The notes under the pieces are model-generated. The model had not been told where the DNA came from and did not search any database. It saw only the letters and a program-made list of their open reading frames with translations. The translations under genes were made by a program, and so were the position numbers. Shown here in pieces: positions 1 through 64,000 of a stretch of DNA of 64,000 bases (its first letter is position 1; the number at the start of each line of letters is the position of its first letter). Where the stretch lies: assembly GCA_045536565.1 (NCBI GenBank), contig JAZSNU010000013.1, positions 64,155-128,154 on the forward strand, in the 5' to 3' direction. Origin of the DNA: Clostridia bacterium (GTDB lineage: Bacteria; Bacillota; Clostridia; TANB77; CAG-465).

Positions 1-317
1 GATATTATATCATCTACTGTGATAGTAGTTCCATCCAACTTTTGCAACCATATATTATAGTCTGTGGTTTGTGGATTATTAATTTCAGTCATATAATTTG
101 AAAAATATGATAATATTTCATATCCATTTATTGTTCTTTTTTTTACATCATCTACCGATACCGTTCTACTTCCAGTAGGAAGAGATGCATCATATTCTTT
201 TGCTATTTCAGTTATATCTTTAACACTCATCATAAGATTTAAACCTACTGATAATGCCACAATAAGAATAAATATATTTACTCCTAATTGTATTGCTTGT
301 TGTAATGATTCATCCAC
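1..317 (-). CDS. Tad-locus pilin-like membrane protein (truncated by window edge)
   Basis: Not in ORF track. GTG at 317 after GGAGG RBS; reads MDESLQQAIQLGVNIFILIVALSVGL..., same N-terminal pattern as neighbouring pilin-like genes; open to the window edge. Confidence 0.75.
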   Translation of the reverse strand, partial: MDESLQQAIQLGVNIFILIVALSVGLNLMMSVKDITEIAKEYDASLPTGSRTVSVDDVKKRTINGYEILSYFSNYMTEINNPQTTDYNIWLQKLDGTTITVDDII

Positions 318-342
318 AAAACCTCCCCCTTCCTATATTAAT

Positions 343-711
343 TTATTTCCTATTAAAATTTATTATATAAATTCCGTTTTTTTGTTCTAGATTTGAAATA
401 TATGGCTTACTATATTCTTCTCTTGTTAATTCTATACTATCAGAACAATTCTCGCTTACACATACATCTACCGATTTATCATTTTCATATTTATCAATAG
501 TATTTTGTACATCTATTCCATAAAATTCTGTGTTTGAATCTCTATATTTATCAAATTCATCTAGTCTACCTTCAAATGTAATATTTGTTTCCGCTGTTTG
601 TTTGTATAATTGCTTTATTTCTGAAAATTCAAAAATAACAACTGTTACTATTAACAAAGTGACAAATATTGATACTCCAATCACGACTGCCTTTACTGCA
701 ATTTCATCCAT
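343..711 (-). CDS. Tad-locus pilin-like protein
   Basis: N-terminus MDEIAVKAVVIGVSIFVTLLIV resembles the other pilin paralogs; G-x-D-V motif downstream; operon context. Confidence 0.7.
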   Translation of the reverse strand: MDEIAVKAVVIGVSIFVTLLIVTVVIFEFSEIKQLYKQTAETNITFEGRLDEFDKYRDSNTEFYGIDVQNTIDKYENDKSVDVCVSENCSDSIELTREEYSKPYISNLEQKNGIYIINFNRK

Positions 712-763
712 GTTATACTTCTTCCTCCTAACAAAACATTCTCAACTTTTATTATATTAAAAG

Positions 764-2701
764 TTAAAAATTATTTTTCCAAGCCTCGCTATTGAAATTT
801 TTATACCCTTCATCTGCTAACTTCGCATTAGCAGCAGCACTAGGATAAATCCCGATATTATTATTAAAAAATGTTATATATTGATTTGATTCTATCTTTC
901 TAATTCTAACGTATCCATCACCATTGTTTTGAAAATTTACTGTTTCCTCAAAAGAATTATCTAACGGATCTCTCATTTGTTCAGAACCTCTTTGTGCTCT
1001 TGTATCTCTATGCTCTGGTGAAACATCTCCCGGGTTAACCCAAGAATACGAATTACCATCCCACAAATTAATAATATTCTTCCAATGGGCTGTCTTTGTA
1101 TTATATTTCAAATGCTCTATTTGATTTAAATAAGCAGCATATGTTGATTCAACTAAACCCGGTAATGGATATACTGTACTATTATTTGAAAAAGCAAACT
1201 CCGTTTCTGGCCAAAGATATGAAAGTCCTCCGCCGCCACCAGCATTTGGGTCATGTGAAGCACCACCACCATAGTAACCTCCGCCGCCACCACCGGCGCC
1301 ATCTACTGTTGCATTCCCACCTTGTAAAAGGCCGCCTTTTTCAACAGCTGGTACTCCATCATACCCAACAGATATAGTTGCAACCCCAGCGGTAGCTCCA
1401 ATTCCTTCATAACTAGAAGATGCAGGTTTTCCATTTCCGGCACCTCCAAAATTTCCTCCATCTCCGCCATAACCATTATTTGATTTACTACTACACCCGC
1501 CGCCACCACCAGCGACCATTATTCTCGTAAGAAGGGATGCAGTATCCTTTTCGGTTTCTCCCTTTATTAATCTTATGTCTGTGGCTCCTCCGCCACCATA
1601 TCCGCCATATGAATTTCCTCCTCCGTTGTATCCACCATTTTCGGTATTACCAGATGAATATAGAGTACCTTTTCCGCCTATATACAAATATATAGTAGTA
1701 TCTTTATGAACATAATAATGTGTTTTTATATATGCTCCAAAGCAGTAGTTTAGTCGTCTTGTTAGATCATCAGGATTTCCAAAATAATTAGTAGTAGAAG
1801 GATAACCGCCAGATGCTCCCCATAATTCTATTTCATATACATTTCCACCTTCTAATGTAACTTCTTGAACATCGCCAGTATAATAATACACACTTCCTAA
1901 ATCTGTTTTAATATAACCATTATTAATCACACCATCATTGTTTACTGTCCCGCCATATTCAACAAATATTTTAGCTACATCGTCTGATCCAACATTAGCT
2001 GTCAACATATTATATAAAACACCTGCCATAGTTTTATTCGAATTTTTAACAGTAACAATTATTTTGTCACCTTTATTCATAACATATGAATTTTCGTTTT
2101 TATATGCATTAGAAATATATGTATCTATTTCTCCTAATCTACACAATCTCAAAAATTCTAATTTAGTAAGTCCAGTTCCCCTAAAAATTCTTTCTACTAT
2201 TTGTTTATCAGAAATTATCTCTTCATTTATAGCTTGCGCTGTTTCTATAAGCCAAGGCCCTGCATCATTGAAATAATAAATTTCTGTTCCTACGTGTAAT
2301 GCCGAGTCACCATCTAGATAATCATCTATATATTTTTCATAATCTAGAATCATAGAAACTTTCCCTTTTTTGTATGCATTGTTTTCAATTACGTAATTTC
2401 CGCTATTATCTTTAAGCTTTTCATAAATATAAATCACGGGGTCATATCTTTTTTTTACATGTTCTAGCGTGATTTCATACGAATTATTTGTAGCATATAC
2501 TCCTGATACAAATTCATTGTACATATCGGGCGAAATATATCCTTTGTTTGTAGCATTATCAACAAAATTTTGAGTTATTTTTAGTACTAAACTATATGAT
2601 ATGTCATCTATTTTCTCAAATGCAACATATATAGGTACTATAAACAAAACCAAAACACCTACTATAGCTGATATTATTTTTTGTAATGAAGATTCCATCA
2701 A
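764..2701 (-). CDS. Minor pilin/adhesin-like protein with C-terminal glycine-rich domain
   Basis: N-terminal TM segment; ELWGASGG...GGYNGGG...GGGGATDIR...IMVAGGGGG...GGGGGGYYGG matches the ALK/LTK-like Gly-rich domain. Confidence 0.7.
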   Translation of the reverse strand: MMESSLQKIISAIVGVLVLFIVPIYVAFEKIDDISYSLVLKITQNFVDNATNKGYISPDMYNEFVSGVYATNNSYEITLEHVKKRYDPVIYIYEKLKDNSGNYVIENNAYKKGKVSMILDYEKYIDDYLDGDSALHVGTEIYYFNDAGPWLIETAQAINEEIISDKQIVERIFRGTGLTKLEFLRLCRLGEIDTYISNAYKNENSYVMNKGDKIIVTVKNSNKTMAGVLYNMLTANVGSDDVAKIFVEYGGTVNNDGVINNGYIKTDLGSVYYYTGDVQEVTLEGGNVYEIELWGASGGYPSTTNYFGNPDDLTRRLNYCFGAYIKTHYYVHKDTTIYLYIGGKGTLYSSGNTENGGYNGGGNSYGGYGGGGATDIRLIKGETEKDTASLLTRIMVAGGGGGCSSKSNNGYGGDGGNFGGAGNGKPASSSYEGIGATAGVATISVGYDGVPAVEKGGLLQGGNATVDGAGGGGGGYYGGGASHDPNAGGGGGLSYLWPETEFAFSNNSTVYPLPGLVESTYAAYLNQIEHLKYNTKTAHWKNIINLWDGNSYSWVNPGDVSPEHRDTRAQRGSEQMRDPLDNSFEETVNFQNNGDGYVRIRKIESNQYITFFNNNIGIYPSAAANAKLADEGYKNFNSEAWKNNF

Positions 2702-2707
2702 TACCTC

Positions 2708-3127
2708 CTAAAATCTAAAAGTTGCTATTATTTTTTCTTTATTCCCCTCTATCTTTTTTTCTAAATCAAAGAAATAATTTGGTCTTATATTGCTATCACG
2801 AACTATTGTGTTACTTGTTGAATAATAATCTGTATTATCAAATATTAGTTTTTTATCATTAATTTTATCATCAACCGACATGTATACAGTAACAACATCA
2901 TCGTTCCAATAATACTCCATCAGATGTCTAAGATCTCTTCCCGTTATTAGTTCTGATTCAAGTATAGTATCTATATATTTCTTATCCGCATTTGCTATAT
3001 CATGACGATTAGCCATAGTAGCTGTACTTTTTGCTGTATCATAGAAGTTTATAATTAAACTTATAGTTATAATCGAAACAAAAACACTTACCCCTATAAA
3101 TACAGCCCTACTTGCATTTTCATCCAT
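2708..3127 (-). CDS. Tad-locus pilin-like protein
   Basis: ATG 3127 after AAGGTG; MDENASRAVFIGVSVFVSII paralogous to pilins; ITGRDL motif. Confidence 0.7.
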   Translation of the reverse strand: MDENASRAVFIGVSVFVSIITISLIINFYDTAKSTATMANRHDIANADKKYIDTILESELITGRDLRHLMEYYWNDDVVTVYMSVDDKINDKKLIFDNTDYYSTSNTIVRDSNIRPNYFFDLEKKIEGNKEKIIATFRF

Positions 3128-3279
3128 ATTTATCACCTTTTTATACAATTAAATTTTACCATAAAACAGGCTTAAAATATATGTCTCAAAGTATATGTAA
3201 TATAAATATATTTAATTTGTAATATTTTTGTAATCATATACATGAAACACGGATAATTACTAGCTTTTCTAAACATTAT

Positions 3280-3286
3280 TTCGACA
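3280..3286 (-). promoter_or_regulatory. Putative Spo0A box (TGTCGAA)
   Basis: TTCGACA on + strand in the divergent intergenic region upstream of pilin A. Confidence 0.4.
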
Positions 3287-3309
3287 TTATCTTTGATAAA
3301 AAACTTATG

Positions 3310-3552
3310 CGCAAAATATCAATTTTGCAAAAACAACACAGCTGGTTAACACACGAGTTATTTACCGTGTTTAACATATATGTACATATATCTAAACAAA
3401 AGATATATTGAGATAAATCTATAAAAATTAAAGGAGGAAAAGATTATGGATAACGCTCAAAAAGCAATTATGATTGGTGTTGGTTTATTTATAACAATCA
3501 TTATTATTTCAGCAGTACTATTAATAGTTAATCTAGGTACTGATTTAATTGA
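3310..3552 (+). repeat. Left arm of ~250-bp inverted repeat (leader plus pilin 5' end)
   Basis: Reverse complement of ~6005-6255; 3442-3523 is 82/82 identical to 6043-6124, and 3366-3394 is 29/29 identical to 6172-6200. Confidence 0.95.
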
Positions 3553-3967
3553 CGAATCAACTGCAAAACTTGATTCAATAAGTTCATCACTACAAGGGTC
3601 ATTAACAGAAAATTATGATGGTAAAATAATGACTGGATCTCGTGTAATAAATGCAATAAAAGAATATGCAAATGGTGGTGAAGTTTCAATTGTTCTTTAT
3701 AACAAATCGAATGTAGCAGTAGCTTGGACAGGTGCAAAGAAAATTGGAGATTTAGCTGATGTTTCTAAAATAGGTACTACAGATGTTAAGTTAGCTAATG
3801 ATTCAACGGGTTTGACAGATTGGGCTGGTGATAAAACTAATTTAAGTGATTTTTCAAATAATACAAAAGGAGAGGTATATGTAAACCCATCTAAACAATA
3901 CAAAGTATCAGTTGTAAGAACATCTGCTGATGCAGTTGTAGGAATTGTATTCCAACCAGTAGCCTAG
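3446..3967 (+). CDS. Major pilin-like paralog A (opposite strand to tad operon)
   Basis: AAGGAGG RBS; MDNAQKAIMIGVGLFITIIIISAVLL identical to paralog B, C-terminal region divergent. Confidence 0.8.
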   Translation: MDNAQKAIMIGVGLFITIIIISAVLLIVNLGTDLIDESTAKLDSISSSLQGSLTENYDGKIMTGSRVINAIKEYANGGEVSIVLYNKSNVAVAWTGAKKIGDLADVSKIGTTDVKLANDSTGLTDWAGDKTNLSDFSNNTKGEVYVNPSKQYKVSVVRTSADAVVGIVFQPVA

Positions 3968-4017
3968 CTAATTATTATTAAAAGTTAATAGTGGGGTGCG
4001 GATAACTAAAAAGTTAT

Positions 4018-5504
4018 GGCTGTATAATTTAGGTTGGGGTGTGTAAAAACACTTCAACCTTTTTATTGCATAAAAATTGCAATTAAATCATTTTTACCTT
4101 AAAATGTAGTTGATTAGAAAACAAAGAAAGGTTTTGGTGATTTAATTGCGTAAAAATGATATAACAGATTTCTTTAATTTGCAAGAGGTTAAAGTAGATT
4201 TTCATAAATGTTCTAAAAGTTTAATTGAACTTTGGATTAAATGTCCTGTTAAGGAACATATTTGTCCTGTTTGTAATTCTTCTACTTCTCGTATACACGA
4301 CTACTATACTCGTTCTTTTAACCATATTAAAGTTGGTCAAAAAACTACTAGGATATATTACAAGCAGCGCAGATATGTTTGTTTACATTGTGGTAAAAGA
4401 TTTGCTGAGAAGAATACTTTTATACAGAAATTTTACAGGCATTCCAATGATGTTGTTAATACTGTATTTGATCAACTTACTCAGATTCGTAGTCTCTCTC
4501 AGATAGGCTATGATAACAATATGTCTGCTCAAAATGTTTCTAGACTTATGAATAAATTTATGCCTATCTTTCATAATACTACTTCTCTTCCAGAAGCTAT
4601 TGGTATTGATGAATTTAAAGGTAATGCTGGTGGTAACAAATTTCAAGTTTATATTACTAATCTTAAAACTGGTAAAGTTATTGATATTATCTCCGCCAGG
4701 TCAGAAGATGCTTTGTATAATTTCTTTAGAAAAATTTCTAATCCTAAAGATGTTAAATTTGTTGCTATGGATTTATCTCTTTTCTTTAAAAGTATTATTG
4801 CAGACATTTTTCCTAATGCTAAAATTATTGCTGATACTTTTCATTTTACTAGACTTATGCATTGGGCCTTAGATAATGTTAGAAAAGATGTTCAAAAAGG
4901 ATTACCAAAAGATATGCGTATCTACTTTAAACACAGTAGATATGTTCTTCACAAAAGAATTATCGACTTAAATCCTGATCAATATCATCAACTTACTAAT
5001 ATGCTTGATTACAATGAAAATCTTAGATGGGCTTATTCTATTGTTCAAAACTTGTTTGAGATTATTGATGAAAAAAATCCTGGTAAGAAAGTTACTCTTT
5101 TTAAAGAGTTTATGACATATGCTAGCAATTGTGACTTGCCAGAATTTAACAAACATATTCAAACTTACTTTAAATGGCATAAATATATTATCAATTCTTT
5201 TTATACCAACTATTCTAATGGTATTACAGAAGGTTTAAATACTAAGATTAAAACTTTAAAAAGAGTTTCTTTTGGATTTAGAAATTTTCAAAACTTTAGA
5301 TTAAGAATTTTAATGGCTTGTTCTTAAATCTAATATATTAATTTGTTTTAATTAAATTAGCCGTTAGGCTTGCGTTAGCATGCCCAAAAATATATATTTC
5401 AATTACTTTTTAAGTGTATTAACACTGCATACCTAAAAAGTCCATAAAAAGTGAGATGCAGATAACTTTTTAGTTATCCGCACCCCAACTATTGACTTAG
5501 AGTC
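4018..5504 (+). mobile_element. ISL3-family insertion sequence
   Basis: ISL3 transposase; imperfect terminal IRs GGCTGTA...GTTGGGGTG (4018-4041) and CACCCCAAC...TAGAGTC (5481-5504); no clear target duplication. Confidence 0.8.
4146..5327 (+). CDS. ISL3-family transposase
   Basis: Zinc finger CPVC...CLHCG; IGIDEF, AMDLS, ADTFH, SNGITEGLNTKIKTLKRVSFGFRNF motifs. Confidence 0.95.
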   Translation: MRKNDITDFFNLQEVKVDFHKCSKSLIELWIKCPVKEHICPVCNSSTSRIHDYYTRSFNHIKVGQKTTRIYYKQRRYVCLHCGKRFAEKNTFIQKFYRHSNDVVNTVFDQLTQIRSLSQIGYDNNMSAQNVSRLMNKFMPIFHNTTSLPEAIGIDEFKGNAGGNKFQVYITNLKTGKVIDIISARSEDALYNFFRKISNPKDVKFVAMDLSLFFKSIIADIFPNAKIIADTFHFTRLMHWALDNVRKDVQKGLPKDMRIYFKHSRYVLHKRIIDLNPDQYHQLTNMLDYNENLRWAYSIVQNLFEIIDEKNPGKKVTLFKEFMTYASNCDLPEFNKHIQTYFKWHKYIINSFYTNYSNGITEGLNTKIKTLKRVSFGFRNFQNFRLRILMACS

Positions 5505-5541
5505 TAAATTCTGTATATTTTTTAACTTTTGAATTAATATA

Positions 5542-6120
5542 TTATGCTGATGGTAAAACAGTTATATCACTAGTTCCTACAAGATCAGAAGGTATAAATA
5601 TTACTCCAACCATTGCATCACCGTCTACACGAATTACATAAGCATTGTATCTTGCACTAGTATTTACATAAGTAATTCCTGCAAAATTAACATCAGTAAA
5701 TCTAGTCATAGCAATAGTAGCAGCATCATCTGAGTTTGTATAATGATCTGAGCTGATTTCAGCAGTTCCATCAACAGGATCGATTGTTATTTGTATATCA
5801 GCACCATTAGCTTGACCAGCTAAATTTCTAGCACCAACACTTGCAACAGAATTTCCATCATCATTAACTAGAACTATTGATAGGTCTGTTGCTGTCATGT
5901 ATTGTTGTATAGCACCTCTTACTTGTGTTCCTGATACTACTTTAGCATCATAGTTTTGTAATATTTGGTTTTGTAATGATGATGACATTGAACTTAAATT
6001 ACTTGTTGCGTCATCAACTAATCCAGTACCCAAGTTTACTACTAATAGTACTGCTGAAATAATAATGATTGTTATAAATAAACCAACACCAATCATAATT
6101 GCTTTTTGAGCGTTATCCAT
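5542..6120 (-). CDS. Major pilin-like paralog B (in line with tad operon)
   Basis: Follows the TadB/C-like gene; AAGGAGG RBS; same first 26 aa as paralog A. Confidence 0.8.
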   Translation of the reverse strand: MDNAQKAIMIGVGLFITIIIISAVLLVVNLGTGLVDDATSNLSSMSSSLQNQILQNYDAKVVSGTQVRGAIQQYMTATDLSIVLVNDDGNSVASVGARNLAGQANGADIQITIDPVDGTAEISSDHYTNSDDAATIAMTRFTDVNFAGITYVNTSARYNAYVIRVDGDAMVGVIFIPSDLVGTSDITVLPSA

Positions 6121-6255
6121 AATCATTTCCTCCTTTTATTTTATAGATTTCTCTCATATATATCTTTTGTATAGATATATGTACATATATGTTAAACACG
6201 AGATATATTCGTGTATTAACCATTTTGTTTTTTTGTGCAAAAATGCTATTTTGCG
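6005..6255 (-). repeat. Right arm of ~250-bp inverted repeat
   Basis: Reverse complement of ~3310-3552. Confidence 0.95.
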
Positions 6256-6258
6256 TAA

Positions 6259-8319
6259 TTACATTGCACCCATTTGAGTAAAGTATGTTGCCATTTGCAT
6301 TATACTTACTATCATTAGTGGCCCAACGAAATATCCTGCTACAAGAATAATCATAGGTGTAAAACCAATTGCTTTTCCCATTGCAACTTTCTTCTGTATA
6401 ACCCTTTCGTTTGCCTCTTTTCTTTTTTCATAGTAAAAGTTTCTTTCAGTTTCTAATTCATCAAAAGCCTCTCTTACTGGTATTCTCTCAACTGCTGAAA
6501 GTAATCCATCTACTATTCTCTTAAAATCTTTATTTGGTACTCTGTCTTTAAGTTCTTCTAATGCTTCTGATGCTCCTGCTTCATAATTGTTAAGCGCTGT
6601 TGCTATTGCATCTTTAAAAGCATATGAATATCTTTCAAGCCATTCTAATATCGTTTGTACATCAACTCTTTCTATATACATAAGCATAAGAATAATTGAT
6701 TGAAATTGCATTATTTCATTTTCTTTTTCCATTTCTCTCATTTTGTTTCTAACAAACATTATGACATCTGGTACAAAATACGCAATAAATCCAACTCCCA
6801 ATGATATTATTAATTCCCAATATTTCAAGTATATCCCTTGAACTTGTGTTACTTTGTTATATATTCTATCAACTTGTTCCTCTGTTGCACTACCTTCTTT
6901 TGCCTCTATATCAGCCTTAATTTGGTCTTTTGTTATTTTAGAATCTCCTCTATATTCTTCTACATACACCGCATCTTGCTCTGCCATAAGATTTGCCGCT
7001 GCCTCATCTTCTTCTGAAAGCTTACCAAGTTCTAAAAACTCGTCTGCTATTCCAGTAAATACAGCATTAAAATCTATGTGATGCATATTTAGTATAAGTG
7101 TAAGTGAAAATACAAAACCAATTAATGCCGCTGCGACTTTATTTACATAAAACCACTCTAATGTCAAAAATGCGTTTGTGTTTTTTATCATTTCCGTTTT
7201 CTTTTTTCGCTTGGTAGTGTATTCTGCTGGTATTAAACCATCAACTATCTTTCTTACTAGTGGAATAGAATATGCTCTATCTTGCCACTTTTTAGTTGCT
7301 ATCCTATCAAATTTTATTTGATCTGAATCTTCTCTTATTACTCTAAGAGCAAAATAACAAACAAATATTGATATAAGTATAAGTGCTTTTATTATAAAGC
7401 CAAAGCTACTGTTGTAGAAGTTTATAAGTGCTGCAAAATTGCTCTCAGCCCAACTTTGTATAATATTTGTAAAGAATATTGGTGCTACTGCAATTGCTGT
7501 TAAACTTCTAAACATATAATTAATTTTATCTCTTTTTAATATTTCAAGATATACATCATTAACTATATTATTAAGATTCTTTAAATATATTGATGTACCG
7601 TCTACTTTTCTATCTCCTAGTTCCATAGTAAGATACGAAACACCTGCAAATAGTTTTAAAAATCTATTTGGTGCAGTATCATAATATTTTTCTAATTGAA
7701 CTTCTGGATTATCTGCAAGTATTGCCTCTTTTATTCTTTTTACTTGTGGTGTAATTTCTTTATCTTCAAGTTCATCAATAGCATCATTAAAAGCCTCTTC
7801 TATCATTCCATGTTCATGGAATGAGTGTCTTATTTCAGTAAACACTTCTGGTATCTGTCTTAATATCTTATCTGCAACTCCATTAACTCTGTAATTAGTT
7901 ATTACCTCATTAACTAAAAGAACTGCAATAATTACTATAAGTTGCATGTATAAATCGTTCGTAACATTTATAAATATAAATAGTGCTACAAATATAAATA
8001 TTACGGATGAAAGCATTATACTTCCTGTTTTTCTTCTTATTTCATATTCAGTATAATCGTTAACCATTTCAAGTTTCAAACGAACTTTTCTAGTATAGTA
8101 TTTAACAACTGGTATTGATATACATATTATATAAAATGCTTGATATACTCTATCGAATATATCTGAAAAACTAGTTTTTTTCTTTACAACAATCTGATCT
8201 TTTTGGAAAAGAGCACTATTTTTTTTATATTTTTTCTTCATCATATTAAAATATATTAATAATGCTGCCATTCCTACAACAGAGAACGCGACTAAACCAA
8301 TTGCTATATAAACTATCAT
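6259..8319 (-). CDS. Fused TadB/TadC-like pilus platform membrane protein
   Basis: Multi-TM protein with two GspF-like halves (ILRQIPEVFTEIRH..; EIMQFQSIILML..ALEELK); directly downstream of the CpaF ATPase. Confidence 0.75.
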   Translation of the reverse strand: MIVYIAIGLVAFSVVGMAALLIYFNMMKKKYKKNSALFQKDQIVVKKKTSFSDIFDRVYQAFYIICISIPVVKYYTRKVRLKLEMVNDYTEYEIRRKTGSIMLSSVIFIFVALFIFINVTNDLYMQLIVIIAVLLVNEVITNYRVNGVADKILRQIPEVFTEIRHSFHEHGMIEEAFNDAIDELEDKEITPQVKRIKEAILADNPEVQLEKYYDTAPNRFLKLFAGVSYLTMELGDRKVDGTSIYLKNLNNIVNDVYLEILKRDKINYMFRSLTAIAVAPIFFTNIIQSWAESNFAALINFYNSSFGFIIKALILISIFVCYFALRVIREDSDQIKFDRIATKKWQDRAYSIPLVRKIVDGLIPAEYTTKRKKKTEMIKNTNAFLTLEWFYVNKVAAALIGFVFSLTLILNMHHIDFNAVFTGIADEFLELGKLSEEDEAAANLMAEQDAVYVEEYRGDSKITKDQIKADIEAKEGSATEEQVDRIYNKVTQVQGIYLKYWELIISLGVGFIAYFVPDVIMFVRNKMREMEKENEIMQFQSIILMLMYIERVDVQTILEWLERYSYAFKDAIATALNNYEAGASEALEELKDRVPNKDFKRIVDGLLSAVERIPVREAFDELETERNFYYEKRKEANERVIQKKVAMGKAIGFTPMIILVAGYFVGPLMIVSIMQMATYFTQMGAM

Positions 8320-8323
8320 TTAA

Positions 8324-10237
8324 TCACCCCCATGCTGTATCTATGAATTTGTCAAAATCTTTCATGTCTTCTGGTGACATATTCTCTCTCATTGCTTTTA
8401 TATTTTCTTCACTTATTGGATGAACCATTACATATTTTCCATCTCTAAACTCAACTATGTTATGATATTCATAGTTTGCTGTTTGTGTCATATGTCTAAA
8501 ATACTCAGTGGCATTATCCATAAACGCTGTCCATTTATCTTCCATTGTCTTTTTATTTCTATAATTTTCGTTATAATTAAATGTTTTTTCCTTAGGTACA
8601 CATTCAGTTATTCTTTCTATATACCTAGAACCATCTACACCTCTTTTTAAGTGTACATCAAAGTTTATAACATTAACAACTTGCACTTCTGCAACATCTT
8701 CATCATTAAACATTCCTATTTTTAAAAGTGAGTTTCTAAGCGCTGTTATCAAGTTAGGGAAAGTTTTAGCATGGTGAGTAAATAGCGTAAACTTAGATGC
8801 AACCTGTGCCATTTGTATCATCCACGCAGCAACCGGATCAGTTGCAACCTCTCCTAGAATGTTAACACCACCATCTGTCTTTTTCTGAACATCAAGTCCC
8901 ATTTGACCTGTTATTGTTTCAGTCTCTCTTAAAGACAAGATGTTGTTATGTGGATATATTTTTCTTAAATGCAACTCGAATGCTGTTTCTTGTACCCTGA
9001 TTGTTATTGTAGGGTAGATATATTTCATTATTGCCATAAGCAATGTAGTTTTACCACAACCTTGCTCACCAGTTATTGCTGTTACCCTTGCTCCTCTGAT
9101 TAAGAATTTAAGCATTTGTATAACTGGTTCTTTACCTTCGTGTGTTAATAATTGTTCTGTATTAAGTAATGTTGGTGGAGCAAACTTTCTTACGAAGAAT
9201 GCCCAAGATTCAGAAAAGTTTGGTCTTAAAACAACTACACGGGAACCATCTTTCATTTCGTTAATTTTGAAACCAACTGATTCTGAAAGTTGTCCAGGGT
9301 TATTATATTTGTATATGTTCTGACAAACTCTTTTAAGTTCTGACTCTGACCCAAATGATAAGAACGATAAATACATTGCTTTACCTTTATAGAATACCCA
9401 AACTGAATCATAAGACATTGGTATGTTTATCTTTCCAGTAGCATCAAGGTATTCTTCCATATCACCTACTTGATCAAGGAATGACGGAGGTATACCAGAT
9501 ACACCACCAGATACACCATCTATATTTTGGTCTCTAACCTCATCTATAACACTGTATCCTTTATATCCTTGATATACTCTTTGAACAACAATTTCTAATT
9601 TATCATCAAAACTCAGTGTTATGTTTTCCATTTGCTCATTAAATATTTTATCTATTTCTTCTGCTGTTACCACATATGATGGAACATTAGGGTCATACTC
9701 GAATTTAGGAACATCCAGTTCATATTCAGTAACAATTTGAGAAAATGCATTATTCCCATATTTTTTCTTATATTCATGAAGTAATATTTCAAATTTATCT
9801 TGCGCCGTTAGTTTTTCGTAATTATCAAAATTTATTGCGTAATTTATGTTTTTCGAATTTACTTTATAGTTATTTGATAAAAGATCAAACATTAAGGTTT
9901 TAACATACTTTTTATCACTAGAATCTGCATATGCTGCACCTTTTAAAGCCTTTTTAAGCTCATATTTTGTATTTTTTCTTCTTTCAAATTCATCTTCTGA
10001 AAGAGCTAAATCATACAAATTCATTCTTGTTATTTCATCAAATTGATTTTTTATATAATCAGTTAACCCTTGCAAATTATATGCAAGTCTTTCTCTTTCT
10101 ACTTCACTAACCTCTGCCGTTTTCTTTCCACCTTTTGCTAAAGAATATATAGCTAGTACAACAAAAGCAATTATTACAACTATAAGTATAAAGTTTATTA
10201 TAAAAGTTGTTGACACGACATTAGCTCCTCCTTTCAA
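8324..10237 (-). CDS. cpaF: CpaF/TadA-family pilus assembly ATPase
   Basis: Walker A GEQGCGKTT, QETAFEL Asp box, ILGEV Walker B, FTHHA His box; GSRV..RP..FFVRKF. Confidence 0.9.
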   Translation of the reverse strand: MKGGANVVSTTFIINFILIVVIIAFVVLAIYSLAKGGKKTAEVSEVERERLAYNLQGLTDYIKNQFDEITRMNLYDLALSEDEFERRKNTKYELKKALKGAAYADSSDKKYVKTLMFDLLSNNYKVNSKNINYAINFDNYEKLTAQDKFEILLHEYKKKYGNNAFSQIVTEYELDVPKFEYDPNVPSYVVTAEEIDKIFNEQMENITLSFDDKLEIVVQRVYQGYKGYSVIDEVRDQNIDGVSGGVSGIPPSFLDQVGDMEEYLDATGKINIPMSYDSVWVFYKGKAMYLSFLSFGSESELKRVCQNIYKYNNPGQLSESVGFKINEMKDGSRVVVLRPNFSESWAFFVRKFAPPTLLNTEQLLTHEGKEPVIQMLKFLIRGARVTAITGEQGCGKTTLLMAIMKYIYPTITIRVQETAFELHLRKIYPHNNILSLRETETITGQMGLDVQKKTDGGVNILGEVATDPVAAWMIQMAQVASKFTLFTHHAKTFPNLITALRNSLLKIGMFNDEDVAEVQVVNVINFDVHLKRGVDGSRYIERITECVPKEKTFNYNENYRNKKTMEDKWTAFMDNATEYFRHMTQTANYEYHNIVEFRDGKYVMVHPISEENIKAMRENMSPEDMKDFDKFIDTAWG

Positions 10238-10248
10238 TGATATATTGG

Positions 10249-11064
10249 CTATAAATCTCTAATCTTTGATATTTCCATTATTTTCTTAACAATTTTTCTT
10301 ACTTCGCTTATAAAGTAACCATTGTAATCTCTTGCATCTGCTTTCGCATTTTTATAAAAGAAATCAATAGCGGCACCATCGTTACAAGCATCCATAAATA
10401 TATAATTATGCGGAACCGCAAATATTGGTGTTTTTGTTTTATATCTACCTTTTATATTAAACAAATTGCATTTTGATTTATTCTCATAATCACCAATAAC
10501 AATAATTTTGTTTTTATCTTTTATATATTCATTTTTCTCAATTTCTTCAAAAAACTCATCTAATCTTGCAATATCTTGATTAATAGTACATACTAACAAA
10601 TCTGCATCTTCTATTACTTCCCTTACATAATCATTAATAGTTCCTTTTGGCAAATCTACAATTGCAAAATCATAAGCCTCATCTGCTTTTCTAACAATAG
10701 CAGGGAATGTTTCAGATAGAGATACAAATTGTTCTCTTGTTGTTACATTCGTACCATACATAATATCCAATCTTTGCTTTAAAACTGGTTTTGCATAGTT
10801 TCTTATACTTTCAGGTGTTAGTTTGTTGCTATCAACCAATCTAGATAAAGCAGTCATACCTATGTTAGAATTAGAAAATATATTCATATTTTTTAATTGA
10901 TCATAGTCTGTAAAAGAACTCTCAATTTTTCTTGTTTGCCAATGTGCATGTAAAAGTATTGCGTTTATATCTTCTTCCATTCCCATAAGAGTACTTACTG
11001 CTATCGCTGCATGTGTATTTCCTGTCATTCTTGAAACTGGGCTCCAAAACACTATTTTAGGCAT
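10249..11064 (-). CDS. ParA/MinD-like (CpaE/TadZ-like) protein with degenerate P-loop
   Basis: FWSPVSRMTGNT degenerate Walker A; YDFAIVDL; tad context. Confidence 0.7.
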   Translation of the reverse strand: MPKIVFWSPVSRMTGNTHAAIAVSTLMGMEEDINAILLHAHWQTRKIESSFTDYDQLKNMNIFSNSNIGMTALSRLVDSNKLTPESIRNYAKPVLKQRLDIMYGTNVTTREQFVSLSETFPAIVRKADEAYDFAIVDLPKGTINDYVREVIEDADLLVCTINQDIARLDEFFEEIEKNEYIKDKNKIIVIGDYENKSKCNLFNIKGRYKTKTPIFAVPHNYIFMDACNDGAAIDFFYKNAKADARDYNGYFISEVRKIVKKIMEISKIRDL

Positions 11065-11066
11065 AT

Positions 11067-11792
11067 TTATCTATTCCTCCTACTACCGTTTTTTATTTCT
11101 CTTTTCATTTCATTAGATGTTACATCTTTTAAAATATCCGAACTAATTTCTGCAACCAAATTAACAAACATCTTAGTATGCTTCATTATATCAATGATTC
11201 CACTATGTTGTGCCTCTATATCAGCAATTCTATCTTGATCTTCATAATTTAATTCATACATGTTTTCGTTCCATTCAATTGCAAAATTTATTAGTTTATT
11301 TTCATAATAAACTTCACTTGCTCTTGTTATATAATATTTAAATAAAACTTTCGTTAATTCTAACTTCTTATCTAGTGGTTTATATATCATCATTGTTTTA
11401 AGAAGCTCTGAATTTTTAGACATAGAAATATTTGAATATTCTACAAAGAAATATGTTTTACTTATTCCTCTTGCTCTAAAATTTTCATAAGCGACAGGAT
11501 TATCTATATCAAGAAGTATATAATCATATAAAGCTATATTTAACTCTCTTTTGCAAATGTAATTTTCTACATCATGCATATTTTTAAATCCAACTGCAAA
11601 ATCAATAGAATCATATTGGGTAATATACTCTTTTTCCTTAACTGACAAAGAAGGTATTGTGTATTTCATTCTTTCTTCAACAGTTCCATCTATAACTAAA
11701 ACTGTTTTCCCTGTATAATTTATTGCTTTTGCTAGATTTATAACAAAATCCGTTTTATTAACATATCCTGCTAGTGCAATTACTTCTTGCAT
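11067..11792 (-). CDS. Second ParA-like tad accessory protein
   Basis: GYVNKTDFVINLAK..KTVLVIDGT..YDYILLD. Confidence 0.6.
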   Translation of the reverse strand: MQEVIALAGYVNKTDFVINLAKAINYTGKTVLVIDGTVEERMKYTIPSLSVKEKEYITQYDSIDFAVGFKNMHDVENYICKRELNIALYDYILLDIDNPVAYENFRARGISKTYFFVEYSNISMSKNSELLKTMMIYKPLDKKLELTKVLFKYYITRASEVYYENKLINFAIEWNENMYELNYEDQDRIADIEAQHSGIIDIMKHTKMFVNLVAEISSDILKDVTSNEMKREIKNGSRRNR

Positions 11793-11813
11793 TTTATCCT
11801 CTCCTTAATATAA

Positions 11814-13001
11814 TTACTGTCCTAATGTTTGATTTCTTAAAGCTTGTTGTGCTGATATTTGACTAGATAATCCAGAAACTGCTGCTTGATATCCATCTCC
11901 ACTTGCAGTAACGAATTCTGCCATGTTTGTTTCTATCTGCATTCTAATATCGGCACTTAATTTAGCCTTTGCTTCCTCTGCAATATATTTATTGTTTTCC
12001 ATATGTCTTCTTATTATATCGCTTGGTTGATATGTTCTTTCAACCACATCATAAGATTCAATATAATATCTATATTCAATTGCATATTTTAATAATAAGT
12101 CAGTTAAATTATTTGTGAAATTAATATACTCTTGTGTTGTTTCTTCTTTTTTATCATCTTTGTTTTCATCAGCAGAATTTTCAGTATTAATATCTGTCTC
12201 AACATCTTCTTCTACTTCACTTGTTACATCTTTTGCAACTTCATCTGGTACTGATAACGCAACTGTTCCATCTGCAACATCTTTTTCTATTTTTTCTACC
12301 AAGTCTCTTTTGGCTATGTCTGTAATACTAACCTGGTTTCCATCTTCGTCAATAATAAAGTCTCCTACTTTTATTTGTGTTGCTGGATCTACATATCTAA
12401 CACCATAAAGTTCCGAAGCACCTTCTGACAGATACACATCGACAATAGCGCTGTTTAAATAGTATAAGTTTTCTTCATCTAAATACAAGTCAATAGCATT
12501 ACCAGTAATTTTTCTAACTTTTATTTGTGGAATTACAATATACTCTAAACCACTTGCCATTTTCATTTTTATATCTATATATTCACCCTCAACTAATCCT
12601 GATGGTAACTTTACAGATGTTACTTCTTGTATTCTTTCATCAACAGTAACAACTTCATCTCCAAACATACTTCCAACCAATGGTATATTTGCTGGTATAT
12701 TATATTTAGCTATTTTGCCTACTGCTCCATACCCAATAAGATTTGTAGGAGATGAACTAATATGAACTCTTGCAGATGTTAACATATCATCTGTAATTGT
12801 TTCACCTTGAATAACATCTCTATTTAGCATTACAACCTCTGTTGTGTAATTTGCTATATATTCTTCATTTGTCCCCTCTTTATATGAATTTACAACACTA
12901 ATTGACCATATAAGAGTTATTGCAATACCGATTATTCCTATACCTGCGCCAATCAATATTCCGTATATTAATCTCTTTCTTATTTGACTCATTCCTATCA
13001 T
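11814..13001 (-). CDS. SAF-domain CpaB/RcpC-like pilus assembly protein
   Basis: ATG 13001 after GGAGG; TM then VVMLNRDVIQGETITDDML..GKIAKYNIPAN (SAF) and LPSGLVEGEYIDI. Confidence 0.8.
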   Translation of the reverse strand: MIGMSQIRKRLIYGILIGAGIGIIGIAITLIWSISVVNSYKEGTNEEYIANYTTEVVMLNRDVIQGETITDDMLTSARVHISSSPTNLIGYGAVGKIAKYNIPANIPLVGSMFGDEVVTVDERIQEVTSVKLPSGLVEGEYIDIKMKMASGLEYIVIPQIKVRKITGNAIDLYLDEENLYYLNSAIVDVYLSEGASELYGVRYVDPATQIKVGDFIIDEDGNQVSITDIAKRDLVEKIEKDVADGTVALSVPDEVAKDVTSEVEEDVETDINTENSADENKDDKKEETTQEYINFTNNLTDLLLKYAIEYRYYIESYDVVERTYQPSDIIRRHMENNKYIAEEAKAKLSADIRMQIETNMAEFVTASGDGYQAAVSGLSSQISAQQALRNQTLGQ

Positions 13002-13029
13002 ATGTACAACCTCCAATAATTCTCTTAAA

Positions 13030-13058
13030 ATAATATCGTATTTAAGTTGTATTTTCAA
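13030..13058 (-). promoter_or_regulatory. Sigma-A-like promoter of tad operon
   Basis: TTGAAA-17-TATTAT on minus strand. Confidence 0.5.
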
Positions 13059-13099
13059 CACATTTTTTTGAAATAACAATGTCTTTAACTAAAATATAA

Positions 13100-13134
13100 A
13101 AAAAATGTAATATTATTGTAATATTACATTTTTT
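13100..13134. terminator. Intrinsic terminator after dacF
   Basis: AAAAAATGTAATATTA-ttg-TAATATTACATTTTTT hairpin. Confidence 0.6.
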
Positions 13135-13179
13135 ATCTAACAAAATACTATGTTTTTCGCTTTAAAAATACTCTTTCTC

Positions 13180-14445
13180 TTAGAATATTTTTTCGTTCAT
13201 CACATATATATTTAATGCTTTTTTCACATAGTCAAGAACCTTTGATTTTTGCACATCTTGTTTTATTATGACATTTACTTTTCCTATTTGATTACCCTCT
13301 TTACTTGTATATATAACCTCACCTACTTTATCACCTTTTTTGAGCGGAGCACATAGTTTATTGTCCATTTTAATTTCTTTATGGCATTCGATTTTTTTAC
13401 CTTTTTCATTTAATATACTTATGTCATTTTCAAGTATCGCATCAACTTTTCCGCCTAAATATTTATTAATGTTTATTTTATCTATAACTTCACCTTTTTC
13501 ACATATTTTTTGTGTTTCATAATTTGCAAATCCATAATTAAGTAGTTGCTTTGCCTCTTCATTTCTTATATCCGAACTTGGAGCAGTAAGTATAACAGCA
13601 ACAAGAGACATTCCATTTTTTGTTGCAGTAGCACTTAGGTTATATTTAGCAATTGATGTATAACCAGTTTTTAAACCCGTAGCACCATCATAGTATCTTA
13701 TTAATTTATTTGTATTAGATAATGCAAAAGTTCCTCCTCTTATACTATCCATCCATATTGTTGTATATTTTGTTATATCTTTATGTTTTGTCATAAGTTC
13801 TCTTGACATAGTAGCTATATCTCTTGCCGTTGTATAGTGATTTTCATCATCTATACCATGTACATTTACAAAATTAGTACCTGTCATTCCTAACTCTTTT
13901 GCCTTATCATTCATCATTTTTACAAAATTTTGTTCATTCCCACCTATTAATTCTGCCATTGCTATGCATACATCATTTGCGCTAACTACACATATGCATT
14001 TTAATGCTTCATCTACTGTTATCTGTTCTCCAACTTTAAACCATATTTGAGATCCACCCATAGATGCTGCATTCTCACTACATGTTACCATATCTGTGTA
14101 TGCAAGTTTTCCCGAATCAACAGACTCCATTATTAAAAGAAGTGTCATAATTTTAGTAACACTTGCAGGATAAGCCTTTTCATCTGCATTATTTTCATAT
14201 ATTACAGTTCCAGTATCCATATCCATTAATATTTGAGATTTAGAAGTAAAATTAAAATTAGCATCGCTTACCGCCGTTTTGGTTTCTACCTCTTTAACAG
14301 TTTCTACACTTTCTTGCATGTTATTTTCGCTTACTACTTCTTCTACAACCGCAAATGTTGGAAGCTCTTCTGCTGCATATATAACTGGTATTATAATATT
14401 TACTATTAAACATATAATTAGCATTAAGCATATTTTTCTTTGCAT
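13180..14445 (-). CDS. dacF: D-alanyl-D-alanine carboxypeptidase (S11, DacF-like)
   Basis: PASVTK, SAND and KTG motifs; signal peptide; MGGSQIW. Confidence 0.85.
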   Translation of the reverse strand: MQRKICLMLIICLIVNIIIPVIYAAEELPTFAVVEEVVSENNMQESVETVKEVETKTAVSDANFNFTSKSQILMDMDTGTVIYENNADEKAYPASVTKIMTLLLIMESVDSGKLAYTDMVTCSENAASMGGSQIWFKVGEQITVDEALKCICVVSANDVCIAMAELIGGNEQNFVKMMNDKAKELGMTGTNFVNVHGIDDENHYTTARDIATMSRELMTKHKDITKYTTIWMDSIRGGTFALSNTNKLIRYYDGATGLKTGYTSIAKYNLSATATKNGMSLVAVILTAPSSDIRNEEAKQLLNYGFANYETQKICEKGEVIDKININKYLGGKVDAILENDISILNEKGKKIECHKEIKMDNKLCAPLKKGDKVGEVIYTSKEGNQIGKVNVIIKQDVQKSKVLDYVKKALNIYVMNEKIF

Positions 14446-14505
14446 AAAAAATCACTCCTTATACCTATATTAAAGTATATGGAATGATTTTAATTTTATG
14501 AAAAT

Positions 14506-15597
14506 TTAAGTAATTACTTTTCTAAACTTTCCTATTAAATATATCACGACAGGTACTACCACACCAAATAATATGTATAACAGACCTCCTATTCCTCTTG
14601 AATAATCTTCAAGTTCAAAAATATTGTTTACAGCGTAGATACTTAATATATACTCTAAAAAAAGTACTGGAATAATCATATTCTTTCTACTATCAGTATT
14701 AAATATTTTTGTGATTAGTTCTGTAATAACATAGATAAGGGCAATTATAAGTACAATATCTGTTACTATCCAAAATGTTATTGCTAGTGCTTCCATTCTT
14801 TCTAAAACCGTAAAAAGTTCAATATTTTTTAGTGCTATAAAATACGGCTGAGTAAAAGCCTGAGAAAGTTTAGAGCCAAACACGCCAACCGTTGTAAGTG
14901 TTATAACAGCACCTATTGATGCTGCAACAGTTACATATTTCATACCCGTTTTTAAGAAAATTTCTTTATCTTTTACATGCTCTACCAGAAACAACATACA
15001 AGGTAAGTACACAAAAATTGCAGTTATAGGTAAAACTCCCATAAATATATTATCTATATCATATATTGTTGTTGGATATATGTTTGCTATTTTAATTTCA
15101 GGTATTGTTATAAAAAAGACTGCTGCTATAAAAAAGAGAAGAGGTATCCATATAAACTCACTGAATCTAGCAAAACCTTGTATATTATTTCTTGTAATTA
15201 AATACACTACGAAAAGAAGTGATATTATAAAGAACTCTATTTGAACACTTGTAAATATTGATGCCATGCATTTTTCTGCAAAATATCTAATTCTAAATGT
15301 TAAAAATATTATGCACATTATAAGATATAAAGCCATTACAATTTTAGCCCCTGTTTTTCCAAGTATTCTCTCAAAACTTCGTTCTAAGGATTTATCTTTT
15401 CCCTTCCTCATTATAGCGTAGAAAATATATAATAACACAAACATTGGAATAAGGGCAGCAAGAGAAGATATCCATGTGTTTTGCTCTGCAAAATATGCGC
15501 TATATTTAGGTACTATTCTTATTACAAGTGCTGCTACTCCTATAACAAATATTATAAAGAATTGTCTCATACTTATCTTGCTTTCTATTTTATCCAT
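14506..15597 (-). CDS. Spore germination receptor B subunit (GerAB/KB)
   Basis: About 10 TMs; ERMEALAITFW; ger operon context. Confidence 0.9.
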   Translation of the reverse strand: MDKIESKISMRQFFIIFVIGVAALVIRIVPKYSAYFAEQNTWISSLAALIPMFVLLYIFYAIMRKGKDKSLERSFERILGKTGAKIVMALYLIMCIIFLTFRIRYFAEKCMASIFTSVQIEFFIISLLFVVYLITRNNIQGFARFSEFIWIPLLFFIAAVFFITIPEIKIANIYPTTIYDIDNIFMGVLPITAIFVYLPCMLFLVEHVKDKEIFLKTGMKYVTVAASIGAVITLTTVGVFGSKLSQAFTQPYFIALKNIELFTVLERMEALAITFWIVTDIVLIIALIYVITELITKIFNTDSRKNMIIPVLFLEYILSIYAVNNIFELEDYSRGIGGLLYILFGVVVPVVIYLIGKFRKVIT

Positions 15598-15800
15598 ACA
15601 AACCTCTCTAAATTAATTTTATTATTTAGCATTCCTAAAAGACTATTGCTGTATTCATCCGAATAATAACTAATACATAAAACCACACTAAGCAGCACAA
15701 CACTTCCATATATTATTAACTCTTTTTTATCTTTTGCTATTTTATTACAAATTATATCTTGCACCGCAACTATTAAAAAAATAATCCATATAAATTTCAT
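15585..15800 (-). CDS. Small membrane protein of ger operon (D-subunit-like)
   Basis: 71 aa, 2 TMs, KKELIIY motif, lies between GerC and GerB. Confidence 0.6.
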   Translation of the reverse strand: MKFIWIIFLIVAVQDIICNKIAKDKKELIIYGSVVLLSVVLCISYYSDEYSNSLLGMLNNKINLERFVWIK

Positions 15801-15811
15801 TTTTGTTCTCC

Positions 15812-17029
15812 TTACTTGTGAATTTGATATGTATCATATGTTCTTTCAATATCTACTTCAACTTTTATTTTTATATCTAAGCTCCCATATGTTTTATTAA
15901 AATTTTCTTTTATCTTTCTATACTTATATGGGTGTGTTACATTTAACTTTTCGCCTATACTAAATATATCAAGATTTAACTCCTGACTTTTATTTACGAG
16001 TTGTTCAACTTGTTTTTTTACCTTCTTTTCCTGCAGCTCTTTATACTTTTTCAAGACCCTTTCATCTGTTATATCTTCTTTTGATAATACTTCTTCAAAA
16101 TTACTTCTATATTTTAAACTTATAACAACTTGTTTTAAATTATTTTTATTATCAAAATTAAAAGAATAACTAGTCGTAATATCATTTATTCCAAATGACA
16201 CTATTTCGCCATTTTCATTTTCTACATCTACATTTCCACCCTTAGACTCATTTATTAACATGTTATATATAATAGCCTCTTTATCATCTAAAAAGTCTAT
16301 CAGTTTATTATCCTTCATTACCGCATAACCGTAAAATTCAAACTGTTTTGTAAGTTCATCTGACTCTTCTTCACCGCCCTCGGTTTCTGTAATCTTTTCT
16401 ATATTACTTGTAAATTCTAATGTTGGCACTAAATATATTTCAGAATCTGATAGTTTACTAGATAATATTTCAGATATTGTTATATACTTTGCAATTGTTT
16501 TTTGCCCACTATTTTTTTCTATATTGTCCAGCATATCACTTAACTTGTACTCTGAATTTATAACTTGGTTTAAAAACTCTTGTGATGTCATATCTTTTAT
16601 AATATACACATTACTTGATAGTCTTATTTCTTGATCTTTTGATAATATATCTAGCACTTTATCTATATCATTTTTAGCAGTTTTTTCTCCAATTAAAAAA
16701 TATTTAACATGTGAACCTGCCATAGTCTTATCAGTATAAAACTGCATTGACCTTACAGCCTCATTAAAACTACTTGCTTTATATGTTAATACCTTTTGCT
16801 TTTTAGTTTGTGGCTCTTTTTGAGCAGAATCACTTCCGCCTTCTTCTTTTTCTATTAAAAATGAAAGACTTGCTTTACTATCATTTTCTTCATCTTTTAT
16901 ATAATCTAGTCCTGTAAGTTTTAATACTTCCATATCATCAATCTCATTACTTGTAGGAAGAAGTGATTTGCTTGTAAGCGATATAAATATTACAATTATT
17001 AGTATTGTTATAACCTTTATTACTTTCAT
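15812..17029 (-). CDS. Spore germination receptor C subunit (Ger(x)C)
   Basis: EIDDM..GLD; SHVKYFLIGEKTAK; LDIFSIG. Confidence 0.9.
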   Translation of the reverse strand: MKVIKVITILIIVIFISLTSKSLLPTSNEIDDMEVLKLTGLDYIKDEENDSKASLSFLIEKEEGGSDSAQKEPQTKKQKVLTYKASSFNEAVRSMQFYTDKTMAGSHVKYFLIGEKTAKNDIDKVLDILSKDQEIRLSSNVYIIKDMTSQEFLNQVINSEYKLSDMLDNIEKNSGQKTIAKYITISEILSSKLSDSEIYLVPTLEFTSNIEKITETEGGEEESDELTKQFEFYGYAVMKDNKLIDFLDDKEAIIYNMLINESKGGNVDVENENGEIVSFGINDITTSYSFNFDNKNNLKQVVISLKYRSNFEEVLSKEDITDERVLKKYKELQEKKVKKQVEQLVNKSQELNLDIFSIGEKLNVTHPYKYRKIKENFNKTYGSLDIKIKVEVDIERTYDTYQIHK

Positions 17030-17039
17030 ATAATGTCTC

Positions 17040-18536
17040 CTAATTTTGCTCCTTTTTTGTCATCATCCTTCGGACTATAGTATCTTTTGTTATATTCTTA
17101 AATCCGTTTGATGTAAATGGTACTAGATATGGAACACCAAATGATTCTTTACTTGCTAGATAATATGTAACAAGTATAACTCCTAGTGAAAGTCCATAAA
17201 GCCCCATCATTCCCGCAACTATTACAAGAAGAAACCTAATTATTCTAAATGAATTTGCTAAATCTTGATTAGGAACTAAAAATCCGGTTATTCCTGCTAT
17301 TGCAACAACTACTACAACCGCCGGAGATGTAAATTTGGCATTTACAGCAGCTTCTCCAACTATAAGACCACCAACAATGGATATCGTTTGTCCTATTATT
17401 TTAGGAAGCCTTGCACCAGCCTCTATAAGCATCTCAAATGCTATAAGCATAAATATAACTTCGAGTATAGAGGTAAAAGGTACTCCCTCTTTACTCTTAA
17501 TAATGGATATCGAGAGTTCTGTTGGTATCATTTCCGGATGGAATGTAGCTATCGCAACATAAAAACCCGGTATAAATATTGTAAAAAATGCTGCTATATA
17601 CCTTATAACTCGTATAAAAGATGATAATACATAGTTAAACGAATAATCTTCAGGTACTTGAAAGAACATATTAAATACAGCAGGTAAGTTATATCCAATA
17701 GAAAGTCCATCAACTATTATTCCTATTTCACCTTCTATTAGATTAGCTGTAAATTTATCTATTCTTTCCGTATATATCATCGATGGAAAGATAGACCTAC
17801 TTCCTCCTAAAAGCCCTTCTTCAAAACTTGCTGGTGCTATTATACTATCTGTATCTATATCCTTTATTCTTTTTATTACATTATCTAGTATTTCTCTATC
17901 TGCTGCACCTTCTAAATAAACTACTGCAACCTTAGTATTAGTTTCATTTCCTACATCAAATTCTAGTATTTTTAAGTCTTTACTTTTAATCCTTCTTCTA
18001 ATCATTGATGTGTTATCTCTTAAAGTTTCATTAAAAGATTCCTTTGAACCCTTAATTATATTTTCGTTAGCCGGCTCTGAAATAGATCTTTTTTCAAATC
18101 CTTTAACATCGAATATTGCTACTTTATCCTCAATACCTGGAAATGCTATACAAGCCGCACCTGATAAAATACTTCCTATTATATCTTCCATCTTTGTTTG
18201 TATTTTCATTTCGATATGAGGAATTATTCCATCTTCTATTTTTCTAAAAATTTCACTAGAACTTATTTTTTTATCATACAGTTCTTTTTCCTGTAACGCT
18301 TTATTTTTTAATTCTATTATTGGCTTTATTACATTTTCATCAAGTATAAGTGAATTAATAAGTCCATCAATACAGATTATATTTATTTTTTTACTACCAT
18401 ATAGCACTATTTCCCTTATTATTAAATCATCACTATTTGATAACTCTTCTTTAATAGTCTCAACCGTTATCTTGCCTTCTTTTATTGTTCTTTTTGGTAC
18501 AATAGGTCCTCTTTTTAATCTCCAATCACTAAGCAT
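17040..18536 (-). CDS. Spore germination receptor A subunit (GerKA-like)
   Basis: RSISEPANENIIKGSKESFNE, EAGARLP, SIVGGLIVGEAAV, SFGVPYL. Confidence 0.95.
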   Translation of the reverse strand: MLSDWRLKRGPIVPKRTIKEGKITVETIKEELSNSDDLIIREIVLYGSKKINIICIDGLINSLILDENVIKPIIELKNKALQEKELYDKKISSSEIFRKIEDGIIPHIEMKIQTKMEDIIGSILSGAACIAFPGIEDKVAIFDVKGFEKRSISEPANENIIKGSKESFNETLRDNTSMIRRRIKSKDLKILEFDVGNETNTKVAVVYLEGAADREILDNVIKRIKDIDTDSIIAPASFEEGLLGGSRSIFPSMIYTERIDKFTANLIEGEIGIIVDGLSIGYNLPAVFNMFFQVPEDYSFNYVLSSFIRVIRYIAAFFTIFIPGFYVAIATFHPEMIPTELSISIIKSKEGVPFTSILEVIFMLIAFEMLIEAGARLPKIIGQTISIVGGLIVGEAAVNAKFTSPAVVVVVAIAGITGFLVPNQDLANSFRIIRFLLVIVAGMMGLYGLSLGVILVTYYLASKESFGVPYLVPFTSNGFKNITKDTIVRRMMTKKEQN

Positions 18537-18537
18537 A

Positions 18538-18966
18538 CTAAGTATTATCCTCTATCTTTAATATCTGTGTTGTCTTATTCATATTTTTATCAACTAAATT
18601 AGATATTTTACTTATTACATCTGGTGCTAAATCAATAATTCTATCTAATGCTGTATTATTACTATCTAGTGTAAGTAATTTTACTACATCTCCTGTTACA
18701 ACTAAAAAAGCTGCTGGCGATATATTTACACCTGCTCCACTACCTCCTCCAAATGGTAATTTCTTATCTTGCATTTCTTTTGTAACATTTTTAGAATTAA
18801 ATTCACTTCCCCCTGCTGCAAAGCCAAACGACACCTTAGATATTGGTATTATACTTGTTCCTTCCTGTGTTTCCACTAATTCTCCTACTATTGTATTTAC
18901 ATCAATCATATCTCTTAAAGAACTCATTGCTGTCATCATTAAATTTTCTATTGGATGTTCTGCCAT
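18538..18966 (-). CDS. ytfJ: Sporulation protein YtfJ/GerW
   Basis: HPIENLM..DVNTIVG..IIPISKVSFGFAAGGSEF..PFGGGSGAGV. Confidence 0.95.
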   Translation of the reverse strand: MAEHPIENLMMTAMSSLRDMIDVNTIVGELVETQEGTSIIPISKVSFGFAAGGSEFNSKNVTKEMQDKKLPFGGGSGAGVNISPAAFLVVTGDVVKLLTLDSNNTALDRIIDLAPDVISKISNLVDKNMNKTTQILKIEDNT

Positions 18967-19130
18967 ATTTTTTCCACCTTTCTAACAAAAAATACTTTAT
19001 GTTTTATTTTCTATATAATGTATTATTTGTAATTTTTTACAAGTTATACTAAATATTAATATATTACAAATATTAAATTTTAATTTTTATTTTTTAAAAG
19101 TTATGGTTTTTATATTTACAATTACATCAA

Positions 19131-19159
19131 TTGACATAACTACGCAACAATGGTATAAT
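19131..19159 (+). promoter_or_regulatory. Consensus sigma-A promoter
   Basis: TTGACA-17-TATAAT with TG extension, upstream of the 19208 ORF. Confidence 0.75.
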
Positions 19160-19207
19160 ACTCTTACAATTTATTATTAATATATTAACAAATGGAGGTA
19201 TAAATTT

Positions 19208-19678
19208 ATGATTAAAGAAACAAATAGAGAAACATTGGCTAATTTAGATTTTGATTCTCGAAATGAAATTTTTAGAATTACTGAAAAGTTAAGAGGAATT
19301 TCTTTTAAAGACAGTCTTACAATTATTAATAACTATTTAAAAGAAAATGTTAAAGCACGCCATTTTATAGAGAATGATGAAAAATATTCATCTGCTCGGT
19401 CTGCACTTGTAGATAAAGTAGCAAACAGCGAAGGTTTTATTAAGGCTTTCTTGCTTATTTTAGAAGAAGCTGGATTAATTAATCACAACCAAAGATATGC
19501 ATCACTTAATTTTTCAGATTTTAATTATCAAGGAAAAACTTATACATTCGCTTATCTTATTGCTAATGATAACAAAGAGCTTACTAGTTATACATTTTCA
19601 CCGTATACCGAAAAACTTTGTAGTAACTGGCTGGTAGACCATGAAACATGGTTTAAAACTATGACATATAGTCTCTAA
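19208..19678 (+). CDS. Transglutaminase-like fold protein, catalytic Cys replaced by Ser
   Basis: SARSALVDKVANSEGFIKAFLLILEEAGL resembles the TGase core (aL..g.avCeGya.af..ll...G); GGAGG RBS. Confidence 0.5.
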   Translation: MIKETNRETLANLDFDSRNEIFRITEKLRGISFKDSLTIINNYLKENVKARHFIENDEKYSSARSALVDKVANSEGFIKAFLLILEEAGLINHNQRYASLNFSDFNYQGKTYTFAYLIANDNKELTSYTFSPYTEKLCSNWLVDHETWFKTMTYSL

Positions 19679-19687
19679 TAAAACGAT

Positions 19688-19718
19688 AACACAGTGGTAA
19701 AATTATTACTACTGTGTT
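19688..19718. terminator. Bidirectional terminator
   Basis: AACACAGTGGTAA/TTACTACTGTGTT hairpin between convergent genes. Confidence 0.6.
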
Positions 19719-19723
19719 TATTA

Positions 19724-20560
19724 TTATCCTTTTACTAATTTATTTATATTTTCCTTTTCTATTTGTTTTAAACTCTTTTTAGGGGTAGGCATATCTTCTG
19801 GCATAGTAGAACCATTTTTAGCAATTACTTCTCTTATATTTTTACCAATAATATAGTGAGTATTATTTGCCTCATTTTCTGTTTTTATATTATCCCTTTT
19901 TAATTTTTGTTCCGTTTGAGATATTCTAAATAGATTCGCTATAAGTTCATCACTTCCCATATTATCAAGAATATCCTCTCTATATCTTAATCCTTTTCTT
20001 TTAGCAATATCATTTGCTGTTTCACCATTATATAACCCTTTGTAACCAGAATTATGAAATTTATCAAAATTTTTAACACCGGCTTTTTTAGCAGCCTGAT
20101 TTAATGAATAGTTTCCTTTTCTTGTTAAGTCTCGTTGATAAAATCTTTTTTCATCTTCGGTAAGCAAACTATATTCCTTTTCACTTAATTCTTGTTTTCT
20201 TGTTTGAACAGCAAAATATGTTTGAGCAAGTGCAATTACTTCCTTTTTAGGATCACCATTTTGTACAATTAAATAACATGCATATCTAGAAAGTTCATAA
20301 TCAACAACTTCTTTTTGAGCATTATTAGGCATTTTTATCGTTTTCCTGACCTCAGGAAAATGTTCAACAAGTTTATTTCCACTATTCTCACATGCAATTT
20401 TAGCCTTATTTATTACTTTGCTAAAATTCTCCCACTTTTTATACACTAGAACTTTACTCAAATCTCTTGCATACCAATATTCAGTACCATCCTCCCTTAC
20501 ATTTCGTATTTCCTCAAAACTTCTATACTCCTTTACTGCTAATTCATTCAATATAATCAA
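19724..20560 (-). CDS. dinD: DNA damage-inducible protein D
   Basis: EYWYARDL..Y..WENF; LSRYACYLIVQNGDPKKEVIALAQTYFAVQTRKQE; GYKGLYNG; ILDNMGSDEL. Confidence 0.92.
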   Translation of the reverse strand: MIILNELAVKEYRSFEEIRNVREDGTEYWYARDLSKVLVYKKWENFSKVINKAKIACENSGNKLVEHFPEVRKTIKMPNNAQKEVVDYELSRYACYLIVQNGDPKKEVIALAQTYFAVQTRKQELSEKEYSLLTEDEKRFYQRDLTRKGNYSLNQAAKKAGVKNFDKFHNSGYKGLYNGETANDIAKRKGLRYREDILDNMGSDELIANLFRISQTEQKLKRDNIKTENEANNTHYIIGKNIREVIAKNGSTMPEDMPTPKKSLKQIEKENINKLVKG

Positions 20561-20579
20561 CTCCCTTCAAGATGGGAAT

Positions 20580-20608
20580 ATTATATCAAACATTTGTTCT
20601 AAAATCAA
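20580..20608 (-). promoter_or_regulatory. dinD promoter with LexA/SOS box
   Basis: TTGATT-17-TATAAT with GAAC-AAAT-GTTT (20588-20599) in the spacer. Confidence 0.7.
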
Positions 20609-20751
20609 GTGATTTGTGGAAAATATTTACATTTCATTTGATATATACTTATGGTTGTACAAATTACAATAACGCTGATATATCAACATTTAACCATATT
20701 TATTACAATTATGTTACATAATATTTTTACATATTAATATTATTGCTCTAT

Positions 20752-21462
20752 CTAAGTAATATCAAATTTATTTTGTATATTAATATAACTGTTATTTATA
20801 TAATTTGTTTCATTATTACTAATATTTTGTTTGTTTTTATATTTCTTTTTCTTTCTAAATGTATGAACTATGTTTAATATAGTTTTAAATACATCTCTGT
20901 TATTAATTAAAGGAAAAGATAATACAGTATAAAGTTTTAAATAATATTTATAATCTGAAATAGAAACTTGATAATACAGTTTATTAAGATTAAATCTATC
21001 TTGGTTTGCATTTATATACATGCATATTGTAGAGTTTATACTTGCATTTATATATGCATTTTTTACATAATCTTCTGTATTAAAACCACCTATTAATATT
21101 AACTTATTAAACTTTACTCCTTTTACCCATTTAAATATCTTACTTATTAACTCGTTTAATTTTAACTCTTCTTTTGAAACAGATACTTTTAAAACATCTA
21201 ATATTTCTGTTACAGTCAAATTATCATTATTTCCTTTTTTAATATTTTTCTTTTTTTTATCATTGTTGTTATACTTATATACTGGTATAAACCCCAGTAT
21301 TTTTATAACTACTGTGATATCATTATTCTTCTTTGTGTTATCCACATAATAAACATTATCACCATTAAGTCTAGTATCTATTACTACTCTTATAGGGATT
21401 AAAAAAGCAGTTACAATAACTACTGCTAATATAATTAAAAACCAAATCATATTATTCACCAA
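20752..21462 (-). CDS. DUF2953 (YtfI-like) protein
   Basis: N-terminal TM, IKILGFIP; usual position between scpA and ytfJ. Confidence 0.6.
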   Translation of the reverse strand: MVNNMIWFLIILAVVIVTAFLIPIRVVIDTRLNGDNVYYVDNTKKNNDITVVIKILGFIPVYKYNNNDKKKKNIKKGNNDNLTVTEILDVLKVSVSKEELKLNELISKIFKWVKGVKFNKLILIGGFNTEDYVKNAYINASINSTICMYINANQDRFNLNKLYYQVSISDYKYYLKLYTVLSFPLINNRDVFKTILNIVHTFRKKKKYKNKQNISNNETNYINNSYINIQNKFDIT

Positions 21463-21499
21463 TAGTATTGTTTACTGCTTTTTATATTTTATACAAATA

Positions 21500-22318
21500 T
21501 TATTCTTCAATTAAAGATAAGTCGATTGATTTCATATCTTTTTTCTTAACAACTATATCTCCAAACATTGTTTTTTGCTCTAAGTCTACATGTTTAAGTC
21601 TAGACAGTTCTAAAACACTTAAAAATGCTGTGACTATATCTATCTTTTTATCTTTTTTAGGATCATATACTTTTGTAAATACAAAACTTGTTTTTTTCTT
21701 AAACAAATCTATTATCTGTTTTACCTTACTTCTTATAGTAACCTTTTCATATGTTACAATATTATCAACATCTTTCGCCTTCTTATTAATCTTTTCTTCG
21801 TTTCTACTTATTATGTTTTGATATATGTTATAGAAATCATCAAGAGACACCCTAAAACCTTCTTTGTCAAACTCTCTTTTTACTTTTATAGTTTCTGCTT
21901 GTTTCTCAAAAGAGCCAAAATTTTGTGCATACATCTCTTTGAAGTCACCGATTTTTTCTTTATACTGCTTATATTCTATTATTCTATTTATAAGTTCCTC
22001 TTCTGTTAAAACTTCATCTTCTTCATCATCTTCTGGCTCTATTACAGGAAGTAATTTTTTAGATTTAATATATAACAAATTAGATGCCATAACTAGAAAT
22101 TCAGTAGCTATATCTAAATTCATATCTTGCATATGATTTAAATACTCAATATATTCATCTGTAATTTTACTTAAAGATATATCAAAGATACTCATTTTAT
22201 TTTTCGAAATAAGGAAACATAGTAAATCAAGCGGTCCTTCAAAATTATCAATGGTAATTTTAAAAGTTTCTTCTTTTTTATCTAGTAAATCATTCATGTC
22301 ACATAACCTCCGTAGCAA
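21500..22318 (-). CDS. scpA: Segregation and condensation protein A
   Basis: FEGPLDLL..ITDEY..EFLVMASNLLYIKSKKLLP..VTAFLSVLEL. Confidence 0.95.
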   Translation of the reverse strand: MLRRLCDMNDLLDKKEETFKITIDNFEGPLDLLCFLISKNKMSIFDISLSKITDEYIEYLNHMQDMNLDIATEFLVMASNLLYIKSKKLLPVIEPEDDEEDEVLTEEELINRIIEYKQYKEKIGDFKEMYAQNFGSFEKQAETIKVKREFDKEGFRVSLDDFYNIYQNIISRNEEKINKKAKDVDNIVTYEKVTIRSKVKQIIDLFKKKTSFVFTKVYDPKKDKKIDIVTAFLSVLELSRLKHVDLEQKTMFGDIVVKKKDMKSIDLSLIEE

Positions 22319-23159
22319 TTTCTAAAACTTTCCTCATATTTGCTGACGCTTTACTTGCATTTTCTACTACACTATTATGAGTATCAATTTCATTTCCCTT
22401 TGATACATTTGTTATACAAGAAAATGCTAGCACTTTCATATTTGAGTGAGCAGCCACAATTATTTCAGGAACAGTTGACATTGCTCTTGCATCAATTCCT
22501 AATATTCTCATAGCTTTAACTTCCGCATCAGTTTCATATGATGGTCCTGTAAAATATGCAAATACACCTTTATGAATAGCAATATTATTTTCAACCGACT
22601 TATTATATACTGTATCTATTAAATTAGAATCATATATTCCATTTATTGCTGGAAATCTAACTCCGAATTCTTCTAAATTTTCTCCTATAAGAGGATTAAT
22701 TCCAGTAAAATTAACATGATCTTTCAAAATCATTATATCTCCAACATCGTATTCTAAATTAGAAGCACCTGCTGAATTAGTAACAATCATTTTTTTTATC
22801 CCTAGGACACTAAATATTCTTTGTGGCATAGTAATTTCTCTTACATGATATCCTTCATAATAATGAAATCTACCATCCATAACTACTACATCTTTATTAT
22901 TAAATGTTCCGAAAACAAATCTTGATTTATGACCTTTTACAGTAGAAACAGGCATAAAAGGCATATCATTATATGGTATTTCAAAATCAATATTCATATC
23001 ATCTATTACACTAGAAAGGCCAGAACCAAGAACTATTGCTATTTCGTATATGTCTGTTTCAATATTATTTTCTTTGGCAATCTTTTTTATATACATCGCA
23101 TTTTGATTTATCATATTCATATACATATCATTATTCATTAATTCTTTTACATTTATCAT
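22299..23159 (-). CDS. punA: Purine-nucleoside phosphorylase (family 2)
   Basis: IVLGSGL, GRFHYYEG, TNSAG, GPSYET, MSTVPE. Confidence 0.93.
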   Translation of the reverse strand: MINVKELMNNDMYMNMINQNAMYIKKIAKENNIETDIYEIAIVLGSGLSSVIDDMNIDFEIPYNDMPFMPVSTVKGHKSRFVFGTFNNKDVVVMDGRFHYYEGYHVREITMPQRIFSVLGIKKMIVTNSAGASNLEYDVGDIMILKDHVNFTGINPLIGENLEEFGVRFPAINGIYDSNLIDTVYNKSVENNIAIHKGVFAYFTGPSYETDAEVKAMRILGIDARAMSTVPEIIVAAHSNMKVLAFSCITNVSKGNEIDTHNSVVENASKASANMRKVLEIATEVM

Positions 23160-23578
23160 ATATCTTCTCCTAGATTATTTAAACCAAAACCTCTTCTATA
23201 TAGATATTCTTTTTTTTTAATATCCTCATAGTCTTTTAATTTTCCATTTACAAGTTTATCTATTACATCATATTCGTATGACTGAGGTAAGTTATTTTCA
23301 AATTCTAAATCAATTATACTAGTTTTTACACCTTTTTGCAATAGTTTTTGTTTTAGCTCATATTTACTATACTTTAACATCTTAACATTTTGTCTAATAT
23401 ATGATCTAACATAATCTACATCATCAAGATAATCTAATTCATTTAAATACTCTATTACCTTAGATATTGTTAAAGAGTCTACTCCTAGACTCTTTAACTT
23501 TTTATTAACTTCAAATTCTGTTTTTTTTGATATACCTATATATTTAATTGCTTTTTCCTTAGCAACAATATACTCCAT
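23156..23578 (-). CDS. recX: Regulatory protein RecX
   Basis: Downstream of recA; TEFEV..KL..YLDDVDY..LLQKGV..YLYRRGF. Confidence 0.85.
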   Translation of the reverse strand: MEYIVAKEKAIKYIGISKKTEFEVNKKLKSLGVDSLTISKVIEYLNELDYLDDVDYVRSYIRQNVKMLKYSKYELKQKLLQKGVKTSIIDLEFENNLPQSYEYDVIDKLVNGKLKDYEDIKKKEYLYRRGFGLNNLGEDI

Positions 23579-23588
23579 AGCATTTCTC

Positions 23589-24644
23589 CTATTCTTCAAT
23601 ATCTTCTAGTGAATCATCATCTTGTTCTTCCATTTCACCTAAGCTTTTTTCAAAAGCAAGATTGAAATTATCTCTAACCTTCTTTTCAATTTCCTTCATA
23701 ACTTCTGGATTATTTTTCAAATAAGTTTTAGCCGCTTCTCTACCTTGACTAATTTTTTCTCCATTATATGAGAACCAAGCACCCGCTTTATTTACTATAT
23801 CAAGATTTACTGCTAAATCAAGTACGCATCCTTCTGATGAAATACCTTCGCCGTATACTATATCAAATTCTGCTTCTCTAAATGGTGGTGCAACTTTGTT
23901 TTTAACAACTTTAACTTTTGTTCTTGTACCCATAACTTCGCCATTTATTTTTATAGCTTCTTGTTTTCTAACATCTAATCTAACTGATGAATAGAATTTT
24001 AAAGCTCTTCCTCCTGGTGTTGTTTCAGGATTTCCAAACATTATTCCAACTTTTTCTCTCAATTGGTTAATAAATACAGCAACTGTTTTTGATTTAGAAA
24101 GTACACCAGTTAATTTTCTTAAAGCCTGTGACATCAATCTTGCTTGAAGGCCAACATGTGAATCTCCCATTTCACCATCGATTTCTGCTTTTGGAACAAG
24201 TGCTGCAACTGAGTCTACAACAATTATATCAATAGCGCCACTTCTTACAAGTTGTTCTGTTATTTCAAGCGCTTGCTCACCTGTATCTGGTTGAGAAACT
24301 ATTAAATTATCTACATCTACACCTAATTTTTTAGCGTATACCGGGTCTAATGCATGCTCGGCATCAATAAAAGCGGCTACCCCACCTAGTTTTTGTGCTT
24401 CTGCAATCATATGTAATGATACTGTTGTTTTTCCTGACGACTCTGGTCCGAATACTTCAATTACTCTTCCTCTTGGAACTCCACCAATACCTAATGCTAT
24501 ATCCAAACTTAATGCACCAGTAGGAATAGAATCTACATTTACACTTCCTACCTCTCCTAATTTCATTATTGCACCTTTCCCGAAATTCTTTTGAATTTGT
24601 GACATTGCCACATCTAGTGCTTTTTTCTTTTCTTCTGATATCAT
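23589..24644 (-). CDS. recA: Recombinase RecA
   Basis: [33 protein letters not shown]. Confidence 0.99.
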
Positions 24645-24691
24645 ATATATTCTCCTCCCGTTTCGTTCTTTAAGAACATCTCTTTGAATAT

Positions 24692-24720
24692 ATTATATAT
24701 ATTGAACAGATGTATGTCAA
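24692..24720 (-). promoter_or_regulatory. recA sigma-A promoter with degenerate SOS box
   Basis: TTGACA-17-TATAAT; ATAC-ATCT-GTTC in the spacer. Confidence 0.75.
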
Positions 24721-25021
24721 CACTTTTTTATAATTTTTTTAAATTATACCCAAATTATATATTCTGATATTAAAAAAGTCAATTAAAATCGTATTACAAA
24801 AAAACACACAAAAATTTAAAGCTACATATATCTACATAAAAATTGTAGTAATCATCATAGAATTGTCGAATTTTGTAACACGATTTGTTATTTTTCTACC
24901 CTAAAAGTTTTTACAATAACACACTCCGCTTTTATAATGTATTTATTCTATTTATATATTTTCGAGTGGAGGTGAAATTAATAGATATATAAATAGGTAT
25001 GAAGAAAGGAAGAGAGTTTAT

Positions 25022-25958
25022 ATGAAAAATAATGAAATAATTATATTTGAAAATCAGAATGTTAAATTAGAGGTTAATATGAAGGATGAAACAGTATGGC
25101 TTACCCAAGCACAAATGGCTAGTCTTTTTGGAAAGTCAAAATCAACAATAAACGAGCATATAAAGAACATTTACAGAGAAAATGAACTCGCAGAAAATGA
25201 TACCATGTCTAAATTCGGAAATTCCGAATTTTCTGATAAACCTACTAATTATTATAATTTGGATGTTGTCATATCAGTTGGCTATCGTGTTAAATCACAA
25301 AATGGTATTATATTCAGACGTTGGGCAAACAAAATTCTAAAAGATTATCTATTAAAAGGGTATGCAATTAACCAAAAAAAGATTAGACTATTTAGAAAAA
25401 ACTGTACAACTTATTGATATTGCAAATAGAATAGATGATAGATTAGAAGGAAATGATGCAAAAGAAATACTAAAAGTAATTGCTTCATATTCAAAAGCAC
25501 TTGATTTATTAGATGATTATGATCACAAAACTCTAAAAAGACCTAAGAGCAATATTAATTCCAAACTAATAAATTATGAGGATTGCGTAAATATAATTAA
25601 CACATTAAAGTTTAGTGCAACTGGTAATTTGTTTGGTGTAGAAAGAGACAAAGGATTAGAATCAATAATTAATAATATATATCAAACTTTCGGTGGCAAA
25701 GATATCTATCCGAGTATTGAAGAAAAATCAGCTAACTTTTTATATCTTATAGTTAAAAACCATGTTTTTGTTGATGGTAATAAAAGAATTGCAGCAACTT
25801 TGTTTATTTATTTTTTAAATTTCTATAATATTTTATACAAACAAAATAGACAAGTAATTGATAATAATACTTTGACTGCTTTAACATTGCTTATTGCAGA
25901 ATCTAACCCAAAAGAAAAGAATATAATAATTGACTTAGTAACGAACTTTTTATCATAA
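25022..25958 (+). pseudogene. RhuM-Fic/Doc fusion, frameshifted at A7 run (25374-25380)
   Basis: 5' ORF has RhuM motifs (ETVWLTQ, YNLDVVISVGYRV, FRRWA); 3' ORF in +1 frame has Fic motif HVFVDGNKR. Confidence 0.85.
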
Positions 25959-25984
25959 CATCTTAATTTAATAATTAACTCTTT

Positions 25985-26029
25985 CCATGTGAGGCTGGGC
26001 GTTAATATAAACAGTGCTGCGGGAAATAG
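25985..26029 (+). repeat. Orphan SEC-C-encoding repeat, copy 1 (putative att core)
   Basis: Reads P C E A G R * Y K Q C C G K *, in exact register with PCGSGKKYKQCCGK*. Confidence 0.75.
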
Positions 26030-26086
26030 CAATATTTATAAAGGTTTGAGAGATTTTGATAAACTTCGAAAAATATTAAAAAAGCC

Positions 26087-26110
26087 ATTTAGATAAGTTT
26101 TAGATAAGTT
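26087..26110 (+). repeat. Tandem TTAGATAAG arm-like repeat (left of HD gene)
   Basis: ATTTAGATAAGTTTTAGATAAGTT; direct copy at 26863-26884. Confidence 0.8.
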
Positions 26111-26193
26111 TTTTGGAGCAAAGTATATGAATTTTGCTCCTTTTATTATATAATAATGAAGAAACAAATAGTAAGTTGTAGGGAGAATAGAAT

Positions 26194-26832
26194 ATGCAAA
26201 ATTTAATTAATAAAACGATTGAATATGTAAAAAAGTTTTTTGAAAAGGATTATAGTGGACATGATTTTTATCATACATTAAGAGTATATAATCTGGCTAA
26301 AAGTATTGCCGAATCTGAAAAATGTGATATAGAACTAGTTTGTCTAGGAGCCTTATTACATGACGTGGATGATTACAAATTAATAGGAGAAGAAAAGGAA
26401 CCATTTAATAATCTGAAAAACTTTTTAAAAAACCAGAATTATTCTAATGAAAGAATAGAACAAATATGTCACATTGTTTCTCAAGTCTCATTTAAAGGGA
26501 AAAATATTATACCAGATACGATAGAAGGAAAAATTGTACAAGATGCAGATAGATTAGACGCAATAGGAGCAATTGGTATTGCTAGAACATTTTCATATGG
26601 TGGAAGTTGTAACAGACCTATGCATATTCCTAATGAAAATTATAAAGAAAATATGTCTTCTAAAGAATATTATAAAAATCTTGGTACAAGTATAAATCAT
26701 TTTTATGAAAAATTATTAAAATTAAAAGATTTTATGAATACAGAAACAGCTAAAAATATGGCAATTCATAGGCATGAATACATGCAAGAGTTCTTGCAGG
26801 AATTTTATGATGAATGGGAAGGAAAAATTTAA
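26194..26832 (+). CDS. HD-domain phosphohydrolase (YedJ-like)
   Basis: GHDFYHTLRV, ALLHDVDD, VQDADRLDAIGAIGIARTF, HFYEKLLKL. Confidence 0.92.
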   Translation: MQNLINKTIEYVKKFFEKDYSGHDFYHTLRVYNLAKSIAESEKCDIELVCLGALLHDVDDYKLIGEEKEPFNNLKNFLKNQNYSNERIEQICHIVSQVSFKGKNIIPDTIEGKIVQDADRLDAIGAIGIARTFSYGGSCNRPMHIPNENYKENMSSKEYYKNLGTSINHFYEKLLKLKDFMNTETAKNMAIHRHEYMQEFLQEFYDEWEGKI

Positions 26833-26862
26833 AACAGCGACAAATTACAATTTATAGGTTAT

Positions 26863-26884
26863 ATTTAGATAAGTTTTTAGATAA
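26863..26884 (+). repeat. Tandem TTAGATAA arm-like repeat (right of HD gene)
   Basis: ATTTAGATAAGTTTTTAGATAA. Confidence 0.8.
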
Positions 26885-26967
26885 TTGATTAATACAAAAA
26901 AATAAAAAAGTGAATATTATTACCATAAATATGAAAATTGTTGCTAAAAAAGTGAAAAAACTTCCAA

Positions 26968-27009
26968 TGTGGTTCGGGAAAAAAATATAAGCAATGCTGT
27001 GGAAAGTAA
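26968..27009 (+). repeat. Orphan SEC-C-encoding repeat, copy 2 (intact SecA-like 3' end)
   Basis: TGT GGT TCG GGA AAA AAA TAT AAG CAA TGC TGT GGA AAG TAA = CGSGKKYKQCCGK*; no upstream gene in frame. Confidence 0.9.
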
Positions 27010-27060
27010 AATAAAGCCCATAAAATAAGGGCTTTTCTAATACAAAAATTTAGAAGATAT

Positions 27061-27112
27061 AAATTAAATACGATTTTGGATACGTTCTACATGTATCTAA
27101 TTTGTATCTAAA
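27061..27112. repeat. TAGATAC-type arm-like repeats (left of peptidase E gene)
   Basis: 27061-27088 matches 28047-28074 at 22/28 in direct orientation; 27091-27112 is an inverted TTAGATACAAATTAGATACA pair. Confidence 0.7.
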
Positions 27113-27222
27113 ATGAAAATAATGTACTAAAAACACTGAAAAATAAAGCATTTTTGAGAAAAGTGACCAATGTCCCGTGCGTAGTAGGCATTTTGTGATA
27201 TAATTGATAAGAAGGTGATAAT

Positions 27223-28032
27223 ATGTCAAGAAAAATAGTAGCAATAGGTGGAGGAAAAAATGGAAGATTATGTTCTGATGGAACATATGATCCTTATGAA
27301 ACAGGTCCAATGGACCAAGAAATTATAAGATTAACAGGTAAAGAACAACCACATTTTCTATTTATCGGACATTCCGTTCCATTAGAAGGACAAGAGTTTT
27401 ATTTCAATACTATGAGAAATATTTATGAGAAAATGTATGGCTGTGAATGTAGAGATATTAAAAGTAGTGAATTAAATGATTTAGACGAAGTACAAAAGAA
27501 AGTTGACTGGGCAGATATCATATATGAGGGTGGAGGCAATACGCTGGATATGATAAAATTGTGGAAAGAAACAGGTTTTGACAAAATTTTAAGAACTGCT
27601 TGGGAAAACGGTAAAGTAATGTGCGGGGTATCCGCAGGAGCAAATTGTTGGTTTAAAGAATGCTCAAGTGATTCTTTACAAATTAAATATGGACCAGACC
27701 AACCATTAATTGCTATGGATTGTTTAGGTTTTATAGATGGATTATTTGTTCCTCATTGTGATGCTCCAGGAAGATATGAATCAGTTAAAGAATTATTAAA
27801 GACAAGAGATACATTTAGTTTATCGATGTCAAACTGTACTGCATTAGAAATTATTGATGATGAATATAGATTGATAACAAGTGATTCTTCAGATTATGGA
27901 ATCGAGGCATATGGATTAAAAACATATTGGAATGATGGGGAATATATTGAAGAGCGAATAGAAGTTACAAAAGAATTTAGAAGTTTACCAGATTTATTGT
28001 CAAAATCTGCAATTAAAAAAGTCTCAAAATAA
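27223..28032 (+). CDS. Peptidase E (S51, class I glutamine amidotransferase-like)
   Basis: IVAIGGG, ADIIYEGGGNT, GVSAGA nucleophile elbow, VPH. Confidence 0.9.
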   Translation: MSRKIVAIGGGKNGRLCSDGTYDPYETGPMDQEIIRLTGKEQPHFLFIGHSVPLEGQEFYFNTMRNIYEKMYGCECRDIKSSELNDLDEVQKKVDWADIIYEGGGNTLDMIKLWKETGFDKILRTAWENGKVMCGVSAGANCWFKECSSDSLQIKYGPDQPLIAMDCLGFIDGLFVPHCDAPGRYESVKELLKTRDTFSLSMSNCTALEIIDDEYRLITSDSSDYGIEAYGLKTYWNDGEYIEERIEVTKEFRSLPDLLSKSAIKKVSK

Positions 28033-28046
28033 AGTTTTTCACCTAT

Positions 28047-28074
28047 AAATTAGATACAAATTTAAATACATTCT
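28047..28074 (+). repeat. TAGATAC-type arm-like repeat (right of peptidase E gene)
   Basis: AAATTAGATACAAATTTAAATACATTCT. Confidence 0.7.
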
Positions 28075-28173
28075 GCTAGCAAAACAAAGTGTATTGTAGT
28101 GAAAATCAGTGCAAAAATGTGCGATTATAAGCATAAAAATGCAGTAAAGTGTAGTAGAATGAGGCAAACTGCA

Positions 28174-28212
28174 AGTCCATGTGGCAGTGCTAAAAAATAT
28201 AAATTATGTTTT
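28174..28212 (+). repeat. Orphan SEC-C-encoding repeat, copy 3
   Basis: Reads SPCGSAKKYKLCF. Confidence 0.75.
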
Positions 28213-28220
28213 AATAATAC

Positions 28221-28255
28221 AAAAAATTTCACCTATATAACGGGTGAAATTTTTT
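28221..28255. terminator. Bidirectional terminator after bofA
   Basis: AAAAAATTTCACC/GGTGAAATTTTTT hairpin. Confidence 0.7.
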
Positions 28256-28259
28256 TACA

Positions 28260-28511
28260 TTATAATATAAATTGTAATATTGCAAGTATTACTACACCTG
28301 GTATTCCAAGAAGTCCAACAACGAGTGCTGATACCCAGTTTATCGGAATATTAAAGTCAAAATAGCCACCTATGTAATTTACTATAAATAGTAACACTGC
28401 ACCTATACCTATGTTTATTAATATTTTAATTATTTTTTTGATTGGCCAAGCAAGTATTTTTAATATTATAAACACTGCAACTACTGCACCTATAAAAACT
28501 AAATATTGCAT
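28260..28511 (-). CDS. bofA: Pro-sigmaK processing inhibitor BofA
   Basis: IGAVLLFIVN..IPINWVSALVVGLLGIPG. Confidence 0.9.
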   Translation of the reverse strand: MQYLVFIGAVVAVFIILKILAWPIKKIIKILINIGIGAVLLFIVNYIGGYFDFNIPINWVSALVVGLLGIPGVVILAILQFIL

Positions 28512-28658
28512 ATTCTACCTCCTAATTTTTACTAATAAATTACTGTATATATATACATTATATACTTGTCTTTATATTTTATTCCTTTTGTATCATTTTT
28601 TATTATATCACATATAATGTAATGTACAATATCTTAATACACAATTTTAATTAAAGGA

Positions 28659-28997
28659 GTGATCATTATGAGAAGAGATTTTACTCTTGAAAATGGTATC
28701 TACTGTAAAGGATTAAAAAATGACTTTAAACTATATTTTGATACACTTGAACTAACTCCAAGTTGCACAAAAATAACATATATACCTAATACTTTATTAG
28801 TATATAAATCCGGAAAGAAAGTATATATATGCGAACCTAAGATTTCATATGCAAGTGGAGAACCAAAATTAAAGGAAATAATGAAGTTTGAAGGAATAAT
28901 GACAAATGGTTATGCACTAATCTATTTGCACGGAAAAACATATATTGTAGACTATAATCTTCAAATATGCAGATGTAATCCCAAAAAGTCATTTTAA
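28659..28997 (+). CDS. Hypothetical protein
   Basis: AAGGAG RBS (probable ATG at 28668); no motif recognised. Confidence 0.6.
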   Translation: MIIMRRDFTLENGIYCKGLKNDFKLYFDTLELTPSCTKITYIPNTLLVYKSGKKVYICEPKISYASGEPKLKEIMKFEGIMTNGYALIYLHGKTYIVDYNLQICRCNPKKSF

Positions 28998-29036
28998 TCC
29001 AAAGAAAAATCACATGATAACTCATGTGATTTTTTC

Positions 29037-30317
<1,281 letters not shown>

Positions 30318-30324
30318 CTAACTT

Positions 30325-31365
30325 TTATTTTTCATTAAAATAGTCTGTTCTCATTGAATATCTCACTTTTTCCATAGTTTCTTTTGTTATTTTTCTTGCT
30401 TTTTCAGTACCTTTTCTTAATATTTCTTTTACAATTTCAGGATGCTCTTCGTAATATTTTCTTCTTTCTTTTATAGGTTTTAAGTATTTTATTATATTGT
30501 CTGCTAGTTCTTTTTTACAAGCAACACATCCTCTTTCACCTTTTCTACATTCAGAACATATTGTTTCTAAATTGTCCTCACTGAATAATTTGTGATAATA
30601 TCCTATCATGCATACATCTGGATTAGCAGGATCGTCTTTACGGATTTTAGAAGTATCTGTTATTGCTCCTCTAACCTTTTCTCTAATTGTATCCTCATCA
30701 TCTGCTAAATATATTGCATTACCCAAACTTTTACCCATTTTTGTTCCGCCATCTAATCCTTTAATTCTTTTGTGCTCACTTAGTAGATATTCTGGCTCCT
30801 TCATAGTTTCGCCATATAGCGAATTAAATTTTCTTACTATTTCCTTAGTTTGTTCAATTAATGGAAGTTGATCTTCACCAACCGGTACTAAATCTGCATT
30901 AAATGCAGTTATATCTGCTGCCTGACTTACTGGATATCCTAAAAAACCATAAGTTACAGATTCACCACTATTTCCAAACAATTCTTTTTTCTGAGCTATT
31001 TCTGTCTTTATTGTAGGATTTCTTTGAAGTCTAGAAACAGTAACAAGATTTGAATAGAAAACTGTAAGTTCTGCTATCTCTGGTACCATTGATTGAACAA
31101 CAAATGTACATTTTTCTGGATCAAGTCCAGCTGCTAAATTATCCATAGTTGTTTCTAATATATTTTCTCTTATCTTTTCTGGATTATTAAAATTATCTGT
31201 TAAAGCTTGCACATCTGCAACTAATATATATGTTTCATATTCATCTTGTAATTTTACTCTATTTTGAAGCGACCCAAAGTAATGACCAATATGTAATTTC
31301 CCTGTTGGTCTGTCACCTGTTAAAATTCTCTTTTTATTTTTTTCTAATTCTTTCATTTTATTCAT
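30325..31365 (-). CDS. trpS: Tryptophan--tRNA ligase
   Basis: TGDRPTGKLHIGH, VPVGEDQ, KMGKS. Confidence 0.97.
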   Translation of the reverse strand: MNKMKELEKNKKRILTGDRPTGKLHIGHYFGSLQNRVKLQDEYETYILVADVQALTDNFNNPEKIRENILETTMDNLAAGLDPEKCTFVVQSMVPEIAELTVFYSNLVTVSRLQRNPTIKTEIAQKKELFGNSGESVTYGFLGYPVSQAADITAFNADLVPVGEDQLPLIEQTKEIVRKFNSLYGETMKEPEYLLSEHKRIKGLDGGTKMGKSLGNAIYLADDEDTIREKVRGAITDTSKIRKDDPANPDVCMIGYYHKLFSEDNLETICSECRKGERGCVACKKELADNIIKYLKPIKERRKYYEEHPEIVKEILRKGTEKARKITKETMEKVRYSMRTDYFNEK

Positions 31366-31659
31366 CTCCTATTTAATATATATTTATTCTAAATTTATAT
31401 ATTTAATTTTGCCAACATAAAACTATATCATAGAAGATTTTTAATCTACTTATTTCTTGTATTGTCATACTATCTCTCCATTATATATACTATATTAAAA
31501 TTATACCTTTTTTTACATAAATATTCAATAGTTAATTTTAAAAGATACTACAAAATATTGTATTTTATCCTATTCCATGTTATACTAATCAAAATTTATA
31601 TTTTACTTTTTGATATTATATATATCATATCATTTAATTAAATGAAAGGGCGTGTTTTT

Positions 31660-31848
31660 ATGAATTGGTTAGTTGGTCTAGGAGTAGCACTATATGCTTT
31701 ATCTGGTTATCTTTGTTTCATTTCTATGTGGGATAAAGGAATAACACAAAAAACAAGCGACACTTTGGCTAATGTTGCTTTCACACTATATATAACAGCA
31801 TCTGTGCTAATAGCAATAAATTGTATTTTCTTTTATTGGCTTGATTAA
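31660..31848 (+). CDS. Small 2-TM membrane protein
   Basis: GAAAGGG RBS; hydrophobic 62 aa. Confidence 0.6.
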   Translation: MNWLVGLGVALYALSGYLCFISMWDKGITQKTSDTLANVAFTLYITASVLIAINCIFFYWLD

Positions 31849-31868
31849 GTTTTGAAAGGGTGAGCTAA

Positions 31869-32048
31869 ATGTTTGGTATTTTCTACATTTTAACAATGAT
31901 TTTATTTGGAATTTATGGAGCGCTTACACTTCTTGCCGCAGCAGCTTACTTTTTTAGTATAGCTATAGGAGGAGTTTTGTTCATTATTTCCATACCATTT
32001 GCAATCGTAGCTTTAATCTGTTTTATTATTATGCTTTTAAATTTCTAA
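31869..32048 (+). CDS. Small hydrophobic membrane protein (59 aa, not in ORF track)
   Basis: GAAAGGGTG RBS; MFGIFYILTMILFGIYGALTLLAAAAYFFSIAIGGVLFIISIPFAIVALICFIIMLLNF. Confidence 0.6.
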   Translation: MFGIFYILTMILFGIYGALTLLAAAAYFFSIAIGGVLFIISIPFAIVALICFIIMLLNF

Positions 32049-32085
32049 ACTAAACAAATAAAATACATACAAGGAGACGATAATT

Positions 32086-32268
32086 ATGACTAGCTTTATA
32101 GAAGTATTACCAATTATATTATTTGTTATTGCTGGTATATTAACATTGGTATACGGATACATGGTATCCTATCAAATGCCATATTCAAAATTTACTATTA
32201 ATACTGTTTACATTCTTATTTATGTATTTGGTATTATGTCGGTATTATCAACAATATTTCTATGGTAA
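32086..32268 (+). CDS. Small 2-TM membrane protein
   Basis: AAGGAG RBS; hydrophobic 60 aa; terminator-like hairpin follows. Confidence 0.6.
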   Translation: MTSFIEVLPIILFVIAGILTLVYGYMVSYQMPYSKFTINTVYILIYVFGIMSVLSTIFLW

Positions 32269-32356
32269 TATTACAACTCAACTAAAACAATCTTATGTAA
32301 TATAAGATTGTTTTTTGCATATAAAAGAAACCACAAATTAATGTGGTTTCAATTTT

Positions 32357-32869
32357 TTAATGATAATATTGTAAATATCTTCCTCTAACATATACAATTC
32401 TACTATTCATCCCCCATAATTCTTTACACATATTATCTATGCTTACAGTTGAACTATCAGCAGATAAAGAATTATTAAATGCTTTTTGGTATATACTCCT
32501 CGGTAATAAAAATGCCTGTGCTAAATATTCAACACCCCATTCATTACATATATCATAGTAAGAAGCGTTTTTTATTTCACCATTTCTCATATTAATATAA
32601 TAGTAAAAGAATAACATTGAAAGATCTAAGACTTCCTCTTTTAATGAATCCCCTGTTTTTATAACAAAGAAATAGGTATTGTTTAAGTAATAAATATATG
32701 AGCTTTGTATATCTTCATACAACCCTATCTGTATATTTTTAAATTGTTCTAATATCCGTTCTTTTAAAGTTGTATATGTTATACATTCGTCCTCTTTATA
32801 TTCGAATATTTTACGAGCCTCGTCTGCTACTTCTTCAATAACTGGCCAATAATTATATTTTTTTAACAT
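32357..32869 (-). CDS. ImmA/IrrE-like protein lacking HEXXH
   Basis: EWGVEYLAQAFLLPR resembles the E..A..FA..lLmP motif; no zinc-binding motif. Confidence 0.45.
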   Translation of the reverse strand: MLKKYNYWPVIEEVADEARKIFEYKEDECITYTTLKERILEQFKNIQIGLYEDIQSSYIYYLNNTYFFVIKTGDSLKEEVLDLSMLFFYYYINMRNGEIKNASYYDICNEWGVEYLAQAFLLPRSIYQKAFNNSLSADSSTVSIDNMCKELWGMNSRIVYVRGRYLQYYH

Positions 32870-33021
32870 AAACTCACTCCTTTGTAATATTTCCTTGCAT
32901 ATAACTGTATATACAATATTATCATTAATTTTAGTACACTCATTTTAGCATAATAATAACAAAAAAACAACATAAGCATTAACATTTTAACACTTATGTT
33001 GTTTTATATTCATTTATTTAA

Positions 33022-33279
33022 TTAAGCTTCTGGATATACACTTACTTTTTTCTTGTCTCTACCTTTTCTTTCAAATTTAACTACTCCGTCAACAAGAGAA
33101 AATAATGTATCATCTTTACCTTTTCCAACATTTGTTCCTGGATGTATTTTAGTACCTCTTTGTCTTACTAATATATTTCCTGCTAGAACAAATTGTCCGT
33201 CTGCTCTTTTGGCTCCAAGTCTTTTAGCCTCACTATCTCTACCGTTCTTAGTAGAACCGCCACCTTTCTTATGTGCCAT
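33022..33279 (-). CDS. rpmA: 50S ribosomal protein L27
   Basis: [21 protein letters not shown]. Confidence 0.99.
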
Positions 33280-33314
33280 TTATATTCCCTCCTTATTTAT
33301 ATGTTCAATTTTTA

Positions 33315-33680
33315 TTATTCAGCTGCTTCTGTTGTTGCTTCCGCTTCAACTTTTTTTGCTCTTGGTGCAGCTACTGCGATTTTCTCGATTTGTACTTTTG
33401 TATAAGATTGTCTATGTCCTCTTCTTTTTCTTTCATTCTTTTTAGCTTTATACTTAAATACTAAAATCTTTTTACCTTTTCCATGACCTACAACTGTTGC
33501 TGTTACTTTTGCACCTTTTACAGTTGGTGTTCCAACAGTAGTTTTCTTGTCATCAGATACTAGAAGAACTTCACTGAAAGTAACTTTTTTTCCTTCTTCT
33601 TCCTCTAATCTCTCCATGAAAACAATATCGCCTTCTTGTACTTTGTATTGTTTTCCACATGCTTCAATTATTGCGTACAT
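33315..33680 (-). CDS. rplU: 50S ribosomal protein L21
   Basis: [18 protein letters not shown]. Confidence 0.99.
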
Positions 33681-33699
33681 CTTTTATCCTCCTTATTCT

Positions 33700-33760
33700 A
33701 ACTTGCTCTCGCCAATATCCTAGGTAGTATAAATACATTTCAAACCCGATTTGAGCGGAA
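33700..33760 (-). ncRNA. L21 ribosomal leader-like RNA
   Basis: 5' UTR of rplU (CCGCTC...ACCT...GGCGAG) downstream of a TTGACA-17-TAAAAT promoter (33772-33800). Confidence 0.6.
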
Positions 33761-33874
33761 TTTACTATAAAATTTTAACACTTTTAACCCAATTTGTCAA
33801 GAAAAAAATTAATATAATTGTACTTTAACATAAAAAATAATGGGCTTTATATTAAAAACCCATTGTTTTAAATG

Positions 33875-34267
33875 TTATTCCTTTGTAATAAGATTAGCTA
33901 TTGATACATTTAAAGCAGTAACTATTGGTATTTCTTCATTCTCAGAATATTCAAATTCAGCATATATACCTAACTTCTCAATTACTTCTTTTTTTAATGC
34001 TTCATAGAAAGGAATACCTAAATTTGTCTTTGTGAAATATGTATCGTATACAAGTTCCCACTCTTCTTTTTTTATAGTTGCAACACCCCTATTTAGTGTT
34101 ACCATTTCTAGTGTTCTTGTTTCTTTATTGCAAAAAATTTTGATATTAGATACACCAGCACAAGAATCATAAATATCGTAAATCTTCATACAAATTTTTT
34201 TAAATTCTGAATCTAACTCAAATTTCCGTTTTTTCAAAACCTCATTCATTTTTTCTTTAAAGTCCAT
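33875..34267 (-). CDS. Hypothetical protein
   Basis: AAGGAGG RBS; 130-aa ORF. Confidence 0.65.
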   Translation of the reverse strand: MDFKEKMNEVLKKRKFELDSEFKKICMKIYDIYDSCAGVSNIKIFCNKETRTLEMVTLNRGVATIKKEEWELVYDTYFTKTNLGIPFYEALKKEVIEKLGIYAEFEYSENEEIPIVTALNVSIANLITKE

Positions 34268-34425
34268 AGAATTATCCTCCTTTTATATAAATATTATGTA
34301 TTCATTATATCACAAGGTCATAATAAATACAATATCAGACTATTTAATCAAGTAAATTGGTTTCGGAAGAAAAATTCCAGAACTTCCTTTTGGGGATAAG
34401 TTTTGGAACAAAATTTCTAACACTT

Positions 34426-34968
34426 TTATTTATTATTTAATAGTTTCTCTAATTCAATAGATATATCTTTAAACACATTATTATATAACATATCTAACTC
34501 TTGTTGTTTAAACTTAGTAAGTACATAATCCATAAGTGGTATATTTTTATTTTCTCTATTTTCAATACCAATTCTGAATCTTTTTAACTCCTCTGTTTTA
34601 AGTAATCCTAATATATTTCTCATTCCATTATGAGTTCCAGCTGTGCCTACTTCTCTATATCTATAATTCCCTAGATTAAGATCTATATCATCATAAATTA
34701 CTATTACATCTTCATTTTCTACTTTATACCAATTCTTCGCCTTGACTATCGCTTCTCCACTTAGGTTCATATATGTAGTTGGTTTTATAATTACAATTTT
34801 TTCACCATTTATACTTACTTCTAAATAATAATAGTTATCTCTTTTTTTATAATCTAACTGTTTTTTTAATACTTCTTTTATATAATAATCCACAAACATA
34901 AAACCAACATTATGCCTTGTATTTTCATATTCTTTTCCTACATTTCCAAGTCCTACTATTAATCTCAT
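34426..34968 (-). CDS. pth: Peptidyl-tRNA hydrolase
   Basis: LIVGLGN..TRHNVGF, KPTTYMNLSG, GTHNG. Confidence 0.97.
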   Translation of the reverse strand: MRLIVGLGNVGKEYENTRHNVGFMFVDYYIKEVLKKQLDYKKRDNYYYLEVSINGEKIVIIKPTTYMNLSGEAIVKAKNWYKVENEDVIVIYDDIDLNLGNYRYREVGTAGTHNGMRNILGLLKTEELKRFRIGIENRENKNIPLMDYVLTKFKQQELDMLYNNVFKDISIELEKLLNNK

Positions 34969-35144
34969 ATTCTCTTCTCCTAAACTCGCTTGAATTTCTT
35001 TAATATATTAAGCTAAAATATATAGTGTTTTTAGAGCAAATCTATTGTTTTTTAGCCAATTTTATAGTATTATTATATAGTAGATTTAAATAAATTTCAA
35101 CACTACGGTTTGAAGTTTATCTATATATAGAAAGCGGTGATTTT

Positions 35145-37679
35145 TTGCTAGAAAAAATATTGAATTTTTTTAAGATAAAAAAACATAACGAATTTATGAC
35201 TAAATTATTTGGAATTATATCAGCAGTGAGCGTACTTTATATTATTGGACTTATATTTGCATTTTTGTTTGGTGATGGAATGATAGGAAATCCTATTTCG
35301 CCATATATATTTGCAATATTAATAGGATGTCCTGCGCTATTTTTTTCTTACCTTGTTAATACCAAATTTGATATAGTCAAAACAGATAAAGGTAAAATCC
35401 GTTGGTTTATGATTACTCTTGTTACAATGGCTACAATAATTGGTTTTATGGTTATAACTTGGATAAATGAATCAATATGGTCAGCATTAAGGTTGCTTCC
35501 AAATTACGATAATGTTAAAAGTGCTTATCCTGGTGTATTTTCACCTGCTATAAAAACAATCTGTCTAGTTATACCATTTGTATGCATATTTAAATTAATA
35601 GATTATTTAACAATGATATTAAGAGAAGAAGATTATACAAAAGGTATTGCTGGTTTTTGTGGACTTTCAGTTTCTAGTTCTTCTGGAAATACAGGGCCTT
35701 TTGCATGTGATACTGTAATTTGTAGGAATCCAAGTACTGCTGAAGAAGTTGTAGTTCCCGAAAAGAAAAGAATGGAAGCAACACTAGTACAAGGTGCTAC
35801 TGGTACTGGTAAAACAGCAACTGTTCTTTTACCTATGAGTGCAAGAGATATTGAAAAGAAATACTTCTTTAGAGAATATTCTAAAAAACTAGCATATAGT
35901 TTACTTAAAAAAGGTGTTGCATATATAGAAGGACCTTTTACTAACGAATATATAAACAGAAATTTCAGACTAGATTTTGTAAAACCAAAAAAAGGATTAG
36001 AAAGAGAATTTTACGATACTCTTGATAAAGTTATTCTTTATAGAGATAAAACAACTGGCGAAGTTGTGTACAGAAACCTTGGTATTACAGTTGTAGAAAA
36101 CGATGGAAGCTATGTTAATAACTTTAAAATGGTGGCTAACAACTATGACTTTGATGTATGTATAATTGACCCAATATCACCAGAAACAACTTTAAGTATA
36201 AACCCATTTGCTATTGAGGATCCTGCAAAATGTGCATCGATTATAGCGGATGTTTTAAAATCAATGCAACAAAGTGAAGGTGGTAAAGAAGAAACATTCT
36301 TCGCACAAGTAACTCTTGATGCATTCCAAAACTTAGCAATACTATTAAAAGAAATGTTCCCTATTCTTCATAATGGCGAAATGCCATCACTAGAAGATAT
36401 GTTAAAATTGTTATATAACTTTGATGCAGTTGAAGAAATGGTAGAAGATATGAAAAAGATACCTGAACTTGAACAAAAATACAAACTTCTTATTTCATAC
36501 TTTGAGAAGAACTTCTACAAACCATCATTAAACATTAATGGATATGAAATACCTGGTACAAGAGGTAGCGGTAGAAAAGATACAGAAAAATTCCTATATG
36601 GTGCTATAACTCAACTTAACAACTTGTTAAGACACCCTGGTTTAAAGAAAGCGCTATGTGGTAAAACAAATGTAATAAACTTCACAGAAGCGATTGAGAG
36701 TGGTAAATTAATTACTGCATGTTCTAGAAAAGGTGAACTTGGTATTATACAATCTAAGGCGTTTGGTATGTTCTTTATATTACAATTCCAAGATGCAGTA
36801 TTAAGAAGAAAAGGAAATGAAGATTCTCGTATTCCTCACTTCTTATACATAGATGAGTTCCCTGAATACATAAACAAAGAAATGGATGTAATGTTTACAC
36901 TATTTAGAAAATATAGATGTGGTGTTACAATCGCTATTCAAAACTTATCACAACTTGATAAAAACAACACTTCATATTACAGACAAACTGTTCTTGCCAA
37001 CACAAAAACTCAAATAGTATTCGGCGATACAGTTCCAGAAGATAGTGACTATTGGAATAAAGCTTTCGGACAAGAAAAGAAAGTTGATAAAGACTCATCA
37101 TTCGATCCTTCATCTGGTGATGTTAAGAGAAAAATGACTATCAAGGTTAAGGATAAAGAAAGATTTAAAGTTCATAAAATACAAGAAAACAAATTTGGTA
37201 GTATATATTATAAAACAAAAAATTCAAAAGGAAATTCAGTATTTGGTGAAGGTAAAGTTTCTTTCTTGGACGATAAATACAAGCAAAAACATCCAGCATA
37301 TGAATACAACTTTGAAAAATTTATGGTAGTAAAACCAATTGATTCAGATTTTAAAACACCTAGTGATATTAACGATAATAACGGACCAGTAATTGAAGAT
37401 GATGATAGTTATATTTTTGGAACAAATATAGCTGTAAATGCCAAAAAAGAAAATAATAATACATCAAATAGTTCTGAAAAAGAAAGTCCTAAATTAATAA
37501 CTGAATTTAATTTTGATGATACTAGCGACTTCGACATTGTAATAGATACTGGTACTAATCCAGAGGGACCAACATTAGAAAACTCTAATTTAGATGGCGG
37601 ACCTATAACAGAGGCTTACGAGCCACCAGTAATTGATATTATAAACGATGATGATACTGGTATGGAAGATGATAAATAA
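35145..37679 (+). CDS. VirD4/TraD-like type IV coupling ATPase
   Basis: N-terminal TMs; Walker A GATGTGKT; FLYIDEF; RKYRCGVTIAIQNLSQL; acidic tail. Confidence 0.88.
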   Translation: MLEKILNFFKIKKHNEFMTKLFGIISAVSVLYIIGLIFAFLFGDGMIGNPISPYIFAILIGCPALFFSYLVNTKFDIVKTDKGKIRWFMITLVTMATIIGFMVITWINESIWSALRLLPNYDNVKSAYPGVFSPAIKTICLVIPFVCIFKLIDYLTMILREEDYTKGIAGFCGLSVSSSSGNTGPFACDTVICRNPSTAEEVVVPEKKRMEATLVQGATGTGKTATVLLPMSARDIEKKYFFREYSKKLAYSLLKKGVAYIEGPFTNEYINRNFRLDFVKPKKGLEREFYDTLDKVILYRDKTTGEVVYRNLGITVVENDGSYVNNFKMVANNYDFDVCIIDPISPETTLSINPFAIEDPAKCASIIADVLKSMQQSEGGKEETFFAQVTLDAFQNLAILLKEMFPILHNGEMPSLEDMLKLLYNFDAVEEMVEDMKKIPELEQKYKLLISYFEKNFYKPSLNINGYEIPGTRGSGRKDTEKFLYGAITQLNNLLRHPGLKKALCGKTNVINFTEAIESGKLITACSRKGELGIIQSKAFGMFFILQFQDAVLRRKGNEDSRIPHFLYIDEFPEYINKEMDVMFTLFRKYRCGVTIAIQNLSQLDKNNTSYYRQTVLANTKTQIVFGDTVPEDSDYWNKAFGQEKKVDKDSSFDPSSGDVKRKMTIKVKDKERFKVHKIQENKFGSIYYKTKNSKGNSVFGEGKVSFLDDKYKQKHPAYEYNFEKFMVVKPIDSDFKTPSDINDNNGPVIEDDDSYIFGTNIAVNAKKENNNTSNSSEKESPKLITEFNFDDTSDFDIVIDTGTNPEGPTLENSNLDGGPITEAYEPPVIDIINDDDTGMEDDK

Positions 37680-37823
37680 AATGAATATTAAATTAATGTA
37701 TAAAAGTACCTTTAAGTTACCAACTTGGAGGTGCTTTTTACATGTTTTATGATATGTGTTATTAACATTATCAACAGTACAGAATATATTATATTATGAT
37801 ACTTATTTATTGGAGGTTTTAAT

Positions 37824-38717
37824 ATGTATCCTGAATATTCATATTATAGTTATACAAATGATTGCTTTAATATACCAGTTACATTCCCACCTCAACATCA
37901 AGACATACAGCCTGGAATGGAATATTTAATGAATCCTAAACCAATTTTTGATAATCCTTATTACATACCCAGCGGAAAATTAAAAGGTAAAGTTGCTATT
38001 ATAACTGGCGGCGATAGTGGTATTGGTAGAGCGGTTTCTTTGCTTTTTGCTAAAGAAGGTGCTTTTGTTATAATCGTATATTTAAACGAAGAAAAAGATG
38101 CTAAACACACAGAAGCCATTATACACAGTTATGGCGGTAAATGTATGCTTATTCAAAAAGATATACGAAATGAAAAAAATTGCGCGGATATAGTAAATGA
38201 AGTTATTAACAAAATTGGAAAAATTGACATTTTAGTTAATAACGCAGCTGTACAATTTGTTCAAGAAAACATATTAGATATTTCAGAAGAACAGCTAAAA
38301 GATACATTTGAAACTAATGTGTTCTCATATTTTTATTTAACCAAGGCTGTACTTCCACATTTAAAAGAAAACTCTTGTATTATTAATACAACATCAATTA
38401 CCGCTTTTAATGGTAAAAAGAATTTAATAGATTATTCTGCTAGTAAAGGCGCTGTTACAGTATTTACTAAATCATTATCTCTTTCCTTAGTTGATAAGAA
38501 AATAAGGGTAAATGCCGTAGCCCCTGGACCTATATGGACACCTCTTACTCCTGCGTCTTTTAGCGCTGAGGAAGTTGCTAGATTCGGGCTTGATGTCCCT
38601 ATGAGAAGAGCTGGGCAACCGTTTGAACTTGCACCTACTTATTTATATCTAGCATGTGATGATTCTAGATATGTAACTGGTCAAGTATTACATGTAAATG
38701 GAGGAAGCATTGTTTAG
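37824..38717 (+). CDS. Short-chain dehydrogenase/reductase (YhdF-like)
   Basis: TGGDSGIG, NNAA, YSASK, NAVAPGPIWTP. Confidence 0.95.
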   Translation: MYPEYSYYSYTNDCFNIPVTFPPQHQDIQPGMEYLMNPKPIFDNPYYIPSGKLKGKVAIITGGDSGIGRAVSLLFAKEGAFVIIVYLNEEKDAKHTEAIIHSYGGKCMLIQKDIRNEKNCADIVNEVINKIGKIDILVNNAAVQFVQENILDISEEQLKDTFETNVFSYFYLTKAVLPHLKENSCIINTTSITAFNGKKNLIDYSASKGAVTVFTKSLSLSLVDKKIRVNAVAPGPIWTPLTPASFSAEEVARFGLDVPMRRAGQPFELAPTYLYLACDDSRYVTGQVLHVNGGSIV

Positions 38718-38743
38718 TGCTTCCCCCATTGTTATTTTTTTAT

Positions 38744-39781
38744 TTATTCAACTATAACATTAGGACTAAATGTTTTCTTAACTATCTTACTTGCTTTATC
38801 ATCATCTGAGCCTGGTTTTAAGATATCCATTTCTTTTTGTACTAATTTATATTTGTTATTTTCTTTATCAAATTCAAACATGCTAATTGTTTTTTCAAGT
38901 GATGATTCTAATTGTTCTAAATCAGTTGTAAAGTATAATTCTTCATCCTTTAAAACAATTCCAACTTTCTTTATTATTCTAAATATTTCTGCATTATGAT
39001 TTACATCCTCACCTACAAATACTAGTTTTGGTGGAGCATAAAATCCTGCATCATTTTTAGCAAAGTTCTCATAGAAATCACTATATAATTGTAATTTTTC
39101 TGCAAGCATTGTTTGCCACTCTTCATTTCTTCTTACTACTTCAAATATAACATCAAATTCTTCTTTATCTTGTTTTAATTTAACAGTTCCACCTGTTGGT
39201 TTAAATTTAACATTGTATTTTTTAGCAAGCAATAATAAATTAGGATTTGCTTCTTCAAAAGCCCCAACTTTTTGCATATATGCAATTACAATTTGGTTTC
39301 CTGCTAATTTTCTTTTTAATGCATATGCTGGTTTTGTATTATCCGTTGGTTGCCAATTTGTTACAACATTTCTTTGTTTTAATATATATGTAGCTATTTT
39401 ATCAAGTGCATATGCTCTGTATGAGCTTTTTCCGCTTTCTGTTTGGAAGAAGTATCTAGCCAATACTTTTGATTTAGTAAGATCTTCTAACCATTTTGCT
39501 ACTTTATCTTGCTTTTTCTCTTCTTCTATATGGTCTAATTTGCCTCTAAAATCTAATACTTGTGTTACTTGTCTAGAAGTTACAAAGCCAAATTCGTTTA
39601 CTACTTCTAGTGCTTTGATATGGTCTTCTGAGATATATCCCATATCCATTTTAAAAACTACTTGATTAATTGATGCAAAACCTTCTTTACCATCAAATAC
39701 TTTAATTTCATTTGGTCTCACAGCAAATGGTGAAACTCTTGTTTTTACTTCTTTATCATTTATCATATTAATTTCCTCCAT
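38744..39781 (-). CDS. Replication-relaxation (Replic_Relax)-like protein, degenerate
   Basis: wHTH-like LEVVNEFGFVTSRQV..LEDLTK..YAL; PD-(D/E)XK-like KPTG..FEVVR..KLQLY. Confidence 0.6.
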   Translation of the reverse strand: MEEINMINDKEVKTRVSPFAVRPNEIKVFDGKEGFASINQVVFKMDMGYISEDHIKALEVVNEFGFVTSRQVTQVLDFRGKLDHIEEEKKQDKVAKWLEDLTKSKVLARYFFQTESGKSSYRAYALDKIATYILKQRNVVTNWQPTDNTKPAYALKRKLAGNQIVIAYMQKVGAFEEANPNLLLLAKKYNVKFKPTGGTVKLKQDKEEFDVIFEVVRRNEEWQTMLAEKLQLYSDFYENFAKNDAGFYAPPKLVFVGEDVNHNAEIFRIIKKVGIVLKDEELYFTTDLEQLESSLEKTISMFEFDKENNKYKLVQKEMDILKPGSDDDKASKIVKKTFSPNVIVE

Positions 39782-39881
39782 ATTAAAATTTTAATAATCT
39801 ACTATTTAATTATATCATAATATATTATATATTTGTAAAGTTTTTAGTAAAATTTTACAAATTTAATATAATTAAATCAAT

Positions 39882-40691
39882 TTAACCTATTATTTTTAGT
39901 TTTATTTTACCTTTTTCTTCATTAATTTTCTTTATATATACTAATACTTTTTGACCGTATTCTACTCCACTTACATGTTCAGAAAGTCCAACCAAACCAT
40001 GTTCTAATTCTATAAAGATACCATTTTTTTCTCTATTTCTTACGATACCTTCTACTATTTCTCCTTCTTTAATTTTCTTTACATTTTCTTTAAATGTACC
40101 ATGTAAATCTTTTAAAGAAAGCTCTATTTTACCAGTATCTCTATCATAATGCTTAACTAAGACCTGTAATCTTTGACCTAGCCTTAATTTATCTGAAACT
40201 TTTTGTATTCTTACATTTGATATGTCGTCAATTTTTAAAAGTCCTGTTACTCCTCCACCAACATCTACAAACGCTGCAAAGTCATTCATTCCTCTTACAA
40301 CACCTTTAAGTTTCATACCTGCTTTTAGATGCATATACATCCATCTTCTTACTTTTAATTCTAACATTTTCTTAGATAATATAACTTTATCTATTTTATT
40401 ATCTATAACTATGATGTCTTTTATACAAACTTGCATTATTTTATCTTTTTTATTAACACATAATTTTTCTTCTACTAGTCCGTCATCACCCACAATGCTT
40501 GATACTTCTTCTCTTGGCACAATGCATTCTATACCATTTGCAAAGAACCCGTGTAAGTTTAAACTTTCATCCACTTCTTTTATTATTGCATCAAATACTT
40601 GTCCTGATTTTTTAGCTTCTTGTAAATCTGCTAATGTGTAATTTTTCTTTTTGCTATTTGTTTTTGCTTTACTATTTGTCTTTTTTTCCAT
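39882..40691 (-). CDS. Multi-S1-domain RNA-binding protein
   Basis: Three S1 repeats (FAAFVDVGGGVTGLLKIDDIS; GIFIELEHGLVGL). Confidence 0.88.
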   Translation of the reverse strand: MEKKTNSKAKTNSKKKNYTLADLQEAKKSGQVFDAIIKEVDESLNLHGFFANGIECIVPREEVSSIVGDDGLVEEKLCVNKKDKIMQVCIKDIIVIDNKIDKVILSKKMLELKVRRWMYMHLKAGMKLKGVVRGMNDFAAFVDVGGGVTGLLKIDDISNVRIQKVSDKLRLGQRLQVLVKHYDRDTGKIELSLKDLHGTFKENVKKIKEGEIVEGIVRNREKNGIFIELEHGLVGLSEHVSGVEYGQKVLVYIKKINEEKGKIKLKIIG

Positions 40692-40693
40692 AA

Positions 40694-41377
40694 TTACTCC
40701 TTTACTTCAAAATAATCTAGTATTGTATAATTTGTATTTTCTTTATTATACCTTATACATATTGTTTTTTCAATAAACTCATTATCCATATCATTCAAGT
40801 CATACTCTACATTTCCTAGATTTATATTAGCAGAATTAATATAATTAATATATATTATATATTGGTCTCTTTCCGAATCATACAATAGTTTTTCAATATT
40901 TAAAACTTGTATATCTGTAAGTTTGATATAATACTCATTAAGAATAACAATATATTTTCCTGCAATATTAATATTCTCTAATTTTGAGAAATCCATTTTA
41001 ATATTAAACAACTCTTCAATAATGTTCTTTATATACTTTTTATTAATGTATAGTTTATCGTTATCAATATATGAATTTTCTTCAAATTTGTAATCAAAGT
41101 TTTCCGCATAATATATTGCATACTTTACAATACCGTCTAATGATAAAATATCATTCTGCATTAACATTTCTAAATTTATTATACTTTCTGTTATTTTATG
41201 AATATTTATTTTTTCATTATATCTATTCAAATTAACTTCACTTAATTCAACTCTATCTAAGTTATTATATGTATAATTATTTTGTATAATATTTTTAACT
41301 GATTTTACATCGCTTAGGCTTACAATAAGAACTAGTACCAAAACCGCTATTACTATAATTATTATCTTACTCTTCAT
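40694..41377 (-). CDS. Membrane-anchored hypothetical protein (T4SS operon)
   Basis: N-terminal TM; tightly spaced in operon. Confidence 0.65.
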   Translation of the reverse strand: MKSKIIIIVIAVLVLVLIVSLSDVKSVKNIIQNNYTYNNLDRVELSEVNLNRYNEKINIHKITESIINLEMLMQNDILSLDGIVKYAIYYAENFDYKFEENSYIDNDKLYINKKYIKNIIEELFNIKMDFSKLENINIAGKYIVILNEYYIKLTDIQVLNIEKLLYDSERDQYIIYINYINSANINLGNVEYDLNDMDNEFIEKTICIRYNKENTNYTILDYFEVKE

Positions 41378-41380
41378 AGT

Positions 41381-41866
41381 TTACTCCTCCGTATAATCAG
41401 TTATAAAAATCTTAAAAGTATTATCCTTGTATTCTCTTAAAACACCTGCTATTTTTTTATATTCAATATCGTTTAAAAAGAGTATCTCAAAATCTACATT
41501 ATTATATTTTTCTTTTTGAGTAATAGAAATTATGTTTATAATATAATTATCGTTAAACTCTCCATTATATTGACAATTAGTTTTCATAGCGCTTACAAAA
41601 TTATCATAATTTCCAAATTTATATTCAGAATTAGTTTTATCAGTCATTTCGTATGCTTCATTATACATACCTTCTTTAATTTTATTTATAAATTCAGATA
41701 TATACATATTAGAAATACTATGATTCTCCTTAATCAATATATTAGTCTTGCCAATTTCTAATAAATTAATTTTTAAAACACAAATATCAATTATATTTTT
41801 TATTAGTAATACTATTAAAATCATTAATAGTATTACTATACATTTTATAATTACTTTATTTTTCAT
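41381..41866 (-). CDS. Membrane-anchored NTF2/VirB8-like protein
   Basis: N-terminal TM; FINKIKEGMYNEAYEM pattern. Confidence 0.5.
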   Translation of the reverse strand: MKNKVIIKCIVILLMILIVLLIKNIIDICVLKINLLEIGKTNILIKENHSISNMYISEFINKIKEGMYNEAYEMTDKTNSEYKFGNYDNFVSAMKTNCQYNGEFNDNYIINIISITQKEKYNNVDFEILFLNDIEYKKIAGVLREYKDNTFKIFITDYTEE

Positions 41867-41879
41867 ATATATGCTCCTT

Positions 41880-42332
41880 TTATATCAAACTGTCGTGGAA
41901 TATAATAGCAAAATCTTTGTATATTTTTACAATCATTTTCTCATTAAGTTGTTCATCTGGATAATCAATTGCATATTCTATCAAATATATATTTTTATTA
42001 TATTTATTAATGCTTTTTATTTGATATCCTTGATATTTTTTTCTTAATTCTTCGTATTTTGCTGATTTTATATAATCCTTTACCTTATCTTTATTGTTAT
42101 AGGCATACAAATCAAATAGATTTTCTTTATCGTGATATAATATAATTTCTAATTTCTTAGCAATAATATTATTACTTGCTTCAAATACTTGCTCATTATT
42201 ACATTTAACATATTTTTTATTATCCAAATTATATATATAAGGCAACATATACATATATATTAAATAACTAATACCAAATATAATTGTAATAATTATCAAT
42301 ATATTTAATAATTTATTTATCTTTAACATCAT
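41880..42332 (-). CDS. Membrane-anchored hypothetical protein (T4SS operon)
   Basis: N-terminal TM; operon context. Confidence 0.6.
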   Translation of the reverse strand: MMLKINKLLNILIIITIIFGISYLIYMYMLPYIYNLDNKKYVKCNNEQVFEASNNIIAKKLEIILYHDKENLFDLYAYNNKDKVKDYIKSAKYEELRKKYQGYQIKSINKYNKNIYLIEYAIDYPDEQLNEKMIVKIYKDFAIIFHDSLI

Positions 42333-42345
42333 TCCTCCAAAATCA

Positions 42346-45300
42346 TTACTTAGGATTAACTAACCAATAATGGTACATTCCTTTACATGCCTGGTCAAAA
42401 TCATACCACCCGGATTTTAATCCTGTATTAACAGTCGAAACATAAACCTCCACCTTAGAGCCATTTTGTCGTACATCCAACATAGCCATACAGTGCTGTT
42501 TCCAGCTCTTAAATGCCGGTGGTTTCAGACTATAAAACATAACTGCATTTCCACCTAACAAATGATCTAATATTATTTGCTTATCTTTAGATAAATTACT
42601 AACAGTCTCAATATCAGTATTGGTGTACTTTGCCACGAGTTGCCAAGTATTACTTAAATTCACACCATCTGTTGGCGTTATCTCTGGATGACCATAACCA
42701 GATACAACGGTAGCACTTGCAGTTACCCAACAGCCGGAATTTCCCATATAAGCAGAAATACATGATATATATTGACTTGCCCAAGGACCTTTATCTTGAA
42801 CATACTCTATATATGTTCTTCCACTACTTGAATGGAATACTCCTGAATATCCCTGAGATATATCTCCGTCCTCTGTAAAGGAATCACCCATTAAATATAA
42901 CCTTGAAGATTTATATGAATAAGTATTATATGTAACCGTGGCTTTATCTATTTCGTCATAATTATCAACTTGATTGCCAGATGCATCTTGTATAACATAA
43001 TATTGTAATGGGTCAACTACACTACCTTTATAATACATTTTATAATGTAAATATAATTCTGTATCATCAGCATGAGCACCTGTTTTACCAACTTTACCTA
43101 TTTTTTGTCCTTTTGTTACTGGGTCACCCTCATTAACTGATATTACTGATAAACAACCATAATGTGTTTTGAAATTACCATCTTCTGTCTTTATTTCAAT
43201 GTACGCATAACTGCTTTCATCTGAAACCTGTTTAATTTTATACACATTTCCTGAATGAGTTGCATATACATCAGTTCCAATAGTTAGCTCCTCATCACTA
43301 TCATACATTTTATTACTTCCGTTATATATGTCTATACCATCATGATTTCCAGAATATCCATAAGCACTTCCATACATTCTATAAATCTTAGCAGTATCAC
43401 CAGTAGTACTTAGTGGCCATCCAAAACCACCTTCTGGAAGATTTACTATTTGTAAATTACTAGAATTTAATGTTGCGCCTGTTTTTTGATACCATTGTTC
43501 TATTTGATAATATGCAAAATACATATCATCATATGAATATTTAGTAGTTCCCCCACCTATTACACCCGTACTTGTACTAGATGATGTTGTTCCAGATGTT
43601 GTGCTAGATGCTTCTATTTTTTCAATAGGATATTCTATTTCTCTTCCCGATAATTTTTCGTAAGCTGCTTTTGCACATGCAAGTCTAACATCATCTCGAG
43701 CAGCTGACGGCAAACATCTTTCCCAACCTTTTCTAAAAGCCAAGGTTGCTTCTTCTAGCGTTCCGGTTCTAAAAGTTTCATCATAACCAGGTGTCCATTG
43801 ATATTTAGCATGTGGTAGATATCTTGCATTCCAATCGGTTTCCATACATAAAAATTGTATTTGGATATCTAAATCTTCCCAACTTTTTCCTTGACTATTA
43901 GCAAATCTTTTTAAATCTACACTTCTATCATCCCATTGGCAAAGACCTATTGCTTGTCCTCCATCATATGCTTTTGTATAATACCCTGATTCTTGACCAA
44001 TATTTCCTAGTATTGCAGCTGCTTGAATCTCTGTATATCCCCACGATCTAAGGCCATCCCATATTCTTTCGATAGTCTCTTTATATGTTCCATTATATGC
44101 TTGGTCAAACTTATTTGTACCAAAACCTAATATACCACCGATACCACCAATATCAACCCCTAATGTATCTTGGTACCATTCTATTCTTGATATTTTCCTT
44201 CCTAAATCTTCCATTTGTTCTTCTGTATAATATGAAACCTTGTAATCATCCACTTCACTTGAAACAAGTTCTAATCTTTCATCCCAATATTCATTAACTG
44301 TTTGTTCTCCAATACCTCTACCCGTAATAGTAATATCTCCTTCATCAGTACTATTTGGTTGATTTCCTTCATTAATTGGAACAATATTATATTCTCTATC
44401 TATAACTTCGTAAAAACTTCCTGCGTATGTTAATTCGGGTTGTGTTGGTGCAGAAACTTCTTTCCTACTAACAGCTACTTGTTTTACCAATGGATCACCA
44501 CTTGAATCTGTTGCTATTACATATGGCTCATCTACTGCTGTTATTTCGTATGTTGTAACTGAGCCTGATTTTGTAGCTCTACTAGATAATGTTTTTACAC
44601 CAGTAGGATGATCCTTAGTATTAATCCCTGTCATGTGAGGTGGATATGTCGTTGTAGTAGTAGTACAATTTCCTTTATCATCACAACTTTCTACAACAAC
44701 TTCTTTATATTTATGACACATCATGTAATACTCGTATTTAGTTGTCTTTGCTAGTCTTTTTAATCTGAATAGTGACACTTCTACCGGATGATACATATTA
44801 TCCATAATACTATCAACAAAATCGTCATCTTGTGTATCAATATATATAGTATATGGTATTATCCATTTTTGCATATATGGTTCAATCATATCAACCATAG
44901 TTCTTGCTGCTTTGTTTTCACCACCTTGTGACTCAACATCAACATTATAACTTTTTAAACTAGGCATTTTTAACATTGTGTCTTTATTATTATCATCTTT
45001 AACTGTATAGTTTTTGTCATTAATTGTTTCACTAACTAAATAACCAGAACCGTCCGAAACCATCTTATTAGGATCATTTTTATACGCTGAATAGCTATTG
45101 AATTTCTGATATTCAGCATACGAATAGCCTACGCTTAAATCTGTTGTTTGCCACTTTACTCCATCATTAAAATTATCAATTTCTGCCATTAAGTATTTTT
45201 TAACATTATTTAAACTAACTGCAACATCTTTATCCTGCTGTTTTAAAGAATCATATGTTTCACCATCTTCTAATAATTCTTCTGTACCATCTGTTGCGCC

Positions 45301-46188
45301 AGTTAAATCATTAGGCATAAATACAGTTGTCAAATCGCTACCATAATTTTTCAAAATATTTTTATATGAAACAGACTTATATGTTCCATCATCATTTTTC
45401 TCTAATGTATATCCTTCATCAGCTAATTTTTTTGCAATATCCTCTGAAACATCTTTATCTTTTTTTAACAATTCATTAAATTCTGATTTAGTAAATAAAA
45501 TAAGTTTCTTTCCACCATTATTTTCTTCTCTTGCTCTTACCAATGTTGTAAGCTCAGATGTTGCTGTTTCACTAACTGAGTACATTGCCATAGCAGGAAC
45601 GATAAATAGTAGCATGATAATGGCTATAATAAGTAATAATGGTATAAGTTTCTTTTTCTTACTAAAATTTTTTACTCCTGTCGCCTCTTCTATTGCTGCA
45701 TCGGTTTTCTTATCAACTTTCTTCTTTAATTCATTTAGTTTATCTGCCGCTTCAATTGCAGCAGCTACTACAACACCAACACCCGTTGATGCAGCAGCAC
45801 CTTCTGCTGCTACTTTTGCACCTTCCTTAGCAGCTGCTTTTCCTGCTTGTTTTGCAACCTGCTTACCAGATTCCTTTCCTGCCTGCTTCGCTACTTCCTT
45901 GCTACCTTGTTTTGCTGTTTCTTTACCTACCTGTTTCGCACCTTCCTTGCTAGCTCGTTTGGTACCTTCTTTACTTCCTTTTTTTACAGCATTTTTCCCA
46001 GCATTTCCCACAGTGTTATTAGCAGATTTATTTCCATATTTTTCTTTTAATTTGTCATACTTTTCCTTATATTCTTTCGCTCTATCGTACTTATCTTTTA
46101 AACTTTCAGACTCGTATTCTTGACCACCATCTTCATACTCATAATCATCATATAACTCGTCATCTTCAAAATCATCCACTAATATCAC
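42346..46188 (-). CDS. VirB1-like multi-domain wall hydrolase (phage-tail lysozyme + M23 + C39-like)
   Basis: GYTEIQAAAILGNIGQESG..GLCQW; FGWP..HDGIDI..GQKIGKVGKTG; YVQDKGPW..SGCWVTASA..QHC. Confidence 0.85.
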   Translation of the reverse strand: MILVDDFEDDELYDDYEYEDGGQEYESESLKDKYDRAKEYKEKYDKLKEKYGNKSANNTVGNAGKNAVKKGSKEGTKRASKEGAKQVGKETAKQGSKEVAKQAGKESGKQVAKQAGKAAAKEGAKVAAEGAAASTGVGVVVAAAIEAADKLNELKKKVDKKTDAAIEEATGVKNFSKKKKLIPLLLIIAIIMLLFIVPAMAMYSVSETATSELTTLVRAREENNGGKKLILFTKSEFNELLKKDKDVSEDIAKKLADEGYTLEKNDDGTYKSVSYKNILKNYGSDLTTVFMPNDLTGATDGTEELLEDGETYDSLKQQDKDVAVSLNNVKKYLMAEIDNFNDGVKWQTTDLSVGYSYAEYQKFNSYSAYKNDPNKMVSDGSGYLVSETINDKNYTVKDDNNKDTMLKMPSLKSYNVDVESQGGENKAARTMVDMIEPYMQKWIIPYTIYIDTQDDDFVDSIMDNMYHPVEVSLFRLKRLAKTTKYEYYMMCHKYKEVVVESCDDKGNCTTTTTTYPPHMTGINTKDHPTGVKTLSSRATKSGSVTTYEITAVDEPYVIATDSSGDPLVKQVAVSRKEVSAPTQPELTYAGSFYEVIDREYNIVPINEGNQPNSTDEGDITITGRGIGEQTVNEYWDERLELVSSEVDDYKVSYYTEEQMEDLGRKISRIEWYQDTLGVDIGGIGGILGFGTNKFDQAYNGTYKETIERIWDGLRSWGYTEIQAAAILGNIGQESGYYTKAYDGGQAIGLCQWDDRSVDLKRFANSQGKSWEDLDIQIQFLCMETDWNARYLPHAKYQWTPGYDETFRTGTLEEATLAFRKGWERCLPSAARDDVRLACAKAAYEKLSGREIEYPIEKIEASSTTSGTTSSSTSTGVIGGGTTKYSYDDMYFAYYQIEQWYQKTGATLNSSNLQIVNLPEGGFGWPLSTTGDTAKIYRMYGSAYGYSGNHDGIDIYNGSNKMYDSDEELTIGTDVYATHSGNVYKIKQVSDESSYAYIEIKTEDGNFKTHYGCLSVISVNEGDPVTKGQKIGKVGKTGAHADDTELYLHYKMYYKGSVVDPLQYYVIQDASGNQVDNYDEIDKATVTYNTYSYKSSRLYLMGDSFTEDGDISQGYSGVFHSSSGRTYIEYVQDKGPWASQYISCISAYMGNSGCWVTASATVVSGYGHPEITPTDGVNLSNTWQLVAKYTNTDIETVSNLSKDKQIILDHLLGGNAVMFYSLKPPAFKSWKQHCMAMLDVRQNGSKVEVYVSTVNTGLKSGWYDFDQACKGMYHYWLVNPK

Positions 46189-46217
46189 CTCCTGCTATGC
46201 TGGTTAATATAATTATT

Positions 46218-47090
46218 TTAAATATCTAAATTAACATCATTAACAATTCCTGTCTTTGACATTACAACATCTTTTATTTTTATTGATTTAATAGTATCAA
46301 TTGACATATCATCTATGCTAAAGCTTAATTCCATATTTATTGTTTTATTTCTTGGTAGTTCAACAACTTGTCCTGCATATAAATGAGTTGCTGTACCTAT
46401 CTCGATGCCACTATTATTTACTAAACATATAAATTCATATGCTTCATTATTGTTTAAATAAACTGTATCATTTGAATTATTTGTTATGCTAATTTTAACA
46501 TTATATAATGTATCAAACGCAACTTGTTCACTTACAGTTATCTGTAAATCTTCTCTTACATATTTTATTGGTTCTTTTTTATAGAAAACAAATTTATCAA
46601 ACGCTATTTTATAATCATTTGGAGAATATTCAATAATATTTATTGTACCATCAACATAATTGTTATTTTTTGTATTTAGCGATAGTCTAAAATATCTATT
46701 ATTTTCAACAGTTGATGTGTTATATTTATTACTTGTTAGTACAAGTCCATAAAATCCTTTATTTTCCAAATCTTTTCTTAATGCTTCTTTGTCCATGTTA
46801 AAATATTCTAAATATTCAGGACTAGTAATTTCATAAATTTTATCGATATTTTTTGTACTTATATAATTAATTATATCCTCAGAATATTTTGCAACTTGTT
46901 CATCTACACTATATTGTATATTCTCGTAAGAACCTATTGAATCACTTACCATTTGTTTTTCTTGTTCTACCTCTTCTTTATCCTCAGGTGTCCAAATGCC
47001 AATAAGTGCTATTATTGAAATTACAATTACACAAATAGCACCTAAAACACATAATATCAATATCTTAGTTTCTTTTCTTTCATCTTCCAT
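46218..47090 (-). CDS. Membrane-anchored NTF2/VirB8-like protein
   Basis: N-terminal TM; NIDKIYEITSPEY; probable Ig-like C-terminal part. Confidence 0.5.
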   Translation of the reverse strand: MEDERKETKILILCVLGAICVIVISIIALIGIWTPEDKEEVEQEKQMVSDSIGSYENIQYSVDEQVAKYSEDIINYISTKNIDKIYEITSPEYLEYFNMDKEALRKDLENKGFYGLVLTSNKYNTSTVENNRYFRLSLNTKNNNYVDGTINIIEYSPNDYKIAFDKFVFYKKEPIKYVREDLQITVSEQVAFDTLYNVKISITNNSNDTVYLNNNEAYEFICLVNNSGIEIGTATHLYAGQVVELPRNKTINMELSFSIDDMSIDTIKSIKIKDVVMSKTGIVNDVNLDI

Positions 47091-47108
47091 ATCTTATTCC
47101 TACCTCTA

Positions 47109-47666
47109 TTATTCAAAATCTATATAGATAACTGTATATGTTTTATTCATTATATCTAGTTCTATACCTATTTTCACATTTGAATCATTAATAGTATTAC
47201 ATTCACACAAATATGTTAAATTAGATATACTATATACTCTATTTAAACAATAATCAATGTCATATGAAGATTCATCTCCTACAAAATTATCATTTGTAAA
47301 TTTTTCTATATTGCTTATATATTCTTTCTTTGAATACTTTGATTTTAATTCTTCTGATAGTATATTATATGTTTTTGAATATTCTTCATCTATTAAGGCT
47401 TGTACATAATTTTTTATAGCTGATTCAATAGTATAATATGTAGAATAATCTCTAACAATCTTTGTAGAATCTATGTCACTTTCTCCTGTTTCTTCAGAAT
47501 ATATAGTTATATACTTATCTATATTATCAATATCAAGTTTTTCTTCTTTTTCATCTTTAAATAGCCCAAATACAGAAGATAATATACAATATATAACTGC
47601 TATTCCAAATACTGCTATTATAAAAAATTTCATACCTATATCAAGTTTATCTAAAATATTTTTCAA
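47109..47666 (-). CDS. Membrane-anchored NTF2/VirB8-like protein
   Basis: N-terminal TM; YVQALIDEEYSKTYNILSEELK. Confidence 0.5.
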   Translation of the reverse strand: MKNILDKLDIGMKFFIIAVFGIAVIYCILSSVFGLFKDEKEEKLDIDNIDKYITIYSEETGESDIDSTKIVRDYSTYYTIESAIKNYVQALIDEEYSKTYNILSEELKSKYSKKEYISNIEKFTNDNFVGDESSYDIDYCLNRVYSISNLTYLCECNTINDSNVKIGIELDIMNKTYTVIYIDFE

Positions 47667-47680
47667 CTAAATATTCCTCC

Positions 47681-48811
47681 TTAGATATCGTCTACATTAC
47701 TTACATTTGTTCCTTTATATTCAATACCATTTTTTCTTATATTTCTTGAATATGATCTACCTGCTCTGCTATCAGCTGAAAAAGCCCCAGCTCCTTCTTT
47801 CCAAGTATCTCCCATAACTTTACCTAATTGTCTTAATTTTGATGAAGGTATTTCCATATCAAGTTCAAATTTAGTATCCAAAGCTGCATCTACAGCAGAT
47901 TTTATTTGTTTTTTAAAGTTAGCATCATCTAATGTTAATCTAACTTTTTCATCAAATCCAGCATCTCCTTTTTTTAATCCATATCTTCTACCAACTTCTT
48001 CTTCTGCCATTTTTTGAGGTAATTCTTCTATATGTTGTTGTTGTTGTCTAGCTGCTTTTCCATATACTGTATTCTTTAATGCAGGATTTGCAACCGAATC
48101 AAGTACTTTATCTGTCATATTAGCAACTATCGCTGCTTCAGCAATAGTATCAGTTGCACCAATTCCAAAAGCACCTGCTGCTATAGAACTTCCAAACGTA
48201 GATCCAGTCTGCACTGCAGAATGCTTAATATCTGTCGTTAACTTTCTACCCTTTTCTTGTTTTGTAGCTACATCCTTATGTGCTTCTTCTGCTGCTTGTC
48301 TAGCCTCTTTTAGTTTTTCCATATATTGTTTTCTATTCATATGTGAACCACTTGGTCCCGCTTTAACAAGATCATCGTAAGTTTTTTGCTTTGACGCAGC
48401 TTTTTCCTTGGCATCAGTTATTTCTTTATTATTTCTTACCTTATCTCCTACAAGTTTCGCTGTACGTTTTGCAGGCTCAACAGTACGTGCAGCCATATTT
48501 CCAGCAGATTTTATACCTGCCATCCCTTTAGCAAAGTTCTCACCAATATTACCCATGAATTTAGAATCTTTAATACCAAATATGCCCTTTATCATCTTTT
48601 CCATTTTAATAAGAGCCAGCATTGCTACCATACTAATAATTGCTAACATACCATCGTTAATTGACCATTTGTCTAACGAATCACTTATTGATACATGTCT
48701 TACTATTTCCATAATAAAGACTAGAAAAATTGCATGAAACGACTGCATAAAAATTAAAATCCCTATATTTTTAAACCATTCCTCAAATATTCCTCCGTTT
48801 TTTCCTCCCAT
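47681..48811 (-). CDS. VirB6-like C-terminal moiety with soluble tail
   Basis: FEEWFKN..IFMQSFHAIFL typical of the VirB6/TrbL distal TM region; own AGGAGG RBS. Confidence 0.6.
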   Translation of the reverse strand: MGGKNGGIFEEWFKNIGILIFMQSFHAIFLVFIMEIVRHVSISDSLDKWSINDGMLAIISMVAMLALIKMEKMIKGIFGIKDSKFMGNIGENFAKGMAGIKSAGNMAARTVEPAKRTAKLVGDKVRNNKEITDAKEKAASKQKTYDDLVKAGPSGSHMNRKQYMEKLKEARQAAEEAHKDVATKQEKGRKLTTDIKHSAVQTGSTFGSSIAAGAFGIGATDTIAEAAIVANMTDKVLDSVANPALKNTVYGKAARQQQQHIEELPQKMAEEEVGRRYGLKKGDAGFDEKVRLTLDDANFKKQIKSAVDAALDTKFELDMEIPSSKLRQLGKVMGDTWKEGAGAFSADSRAGRSYSRNIRKNGIEYKGTNVSNVDDI

Positions 48812-48827
48812 ACTAGCAACACACCTC

Positions 48828-49794
48828 CTATTTTAACGATTTTTGTATTACATCAATTGCTACAACAACTGGTGCCATTATTCCTAAGACTATACACATA
48901 AATGTTCTTTTTAAATATGTTATTACCAATCCAAATGTTTGCCCTATTATAATAAGAAAAGTAATTGATGCTATTAGATCTCCCCCTATGATCCCTAGGC
49001 AAAAGAATCTCATTATAATACCACCATATCCATATAAGGTAATATCCGTTATTGATTCCTTAGCCCCGAAAAAACCAGCAACTGAGTTTATAACACCGGA
49101 TACCGCTTTACCAATTGTAGAGCCTAACATCGGAAATGATGCCAACAAATCTATCTTTACTTCAATGCCATCAGCTAACACAGAAACCGATTCAACTATC
49201 TTTTCGTTCAAATAAAACATTCCGGCTAACAAATAATGAACCAAGAACAGCATTACTATTCCAACTATCCATGTATTTAACGCTTTTTTGTATTGTGCTT
49301 TTTCTGCCGCAATTGAAGAAAAAACCAATTTTATACCTATGACTAATGCTGCAATTGTAAAGATAGTGGTTGCAAGAACAAAAAATGATGAATACGTATT
49401 TGCAAATAGCCCATGTGTAATATCGTTATGTCCCAAAGAACCAACAGCGGGATTTATGAAATTAGGATCGAGTATTGCTATCTTATTGAAAATAATTTGA
49501 TCTGGAAATGGAAATGCACCATTTTCTCCTACACCTGCACCGTAAAAAAAGTAAATATAATATAACAAATAATAACAATCCAAACACATTTACCAATGGT
49601 GCAATAACTGCCCCCAAAATTCCTGTTCCAACTTTTCCTATTACAAATCCAATAAAATCAGCTAATGGACCATTTTGATTTGCATGAACATTTAAAGCTG
49701 CATAACTGATATTGCTACTAATCATAAATGTTAATAATACTACCCCAATTATGTATAATTTGCTTTTTATATTCCCATTTTTAAAAAACTTCAT
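48828..49794 (-). pseudogene. VirB6-like N-terminal moiety, frameshifted at T7 run (49544-49550)
   Basis: ORFs 49483-49794 and 48828-49589 join if one T is removed; GIKLVFSSIAAEKAQYKKAL..YLKRTF..MAPVV. Confidence 0.7.
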
Positions 49795-49829
49795 TTTATC
49801 ACCCTAATTTTCTATGTCTATTTTTTATT

Positions 49830-51812
49830 CTATTTCCTTTGTTCAATTAATTTAGATAAGTTAGTTTCAACAAATTCAAATTCTTTTTGTGTAGGATGTA
49901 TTCCAATTATTGCAGACTCTTGTCCAATCTTAATTAATCCTTCACCTCTTGAACATGTTAATAAGAAATCTGTTTCACCTTCACTTAGTTTAAATACTTC
50001 TTTTAAGTATTCTATTTCTGATTTATCTTGTGCTAAGAATAGTTTTACTTCTGATGAAGTAAGAACTGCTTGTGCTTCTTTTTTCTCATAGAAATCTTGG
50101 AATTTCTGAGAAACAACTGCAAGAGATACATTTCTTTTTCTCGCTCTTCTTGCCATTGTATTTAAGAATTGAACAGCTTCTGGATAATCTAAAAGCATCC
50201 ATGCCTCATCAACAAGAACTCTTTTCTTTCTAGCTATTTGTTTGTTCTCACTATTCTTTTTAACATATTTTTCCCAAACCCAAGAAAGTAATATTTGTTG
50301 TGCAAGTGGTCTTGCAAATTTTTCTTCAAGTTCAGATAAGTTTATATTAACGAATTTATTTCCATCCATTAATTCAAATGTAGATTGGCCATCAAAATAT
50401 GACATTTGACCATCAAATTTTTTACAATATTGTTTCATAACTTTTAACAGATAATTGTAGTGATATGCATATGTATCAGTGTTATTTTCTTTTGCTTTTT
50501 CTTCAAGTATTTCATACCATTCGCTTATTGTAGGCATTAATTTTTTAGTTTTTCCTACAAAGTTTGTTTCATTTTCATCTGCACCTTCTTCATATAACGA
50601 AGATATATCACTTTTTATACCTTTTCTTGCATAACACTCTGCAACTATCTCAGCTATTATTTGTTTTGTAAGCTCATTAACTTCTGTACTTCTTGTTGCT
50701 CCACGAGCCATTGTAAGTAATGCTTGTGTTACGTCTTCAACCTTATTTTCAATATTAAGTACTAATTTTTCTCTTCCTGTTATTTCATCTTTTACAGTTT
50801 CAGACTCTAAATCAAATATGTTTATAATTGTATTACTGTTAGGACTTACAACTATATTTATTCCATCTAATGCTTCTGCAACTACAACATATTCACCTTC
50901 TGCGTCTATTACTAAACTTTCAACATTCATAAGAACAGCAGATCTTGCCATTATTGTTTTTATAGTAACAGATTTACCAGATCCAGATTTACCAAATATA
51001 ATCATGTTATAGTTAGTAAGTGATGGATGGAAGTTATCAAACAACAACGGTAATCCTGTTTGTTTGTTTATTCCGATAGGAACGCCAACATCATGTCCAA
51101 TATCAGAAGAAACAAATGGGAATACTGTTGACATTGATCCCCTATCAAAAGTGTGTTTTCTACTTAATTTGTTTTTATTAAGTGGTAAGTTTGTTTGGAA
51201 TGCCTCTTCTTGCATAGCCCAAACTGCTTTTACACCTATCATATTTTTAGACGCTTCCATTGCAAGTAATTCAGATGCCTTATCTAGTTCTGCTTTGCTA
51301 TATGCAAATAGTGTTGCTACTATTGTAGCTTCAAATAGTTTATTATATCCAGCAGCTATTTCATCTCTTAGAGCCTCTGCTTCTGCTTGTTTTGTTGCTA
51401 AGACTGATGCTCTGTTTATATCGCCTCTATCTTGTGCAACATATCTTTCAGATTGAAGTTCAACTATTGTTTTATTTAAATCTTTTTGAGATATTGGCTC
51501 TGGTATTGGATTAATAAATACAGATGTATTTACATCACCAAACTCATATATTCCTGATAAAAAATATGGGAAGGTAGCTTGTCTTGGCATTGTTGTAACA
51601 TAAAATGTTCTAACAAACCTAGATACCTTAGAAAATATTTCTAAGTAATCATAATGTGTTGCATCAATACCAGAAGGAGCCATTAGATCTTTAAGATTAG
51701 ATTTATTAATTTCAAACACAGTAGAAGAATCGTCAACTGTTGTTATAAGATTCTCTTGTTCTGTATTTTGTTCATTGGTAATTTCTTTTTTATTCTTTTT
51801 CATATCAATCAT
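49830..51812 (-). CDS. virB4: VirB4-like type IV secretion ATPase
   Basis: NYNMIIFGKSGSGKS, IDAEGEY, LVDEAW, RRARKRN, GEGL. Confidence 0.92.
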   Translation of the reverse strand: MIDMKKNKKEITNEQNTEQENLITTVDDSSTVFEINKSNLKDLMAPSGIDATHYDYLEIFSKVSRFVRTFYVTTMPRQATFPYFLSGIYEFGDVNTSVFINPIPEPISQKDLNKTIVELQSERYVAQDRGDINRASVLATKQAEAEALRDEIAAGYNKLFEATIVATLFAYSKAELDKASELLAMEASKNMIGVKAVWAMQEEAFQTNLPLNKNKLSRKHTFDRGSMSTVFPFVSSDIGHDVGVPIGINKQTGLPLLFDNFHPSLTNYNMIIFGKSGSGKSVTIKTIMARSAVLMNVESLVIDAEGEYVVVAEALDGINIVVSPNSNTIINIFDLESETVKDEITGREKLVLNIENKVEDVTQALLTMARGATRSTEVNELTKQIIAEIVAECYARKGIKSDISSLYEEGADENETNFVGKTKKLMPTISEWYEILEEKAKENNTDTYAYHYNYLLKVMKQYCKKFDGQMSYFDGQSTFELMDGNKFVNINLSELEEKFARPLAQQILLSWVWEKYVKKNSENKQIARKKRVLVDEAWMLLDYPEAVQFLNTMARRARKRNVSLAVVSQKFQDFYEKKEAQAVLTSSEVKLFLAQDKSEIEYLKEVFKLSEGETDFLLTCSRGEGLIKIGQESAIIGIHPTQKEFEFVETNLSKLIEQRK

Positions 51813-51823
51813 TTCCTCCTTCG

Positions 51824-53170
51824 TTAAACAATGCTCTCGTCTACTGTTTCTTCAGTAGACTCGTTTTTATTATCTTCCGTAACAACTGTTTCCTCTGTGT
51901 CAGTGTCTTCTACTATACTGTCATTTTCTTTTGATTTGCTTTTATTTTCTTTTGCTATCTCTTTTACTTTTTTTACAGTTGCTCTTGCTTGTTTTCTCTT
52001 TTCTGCCTCTATAACATGTCTTCCGGCAATTATATCGCCTAAAACTTGTCTTTCTTCTTCTGACATATCAGCAGTATTAATTATATTTAATGCTTCTCTA
52101 TCTGCTCTTTCTTCAAACTCTTCGATAAGTTCATCTTCTGATAAACCTTCTTGCATTCTCATGTTTTGAACTAATGCATCTTTTACTCTTTCAAAGGCAG
52201 CTTCTTCAATTTGTTTTTGCATTAGCTCTTCTTTTTTAGCAAACACATCCTTAGATGTAGAATATAGTCTATAGAAACCTGATTCTAATGCTGTTCTTAT
52301 ATCAAGTAACTTTTCATCATCTCTGTTATATGAGATATATAACAACTCTGCAAGTTCGTTAGATGTTAAAATTTTACCTTGTACTGAGCAAGATGATAAA
52401 GCACCTATTAGAGATTGTGCTCTTGTTGCAAGTTCTCTATAACAAATGTCATATATTTCATCCTTAGTAAATTCAGATGTTGTTGTAACCTCTGATTTAT
52501 GATAAGAAAGTACAACATAGAATTTTCTTTGTAATATATGTTTGTTTAAGCTTATTCTTTCAACATATTTAGTTATATCTTGTGCATAATCAAGTATATG
52601 AGCTTTTTTCTCTCTTTCCATTTTTGCTTCTCTTATTTTTGTATAGTTAGCATCTAAACTATTTGCTAGTTTACTATACTCATCATCTGCTGATTTATAT
52701 TGTTCTTGAAGAACATCTAAACTTTCTTTATATATATTCATACTTTGTTTTAAGTCAATCGCTCTTGCTTGAACATACAATTGAATTGGATATTTTAAAG
52801 TATTTAAGAATGTTATAAATCCCTCTTCAACTGCCATTTGTTCAACTTCTGACATAAGATCATAATTTATACCTTTACATTGGATAACCATTGTAAATTT
52901 ATTTCCTTTTTCTTGCAGAATCATATTATCTGCTATTTTATCAAATTCCATGAAATTAAATATATCTTTTCTTGCTATTCCTTTATCATTTTTCTCTTTA
53001 ACTGTTTTTGCACTTTCAACAGAAGGTGTTGCACTTTTTGGTGTAGTAGTTACTTGTTTAGCAACTGTTCCTCCATTTTGTGTATTATTATCTTTTTTAC
53101 CAAATAAAAATATTGCAAATATAGCTACAAATATACCTGCTGATATTAAAATTATAGTTACTGAATTCAT
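51824..53170 (-). CDS. VirB4-associated (TrsD-like) T4SS protein
   Basis: N-terminal TM; INYDLMSEVEQ..FLNTLKYPIQLYVQAR..RKFYVVLSY..ELAELLY. Confidence 0.7.
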   Translation of the reverse strand: MNSVTIILISAGIFVAIFAIFLFGKKDNNTQNGGTVAKQVTTTPKSATPSVESAKTVKEKNDKGIARKDIFNFMEFDKIADNMILQEKGNKFTMVIQCKGINYDLMSEVEQMAVEEGFITFLNTLKYPIQLYVQARAIDLKQSMNIYKESLDVLQEQYKSADDEYSKLANSLDANYTKIREAKMEREKKAHILDYAQDITKYVERISLNKHILQRKFYVVLSYHKSEVTTTSEFTKDEIYDICYRELATRAQSLIGALSSCSVQGKILTSNELAELLYISYNRDDEKLLDIRTALESGFYRLYSTSKDVFAKKEELMQKQIEEAAFERVKDALVQNMRMQEGLSEDELIEEFEERADREALNIINTADMSEEERQVLGDIIAGRHVIEAEKRKQARATVKKVKEIAKENKSKSKENDSIVEDTDTEETVVTEDNKNESTEETVDESIV

Positions 53171-53514
53171 CTTTTGTTTCCTCCTTCTCTATATAAATAG
53201 ATTTTCTTTTTTCCTTTAAACATAATAGTTCTAATTAATATATCTGATATTGGTTCTCCACCTGCTTTTCTAAGATTACCTACCATTGGTGAATCAGGTA
53301 TAGATAATGCTCCAATACAAAATCCTATAACAGCAAATATGCCAGTTACAATTAAAGTTACCGAGCCACCTAACCCTATCATTGATAATACATATCCTAT
53401 CAAAAGGCCTACCAAACCGAATCCTATCGTAAACAATAAAGATTTTACTGAAAACACATATAATATTCTAGATTCTCCCTTTACGCTTCTAGGAACGCTA
53501 TATGTTCGTCCCAT
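53167..53514 (-). CDS. PrgI/VirB3-like membrane protein
   Basis: YSVPRSVKGESRIL followed by 2 TMs, upstream of the VirB4 module. Confidence 0.7.
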   Translation of the reverse strand: MGRTYSVPRSVKGESRILYVFSVKSLLFTIGFGLVGLLIGYVLSMIGLGGSVTLIVTGIFAVIGFCIGALSIPDSPMVGNLRKAGGEPISDILIRTIMFKGKKKIYLYREGGNKR

Positions 53515-53654
53515 AAAACAACCTCCTTCATTAGTACAATAACTCTCTGTATACTTTATCACATCTAGGTATTTTTATCAACTTATATAGCATTTTTTTT
53601 AGCAAAAAAAATAAATGTTACAAAAAAATAATTTTCTTGTAACATTATATAAAT

Positions 53655-54380
53655 CTAACTCAGTACTCCTTGCCCAATACTATATACTAATGTAATTACT
53701 TTGAATGTACAATACACTAAAACTATTCCTAACGCTACCGGAACTAATTGTTTTTTTACATCCGCTCTTGTTTCAGCAGGTGATAACATATATTTTAACC
53801 CTAGTAGAACTATACCCAAAATAGCGCATACATTTGCTATTGTGTTTACAGTCGAATACACATTACCGGCAAATGTATTATAGCTAGTTCCTCCACCTAA
53901 TGCTCCAGTCATAAAACTCTTAGATAAATCTCTTACAGATTGTGCTAAATAGAAAAACACAACACCTAGCACATAGTTAGGCAAACTTGATTTTATATCC
54001 GCCTTCCCCTCAATACCAGAATATATATACTTTAAACCTAGCGCAATGGTAACAACGAATATAACTACATTTCCGATTGCAAATATAGTACCAATTATAT
54101 CTAAACCACCTGTACCATTACTTATTATACCTGATAATGCTGCACCAACAGGTTTTTGTAATTCCTTTTGGCAATATTGACATTTATGATTACTAACAGG
54201 ATTTAGTTGATTACATTCTTTACACTCAACATACTTTCCGATACTCGGATCTGTAACATCAACAAAATCGCTTGCTTGGCCAAAAACATCGTTCAAAAAA
54301 CTAGAAGCATACAAATCGCTACTAAAAACTGTAAGTAATACATATATAGCAACTATTATAATCCCTTTTTTCATATTCAA
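53655..54380 (-). CDS. Tandem two-domain TrbC/VirB2-like pilin with zinc ribbon
   Basis: Two GLKY..E.KAD.K units; CKEC..CQYC. Confidence 0.75.
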   Translation of the reverse strand: MNMKKGIIIVAIYVLLTVFSSDLYASSFLNDVFGQASDFVDVTDPSIGKYVECKECNQLNPVSNHKCQYCQKELQKPVGAALSGIISNGTGGLDIIGTIFAIGNVVIFVVTIALGLKYIYSGIEGKADIKSSLPNYVLGVVFFYLAQSVRDLSKSFMTGALGGGTSYNTFAGNVYSTVNTIANVCAILGIVLLGLKYMLSPAETRADVKKQLVPVALGIVLVYCTFKVITLVYSIGQGVLS

Positions 54381-54506
54381 ATCACAATGCGCAAACGCAC
54401 ATTATGTCCTCCTTTCTAATTTGTCTATTTATATTATACATAAATAAAAAAATATTGCAATACAAAATTTCTCTGTTTGCAATATTTTATATATTTAAAT
54501 TTTATA

Positions 54507-54878
54507 CTATAAAAGGTCACTAGTTGTTGATGATACAAGACCAAGTATTGCTGTTGCACCAAATACAAGAACTGCACCAACTATAAGGATTACAGTTTGT
54601 TTCTTTATATCAGCTTTAGCATCTGCAGACGCAAACATGTATCTAACACCAGCAAAAACAACTGCTGCTACTGCCAATATTTGAACAAGAGTTGATATAG
54701 TTTTCCAAATTCCTGTTACTTTACCTGTTAATGTGCCAGAAGCTGTTCCTGTTCCTGTTCCAGCTAAAGCACTGTTTAAATCTGATGCACTACCAGAAAC
54801 CCCATAAACACTACCAACAATTGCTACTACTACAAATAAAAAAGTACAAGCAACTGCTACTTTTCTTAAATTTTTCAT
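54507..54878 (-). CDS. TrbC/VirB2-family pilin
   Basis: Signal peptide; VQILAVAAVVFAGVRYMFASADAKADIKK..IVGAVLVFGA. Confidence 0.85.
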   Translation of the reverse strand: MKNLRKVAVACTFLFVVVAIVGSVYGVSGSASDLNSALAGTGTGTASGTLTGKVTGIWKTISTLVQILAVAAVVFAGVRYMFASADAKADIKKQTVILIVGAVLVFGATAILGLVSSTTSDLL

Positions 54879-54947
54879 AAAAAATTCCTCCTTATTATAA
54901 CATTATTATACACTATTTTTTTATTTTTACAATATATTTATCATATT

Positions 54948-55307
54948 TTATAAAAGATCACTAGCAACACCAGATACTAATGAAGCAATCTTTACAGCAC
55001 CAAATACAAAAACTGCACCAATTATAAGAATCACAGTTTCTCTTTTTATATCTGCTTTACCATCTGCCGATGCAAACATATATCTAAGTCCAGCAAAAAC
55101 CACAGCCGCCACTGCCAATACTTGCACTACTCGTTCAATTGTTGCCCAAATTTTACCTATTTTGCCAGTAACAGCATCAACACCAGTACCAGTATATCCC
55201 TCTGATGGATCTTTTGGTACATTATTAGCATATACTGAAAATACGCCTAAAAACATAATAAATATAAACAGAATAGAACATATTTTATATAGTTTTTTAT
55301 TAAACAC
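54948..55307 (-). CDS. TrbC/VirB2-family pilin (paralog)
   Basis: Near-identical C-terminal half to 54507-54878. Confidence 0.85.
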   Translation of the reverse strand: MFNKKLYKICSILFIFIMFLGVFSVYANNVPKDPSEGYTGTGVDAVTGKIGKIWATIERVVQVLAVAAVVFAGLRYMFASADGKADIKRETVILIIGAVFVFGAVKIASLVSGVASDLL

Positions 55308-55581
55308 GCTTCGTCCCTCCTTACTAAAATTATATAATTATTATTTCAAAAATCAAGTATTTTTATATATTTAATTAAAATGTAATAAAATCGTAATATT
55401 ATTAATCAAATGTTCAATATTATAAATGTTTTTTCTCTCTTTTTTTTACCCCTCTTTTCTATATAGCTATTATACACAATTTTTATATAAAATCCATATT
55501 AATATTTTTTTGTAATATTTTGTAGTACGATTTTTCTTTACAATAAGGTTTGGGGAATATATAATTTTACTGGTGGTTTAA

Positions 55582-56082
55582 ATGTTAAAAACATTTTATA
55601 TTTTATTTCTTGGCGCTATTTTGTCTTTTGTTATTTTATTATCTTCATATTTTGATAGTTCTGGTGATTTGTTTTTTCCAATTCATTCTAGTTATACTAT
55701 TTCTTCATATTATGGTTATCGTACATTAGGTAGTAGTCATTTTCATAATGGTATAGATATTCCTGCTGTTGTTGATACTCCTGTTTATCCTATTTCTTCT
55801 GGTGTTATTTCATATATTGGTTTTTCTTCTTCATATGGTCACTATATTGTTATTACATATACAAATGGATATAAAAGTTTATACGGACATATGTCAGGTG
55901 TTTATCCTTTTTCCGTTGGTTCCTATGTTAGTAGTTCAGATATAGTTGCATATATTGGACCTAAATACTTATCAAATGGTTCTCTAAATGGTTTTACTAC
56001 CGGCCCTCATTTACATTTCACTTTATATAAATCTAATGCTTTAATCAATCCATTATCTATTAATTTTAAGTATTCTAATTAA
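55582..56082 (+). CDS. M23 metallopeptidase
   Basis: HNGID, YGHM, TGPHLHF. Confidence 0.92.
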   Translation: MLKTFYILFLGAILSFVILLSSYFDSSGDLFFPIHSSYTISSYYGYRTLGSSHFHNGIDIPAVVDTPVYPISSGVISYIGFSSSYGHYIVITYTNGYKSLYGHMSGVYPFSVGSYVSSSDIVAYIGPKYLSNGSLNGFTTGPHLHFTLYKSNALINPLSINFKYSN

Positions 56083-56168
56083 TTTTTGTTTGTGTTTTTG
56101 TTTGATTTTTTTATTTATATTTTCTTTTATTTTTGTTAATGCTTATTTTTGTTAAAGGAGGTAGATAA

Positions 56169-57050
56169 ATGTATAGTAATAAATTATTAAAACCTAAAAT
56201 AGATATAGTTTTTCATGCGTTATTCTGTGAAGAAAATAACAGATTAACTGAAGCATTAATCTCTGATATTTTGGGTGAAGATGTAAAAATAATTGCTAAT
56301 ATGGATAGACATGTAAATATTAAAGACGCTAATGAAAAATTAGGTATAATGGATCTAAGAGTAGAACTTACTGGTGGTATAAAATGTAACATAGAAATAC
56401 AACTTAACGCACATAAATATGAATGTGAACGATTTTTATACTATCTTGCAAACACATATGCTAGACAAGTGTCTCGTGGAGGGGAATATGATAAATTACA
56501 TAGATGTATTAGCATTGTTATTGTAGATTATGAATTAGATCTATTAAAAGATTTTGAAAGACTCAATGTAAAATGGCAAATGCGTGATGACGAGACTGGC
56601 AAAAGTCTATTGACAAACAATTTTGAATTAATTATAATTGAACTGAAAAAGGCTAGAAGATTATATGCAAAAAACACAAATGATAAAATTTGTCAATGGA
56701 TGCTCTTTTTAGATGATCCAAATAATAAGGAGGTCTCACATATCATGAATAAAAATGAGAAAATAAAAGATGCAAGGCAAGAATTAGAAAGCGTTAGTGG
56801 AAATTATGAAATAAGAAGAATAGCAGAATTAAAAGAAAAATATATAAGAGATGAAAAGGCAGCATTAGCGTACGCTAAAGAAGAGGGTATTGAACAAGGC
56901 ATTGAACAAGGCATTGAACAAGGCATTGAACAAGGAATCGAGCAAGGTATTCTTCAAACAGCAAAAAACATGCTTGATTTAGGAATATCAATTGAAGATA
57001 TAATGAAATGTACTAACTTATCCAAAGAAAAGATAGAAAAATTAAAATAG
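56169..57050 (+). CDS. Rpn/PD-(D/E)XK nuclease family protein
   Basis: KPKIDIVFHALF, MDLRV, NIEIQ, RFLYY, IELKK, W..FL; GIEQ repeats. Confidence 0.9.
   Translation: MYSNKLLKPKIDIVFHALFCEENNRLTEALISDILGEDVKIIANMDRHVNIKDANEKLGIMDLRVELTGGIKCNIEIQLNAHKYECERFLYYLANTYARQVSRGGEYDKLHRCISIVIVDYELDLLKDFERLNVKWQMRDDETGKSLLTNNFELIIIELKKARRLYAKNTNDKICQWMLFLDDPNNKEVSHIMNKNEKIKDARQELESVSGNYEIRRIAELKEKYIRDEKAALAYAKEEGIEQGIEQGIEQGIEQGIEQGILQTAKNMLDLGISIEDIMKCTNLSKEKIEKLK
56886..56951 (+). repeat. 12-bp coding tandem repeat (GIEQ x5)
   Basis: GG(T/C/A)AT(T/C)GA(A/G)CAA x5.5. Confidence 0.95.
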
Positions 57051-57133
57051 TTACAAGTATATTATTTTTATACAAAAAACATGGTATTTTCTACCATGTT
57101 TTTTGTATGTTTTATATATTTTTTAAATTTCTA

Positions 57134-57793
57134 TTACTCAGTTATTTCTTCTTTACTTTCTTCTGATTTATCTACAATTTCAAATTTAGACACAGAAACT
57201 TCATATGCTACTCTTTTTTCTACTGTTCCATCTTCATATTTTTTCTCATATTCTCTTGATTGAACTCTTCCAACTACTTTAACTGTTGTTCCAGTTTCTA
57301 AATGTTCACAATATTTAGCATTTCTTCCCCATATAATACAAGGAATATAGTCTGATTTATTATATGATCTATTAACCGCTAAAAGAATATCTGCTATATC
57401 TCTTCCAAGAGGTGTCTTTCTGTAAATTGGTTGCTTACAAACCACACCTGTTACTGTAAGCTCGTTTACAGTTTTTACATTTTCACTTACTTCTAATTGT
57501 TTTATATCCTTTACAAATACTGAAAGTATAAGTCTACTCTTATTACTTTCATCCATTTTGTTATATGATCTATATTGCCCTTCTATAAATATAATTTTAC
57601 CAATATTAAAATCATCTACATCAATTAATCTTTCCGATATAATAACAGGAATTCTATCCTTTTGACCACTAAGTCTATCAATTTCTATATAAAATTTATA
57701 AAACTTTTCTCCATAAATTTCATGACTTAGTTCAAGCTCAGAAGCAACTACACCGCCCATTTTTATTACATTGTTTTCAAAACTTGATTCCAT
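57134..57793 (-). CDS. Double-OB single-stranded DNA-binding protein
   Basis: RLSGQKDRIP, GQYRSYN, RKTPLGRDIAD, SDYIPCIIWGRNA, GRVQSREY. Confidence 0.9.
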   Translation of the reverse strand: MESSFENNVIKMGGVVASELELSHEIYGEKFYKFYIEIDRLSGQKDRIPVIISERLIDVDDFNIGKIIFIEGQYRSYNKMDESNKSRLILSVFVKDIKQLEVSENVKTVNELTVTGVVCKQPIYRKTPLGRDIADILLAVNRSYNKSDYIPCIIWGRNAKYCEHLETGTTVKVVGRVQSREYEKKYEDGTVEKRVAYEVSVSKFEIVDKSEESKEEITE

Positions 57794-57953
57794 TACCCTT
57801 TTTCCTCCTTTGGTCTTTATACCTATTCATATGTTTTAAACAATAAAAAAATTACTATGATATTGGTCATTATATCATAGCAATTTCATTTTGTAAATAC
57901 TTTATGTTAAATAAAGTATTATGATTTCCCATAACACATATACATTTATTTTT

Positions 57954-58808
57954 TTATATTATAACCGATAATAAATATAGCAAAAAATGTTGAATTGGAA
58001 AAACACTATAAAAAGCCCATCTTATTTTTTTACTTTTAATTCCTCTTTCTCCGTTATATAATGAAATTGGTATTATACTTAATAACATGTACCAATACAT
58101 ACTGTTTTTACTTTCTATTATAATTATTAAAAGTGCTATTAAAATTAACGCTATATACCCAATTTTTATATTTCTTTCAGATATAAATGATGTTATTACT
58201 TTTTTCATAGACATATTATAATTATTCTTTTCTAAATATATTGTTACTTTTAATTTTTCAATAAAATATAGCATAACGATTAGAAGAGGAACATAAATAC
58301 CATAATCAATAGGTATAAATACATATATTCCTATTATTGTTAAAATCATAAATACTTTCAAAAACAAATTTTGGTTATATGTAAATTTTTGTATAATATT
58401 TTTTTCATGTATAACCCACAATGTTATTAATGATAGTGTATATGAAAATAATATGTTAAGTTGCACATTAACCGATAGTCTTTCTGGGGTAGCATCAAAA
58501 ATACTTACAACAAATATTGCAACTTGTGTAATTAAAGCGAGAGAAAATACTCTTGTAATATATTTTTTCAAATCTTTTGTATAAAAGAAGCCTTGTACAA
58601 TTAAATAGGCAAATAGTGGCATAGATATTCTACCAATTATTCTTAAAATAACATATATTATACTTGGCATATTTTCTTGAAAATAATAACCGATATGATC
58701 TATTAACATAGTTACTATTGCTATTATTTTAAGACCATTTCCACTAATTCTGATTTTTCTAAATCTCGATATGATTTTGTCTATATATCTATTTATATTA
58801 ACTTGCAA
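57954..58808 (-). CDS. TraX-family acyltransferase
   Basis: LKIIAIVTMLIDH, GRISMPLFAY..GF..T, YNGERG, FYSVFPIQH. Confidence 0.88.
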   Translation of the reverse strand: MQVNINRYIDKIISRFRKIRISGNGLKIIAIVTMLIDHIGYYFQENMPSIIYVILRIIGRISMPLFAYLIVQGFFYTKDLKKYITRVFSLALITQVAIFVVSIFDATPERLSVNVQLNILFSYTLSLITLWVIHEKNIIQKFTYNQNLFLKVFMILTIIGIYVFIPIDYGIYVPLLIVMLYFIEKLKVTIYLEKNNYNMSMKKVITSFISERNIKIGYIALILIALLIIIIESKNSMYWYMLLSIIPISLYNGERGIKSKKIRWAFYSVFPIQHFLLYLLSVII

Positions 58809-58932
58809 GTTATTTCCTCCTGTTTTAGTTTTGTTATATTATACCACCATTTTATCAATAAATCATTAACATACTAAAAATTAATTTTTATTTTCCATTT
58901 TTCTTTGCAAACATGGGAATTTTTAAGTGTTT

Positions 58933-58997
58933 TGTCGAATTTTGGCGAACGATTTTTTTGAGAATTTATTGACATGTGTACATTCGTTAAGTATAAT
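58933..58997 (+). promoter_or_regulatory. Consensus sigma-A promoter preceded by tandem Spo0A boxes
   Basis: TGTCGAA (58933) and TGGCGAA (58943); TTGACA(58969)-17-TATAAT(58992). Confidence 0.7.
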
Positions 58998-59003
58998 AGC
59001 ATC

Positions 59004-59078
59004 AGTAATTATTCCAGTAGTTACTATTTATACAACTAAATGTTTCATACGGCAATTTACGCATATGAAACATTTTTT
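59004..59078 (+). ncRNA. Candidate ~75-nt small RNA
   Basis: Between a perfect promoter and a terminator hairpin (59038-59078) with U-tract; no ORF or RBS. Confidence 0.5.
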
Positions 59079-59109
59079 CCTTTTCATTGCTATTACTTAA
59101 AATACATTT

Positions 59110-59144
59110 AAAAGAGGATATTAGTTTATTTAATATCCTCTTTA
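59110..59144 (-). terminator. pgi terminator
   Basis: AAAGAGGATATTA/TAATATCCTCTTT hairpin. Confidence 0.7.
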
Positions 59145-59162
59145 TTTATTATTTATTATTTA

Positions 59163-60470
59163 TTATTTATCCTCTAATAATTCCATCATATTCTTTTTAT
59201 ATGCCTCTACCCCAGGTTGATCAAACGGATTAACACCAAGAACATAGCCACTTATTGCACATGCTTTTTCAAAAAAATATATTAACTGTCCAATATTAAA
59301 TGGATTAAGATCTTGAACTGTAATTGTTATGACTGGAACACCCCCATCTATATGTGCTTTATATGTTCCTTCAAACGCTTGTTTATTTATATAATCTATA
59401 CTTTTTCCTGCTAGATAATTTAACCCATCAGTATCATCAAATGTTTGTGGTAATTCAATTAAACTTCTATCTAGTCCTACTTTAATCATAGTTTCAAACA
59501 AGTTTCTTTTTCCTTGTTGTACATATTGTCCCATAGAATGAAGGTCTGTTGAAAAATCCATTCCATAAGGAAGAATACCCTTTAAATCTTTACCTTCACT
59601 TTCTCCAAATAATTGTTTAAACCATTCTATAAAATAATGGAAATGAGATTCAAAAGATGACATTATTTCAACTGTTTTTCCTTTGTTATATAATATGTTT
59701 CTTATTGCTGCGTATCTATAACAATCGTTATTTACTAAATCTTTTTCATTGTACAAATGTCTCGCGAACATTGCACCATCTAAAAGTTCTTCTATATCAA
59801 TCCCTGCAACTGCAATTGGAAGTAGTCCTACTGGACTAAGTACAGAATATCTACCACCGACATCGTCCGGTACTACAAATGTTTCATAATAGTTTTTATC
59901 TGCTATTTCTTTTAATACGCCTTGTTCTTTATCAGTTGTAACATATATTCTTTCAGATGCTCCACCTACACCATATTTTTCTTCCATAAATACTTTTAAC
60001 ATTCTAAATGTTACGGCAGGTTCTAATGTTTTTCCTGATTTAGATATTACATTTATAACTACATCTTTATCCTCTATATATTCTATTAAACTTCTAATAT
60101 ATTTAGGACTCATGTTATTTCCAGCATATAATATTTGAGGTCCATTTCTTTTACTATCTTTTTGCAAGTTATATAACGGATCTGTAAATAAATCAATAAC
60201 TGCTCTTGCTCCTAAATATGAGCCGCCTATTCCAACTACAATAAATACATCTGTTTTTTTTCTTATTTTTTGTGCACACTTAACAATTCTTTGAAGTTCT
60301 TCTTCATCTCTATTTTCTGGCAGTTCAAGCCATCCTAACATCTCTTTTCCAGCACCAGTTTTATTCATAAGCATATCATGCGCTCTGTATATGTCATTTT
60401 CTACCATTTGATAATCATAATCTTGTATTACATTTTTTACTCCATCAAAATTTAATACTATCCCGTTCAA
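59163..60470 (-). CDS. pgi: Glucose-6-phosphate isomerase
   Basis: GIGGSYLG, SKSGKT, GGRYS, QLFGESEGK, NPFDQPGVEAYK. Confidence 0.97.
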   Translation of the reverse strand: MNGIVLNFDGVKNVIQDYDYQMVENDIYRAHDMLMNKTGAGKEMLGWLELPENRDEEELQRIVKCAQKIRKKTDVFIVVGIGGSYLGARAVIDLFTDPLYNLQKDSKRNGPQILYAGNNMSPKYIRSLIEYIEDKDVVINVISKSGKTLEPAVTFRMLKVFMEEKYGVGGASERIYVTTDKEQGVLKEIADKNYYETFVVPDDVGGRYSVLSPVGLLPIAVAGIDIEELLDGAMFARHLYNEKDLVNNDCYRYAAIRNILYNKGKTVEIMSSFESHFHYFIEWFKQLFGESEGKDLKGILPYGMDFSTDLHSMGQYVQQGKRNLFETMIKVGLDRSLIELPQTFDDTDGLNYLAGKSIDYINKQAFEGTYKAHIDGGVPVITITVQDLNPFNIGQLIYFFEKACAISGYVLGVNPFDQPGVEAYKKNMMELLEDK

Positions 60471-60487
60471 CTTATATCACCTCTTCA

Positions 60488-61645
60488 CTAGTTATTATAG
60501 AACTTATTTAATATATTTGCAAGACATCTTGCTCCAAAATATGCTTCTTCTAATGTATTTCCTGTTGTACCCACTTCTATTAAGAAAGATCGTTTAATTA
60601 AATCTTGGTTATATTTTGAATTACGCACTATCATACCTCTAAACAAGCCCGGATACATTTCTTCACCCAATTTTTGAAGTTGCAAAGCTAGTGCTAAATT
60701 ATCTTCCCAATATTCATTTGAATAAGAATCTGTTCCAACTCCCATTACAAACATAAGCTTTGCTACTTTTTGACCATTTATCTCTACTGTTGGTCCATTG
60801 GTTAAATCTCCTAATGCATCTCTATGTACATCTATTGCAAGACCTATTCTTTCATTTTTGCCCAATTGATTCTGAATTGTCTTTCTAGAATTTGTATAAG
60901 CAATTTCATAACTACCATAATCATGTGGTGTAGTATCAAATATAACATTCATATTCTTTTCACATAATGCTTGTGTTAAAATACTTCCTACCGATAGCAT
61001 GTTATATTTGGCATCTCTTGTTCTATATGTACTAGAATAATCAAATTTATATCTATCACTATTTGTATATGATTCCGATGTATGTGTTGAATATATTAAA
61101 ATAGGGTCACTTTTTTTAGTAAGTATAATATTCTTTTCAAACAAAGATATGTAGTCTATATCTCTTTTAGAAGAATAATTAGAAATAGTCATACCATACA
61201 CATTAACTTTTTGAACTGTGTCTGTATTATTTATTGTTAAATTTTGCTGTTGCCTTTTTGATATAACTTCACAACTATCCACCAATGAAACATCAAATTT
61301 GTCATTTTTTTCTTCTGATGATTTATCAACATTTTCCACATTTTTATTTCCTGTATCTTTTACCTCATTTGAGATACTCTCAAACGGAGAATTTACATTA
61401 TTTATTGCTAACATTAATTCTGTCTTTCCAATATTTATATTTTCTGCTTGTCTTATATTTGTTGCCATATATAATATATTGTTATATATTTTTTCTTTAT
61501 TTAAACATATTCTTCCTACTGATACTACAATAACTGTTAGAATAATTATTAAGCATATATATTTAAAAAAACCATATATACTAACTAAATCTTACATCTT
61601 TTTTTTTTTATATCTACTATCAAAAAAATCAACTGCAACTTTCAT
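60488..61645 (-). pseudogene. spoIIP: Stage II sporulation protein P, in-frame TAA at codon 18
   Basis: IYSTHTSESY, IDVHRD, YNQDL, LIEVG; ATG 61645 and the TM anchor are in frame but cut by TAA at 61592-61594. Confidence 0.75.
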
Positions 61646-61706
61646 AGACTACTACCACCTAGTCCTATGTTTATTACAATTGATTATATTTTATACTTAT
61701 TTTTTC

Positions 61707-62126
61707 TTAATCTAATAATTCAGTCATTGTTTCGTTATATTTTTCAAGCACTCTTACAGTTCTTTCTTTTAAATCTATTACTTCTCTTTTTATATCAAGT
61801 AACTTTTCTTTCTCTACTTCTATAATAGACTCAATTCTTTGCTTTTCATTTAAAGCTTCTTGTCTAGCATTTTCTAATATATTCCTTGCTTGATCTTCTG
61901 CTGTTATTAAAGCATTAGCAACCTTCTCTTGCTTTTCAATATACTCTGTATCATATCTTTCTAATTTTTTACGAATAATAGTAATTTCATTAGATAATCT
62001 ATTTATTTCTGCTTTTTCTGCTTGCAAACTACTTTCATAATCCGCCTTCATCTCTCTAAGGTATTCTTCAACTTCTTTTTTATCGTAGCCAAACATCTCT
62101 GTATTAAACTTCTTTTCGTTCTCCAT
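61707..62126 (-). CDS. DivIVA-domain protein
   Basis: FNTEMFGYDKKEVEEYL followed by coiled coil. Confidence 0.8.
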   Translation of the reverse strand: MENEKKFNTEMFGYDKKEVEEYLREMKADYESSLQAEKAEINRLSNEITIIRKKLERYDTEYIEKQEKVANALITAEDQARNILENARQEALNEKQRIESIIEVEKEKLLDIKREVIDLKERTVRVLEKYNETMTELLD

Positions 62127-62291
62127 TTATTACTACCCCCAGTACTACGTATATTGCATATTTTACCAGAATTTTAATATTTTTTCAACTATTTATTAAA
62201 AAGTTTAACAAATAGTAATAAATTTATTTTACAATTTTACTTTTTGTTATATAATGTATCATATAATAAACAAATATATAAGGGTGATATT

Positions 62292-63452
62292 ATGAAATAT
62301 ACATTAGGATATTTTGGTAATTGTGAATTTCTAGAAGATAACATTATACATTATTGCAATTTACCAGAAAATGAAAAAATAGAGTTTGTAAATATATCTA
62401 GTATTGATAAAGAACATATAGATGCAAATTCTTTCAATGGTTTTATATTTGATACTGCACTACACAAAAATGAGATTACAAATGAACTTATAATGGATAT
62501 TATACAAGAAAACCCAGAGCTTGATGTCATGCCAGTAGTTATTCCAGATTTAAACGATGAAACTTTTAATAGTGTAACTGCATTAAGAGAAGAAACTGAT
62601 CTTCTAAAAGATATAACTGAATGTGTTCCATATAAAGTTCAAGATGAAGAAGAATCAAAACTATTTGTTGATACCGTTTTACATACATTTTCAAGAAAAA
62701 CAATTAGAAATATTGAAAAAATAGAACAACTTCAATTAAAATCTAAACAAGATTATATTAATGCATTAAAAGCAATTGTTGTTACATTAGAATTTAAGGA
62801 TGTCTATACAATGGATCATTCTTCAAGAGTTGCTATATATGCTGAGCAAATGGCAAGAAAAATGGGATTATCAGAAAGAGAAATAGATAATATTTCAATT
62901 GGTGGTTGGGTTCACGACATTGGAAAATTAGGAGTTAACAAAGAAATTCTTAAATCTACTAATGGTAAATTGTCAGATGAAGAATTTAACCACATAAAGA
63001 CACATTGTAAAATAGGTGAATATTTACTTAATAGAATTCTTCCACCAGATGATAATTCAAAAGATATAATTTCATATGAACTTCATCACCACGCAAAATA
63101 TGATGGAACTGGTTATCCTGAAAATATAGCTGGTGACGATATCCCGCTAGGAGCAAGAATTTTATGTGTTGCCGATTCTTTTGATGCTATGACAACAAAG
63201 CGTACATATAACAAACCTATGACATTAGAAGAATCTATTGAACAACTAAAAAGATGTTCAGGCACCCAATTTGATCCTAAAATTGCAGATGTGTTTATAG
63301 AATTACTAAAACAGGAACCTGAAAAATTAAAAGATACCCTTGGTATAACAATTGATGAAAACAGATTTATTCAAACAAGTATTAAAACTACTGAAAAAGA
63401 TAGAGATGCTAGTAAGCAAAAAAACAAAAATGATGATATTATAATAGAATAA
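62292..63452 (+). CDS. HD-GYP domain cyclic-dinucleotide phosphodiesterase
   Basis: HSSRV, HDIGK, HHHAKYDGTGYP, ADSFDAMT, GTQFDP. Confidence 0.92.
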   Translation: MKYTLGYFGNCEFLEDNIIHYCNLPENEKIEFVNISSIDKEHIDANSFNGFIFDTALHKNEITNELIMDIIQENPELDVMPVVIPDLNDETFNSVTALREETDLLKDITECVPYKVQDEEESKLFVDTVLHTFSRKTIRNIEKIEQLQLKSKQDYINALKAIVVTLEFKDVYTMDHSSRVAIYAEQMARKMGLSEREIDNISIGGWVHDIGKLGVNKEILKSTNGKLSDEEFNHIKTHCKIGEYLLNRILPPDDNSKDIISYELHHHAKYDGTGYPENIAGDDIPLGARILCVADSFDAMTTKRTYNKPMTLEESIEQLKRCSGTQFDPKIADVFIELLKQEPEKLKDTLGITIDENRFIQTSIKTTEKDRDASKQKNKNDDIIIE

Positions 63453-63473
63453 ATAGTTAAAAGGTGTCAGTTA

Positions 63474-63773
63474 TTATTCTGACACCTTTAATAAATACAT
63501 AAATTCAATATCTATTCCATAAGAAGATATTAATGCAATATCATAAATAGTTAAATCTTTAAAATATTCAAATAATTCATTTCCGTCCTTCGAATTTAAA
63601 ATTTTCTCAACATGCAATTCTTCTCCATCAAAATTTGATTTAAAAATTTTTGCTTGTGATTTTATTTTTTTAAATTCTATATTAACTATTTCATTTAATA
63701 TTTTTTCTGCATTTTGTTTATCATTTCGATTTAAATTTTTAAGTAAATTTATACTCTTATTAGTCATAATCAT
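63474..63773 (-). CDS. Hypothetical protein
   Basis: GAGGTG RBS; 99-aa ORF. Confidence 0.55.
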   Translation of the reverse strand: MIMTNKSINLLKNLNRNDKQNAEKILNEIVNIEFKKIKSQAKIFKSNFDGEELHVEKILNSKDGNELFEYFKDLTIYDIALISSYGIDIEFMYLLKVSE

Positions 63774-64000
63774 GTCACCTCTTTAATATATTTTTCGCAA
63801 ATATTATATAATACTTTTTTAGTTTTGTCAAGTTATGTTAACAAAGTCGTTTTATTCATATTTAGTATATCATTATTTTTATATAATTCAAGTAATTATA
63901 TAATACTTTCTATATATTTTATATATTATAAATAACTATTTAACTAACCGTTCTTTTTTATACTTTTATTGTTTCAAAGTGCAATTTTTGCACTTTGAAA

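Follow-up and report, generated by a model that had tools for sequence, protein, structure and literature searches.

Two pilin-like genes, pilA and pilB, face each other tail to tail in a stretch of DNA from an uncultured gut Clostridia bacterium (contig JAZSNU010000013.1; the whole stretch, 64,000 nucleotides long, is called the window here), and their 5′ ends are copies of one another in opposite orientation. An earlier note on this DNA took the pair for an invertible pilin switch in a Tad locus. Is the arrangement there to be flipped, or are these two complete genes whose 5′ ends are kept alike by exchange?

The inverted pilin genes and their surroundings

The inverted repeat reported between the two paralogs is indeed present. 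A block of 82 bp (Table 1) occurs as exact reverse complements, the sole exact inverted repeat of at least 30 bp within the 64-kb window. It is enclosed in a wider repeat of ~350 bp (3310–3666 / 5900–6255), which aligned in four separate stretches of 243 nt (78%), 50 nt (92%), 47 nt (79%) and 18 nt (94%). Past the block, identity between pilA and pilB is ~60% over codons 27 to 80, and the two proteins are 46% identical (E 5e-40). The note had also claimed identity at the synonymous sites of codons 1 to 26, which is borne out. Twelve genes of other genomes that encode the same residues 1 to 26 differ from the window at 1, 1, 1, 1, 6, 6, 10, 10, 11, 12, 12 and 13 of the 78 nt; with differences of up to 13 in such genes, codon bias alone does not force the identity.

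Each arm carries a full upstream region of 132 to 136 nt together with a ribosome-binding site and a start codon, and the upstream regions of the distal and proximal arms match at 113 of 139 aligned positions. Within the distal arm are a small palindrome (3311–3328), a hairpin, the palindrome ACATATATGTACATATAT (3374–3391) and the ribosome-binding site AAAGGAGG. Since both arms include intergenic region, ribosome-binding site and start codon, we read the pair as two complete genes rather than as an expressed gene and a silent cassette; the shufflon or Moraxella layout, with one expressed 5′ end serving promoterless cassettes, does not describe this locus. No promoter could be placed in the arms, a consensus scan of 2600–6500 giving 28 sites versus 26 expected, which is uninformative at 28.6% GC. 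Without a placeable arm promoter, expression of the distal copy may be weak, in which case flipping would have consequences; this counts against the reading that we favor below. Over the same interval, a terminator scan found only two terminator-like hairpins, both inside the ends of the insertion sequence described below, and an Rfam scan of 2600–6600 gave one sub-threshold match (E 0.9), again inside that element. RNAalifold found no consensus structure in 33 of the upstream regions at hand, the loops being misaligned. Covariation in the hairpin of the upstream regions was seen by eye only.

Table 1. Features of the inverted pilin locus and the genes around it.
Feature	Coordinates	Strand	Remarks
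Perfect-identity block, arm 1	3442..3523	.	4 nt of 5′ UTR before the ATG and codons 1–26, in both ORFs
Perfect-identity block, arm 2	6043..6124	.	matches arm 1
Distal arm, non-coding, upstream of pilA	3310..3445	+	copy of the whole intergenic region preceding pilB
Proximal arm	6121..6255	-	intergenic; separates pilB from the stop codon of the gene for the 686-aa membrane protein (ORF end at 6259)
pilA, distal "A-type" pilin-like gene, 173 aa	3446..3967	+	ORF; opposite to operon; P0056 among homologues
pilB, operon-proximal "B-type" pilin-like gene, 192 aa	5542..6120	-	ORF
ISL3-family insertion sequence	3992..5487	+	between the two pilin 3′ ends; terminal inverted repeats
ISL3 transposase, 393 aa	4146-5327		PF01610 7.7e-66, PF14690 8.9e-11, NF033550 7e-88
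Polytopic membrane protein, 686 aa, possible TadB/TadC-like platform protein	6259..8319	-	
Secretion ATPase distantly related to CpaF/TadA	8324..10237	-	best PDB sequence relatives are CpaF
Upstream operon genes	10249..13079	-	weak Pfam only
271-aa protein without family match	10249-11064	-	
Weakly ParA/MinD-like protein	11067-11792	-	CbiA 3.2e-3, below cut-off
SAF-domain protein, position of CpaB/RcpC	11814-13079	-	SAF 1e-3, below cut-off
Three genes downstream that share the pilin-type N-terminus	2708-3148, 343-711, 3-317	-	ORF N-termini
645-aa protein, ALK/LTK glycine-rich domain	764-2701	-	PF12810 2e-35

We call the genes pilin-like from three kinds of evidence: a short polar N-terminus followed by a hydrophobic helix, common to six ORFs of the locus; an AlphaFold2 model of pilB (mean pLDDT 80.4) that predicts a helix at residues 3 to 57 and then a beta-rich domain; and gene context. 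Neither pilA nor pilB matched a Pfam or NCBIfam family, including the Flp-family pilins (PF04964). Foldseek with the pilB model returned 0 PDB matches at E ≤0.001 (an archaeal flagellum chain at rank 12 has E 1.5, not significant), a profile of 27 pilins searched against PDB sequences at E up to 1 found only a capsid protein (0.59), and the ESM Atlas gave only unnamed Bacillota clusters for the pilin. For pilB, an upstream in-frame ATG at 6126 lies too close to the ribosome-binding site; the fetched full-length homologues all start MDN, with one, P0036, starting later. There are 797 pilin homologues, and among the 120 listed none has a Pfam domain and the only source name is "hypothetical protein." Each window pilin forms a one-member cluster on one contig, and the best related locus among GTDB representatives, which do not include the window's species, has a pilin 51% identical.

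How far is this a Tad locus? Tad/Flp loci carry several flp pilin genes, and Flp pilins have a G/XXXXEY-type processing motif. The locus resembles them in combining an ATPase distantly related to CpaF, a SAF-domain protein, a weakly ParA-like protein and a sizeable membrane protein with more than one pilin-like gene of both the major and the minor kind; unlike them, it has no Flp family match, no G/XXXXEY-type motif in the pilin, no detected T2SSF domain in the membrane protein, and no prepilin peptidase in the part of the locus seen. The ATPase matches CpaF structures at E 1.2e-8 over residues 281 to 550, with weak family scores (TIGR03819, 2.1e-7, 30.5 bits versus a cut-off of 373; PF00437, 1.5e-3, 17.7 versus 24.9). 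For the membrane protein, searches of Pfam and NCBIfam gave no family; the closest to it among named clusters of the ESM Atlas, "Flp pilus assembly protein TadB" (0.87; 26% of members with T2SSF), is a lead only. The peptidase search, for the TadV/CpaA type, covered the scanned window ORFs, and the operon runs off the window start. Of the label given by the earlier note, a distant likeness survives, and the family matches all fall below curated cut-offs.

The ~2.5 kb between the repeats is of the size first described, but ~1.5 kb of it is an ISL3-family insertion sequence that had been overlooked. Its product is a DDE_Tnp_ISL3 transposase with an N-terminal zinc ribbon, scoring 295 bits against NF033550 (cut-off 180), and its terminal inverted repeats are perfect over 26 bp (3992–4017 / 5462–5487) and occur nowhere else in the window. 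ISL3 elements make a target duplication of 8 bp. None was seen here by eye, the 8 nt outside the repeats not being direct repeats; the flanks continue the inverted symmetry at 11 of 12 nt, also by eye. Either the true ends of the element are uncertain or it sits in a palindromic site. Searches of 70 related loci (blastn, tblastn) and a plasmid collection found no other copy.

The same layout in relatives and exchange between the arms

It is common for members of this family to have multiple major-pilin copies: of the 70 related loci, 13 have at least two motif-bearing ORFs, 12 of them in tandem. The inverted layout recurs in another species (L001, a 183-kb contig), where the operon is followed by a pilin gene (+), a 142-aa minor-pilin-like ORF, a pilin gene (-) and minor pilins, with no insertion sequence. 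Its inverted repeat runs for 352 nt at 95% identity with a 272-bp perfect block, and its two upstream regions are identical at 131 of 131 positions. In a third genome, one contig (L068) holds the operon side and is 80.5% identical to window 14506–6014, and another (L067) holds the flank with the minor pilins; each contig breaks off within the 5′ region of the pilin gene, and a single difference separates their terminal 189 nt. Together they imply the same inverted layout, as far as contig ends can tell. Since pilin 5′ regions are repeated, assemblies of these genomes tend to break at pilin genes; six of the 70 loci (L046, L055 and L067–L070) end inside one. ORFs downstream of the locus in L067 and L001 gave no Pfam match.

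Across the three species, all six arms share one outer boundary, CGCAAAAT, which lies immediately past the stop codon of the gene upstream. The perfect block is 82 bp in the window, 272 bp in L001 and >141 bp in L067/L068, its inner end lying at codon 26, at codon 47 and past codon 35, respectively; because that end varies between species, gene-conversion tracts fit better than a fixed crossover site. The variable domains have a different history. In a quick tree of 119 rows (the L001 distal copy and 118 of the 120 proteins fetched, two having been left out as not starting MDN or being <150 aa), the pilA variable domain falls with the L001 distal copy in a 19-row clade (SH-aLRT 81) within a 63-row clade (97). 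pilB is closest to the L001 proximal copy, at 58 of 145 identical residues the best of the pairs. On this evidence, the variable domains of pilA and pilB are old paralogues. Their age, together with the boundary common to all arms, led us to reject independent duplication in each species.

Codons 1 to 26 are identical within each of the three genomes, with one substitution between genomes, and the changes specific to each of the three species are present in both of its arms. That the arms share such substitutions within each genome points to gene conversion between them, and the earlier suggestion that the arms are capable of crossover is upheld to the extent that they do recombine. Over the first 78 nt, 0 differences were found in 3 of 3 inverted pairs, compared with 1 of 17 tandem pair comparisons, that one being truncated. 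This stronger homogenisation of inverted pairs could reflect frequent exchange specific to inverted repeats, which would count against the reading that we favor below.

Between −144 and +105, comparison of the window with L067/L068 gives 16 informative sites that group by genome, 1 by position and 4 that are crossed. The crossed segment spans −126 to −78. Here the window distal arm resembles the L068 proximal arm (35/43) and the window proximal arm resembles the L067 distal arm (35/42), versus 29/43 and 33/43 for same-position pairs, with only 5 informative sites in the segment. Segments cannot trade places between the arms by conversion alone, which makes at least one inversion in the past the simplest account; weak as the crossed-arm pattern is, it hints that inversion may have happened.

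A switch or two complete genes

We lean, with modest confidence, to the reading that the locus holds inverted major-pilin paralogs, complete genes that evolve in concert at their 5′ ends, and has no dedicated frequent switch. We imagine that in an ancestor of this lineage a major pilin gene would have undergone inverted duplication, taking along the leader, the ribosome-binding site and all of the intergenic DNA upstream, and giving two convergent complete genes, the B-type beside the assembly operon and the A-type facing it. The variable surface domains would then have gone their way as separate paralogue lineages, while gene conversion between the arms would have restored the identity of the 5′ parts time and again, on top of strong purifying selection on the N-terminal helix. 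The ISL3 element would have landed later between the 3′ ends in the window genome. The middle can be inverted by crossovers between the arms, which probably happens occasionally. As for function, the arrangement likely maintains two major pilins, used alternatively or co-assembled, while avoiding the deletion risk of tandem repeats. The sequences themselves show the repeat, its conservation in other species, concerted evolution, a complete 5′ region on each copy and no recombinase gene close by; that conversion is the mechanism, that both genes are expressed and that inversion is infrequent we infer. Nothing in the layout itself points to a switch that is dedicated and frequent.

The geometry first proposed is sound: crossover in the shared block would invert 3524–6042 and swap the variable domains in frame. 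Homologous inversion is thus geometrically possible, and a phase-variation switch is unproven from these sequences. It was also correctly noted that no invertase lies adjacent. No tyrosine/serine or Piv/IS110-like recombinase was found among the 61 window ORFs of at least 100 aa or among 16 neighbouring ORFs of L001, L003 and L067 (thresholds E 0.01, 1e-5 and 1e-3), and the only transposase-type genes in the window are that of the ISL3 element and one for a PD-(D/E)XK family protein (56169–57050). Flipping might instead depend on RecA, whose gene is in the window (23589–24644): crossovers in the 5′ block would yield subpopulations with the A- or the B-type domain at the operon-coupled, highly expressed site, and so antigenic or adhesive variation. 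The in-frame geometry, the perfect blocks of all three species, the homogenisation of every inverted pair, the retention of the architecture in three species and the crossed arm segment between the window and L067/L068 all fit this idea, as do attributes that PMC9881135 ascribes to inversion-prone loci. Weighed against them is the completeness of both 5′ regions. With 131 of 131 nt identical in L001, a flip would change little unless operon read-through dominates, altering far-upstream input only; some 7 kb of genes lie upstream of pilB and none upstream of pilA. Orientation is the same in the two genomes that are resolved, each with the B-type copy beside the operon, which at n = 2 is weak evidence. 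Moreover, 82 bp is close to the lower length limit for efficient RecA recombination. We regard RecA-dependent variation of this kind as unlikely. A bolder version is somewhat more doubtful still: a self-maintaining flip-flop that needs no recombinase, serving an undescribed Tad-like pilus in uncultured gut Clostridia, in which arm crossovers would invert the pair of pilin genes at rates that matter to the population, alternating the operon-coupled domain, leaving the crossed segment as its footprint, and with the inverted layout selected for reversible variation over deletion.

A site-specific recombinase encoded in trans could act on a short arm site, the candidate being GCAAAAT-N(3-5)-(A)TTTTGC at the outer boundaries, and flip the whole two-gene unit. 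Every one of the six arms, from three species, has that palindrome at its outer edge, and in the window it occurs only at the two arms (3 matches versus 0.03 expected). One crossover at the arm edge would account for the crossed segment from −126 to −78, and some invertible regions lack a nearby recombinase gene, according to PMC9881135. We nonetheless think it improbable, given that no such enzyme is encoded in the 64 kb or beside the relatives' loci, that the palindrome is short and AT-rich and could equally be a terminator or operator remnant, that flipping two complete genes would have little obvious effect, and that the basis is 5 informative sites. Least probable by far are two accounts of how the inverted pair itself arose. 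Metagenome assemblers break or misjoin at repeats, as the six loci ending in a pilin gene illustrate, and truly tandem paralogues might have had one copy placed in reverse; the independent L001 assembly has the same inverted layout and arm boundary, however, L067 and L068 between them join an arm to each of the same two flanks, and the perfect block is only 82 bp, the arms differing at many upstream sites that are joined directly to unique flanks. The ISL3 element, which lies inside the inverted segment with no recognised 8-bp target duplication, might have produced the inversion, either through intramolecular transposition or because copies of the element recombined; against this, the window has a single copy, L001 has the inverted pair without it, the element is absent from the 70 related loci, and the arm boundaries are common across species. 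Both misassembly and an IS-mediated origin were rejected, the former on the same layout in independent assemblies and the latter on that layout in L001 without the element.

The Q/I pilin genes of Moraxella bovis and M. lacunata are reportedly inverted by Piv. In that layout, one promoter and 5′ constant region serve two promoterless 3′ cassettes, with a dedicated invertase gene beside a ~2-kb segment. Our locus is similar in having a type IV-type pilin, a junction in the conserved N-terminal coding region, and a ~2-kb segment of alternative variable parts exchangeable in frame; it differs in that each copy is a complete gene preceded by an upstream region of its own, the locus has no invertase gene, and the repeat is long (82 to 272 bp perfect) with a variable inner end. 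tufA and tufB of Salmonella are inverted paralogues that show concerted evolution by gene conversion and occasional inversion. They share with the pilin pair two full inverted genes, within-genome copies closer than between-species orthologues, and RecA-type exchange without a dedicated enzyme. Here, unlike in tufA/tufB, only the 5′ third is homogenised and the remainder forms divergent surface domains, with genes 1 to 2.5 kb apart rather than far apart on the chromosome.

Loci with intraspecies inversion, according to PMC9881135, are enriched for repeats of at least 44 bp, a CDS distance of at most 2588 bp, and tail-to-tail genes with repeats near their 5′ ends. The window locus shows all three of these features, which counts against our preferred reading, and "pilin" and "CpaF family protein" are among the enriched annotations in that survey. 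As in the gene-altering programmed inversions described there, the inverted repeats lie in coding sequence, inside or at the start of the target CDSs (82-bp block, ~350-bp arms), the CDS distance is short, and the target is a pilus protein. The paper also states that typically one CDS of the two lacks the part from transcription start to first repeat and that recombinase genes are enriched beside gene-altering inversions; at the gene level, our locus differs in having neither a copy without its 5′ part nor a neighbouring recombinase gene. With ~7 kb of genes upstream of one copy and none upstream of the other, the operon-based measure of that study could still score the locus as asymmetric.

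What two inverted pilins would mean

Our literature search found no report of Tad/Flp pilin inversion in Firmicutes or of concerted evolution of inverted pilin genes. The work also flags a pilin family that is widespread and unannotated. If frequent flipping were true, it would mean antigenic or adhesive variation of a pilus in gut Clostridia without a dedicated invertase. If flipping is rare, as we read it, the locus would be a small, clear case of concerted evolution, in which the helix-encoding 5′ third stays identical as the exposed domains diverge, and the inverted orientation would shield the pair from the deletions that threaten tandem copies.

A facing pair of pilin-like genes

The window is AT rich (28.6% G+C), and its 64 kb contain only one exact inverted repeat of at least 30 bp, the 82-bp reverse complements at 3442-3523 and 6043-6124, with weaker similarity around them (the arms, 3310-3666 and 5900-6255). 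Each block begins 4 nt 5′ of an ATG and spans codons 1 to 26 of one of two convergent ORFs, pilA and pilB, whose proteins are 46% identical overall. This confirms the facing pilin paralogs and perfect inverted repeat of the earlier note. Its assignment to a Tad locus holds only as a distant likeness. There is an ATPase distantly related to CpaF, and in the pilB model from AlphaFold2 (mean pLDDT, 80.4) residues 3-57 form a helix, with a beta-rich domain after it. Pfam and NCBIfam searches gave no family match for pilA or pilB, and PDB fold and profile searches with the pilin found nothing significant. Thus, the names "pilin" and "Tad-like" are reasonable, if distant. The proteins belong to a large family that lacks annotation, with 797 homologs (E value of 1e-3 or better), the nearest beyond this genome being 54 to 57% identical.

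pilB is the final gene in a minus-strand run, and minus-strand ORFs past pilA have the same short polar N terminus and hydrophobic helix as the pilins. One of these, the protein at 764-2701, carries a PF12810 ALK/LTK glycine-rich domain (2e-35; 2.4e-42 in the L067 counterpart) and may be a pilus-associated adhesin. It and its counterparts in related loci L001 (12609-17102) and L067 (7473-9272) have a pilin-type N terminus and are encoded right after the minor pilins; length varies widely (645 aa in the window, 1497 in L001, 599 in L067). The conjugation-type gene block at 35145-58808 is probably an integrated conjugative element; its PD-(D/E)XK ORF contains a short tandem direct repeat (56889-56935; 35-nt copies, 12-nt offset).

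Directly 5′ of the major pilin gene is a hairpin (3336-3370 and 6195-6230), followed by TTTAAC/T-ATATA and present in most of the 67 related loci of alignment A3. The stem core varies by species and is complementary by eye (CACG/CGTG, CATC/GATG, CGGTA/TACCG, GTACC/GGTAC, CTTC/GAAG); RNAalifold on an automatic alignment of the upstream regions gave no consensus structure. The hairpin may be an mRNA 5′ stabilizer or processing site, or an operator.

Features of the pilin region and the conjugation-type block
Feature	Position	Strand	Remarks
pilA	3446-3967	+	173 aa; convergent with pilB
ISL3-family insertion sequence	3992-5487		between pilA and pilB 3′ ends
ISL3 transposase	4146-5327		PF01610, 7.7e-66; NF033550, 295 bits (cutoff, 180)
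pilB	5542-6120	-	192 aa; convergent with pilA
686-aa membrane protein	6259-8319	-	same run as pilB
ATPase	8324-10237	-	best solved relatives CpaF, E 1.2e-8
271-aa protein	10249-11064	-	adjoins ParA-like gene; no family match
Weakly ParA-like protein	11067-11792	-	same run as pilB
SAF-domain protein	11814-13079	-	same run as pilB
Coupling-protein-like ATPase	35145-37679		conjugation-type block
1280-aa lysozyme plus M23 peptidase	42346-46188		conjugation-type block
TraG/VirB4-like ATPase	49830-51812		conjugation-type block
Two TrbC/VirB2-like pilins	53655-54380 and 54948-55307		conjugation-type block
PD-(D/E)XK family protein	56169-57050		conjugation-type block
TraX			conjugation-type block
SSB			conjugation-type block

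Related loci and the insertion sequence

Scanning a single genome for each species gave 70 related loci, 67 of them with pilin ORFs by a motif search of both strands. At least two copies occur in 13 loci, tandem in 12 and inverted in L001, which has the layout of the window without the insertion sequence: operon, pilin (+), a 142-aa minor-pilin-like ORF, pilin (-), and minor pilins. The L001 arms measure 352 nt (95%) and include a perfect block of 272 bp (131 nt upstream plus 47 codons). Two contigs of one other assembly match the operon side (L068, 80.5%) and the minor-pilin side (L067) of the window; both stop within the pilin 5′ region, their last 189 nt differ at 1 position, and by sequence they behave as two sides of the same inverted structure. 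These layouts rule out misassembly, which the earlier note had named as an outcome that would undo its proposal, and L001 likewise rules out the ISL3 element as maker of the pair.

That element, overlooked in the earlier note, has perfect 26-bp terminal repeats (3992-4017 and 5462-5487) and takes up roughly 1.5 of the 2.5 kb that separate the identical blocks. It is most likely a recent passenger. No 8-bp target duplication was seen around it, its flanks instead prolonging the inverted symmetry, and no further copy was found in the window, the 70 related loci, or the plasmid collection. Both terminator-like hairpins in 2600-6500 lie within its ends (4031-4060 on +, 5487-5452 on -), facing incoming pilin transcripts.

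In L001, the same terminator-like hairpin follows both pilin genes (10565-10614 and 11229-11278; 50 nt, 98% complementary), making a second, inner inverted repeat around the 142-aa ORF (10693-11121), which has no counterpart in the window. L003, with a single pilin gene, has an NAD-kinase-like gene (10760-11575) where the window and L001 carry the second pilin; various insertions seem to be tolerated in the gap that follows the major pilin gene. In several metagenome-assembled genomes, contigs stop within pilin genes (L046, L055, L067, L068, L069, and L070), a typical sign of repeats unresolved by the assembler, so the number and orientation of pilin genes are probably underreported in such assemblies.

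Concerted 5′ ends and the question of a switch

Much of the DNA identity of codons 1 to 26 reflects protein constraint in an AT-biased genome, since these residues are nearly invariant family-wide. It does not explain everything, as 12 genes elsewhere with the same residues show 1 to 13 differences from the window over the 78 nt. Within each of the three inverted-pair genomes (window, L001, and L067/L068), the first 78 nt are identical between copies, and each genome has its own substitution common to both. Between the window and L067/L068 (-144 to +105), 16 informative sites group by genome, 1 by position, and 4 crossed. The outer boundary is the same in all six arms, right after the membrane-protein gene stop; on the inner side, the perfect tract ends at codon 26 (window), codon 47 (L001), or past codon 35 (L067/L068), as expected of conversion tracts rather than a fixed crossover site. 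The variable domains of pilA and pilB, judging from their affinities, are old paralogs: the best pair for that of pilB is the L001 proximal (operon-side) copy (58/145 identical), and a quick tree places pilA with the L001 distal copy (SH-aLRT, 81) within a clade at 97. A single ancient inverted duplication of a pilin gene, followed by recurrent gene conversion between arms in the 5′ part, would fit the arm and domain data. recA and recX lie at 23156-24644, about 17 kb from the pair, so the enzyme that homologous inversion or conversion would require is encoded in this genome.

The earlier note envisioned crossover between the arms flipping the middle segment and swapping the variable domains. 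The geometry is borne out, the shared block being in frame in both ORFs, and recombination between arms is demonstrable. Also in favor of a switch, all 3 inverted pairs are free of differences over the first 78 nt, as against a single, truncated case among 17 comparisons of tandem pairs. Moreover, at -126 to -78 the window distal arm resembles L068 proximal (35/43) and the proximal arm L067 distal (35/42), compared to 29/43 and 33/43 for same-position pairs. Because conversion cannot swap segments between positions, this would imply one or two past inversions, although five informative sites give only a hint. The window pair also resembles the loci of intraspecies inversion described in the parts of PMC9881135 considered here, with long repeats, short CDS distance, tail-to-tail genes with 5′ repeats, and "Pilin" among the enriched targets. 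However, those parts describe one CDS as typically without the stretch from transcription start to first repeat and recombinase genes as enriched nearby, whereas both CDSs here have a complete 5′ part and no recombinase gene adjoins. Each copy has a full intergenic region plus a ribosome-binding site and start codon, and the L001 upstream regions are identical (131/131), so a flip would alter only input from further upstream; the B-type (pilB-like) copy is operon adjacent in both resolved genomes. We regard a functional RecA-driven flip-flop as possible but rather unlikely. Ranked below it, flipping by a trans-acting site-specific enzyme seems very improbable: none of the 61 window ORFs of at least 100 aa, nor any of 16 neighboring ORFs of relatives, matches a tyrosine or serine recombinase family. 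The lack of an adjacent invertase noted earlier thus holds; the layout differs from that of a shufflon. The literature searched yielded no published description of this arrangement; the supplement of PMC9881135, outside that scope, may list similar loci.

On balance, we lean toward a pair of complete inverted major-pilin paralogs whose 5′ thirds are kept in concert by gene conversion, with the ISL3 element a recent passenger. Homologous inversions between the arms would be occasional and of little consequence.

Follow-up and report, generated by a model that had tools for sequence, protein, structure and literature searches.

How did three copies of a short coding tail, none of them attached to a gene, come to lie around two single enzyme genes between recA and bofA? 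The question is raised by a contig of a Clostridia bacterium, of which 64,000 nucleotides (the window) were analyzed. The first-pass annotation had answered it with an integron-like array of single-gene elements that are mobilised in trans and recombine at SEC-C DNA, the 3' end of secA. The anatomy of the locus, its relatives and the known systems that it resembles allow parts of that answer to be kept.

Three SEC-C-like tails and the genes between them

Three SEC-C-like coding tails are found, all on the + strand, and each corresponds to roughly the final 14 codons of a zinc-finger tail of the SecA type. They had been read as orphan copies that partition the region into a ~1.0-kb unit with the HD gene and a ~1.2-kb unit with the peptidase gene. 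The readings are confirmed, none of the copies is joined to an open reading frame, and the two units (E1 and E2, respectively) measure 980 bp between the Cys codons of the first and second tails (c1 and c2) and 1212 bp between those of the second and third (c2 and c3). Tail c1 (25985..26029) reads PCEAGR*YKQCCGK*, where asterisks mark stops; its left half is decayed and its right half intact. The best of the three is c2 (26965..27009), QCGSGKKYKQCCGK*, for which the reading from 26968 to 27009 is CGSGKKYKQCCGK* with NFQ immediately before it. The left half of c3 (28174..28221), SPCGSAKKYKLCFNNT, is nearly intact, its right half is decayed and its stop is lost; the core reading at 28174-28212 is SPCGSAKKYKLCF. 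Between them, c1 and c3 show their decay in a stop within the frame, a change of Cys to Phe and the lost stop. The Pfam SEC-C profile (PF02810, 19 positions) is matched by all three from position 6/7 to its end, with X at stops. As the scores are 16.6 bits for c1, 22.9 for c2 and 19.1 for c3, only c2 exceeds the gathering cut-off of 20.4 bits. Every copy lacks the first Cys of the Cys-x-Cys pair.

The tails are a peculiarity of this one place. A loose SEC-C pattern has three matches in the window and none in 100 shuffles; stricter patterns return c1-c3 and two chance look-alikes (21677 and 54549), and the pattern scan found no further SEC-C tail in the 64 kb. Across 80 related loci (1,322,906 bases) there was one match, by chance. 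Stops lie 2-4 codons 5' of c1 and c2, and c2 is set among stop-rich frames. Tail c3 lies inside a 100-codon stop-to-stop frame, open for 36 codons upstream of the tail, that crosses the terminator into antisense bofA.

The co-oriented copies that the first-pass annotation noticed are alike over about 45 nt only, with a sharp drop in similarity at both ends. Alignments of the flanks are no better than those of shuffled sequence; upstream of c2 and c3, for example, the real pair is equalled or outscored by 111 of 500 shuffles. Within the 45 nt the conservation is of the coding type. In their right halves, c1 and c2 share an identical YKQCCGK-stop, and all six nucleotide differences between these halves are synonymous (none is non-synonymous), an outcome seen in 0 of 200,000 random sets of six changes; the Ser codon is TCG in c2 and AGT in c3. 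It follows from this synonymous divergence that the tails were translated as the ends of genes while they diverged in separate lineages, as would be expected of the surrogate gene ends that integrative elements carry. Exact runs common to the tails are 7-11 nt long, and the longest run common to all three is the 7-nt AATATAA, in AT-rich DNA.

Conservation also differs between halves. The halves that adjoin the repeat doublets described below agree with c2 at 13 of 15 residues (8/8 for the right half of c1, 5/7 for the left half of c3), and the outermost halves at 5 of 15 (2/7 for the left half of c1, 3/8 for the right half of c3); the Fisher p of 0.008 for intact versus decayed halves belongs to a split point that was picked post hoc, after the data had been seen.

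The gene of E1 (26194..26832, +) encodes a complete HD-domain phosphohydrolase of 212 amino acids (Pfam HD, 1.6e-13; NCBIfam PRK10119, 4.2e-31). It has at least 120 homologues, mostly of 212-214 amino acids (range 167-336), with PF01966 as the sole domain among the matches listed. E2 carries a gene (27223..28032, +) for a Peptidase S51 or class-I glutamine-amidotransferase-like protein of 269 amino acids (Pfam Peptidase_S51, 2.1e-36), also with at least 120 homologues and with PF03575 as the sole domain among the matches listed. To the left lies a RhuM/Fic-family pseudogene (25022..25958, +; Pfam Virulence_RhuM, 3.1e-19; Fic, 5.6e-12), split into overlapping ORFs at 25022-25417 and 25362-25958 and ending 27 nt before c1; a 344-residue RhuM/Fic homologue on a Legionella plasmid stops at about the same point and has no SEC-C tail. 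To the right is the convergent bofA (28260..28511, -; Pfam BofA, 6.3e-23).

That the tails are lost C-terminal extensions of the genes upstream can be rejected: the SEC-C motif occurs in none of the 397 homologues scanned (0/122 for HD, 0/125 for S51, 0/150 for Fic/RhuM), and seven stops intervene after the HD gene and three after the S51 gene. Tails c2 and c3 are in frame with the HD and S51 start codons; an apparent agreement of all three tails drops, once the RhuM frameshift is counted, to two of three in frame, as is expected by chance about one quarter of the time. Counterparts of the cargo on other contigs are 92-96% identical for HD and 87-95% for S51 (the 95% one occurs on 8 contigs, of up to 374 kb), and in the nearest species found the identities are 86-87% for Obg, 67-73% for PNP and 75% for BofA. 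Cluster sizes were considered as proof of horizontal transfer of the cargo, an argument weakened by RecA, which also forms a singleton cluster despite relatives at 95-96%.

Doublet sites, hairpins and the limits of the islet

Each unit was also said to carry its own pair of doubled direct repeats. Doubled repeats are indeed present and differ in type by unit, TTAGATAAG around the HD gene and TTAGATAC around the S51 gene; the one placed at 27061 is instead an imperfect palindrome with two + and two - copies. Site A (26089..26108, +), two copies of TTAGATAAG at 11-bp spacing, lies 60 nt past the c1 stop, and site B (26865..26884, +), TTAGATAAG and TTAGATAA at 12-bp spacing, lies 103 nt 5' of the c2 Cys codon; they are the proposed P' and P arms of E1. 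For E2 the proposed P' arm is site C (27055..27111), the 55-nt imperfect palindrome (27055-27109; -15.1 kcal/mol, z -4.7), whose TTAGATAC-type 8-mers start at 27064 and 27078 on the + strand and at 27093 and 27104 on the - strand. The proposed P arm of E2 is site D (28050..28069, +), TTAGATAC and TTAAATAC at 12-bp spacing, 130 nt 5' of the c3 Cys codon.

The exact 13-mer TTAGATAAGTTTT has three copies in the 64 kb (26089, 26100 and 26865), in sites A and B only, and the exact 12-mer TTAGATACAAAT has two, at 27100 (-) and 28050 (+), in sites C and D only; with up to two mismatches neither is enriched (13 versus 13.5 expected, and 35 versus 34.9). Doublets of T[TA]A[GA]ATA[AC] at 10-12 bp spacing number four in the window, all within 26089-28069, against an average of 0.44, and never more than 3, in 200 shuffles. 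Shortening the motif to TAGATA[AC] adds one doublet in the window, at 40387.

A terminator hairpin follows every tail within 3-90 nt, as is the case at real gene ends. T1 (26115..26140, +; -13.4 kcal/mol, z -3.6), a terminator-like hairpin and T-run, lies between site A and the HD gene. T2 (27013..27035, +; -10.2 kcal/mol, z -2.0), also a hairpin with a T-run, begins 3 nt past the c2 stop and was missed by a simple terminator scan. T3 (28221..28255; -13.9 kcal/mol, z -6.6) is bidirectional and is common to the convergent bofA. Because site A is upstream of T1 and site C is downstream of T2, the two units are not built identically. E2 is moreover bracketed by inverted repeats of about 20 bp (27092-27113 and 28037-58), and E1 by direct repeats only; no target-site duplication was seen at either. 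An RNA element at the locus was rejected: Rfam gave nothing besides IS009 (E = 0.088) within the HD gene, none of its families reached the gathering score anywhere in the window, and no tRNA or tmRNA was found.

The tails and their units belong to a lineage-specific islet of 3.4 kb (24815..28250) that extends from the recA promoter region to the bofA terminator, as defined by alignments with two related species, L001 and L003. Similarity to both is lost at about 24815 and regained at about 28250, and in both the recA-bofA interval holds galE (332 and 331 amino acids), with neither SEC-C DNA nor an empty att site in that interval. These are two of three close relatives; the contig of the third (L002) ends too early to cover the interval. 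A check suggested by the first-pass annotation was gain or loss in relatives exactly at the SEC-C copies. The right breakpoint (28213-28250) agrees, as the sole one that adjoins a copy (c3), and the left one (~24815) does not, being 1.17 kb from c1 and unrelated to any copy. Without E1 and E2 there remains a plausible ancestor, in which RhuM/Fic is followed by T3 facing the convergent bofA, an arrangement that mirrors the galE, terminator and bofA of the relatives.

A proposed tandem integration and the other readings

The explanation that we rate highest, at somewhat less than an even chance, is that two miniature, non-autonomous integrative elements similar to CIMEs entered one degenerate site in tandem. 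The region would be the scar of two successive site-specific integrations at a single site, in the style of lambda- or ICE-type tyrosine integrases, and the two units would stand head to tail just 3' of the RhuM/Fic pseudogene. E1 (~980 bp) would comprise site A, terminator T1, the HD gene and site B; E2 (~1212 bp) would comprise terminator T2, site C, the S51 gene and site D. Each would carry an attP-like site, with a core formed by the surrogate last ~14 codons and stop of a gene that ends in SEC-C, set between arm-type doublets that lie about 100-130 nt to its 5' side and about 55-60 nt to its 3' side. Tail c1 would then be attL, c2 a hybrid of attR of E1 and attL of E2, and c3 attR, with a putative crossover near AATATAA. 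Inner halves that are intact and outer halves that are decayed are what would be predicted from the sequences of such junctions, and the same chimeric pattern would be expected of attL and attR whenever insertions enter one degenerate site.

In favour of this proposal are the restriction of the tails to 2.2 kb, the confined similarity, the synonymous conservation, the intact inner halves, the unit-specific doublets with their attP-like spacing, the hairpin after each tail, the plausible ancestor and the close counterparts of the cargo on other contigs. Against it are the single locus with two units, the galE of the two relatives, the left breakpoint, the shortness of the run common to all three tails, the unlike build of the two units, and two absences. 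Searches of NCBIfam and Pfam with the 62 ORFs of 80 or more amino acids in the 64-kb window found no tyrosine or serine recombinase, and since neither E1 nor E2 encodes one, the units would be either non-autonomous (CIME-like, with an integrase elsewhere acting in trans and mobility that may persist at present) or fossils. No SEC-C gene body was found upstream of c1, at the head of the array, where there is just the RhuM/Fic pseudogene. In the proposal a parent gene is absent because the entry site itself would have been merely a degenerate SEC-C tail. The array first envisaged is retained in part: orphan co-oriented tails, unit-specific doublets, a peptide kept through synonymous change and the intact and decayed halves speak for it, and the missing recombinase and SEC-C gene body, the galE of the relatives and the left breakpoint do not support it. 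Its terms "integron-like array", "secA" target and "mobilised in trans" are inferred from one locus with two units. The sole transposase in the window is of the ISL3 family (4146-5327).

A second instance of a unit, of the arm motif or of an orphan tail was not found in plasmid and phage collections. In blastn the islet matched only RhuM and HD coding DNA. In tblastn, c2 returned SEC-C regions; in the six phage records inspected the matches were ends of long ORFs (112-862 amino acids), and the record of a P2-like E. coli phage contains the adjacent yecA gene in full. The plasmid matches listed for c2 are mostly annotated SEC-C genes, with some rows that lack annotation, and no plasmid homologue of S51 or HD exceeds 51% identity. 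Orphan tails or near copies of the cargo on phages or plasmids were rejected on these grounds. A literature search for SEC-C DNA as an att site, judged by title and abstract start, found nothing relevant; passages in PMC11381338 deal with an antiphage protein.

If the junctions have been read correctly, E1 and E2 would rank with the smallest integrative units seen, consisting as they do of one metabolic gene within a full attP-like site, and their integration target, a SEC-C zinc-finger tail, would be of a class absent from the literature searched. Cassette arrays could then arise in gut Clostridia by tandem accretion, outside integrons, and an orphan SEC-C tail together with TTAGATA(A/C) doublets would serve as the search key for the cognate integrase and further cassettes. 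A bolder version, which we consider unlikely, is that the units are no decayed remnants but native ~1-kb single-gene cassettes without a recombinase, each with a complete attP (two arms and a core that also serves as a spare SEC-C gene end), moved in trans by a tyrosine integrase encoded elsewhere and able to stack at the 3' ends of SEC-C genes. If true, Gram-positive bacteria would have an integron-like system of gene capture whose core is protein-coding.

An unlikely alternative is that the tails are pseudogene debris: the HD and S51 genes would once have been interspersed with three SEC-C-domain genes, which were deleted to their last codons, perhaps kept for the useful terminators that adjoin them, and the doublets would be regulatory or due to chance. 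Visible decay of c1 and c3, a further pseudogene in the islet (the split RhuM/Fic), a terminator abutting each tail and the lack of a recombinase all fit such a history, as does the synonymous divergence, which derives the tails from once-functional coding sequence. It is harder to see, however, why independent deletions should leave remnants that all start at profile position 6/7 and finish at the stop, with gene bodies that are undetectable (the flanks lack similarity and the 52-residue frame upstream of c3 lacks a homologue), why c2 should be a perfect tail amid stop-filled frames, and why the outer halves alone should be decayed; the regularly placed doublets, of a different type in each unit, are left unexplained. 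The locus would then be an ordinary decaying islet in a variable spot beside recA.

Less probable again, by a little, is a patchwork in which foreign fragments were spliced at the SEC-C stretch by homology-facilitated or microhomology recombination, with no dedicated recombinase. Since the SEC-C coding stretch is highly conserved, it would have served repeatedly as a short splice anchor, each fragment starting or ending inside a donor SEC-C gene and the doublets arriving with the cargo as operators. The shared runs of 7-11 nt are of microhomology size, the tails differ synonymously as orthologues of different donors do, the islet is absent from relatives and stands in place of galE, and no integrase is present. 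Yet every donor would need a SEC-C gene end on both sides of its cargo gene, and neither the same doublet type flanking the cargo nor the regular distances from doublet to core are predicted; site A, moreover, lies upstream of T1, which is not a promoter position for the HD gene.

Finally, the tails might be present or recent genes for SEC-C peptides of about 25-45 amino acids, co-transcribed or co-regulated with the upstream enzymes and with doublets that bind a regulator, for which one could cite an ATG at 26931 that opens MKIVAKKVKKLP, one base out of the c2 frame, the open frame upstream of c3 and the agreement of c2 and c3 with the HD and S51 frames; this is very improbable, as no ribosome-binding site precedes either start, the upstream regions of c2 and c3 lack significant similarity (that of small SEC-C ORFs starting MKI(V/S)AK is not above shuffles), a search of proteins of 28-91 amino acids found no homologue of the 52-residue frame of c3, all three copies lack the first Cys, and the stops, the homologue counts and the chance frame agreement given above count against it.

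Comparison with known systems

On the tandem-integration reading, E1 and E2 can be compared with several described kinds of mobile unit. The combination of terminal inverted repeats, target-site duplication and transposase that marks IS- or MITE-type units was not found in them. The pdif or Xer-dependent modules of Acinetobacter plasmids and IMEXs are small modules in series that lack a recombinase and whose movement is attributed to a host recombinase acting in trans; E1 and E2 are likewise small, in series and without a recombinase of their own. The pdif modules have 28-bp XerC/XerD sites with inverted half-sites as their boundaries, whereas the array has direct doublets at A, B and D and a SEC-C coding tail as its common element.

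Like integron cassettes, the two units are small, single-gene and non-autonomous, and stand head to tail in one orientation with what may be a recombination site at each boundary. Unlike an integron, the 64 kb contain no intI, attI or Pc, the integrase being absent among the 62 ORFs. Their boundary is a coding tail with unrelated flanks rather than attC; only site C folds as a palindrome, the other three sites being direct doublets. A separate terminator, and apparently a separate promoter, serves each unit, and there are two units only.

A model for the doublets may be the attP of lambda or L5, where heterobivalent tyrosine integrases bind arm-type sites and the core is flanked by paired direct repeats unlike the core itself. 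By analogy, the doublets of E1 and E2 could be such sites, since their distances from the core, roughly -100 to -130 on one side and +55 to +85 on the other, resemble those in lambda and L5. They differ in being candidate arm sites with no identified integrase, Xis or IHF partner, and in the palindromic form of site C.

With respect to target choice, PMC3146451 describes the ssrA-specific genomic islands of Dehalococcoides, in which one conserved gene, that of tmRNA, is targeted by many site-specific islands of ~12 kb, with an integration module in 16 of 31 and a cargo whose history differs from that of the module. E1 and E2 lack an integration module, and their target would be protein-coding tail DNA.

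The nearest relatives appear to be CIMEs, although those described are far larger than ~1-kb units with a single enzyme gene. Passages in PMC5704250 describe CIMEs as elements in which integration and transfer genes are lost or lacking and attL and attR are kept, and describe tandem accretion of ICEs and IMEs (ICESt1-type) at the 3' end of a target gene, with the incoming element entering an att site of the resident one. E1 and E2 differ from CIMEs in that no target-gene body is present (a RhuM/Fic pseudogene, not an intact target gene, adjoins the putative attL), the entry site looks degenerate and the integrase of a cognate ICE or IME is not at hand. What they have in common with CIMEs are direct repeats that hold a gene 3' end, in the form of three co-oriented tails with a stop or its relic, and an interior free of integration and transfer genes, with the HD gene alone in E1 and the S51 gene alone in E2.

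The recA-bofA islet

The interval is bordered on the left by recA (23589-24644, - strand) and on the right by bofA (28260-28511, - strand), and it holds three genes, all on the + strand. The first belongs to the RhuM/Fic family and is broken into a pair of overlapping ORFs (25022-25417 and 25362-25958), with the frame change within 25362-25417; each part is a singleton in the protein collection. The others encode a 212-residue HD-domain phosphohydrolase (26194-26832) and a 269-residue S51-family peptidase-like protein (27223-28032). Downstream of each gene, a short sequence translates into the closing part of a SEC-C zinc motif. The host is a spore-forming member of the Clostridia, with germination, SpoIIP and BofA genes in the window (28.6% G+C), and the nearest records are uncultured Clostridia MAGs.

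A genome scan anchored on Obg found three close species (Obg 86-87% identical; all other Obg matches, at most 60%). The interval was compared in two of these (L001 12185-13270 and L003 12205-13400, versus 24815-28250 here), as the contig of the third, L002, ends before it. In both, the order is obg, hypothetical gene, bofA, interval, recA, recX, PNP, scpA, and galE (332 or 331 aa) is the only gene in the interval, which lacks RhuM/Fic, HD, S51 and SEC-C DNA; this genome has no galE there. Similarity to the relatives drops out at about 24815, within the recA promoter region, and resumes at about 28250, past the terminator common to bofA. From these alignments, a 3.4-kb islet stands in place of galE. 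The stretch from recA to bofA is a hot spot for replacement. The expectation that gain or loss would break at the SEC-C copies held for the right edge, which adjoins the third tail, but the left edge is 1.17 kb from the first.

SEC-C tails and doublet sites

The tails c1 (25985-26029, PCEAGR*YKQCCGK*), c2 (26965-27009, QCGSGKKYKQCCGK*) and c3 (28174-28221, SPCGSAKKYKLCFNNT), all on the + strand, were translated with X at stops and compared with Pfam SEC-C. They scored 16.6, 22.9 and 19.1 bits (cut-off 20.4), and all align from profile position 6 or 7 through the end. A loose SEC-C pattern matches the window only at these three sites (0 in 100 shuffles). One chance match was found in 80 related loci (1,322,906 bases); the tails exceed chance. 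The first-pass annotation is thus borne out in describing three SEC-C-type tails, in finding them without a parent gene (there is no SEC-C gene body at the locus) and in dividing the region into HD and S51 units of about 1.0 and 1.2 kb, here E1 (980 bp) and E2 (1212 bp).

On the + strand, c1 is followed after 60 nt by doublet A, hairpin T1, the HD gene, doublet B and, 103 nt on, c2; then come hairpin T2, palindrome C, the S51 gene, doublet D and, after 130 nt, c3 and hairpin T3. There are three exact copies of the 13-mer TTAGATAAGTTTT in the 64 kb (26089, 26100 and 26865) and two of the 12-mer TTAGATACAAAT (27100, - strand; 28050, + strand), with no enrichment of either in the window at up to two mismatches. 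All four T[TA]A[GA]ATA[AC] doublets of the window with 10-12 bp spacing fall within 26089-28069 (shuffles: mean 0.44, maximum 3); a shorter 7-mer version adds one, at 40387. The direct repeats reported near the tails are therefore real as exact words and doublets, but the one following c2 forms an imperfect palindrome of 55 nt, with two copies in each orientation. The repeats at A and B belong to the TTAGATAAG type, those at C and D to the TTAGATAC type; since repeat type tracks the cargo gene and not the intervening tail, units centred on genes are favoured over a repeated intergenic module. The hairpins fold at -13.4, -10.2 and -13.9 kcal/mol, and a simple terminator scan called only T1.

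Similarity among the tails is limited to about 45 nt, with only 7 nt exact in all three, and is of the coding rather than the DNA-repeat kind. Tails c1 and c2 are identical at 29/45 nt, with seven synonymous codon differences; in the right halves, both specify the same YKQCCGK-stop despite six differences, all six synonymous (as were 0/200,000 random sets of six changes), and serine is encoded by TCG in c2 but by AGT in c3. Such synonymous divergence implies that no tail is a copy of another; the tails are gene ends that diverged while translated. Residues of c1 match c2 at 2/7 positions in the left half and 8/8 in the right, those of c3 at 5/7 and 3/8. The doublet-side halves are thus intact (13/15) and the two outermost decayed (5/15; Fisher p = 0.008, for a split chosen after looking), the pattern expected if c1 were host-left and E1-right, c2 E1-left and E2-right, and c3 E2-left and host-right. 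With E1 and E2 removed, RhuM/Fic would be succeeded by T3 and then convergent bofA, the same arrangement as galE, terminator and bofA in the relatives.

Proposed recombination junctions and alternatives

This internal evidence points to site-specific recombination junctions of two tandem miniature elements, a tentative reading to which we give slightly less than an even chance. Two miniature integrative elements, both equipped with a spare SEC-C gene end that was intact, would have inserted in tandem into one already degenerate site, with the SEC-C tail as core and surrogate gene end and the doublets as putative arm-type sites. The doublets stand at about -100 to -130 and +55 to +80, a spacing similar to that of lambda and L5 attP. 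Against the junctions, the window's 62 ORFs with 80 aa or more include no integrase, a SEC-C gene body is lacking, no SEC-C site, empty or occupied, is seen in L001 or L003, there are two units in all at one locus, the tails share so short an exact run, and E1 and E2 differ in build (A before T1, C after T2). HD and S51 have counterparts on other contigs (92-96% and 87-95% identity), while Obg, PNP and BofA are singleton clusters; the hint of transfer is weak, because RecA is also a singleton although relatives carry it at 95-96% identity.

That the tails are remnants of the neighbouring genes was rejected. Tails c2 and c3 are in frame with the upstream start codon, yet 7 and 3 stops lie between; c1 does not share the frame of the Fic part, and two of three in frame is unremarkable. 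Among the matches listed, 120/120 HD and 120/120 S51 proteins have their own Pfam domain only, a SEC-C motif scan found 0/122 HD, 0/125 S51 and 0/150 Fic/RhuM homologues, and a plasmid RhuM/Fic gene terminates at the same point as the window's. That the tails are pseudogene debris is unlikely, and a patchwork of transferred DNA joined at SEC-C microhomology is a little more doubtful still. Small peptide genes are very improbable: flank alignments of small ORFs from 'MKI(V/S)AK' starts before c2 and c3 were no better than shuffles, and proteins of 28-91 aa include no homologue of the 52-residue frame that precedes c3. Some of the probability falls to none of these readings.

Other loci and known systems

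A conjugative-element-like block (35145-58808; no integrase was seen in the window) encodes a VirD4-like coupling protein (35145-37679), a Replic_Relax protein (38744-39781), a 1280-residue lysozyme/M23 protein (42346-46188), a VirB4-like ATPase (49830-51812), three TrbC/VirB2-pilin-like proteins (53655-55307), an Rpn-family nuclease (56169-57050), SSB and TraX. The 90% cluster of its SDR oxidoreductase (37824-38717) comprises 7 members, above every core gene looked up, which fits mobile-element carriage. A 645-residue protein (764-2701) matches the ALK/LTK glycine-rich domain (PF12810, 2e-35), a seemingly unexpected family for a Clostridia genome. Five co-oriented genes (6259-13079), with no family match save a P-loop/NACHT-like ATPase (8324-10237), adjoin an ISL3 transposase (4146-5327) and may form a defence-type island. 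The 130-aa ORF at 33053-33445 (+ strand) owes its 92-97% 'conservation' in relatives to being an antisense shadow of rpmA (33022-33279, - strand) and rplU (33315-33680, - strand). For 30325-31700, Rfam at gathering scores gave no T-box or other leader upstream of trpS, and near rplU it gave no ribosomal-protein leader.

The mechanism in the first-pass annotation is partly supported, through the internal evidence for recombination junctions; its integron-like system mobilised in trans stays hypothetical. The region is not an integron, as intI, attI and Pc are missing and what bounds the units is no attC palindrome. Among known systems it comes closest to the tandem accretion by which integrative elements and cis-mobilizable elements (CIMEs) gather at a target gene's 3' end (PMC5704250), with a parallel in the ssrA-specific islands of Dehalococcoides (PMC3146451). 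Like CIME arrays, the region has att-like repeats holding a gene end and no integration genes, but it lacks an intact target gene; having no recombinase, E1 and E2 would be CIME-like, non-autonomous or fossil. Titles and abstract openings of the literature searched gave no report of SEC-C DNA as an integration target. If the junction reading holds, the region would be a variant of CIME/tandem-accretion arrays with the SEC-C tail as target.
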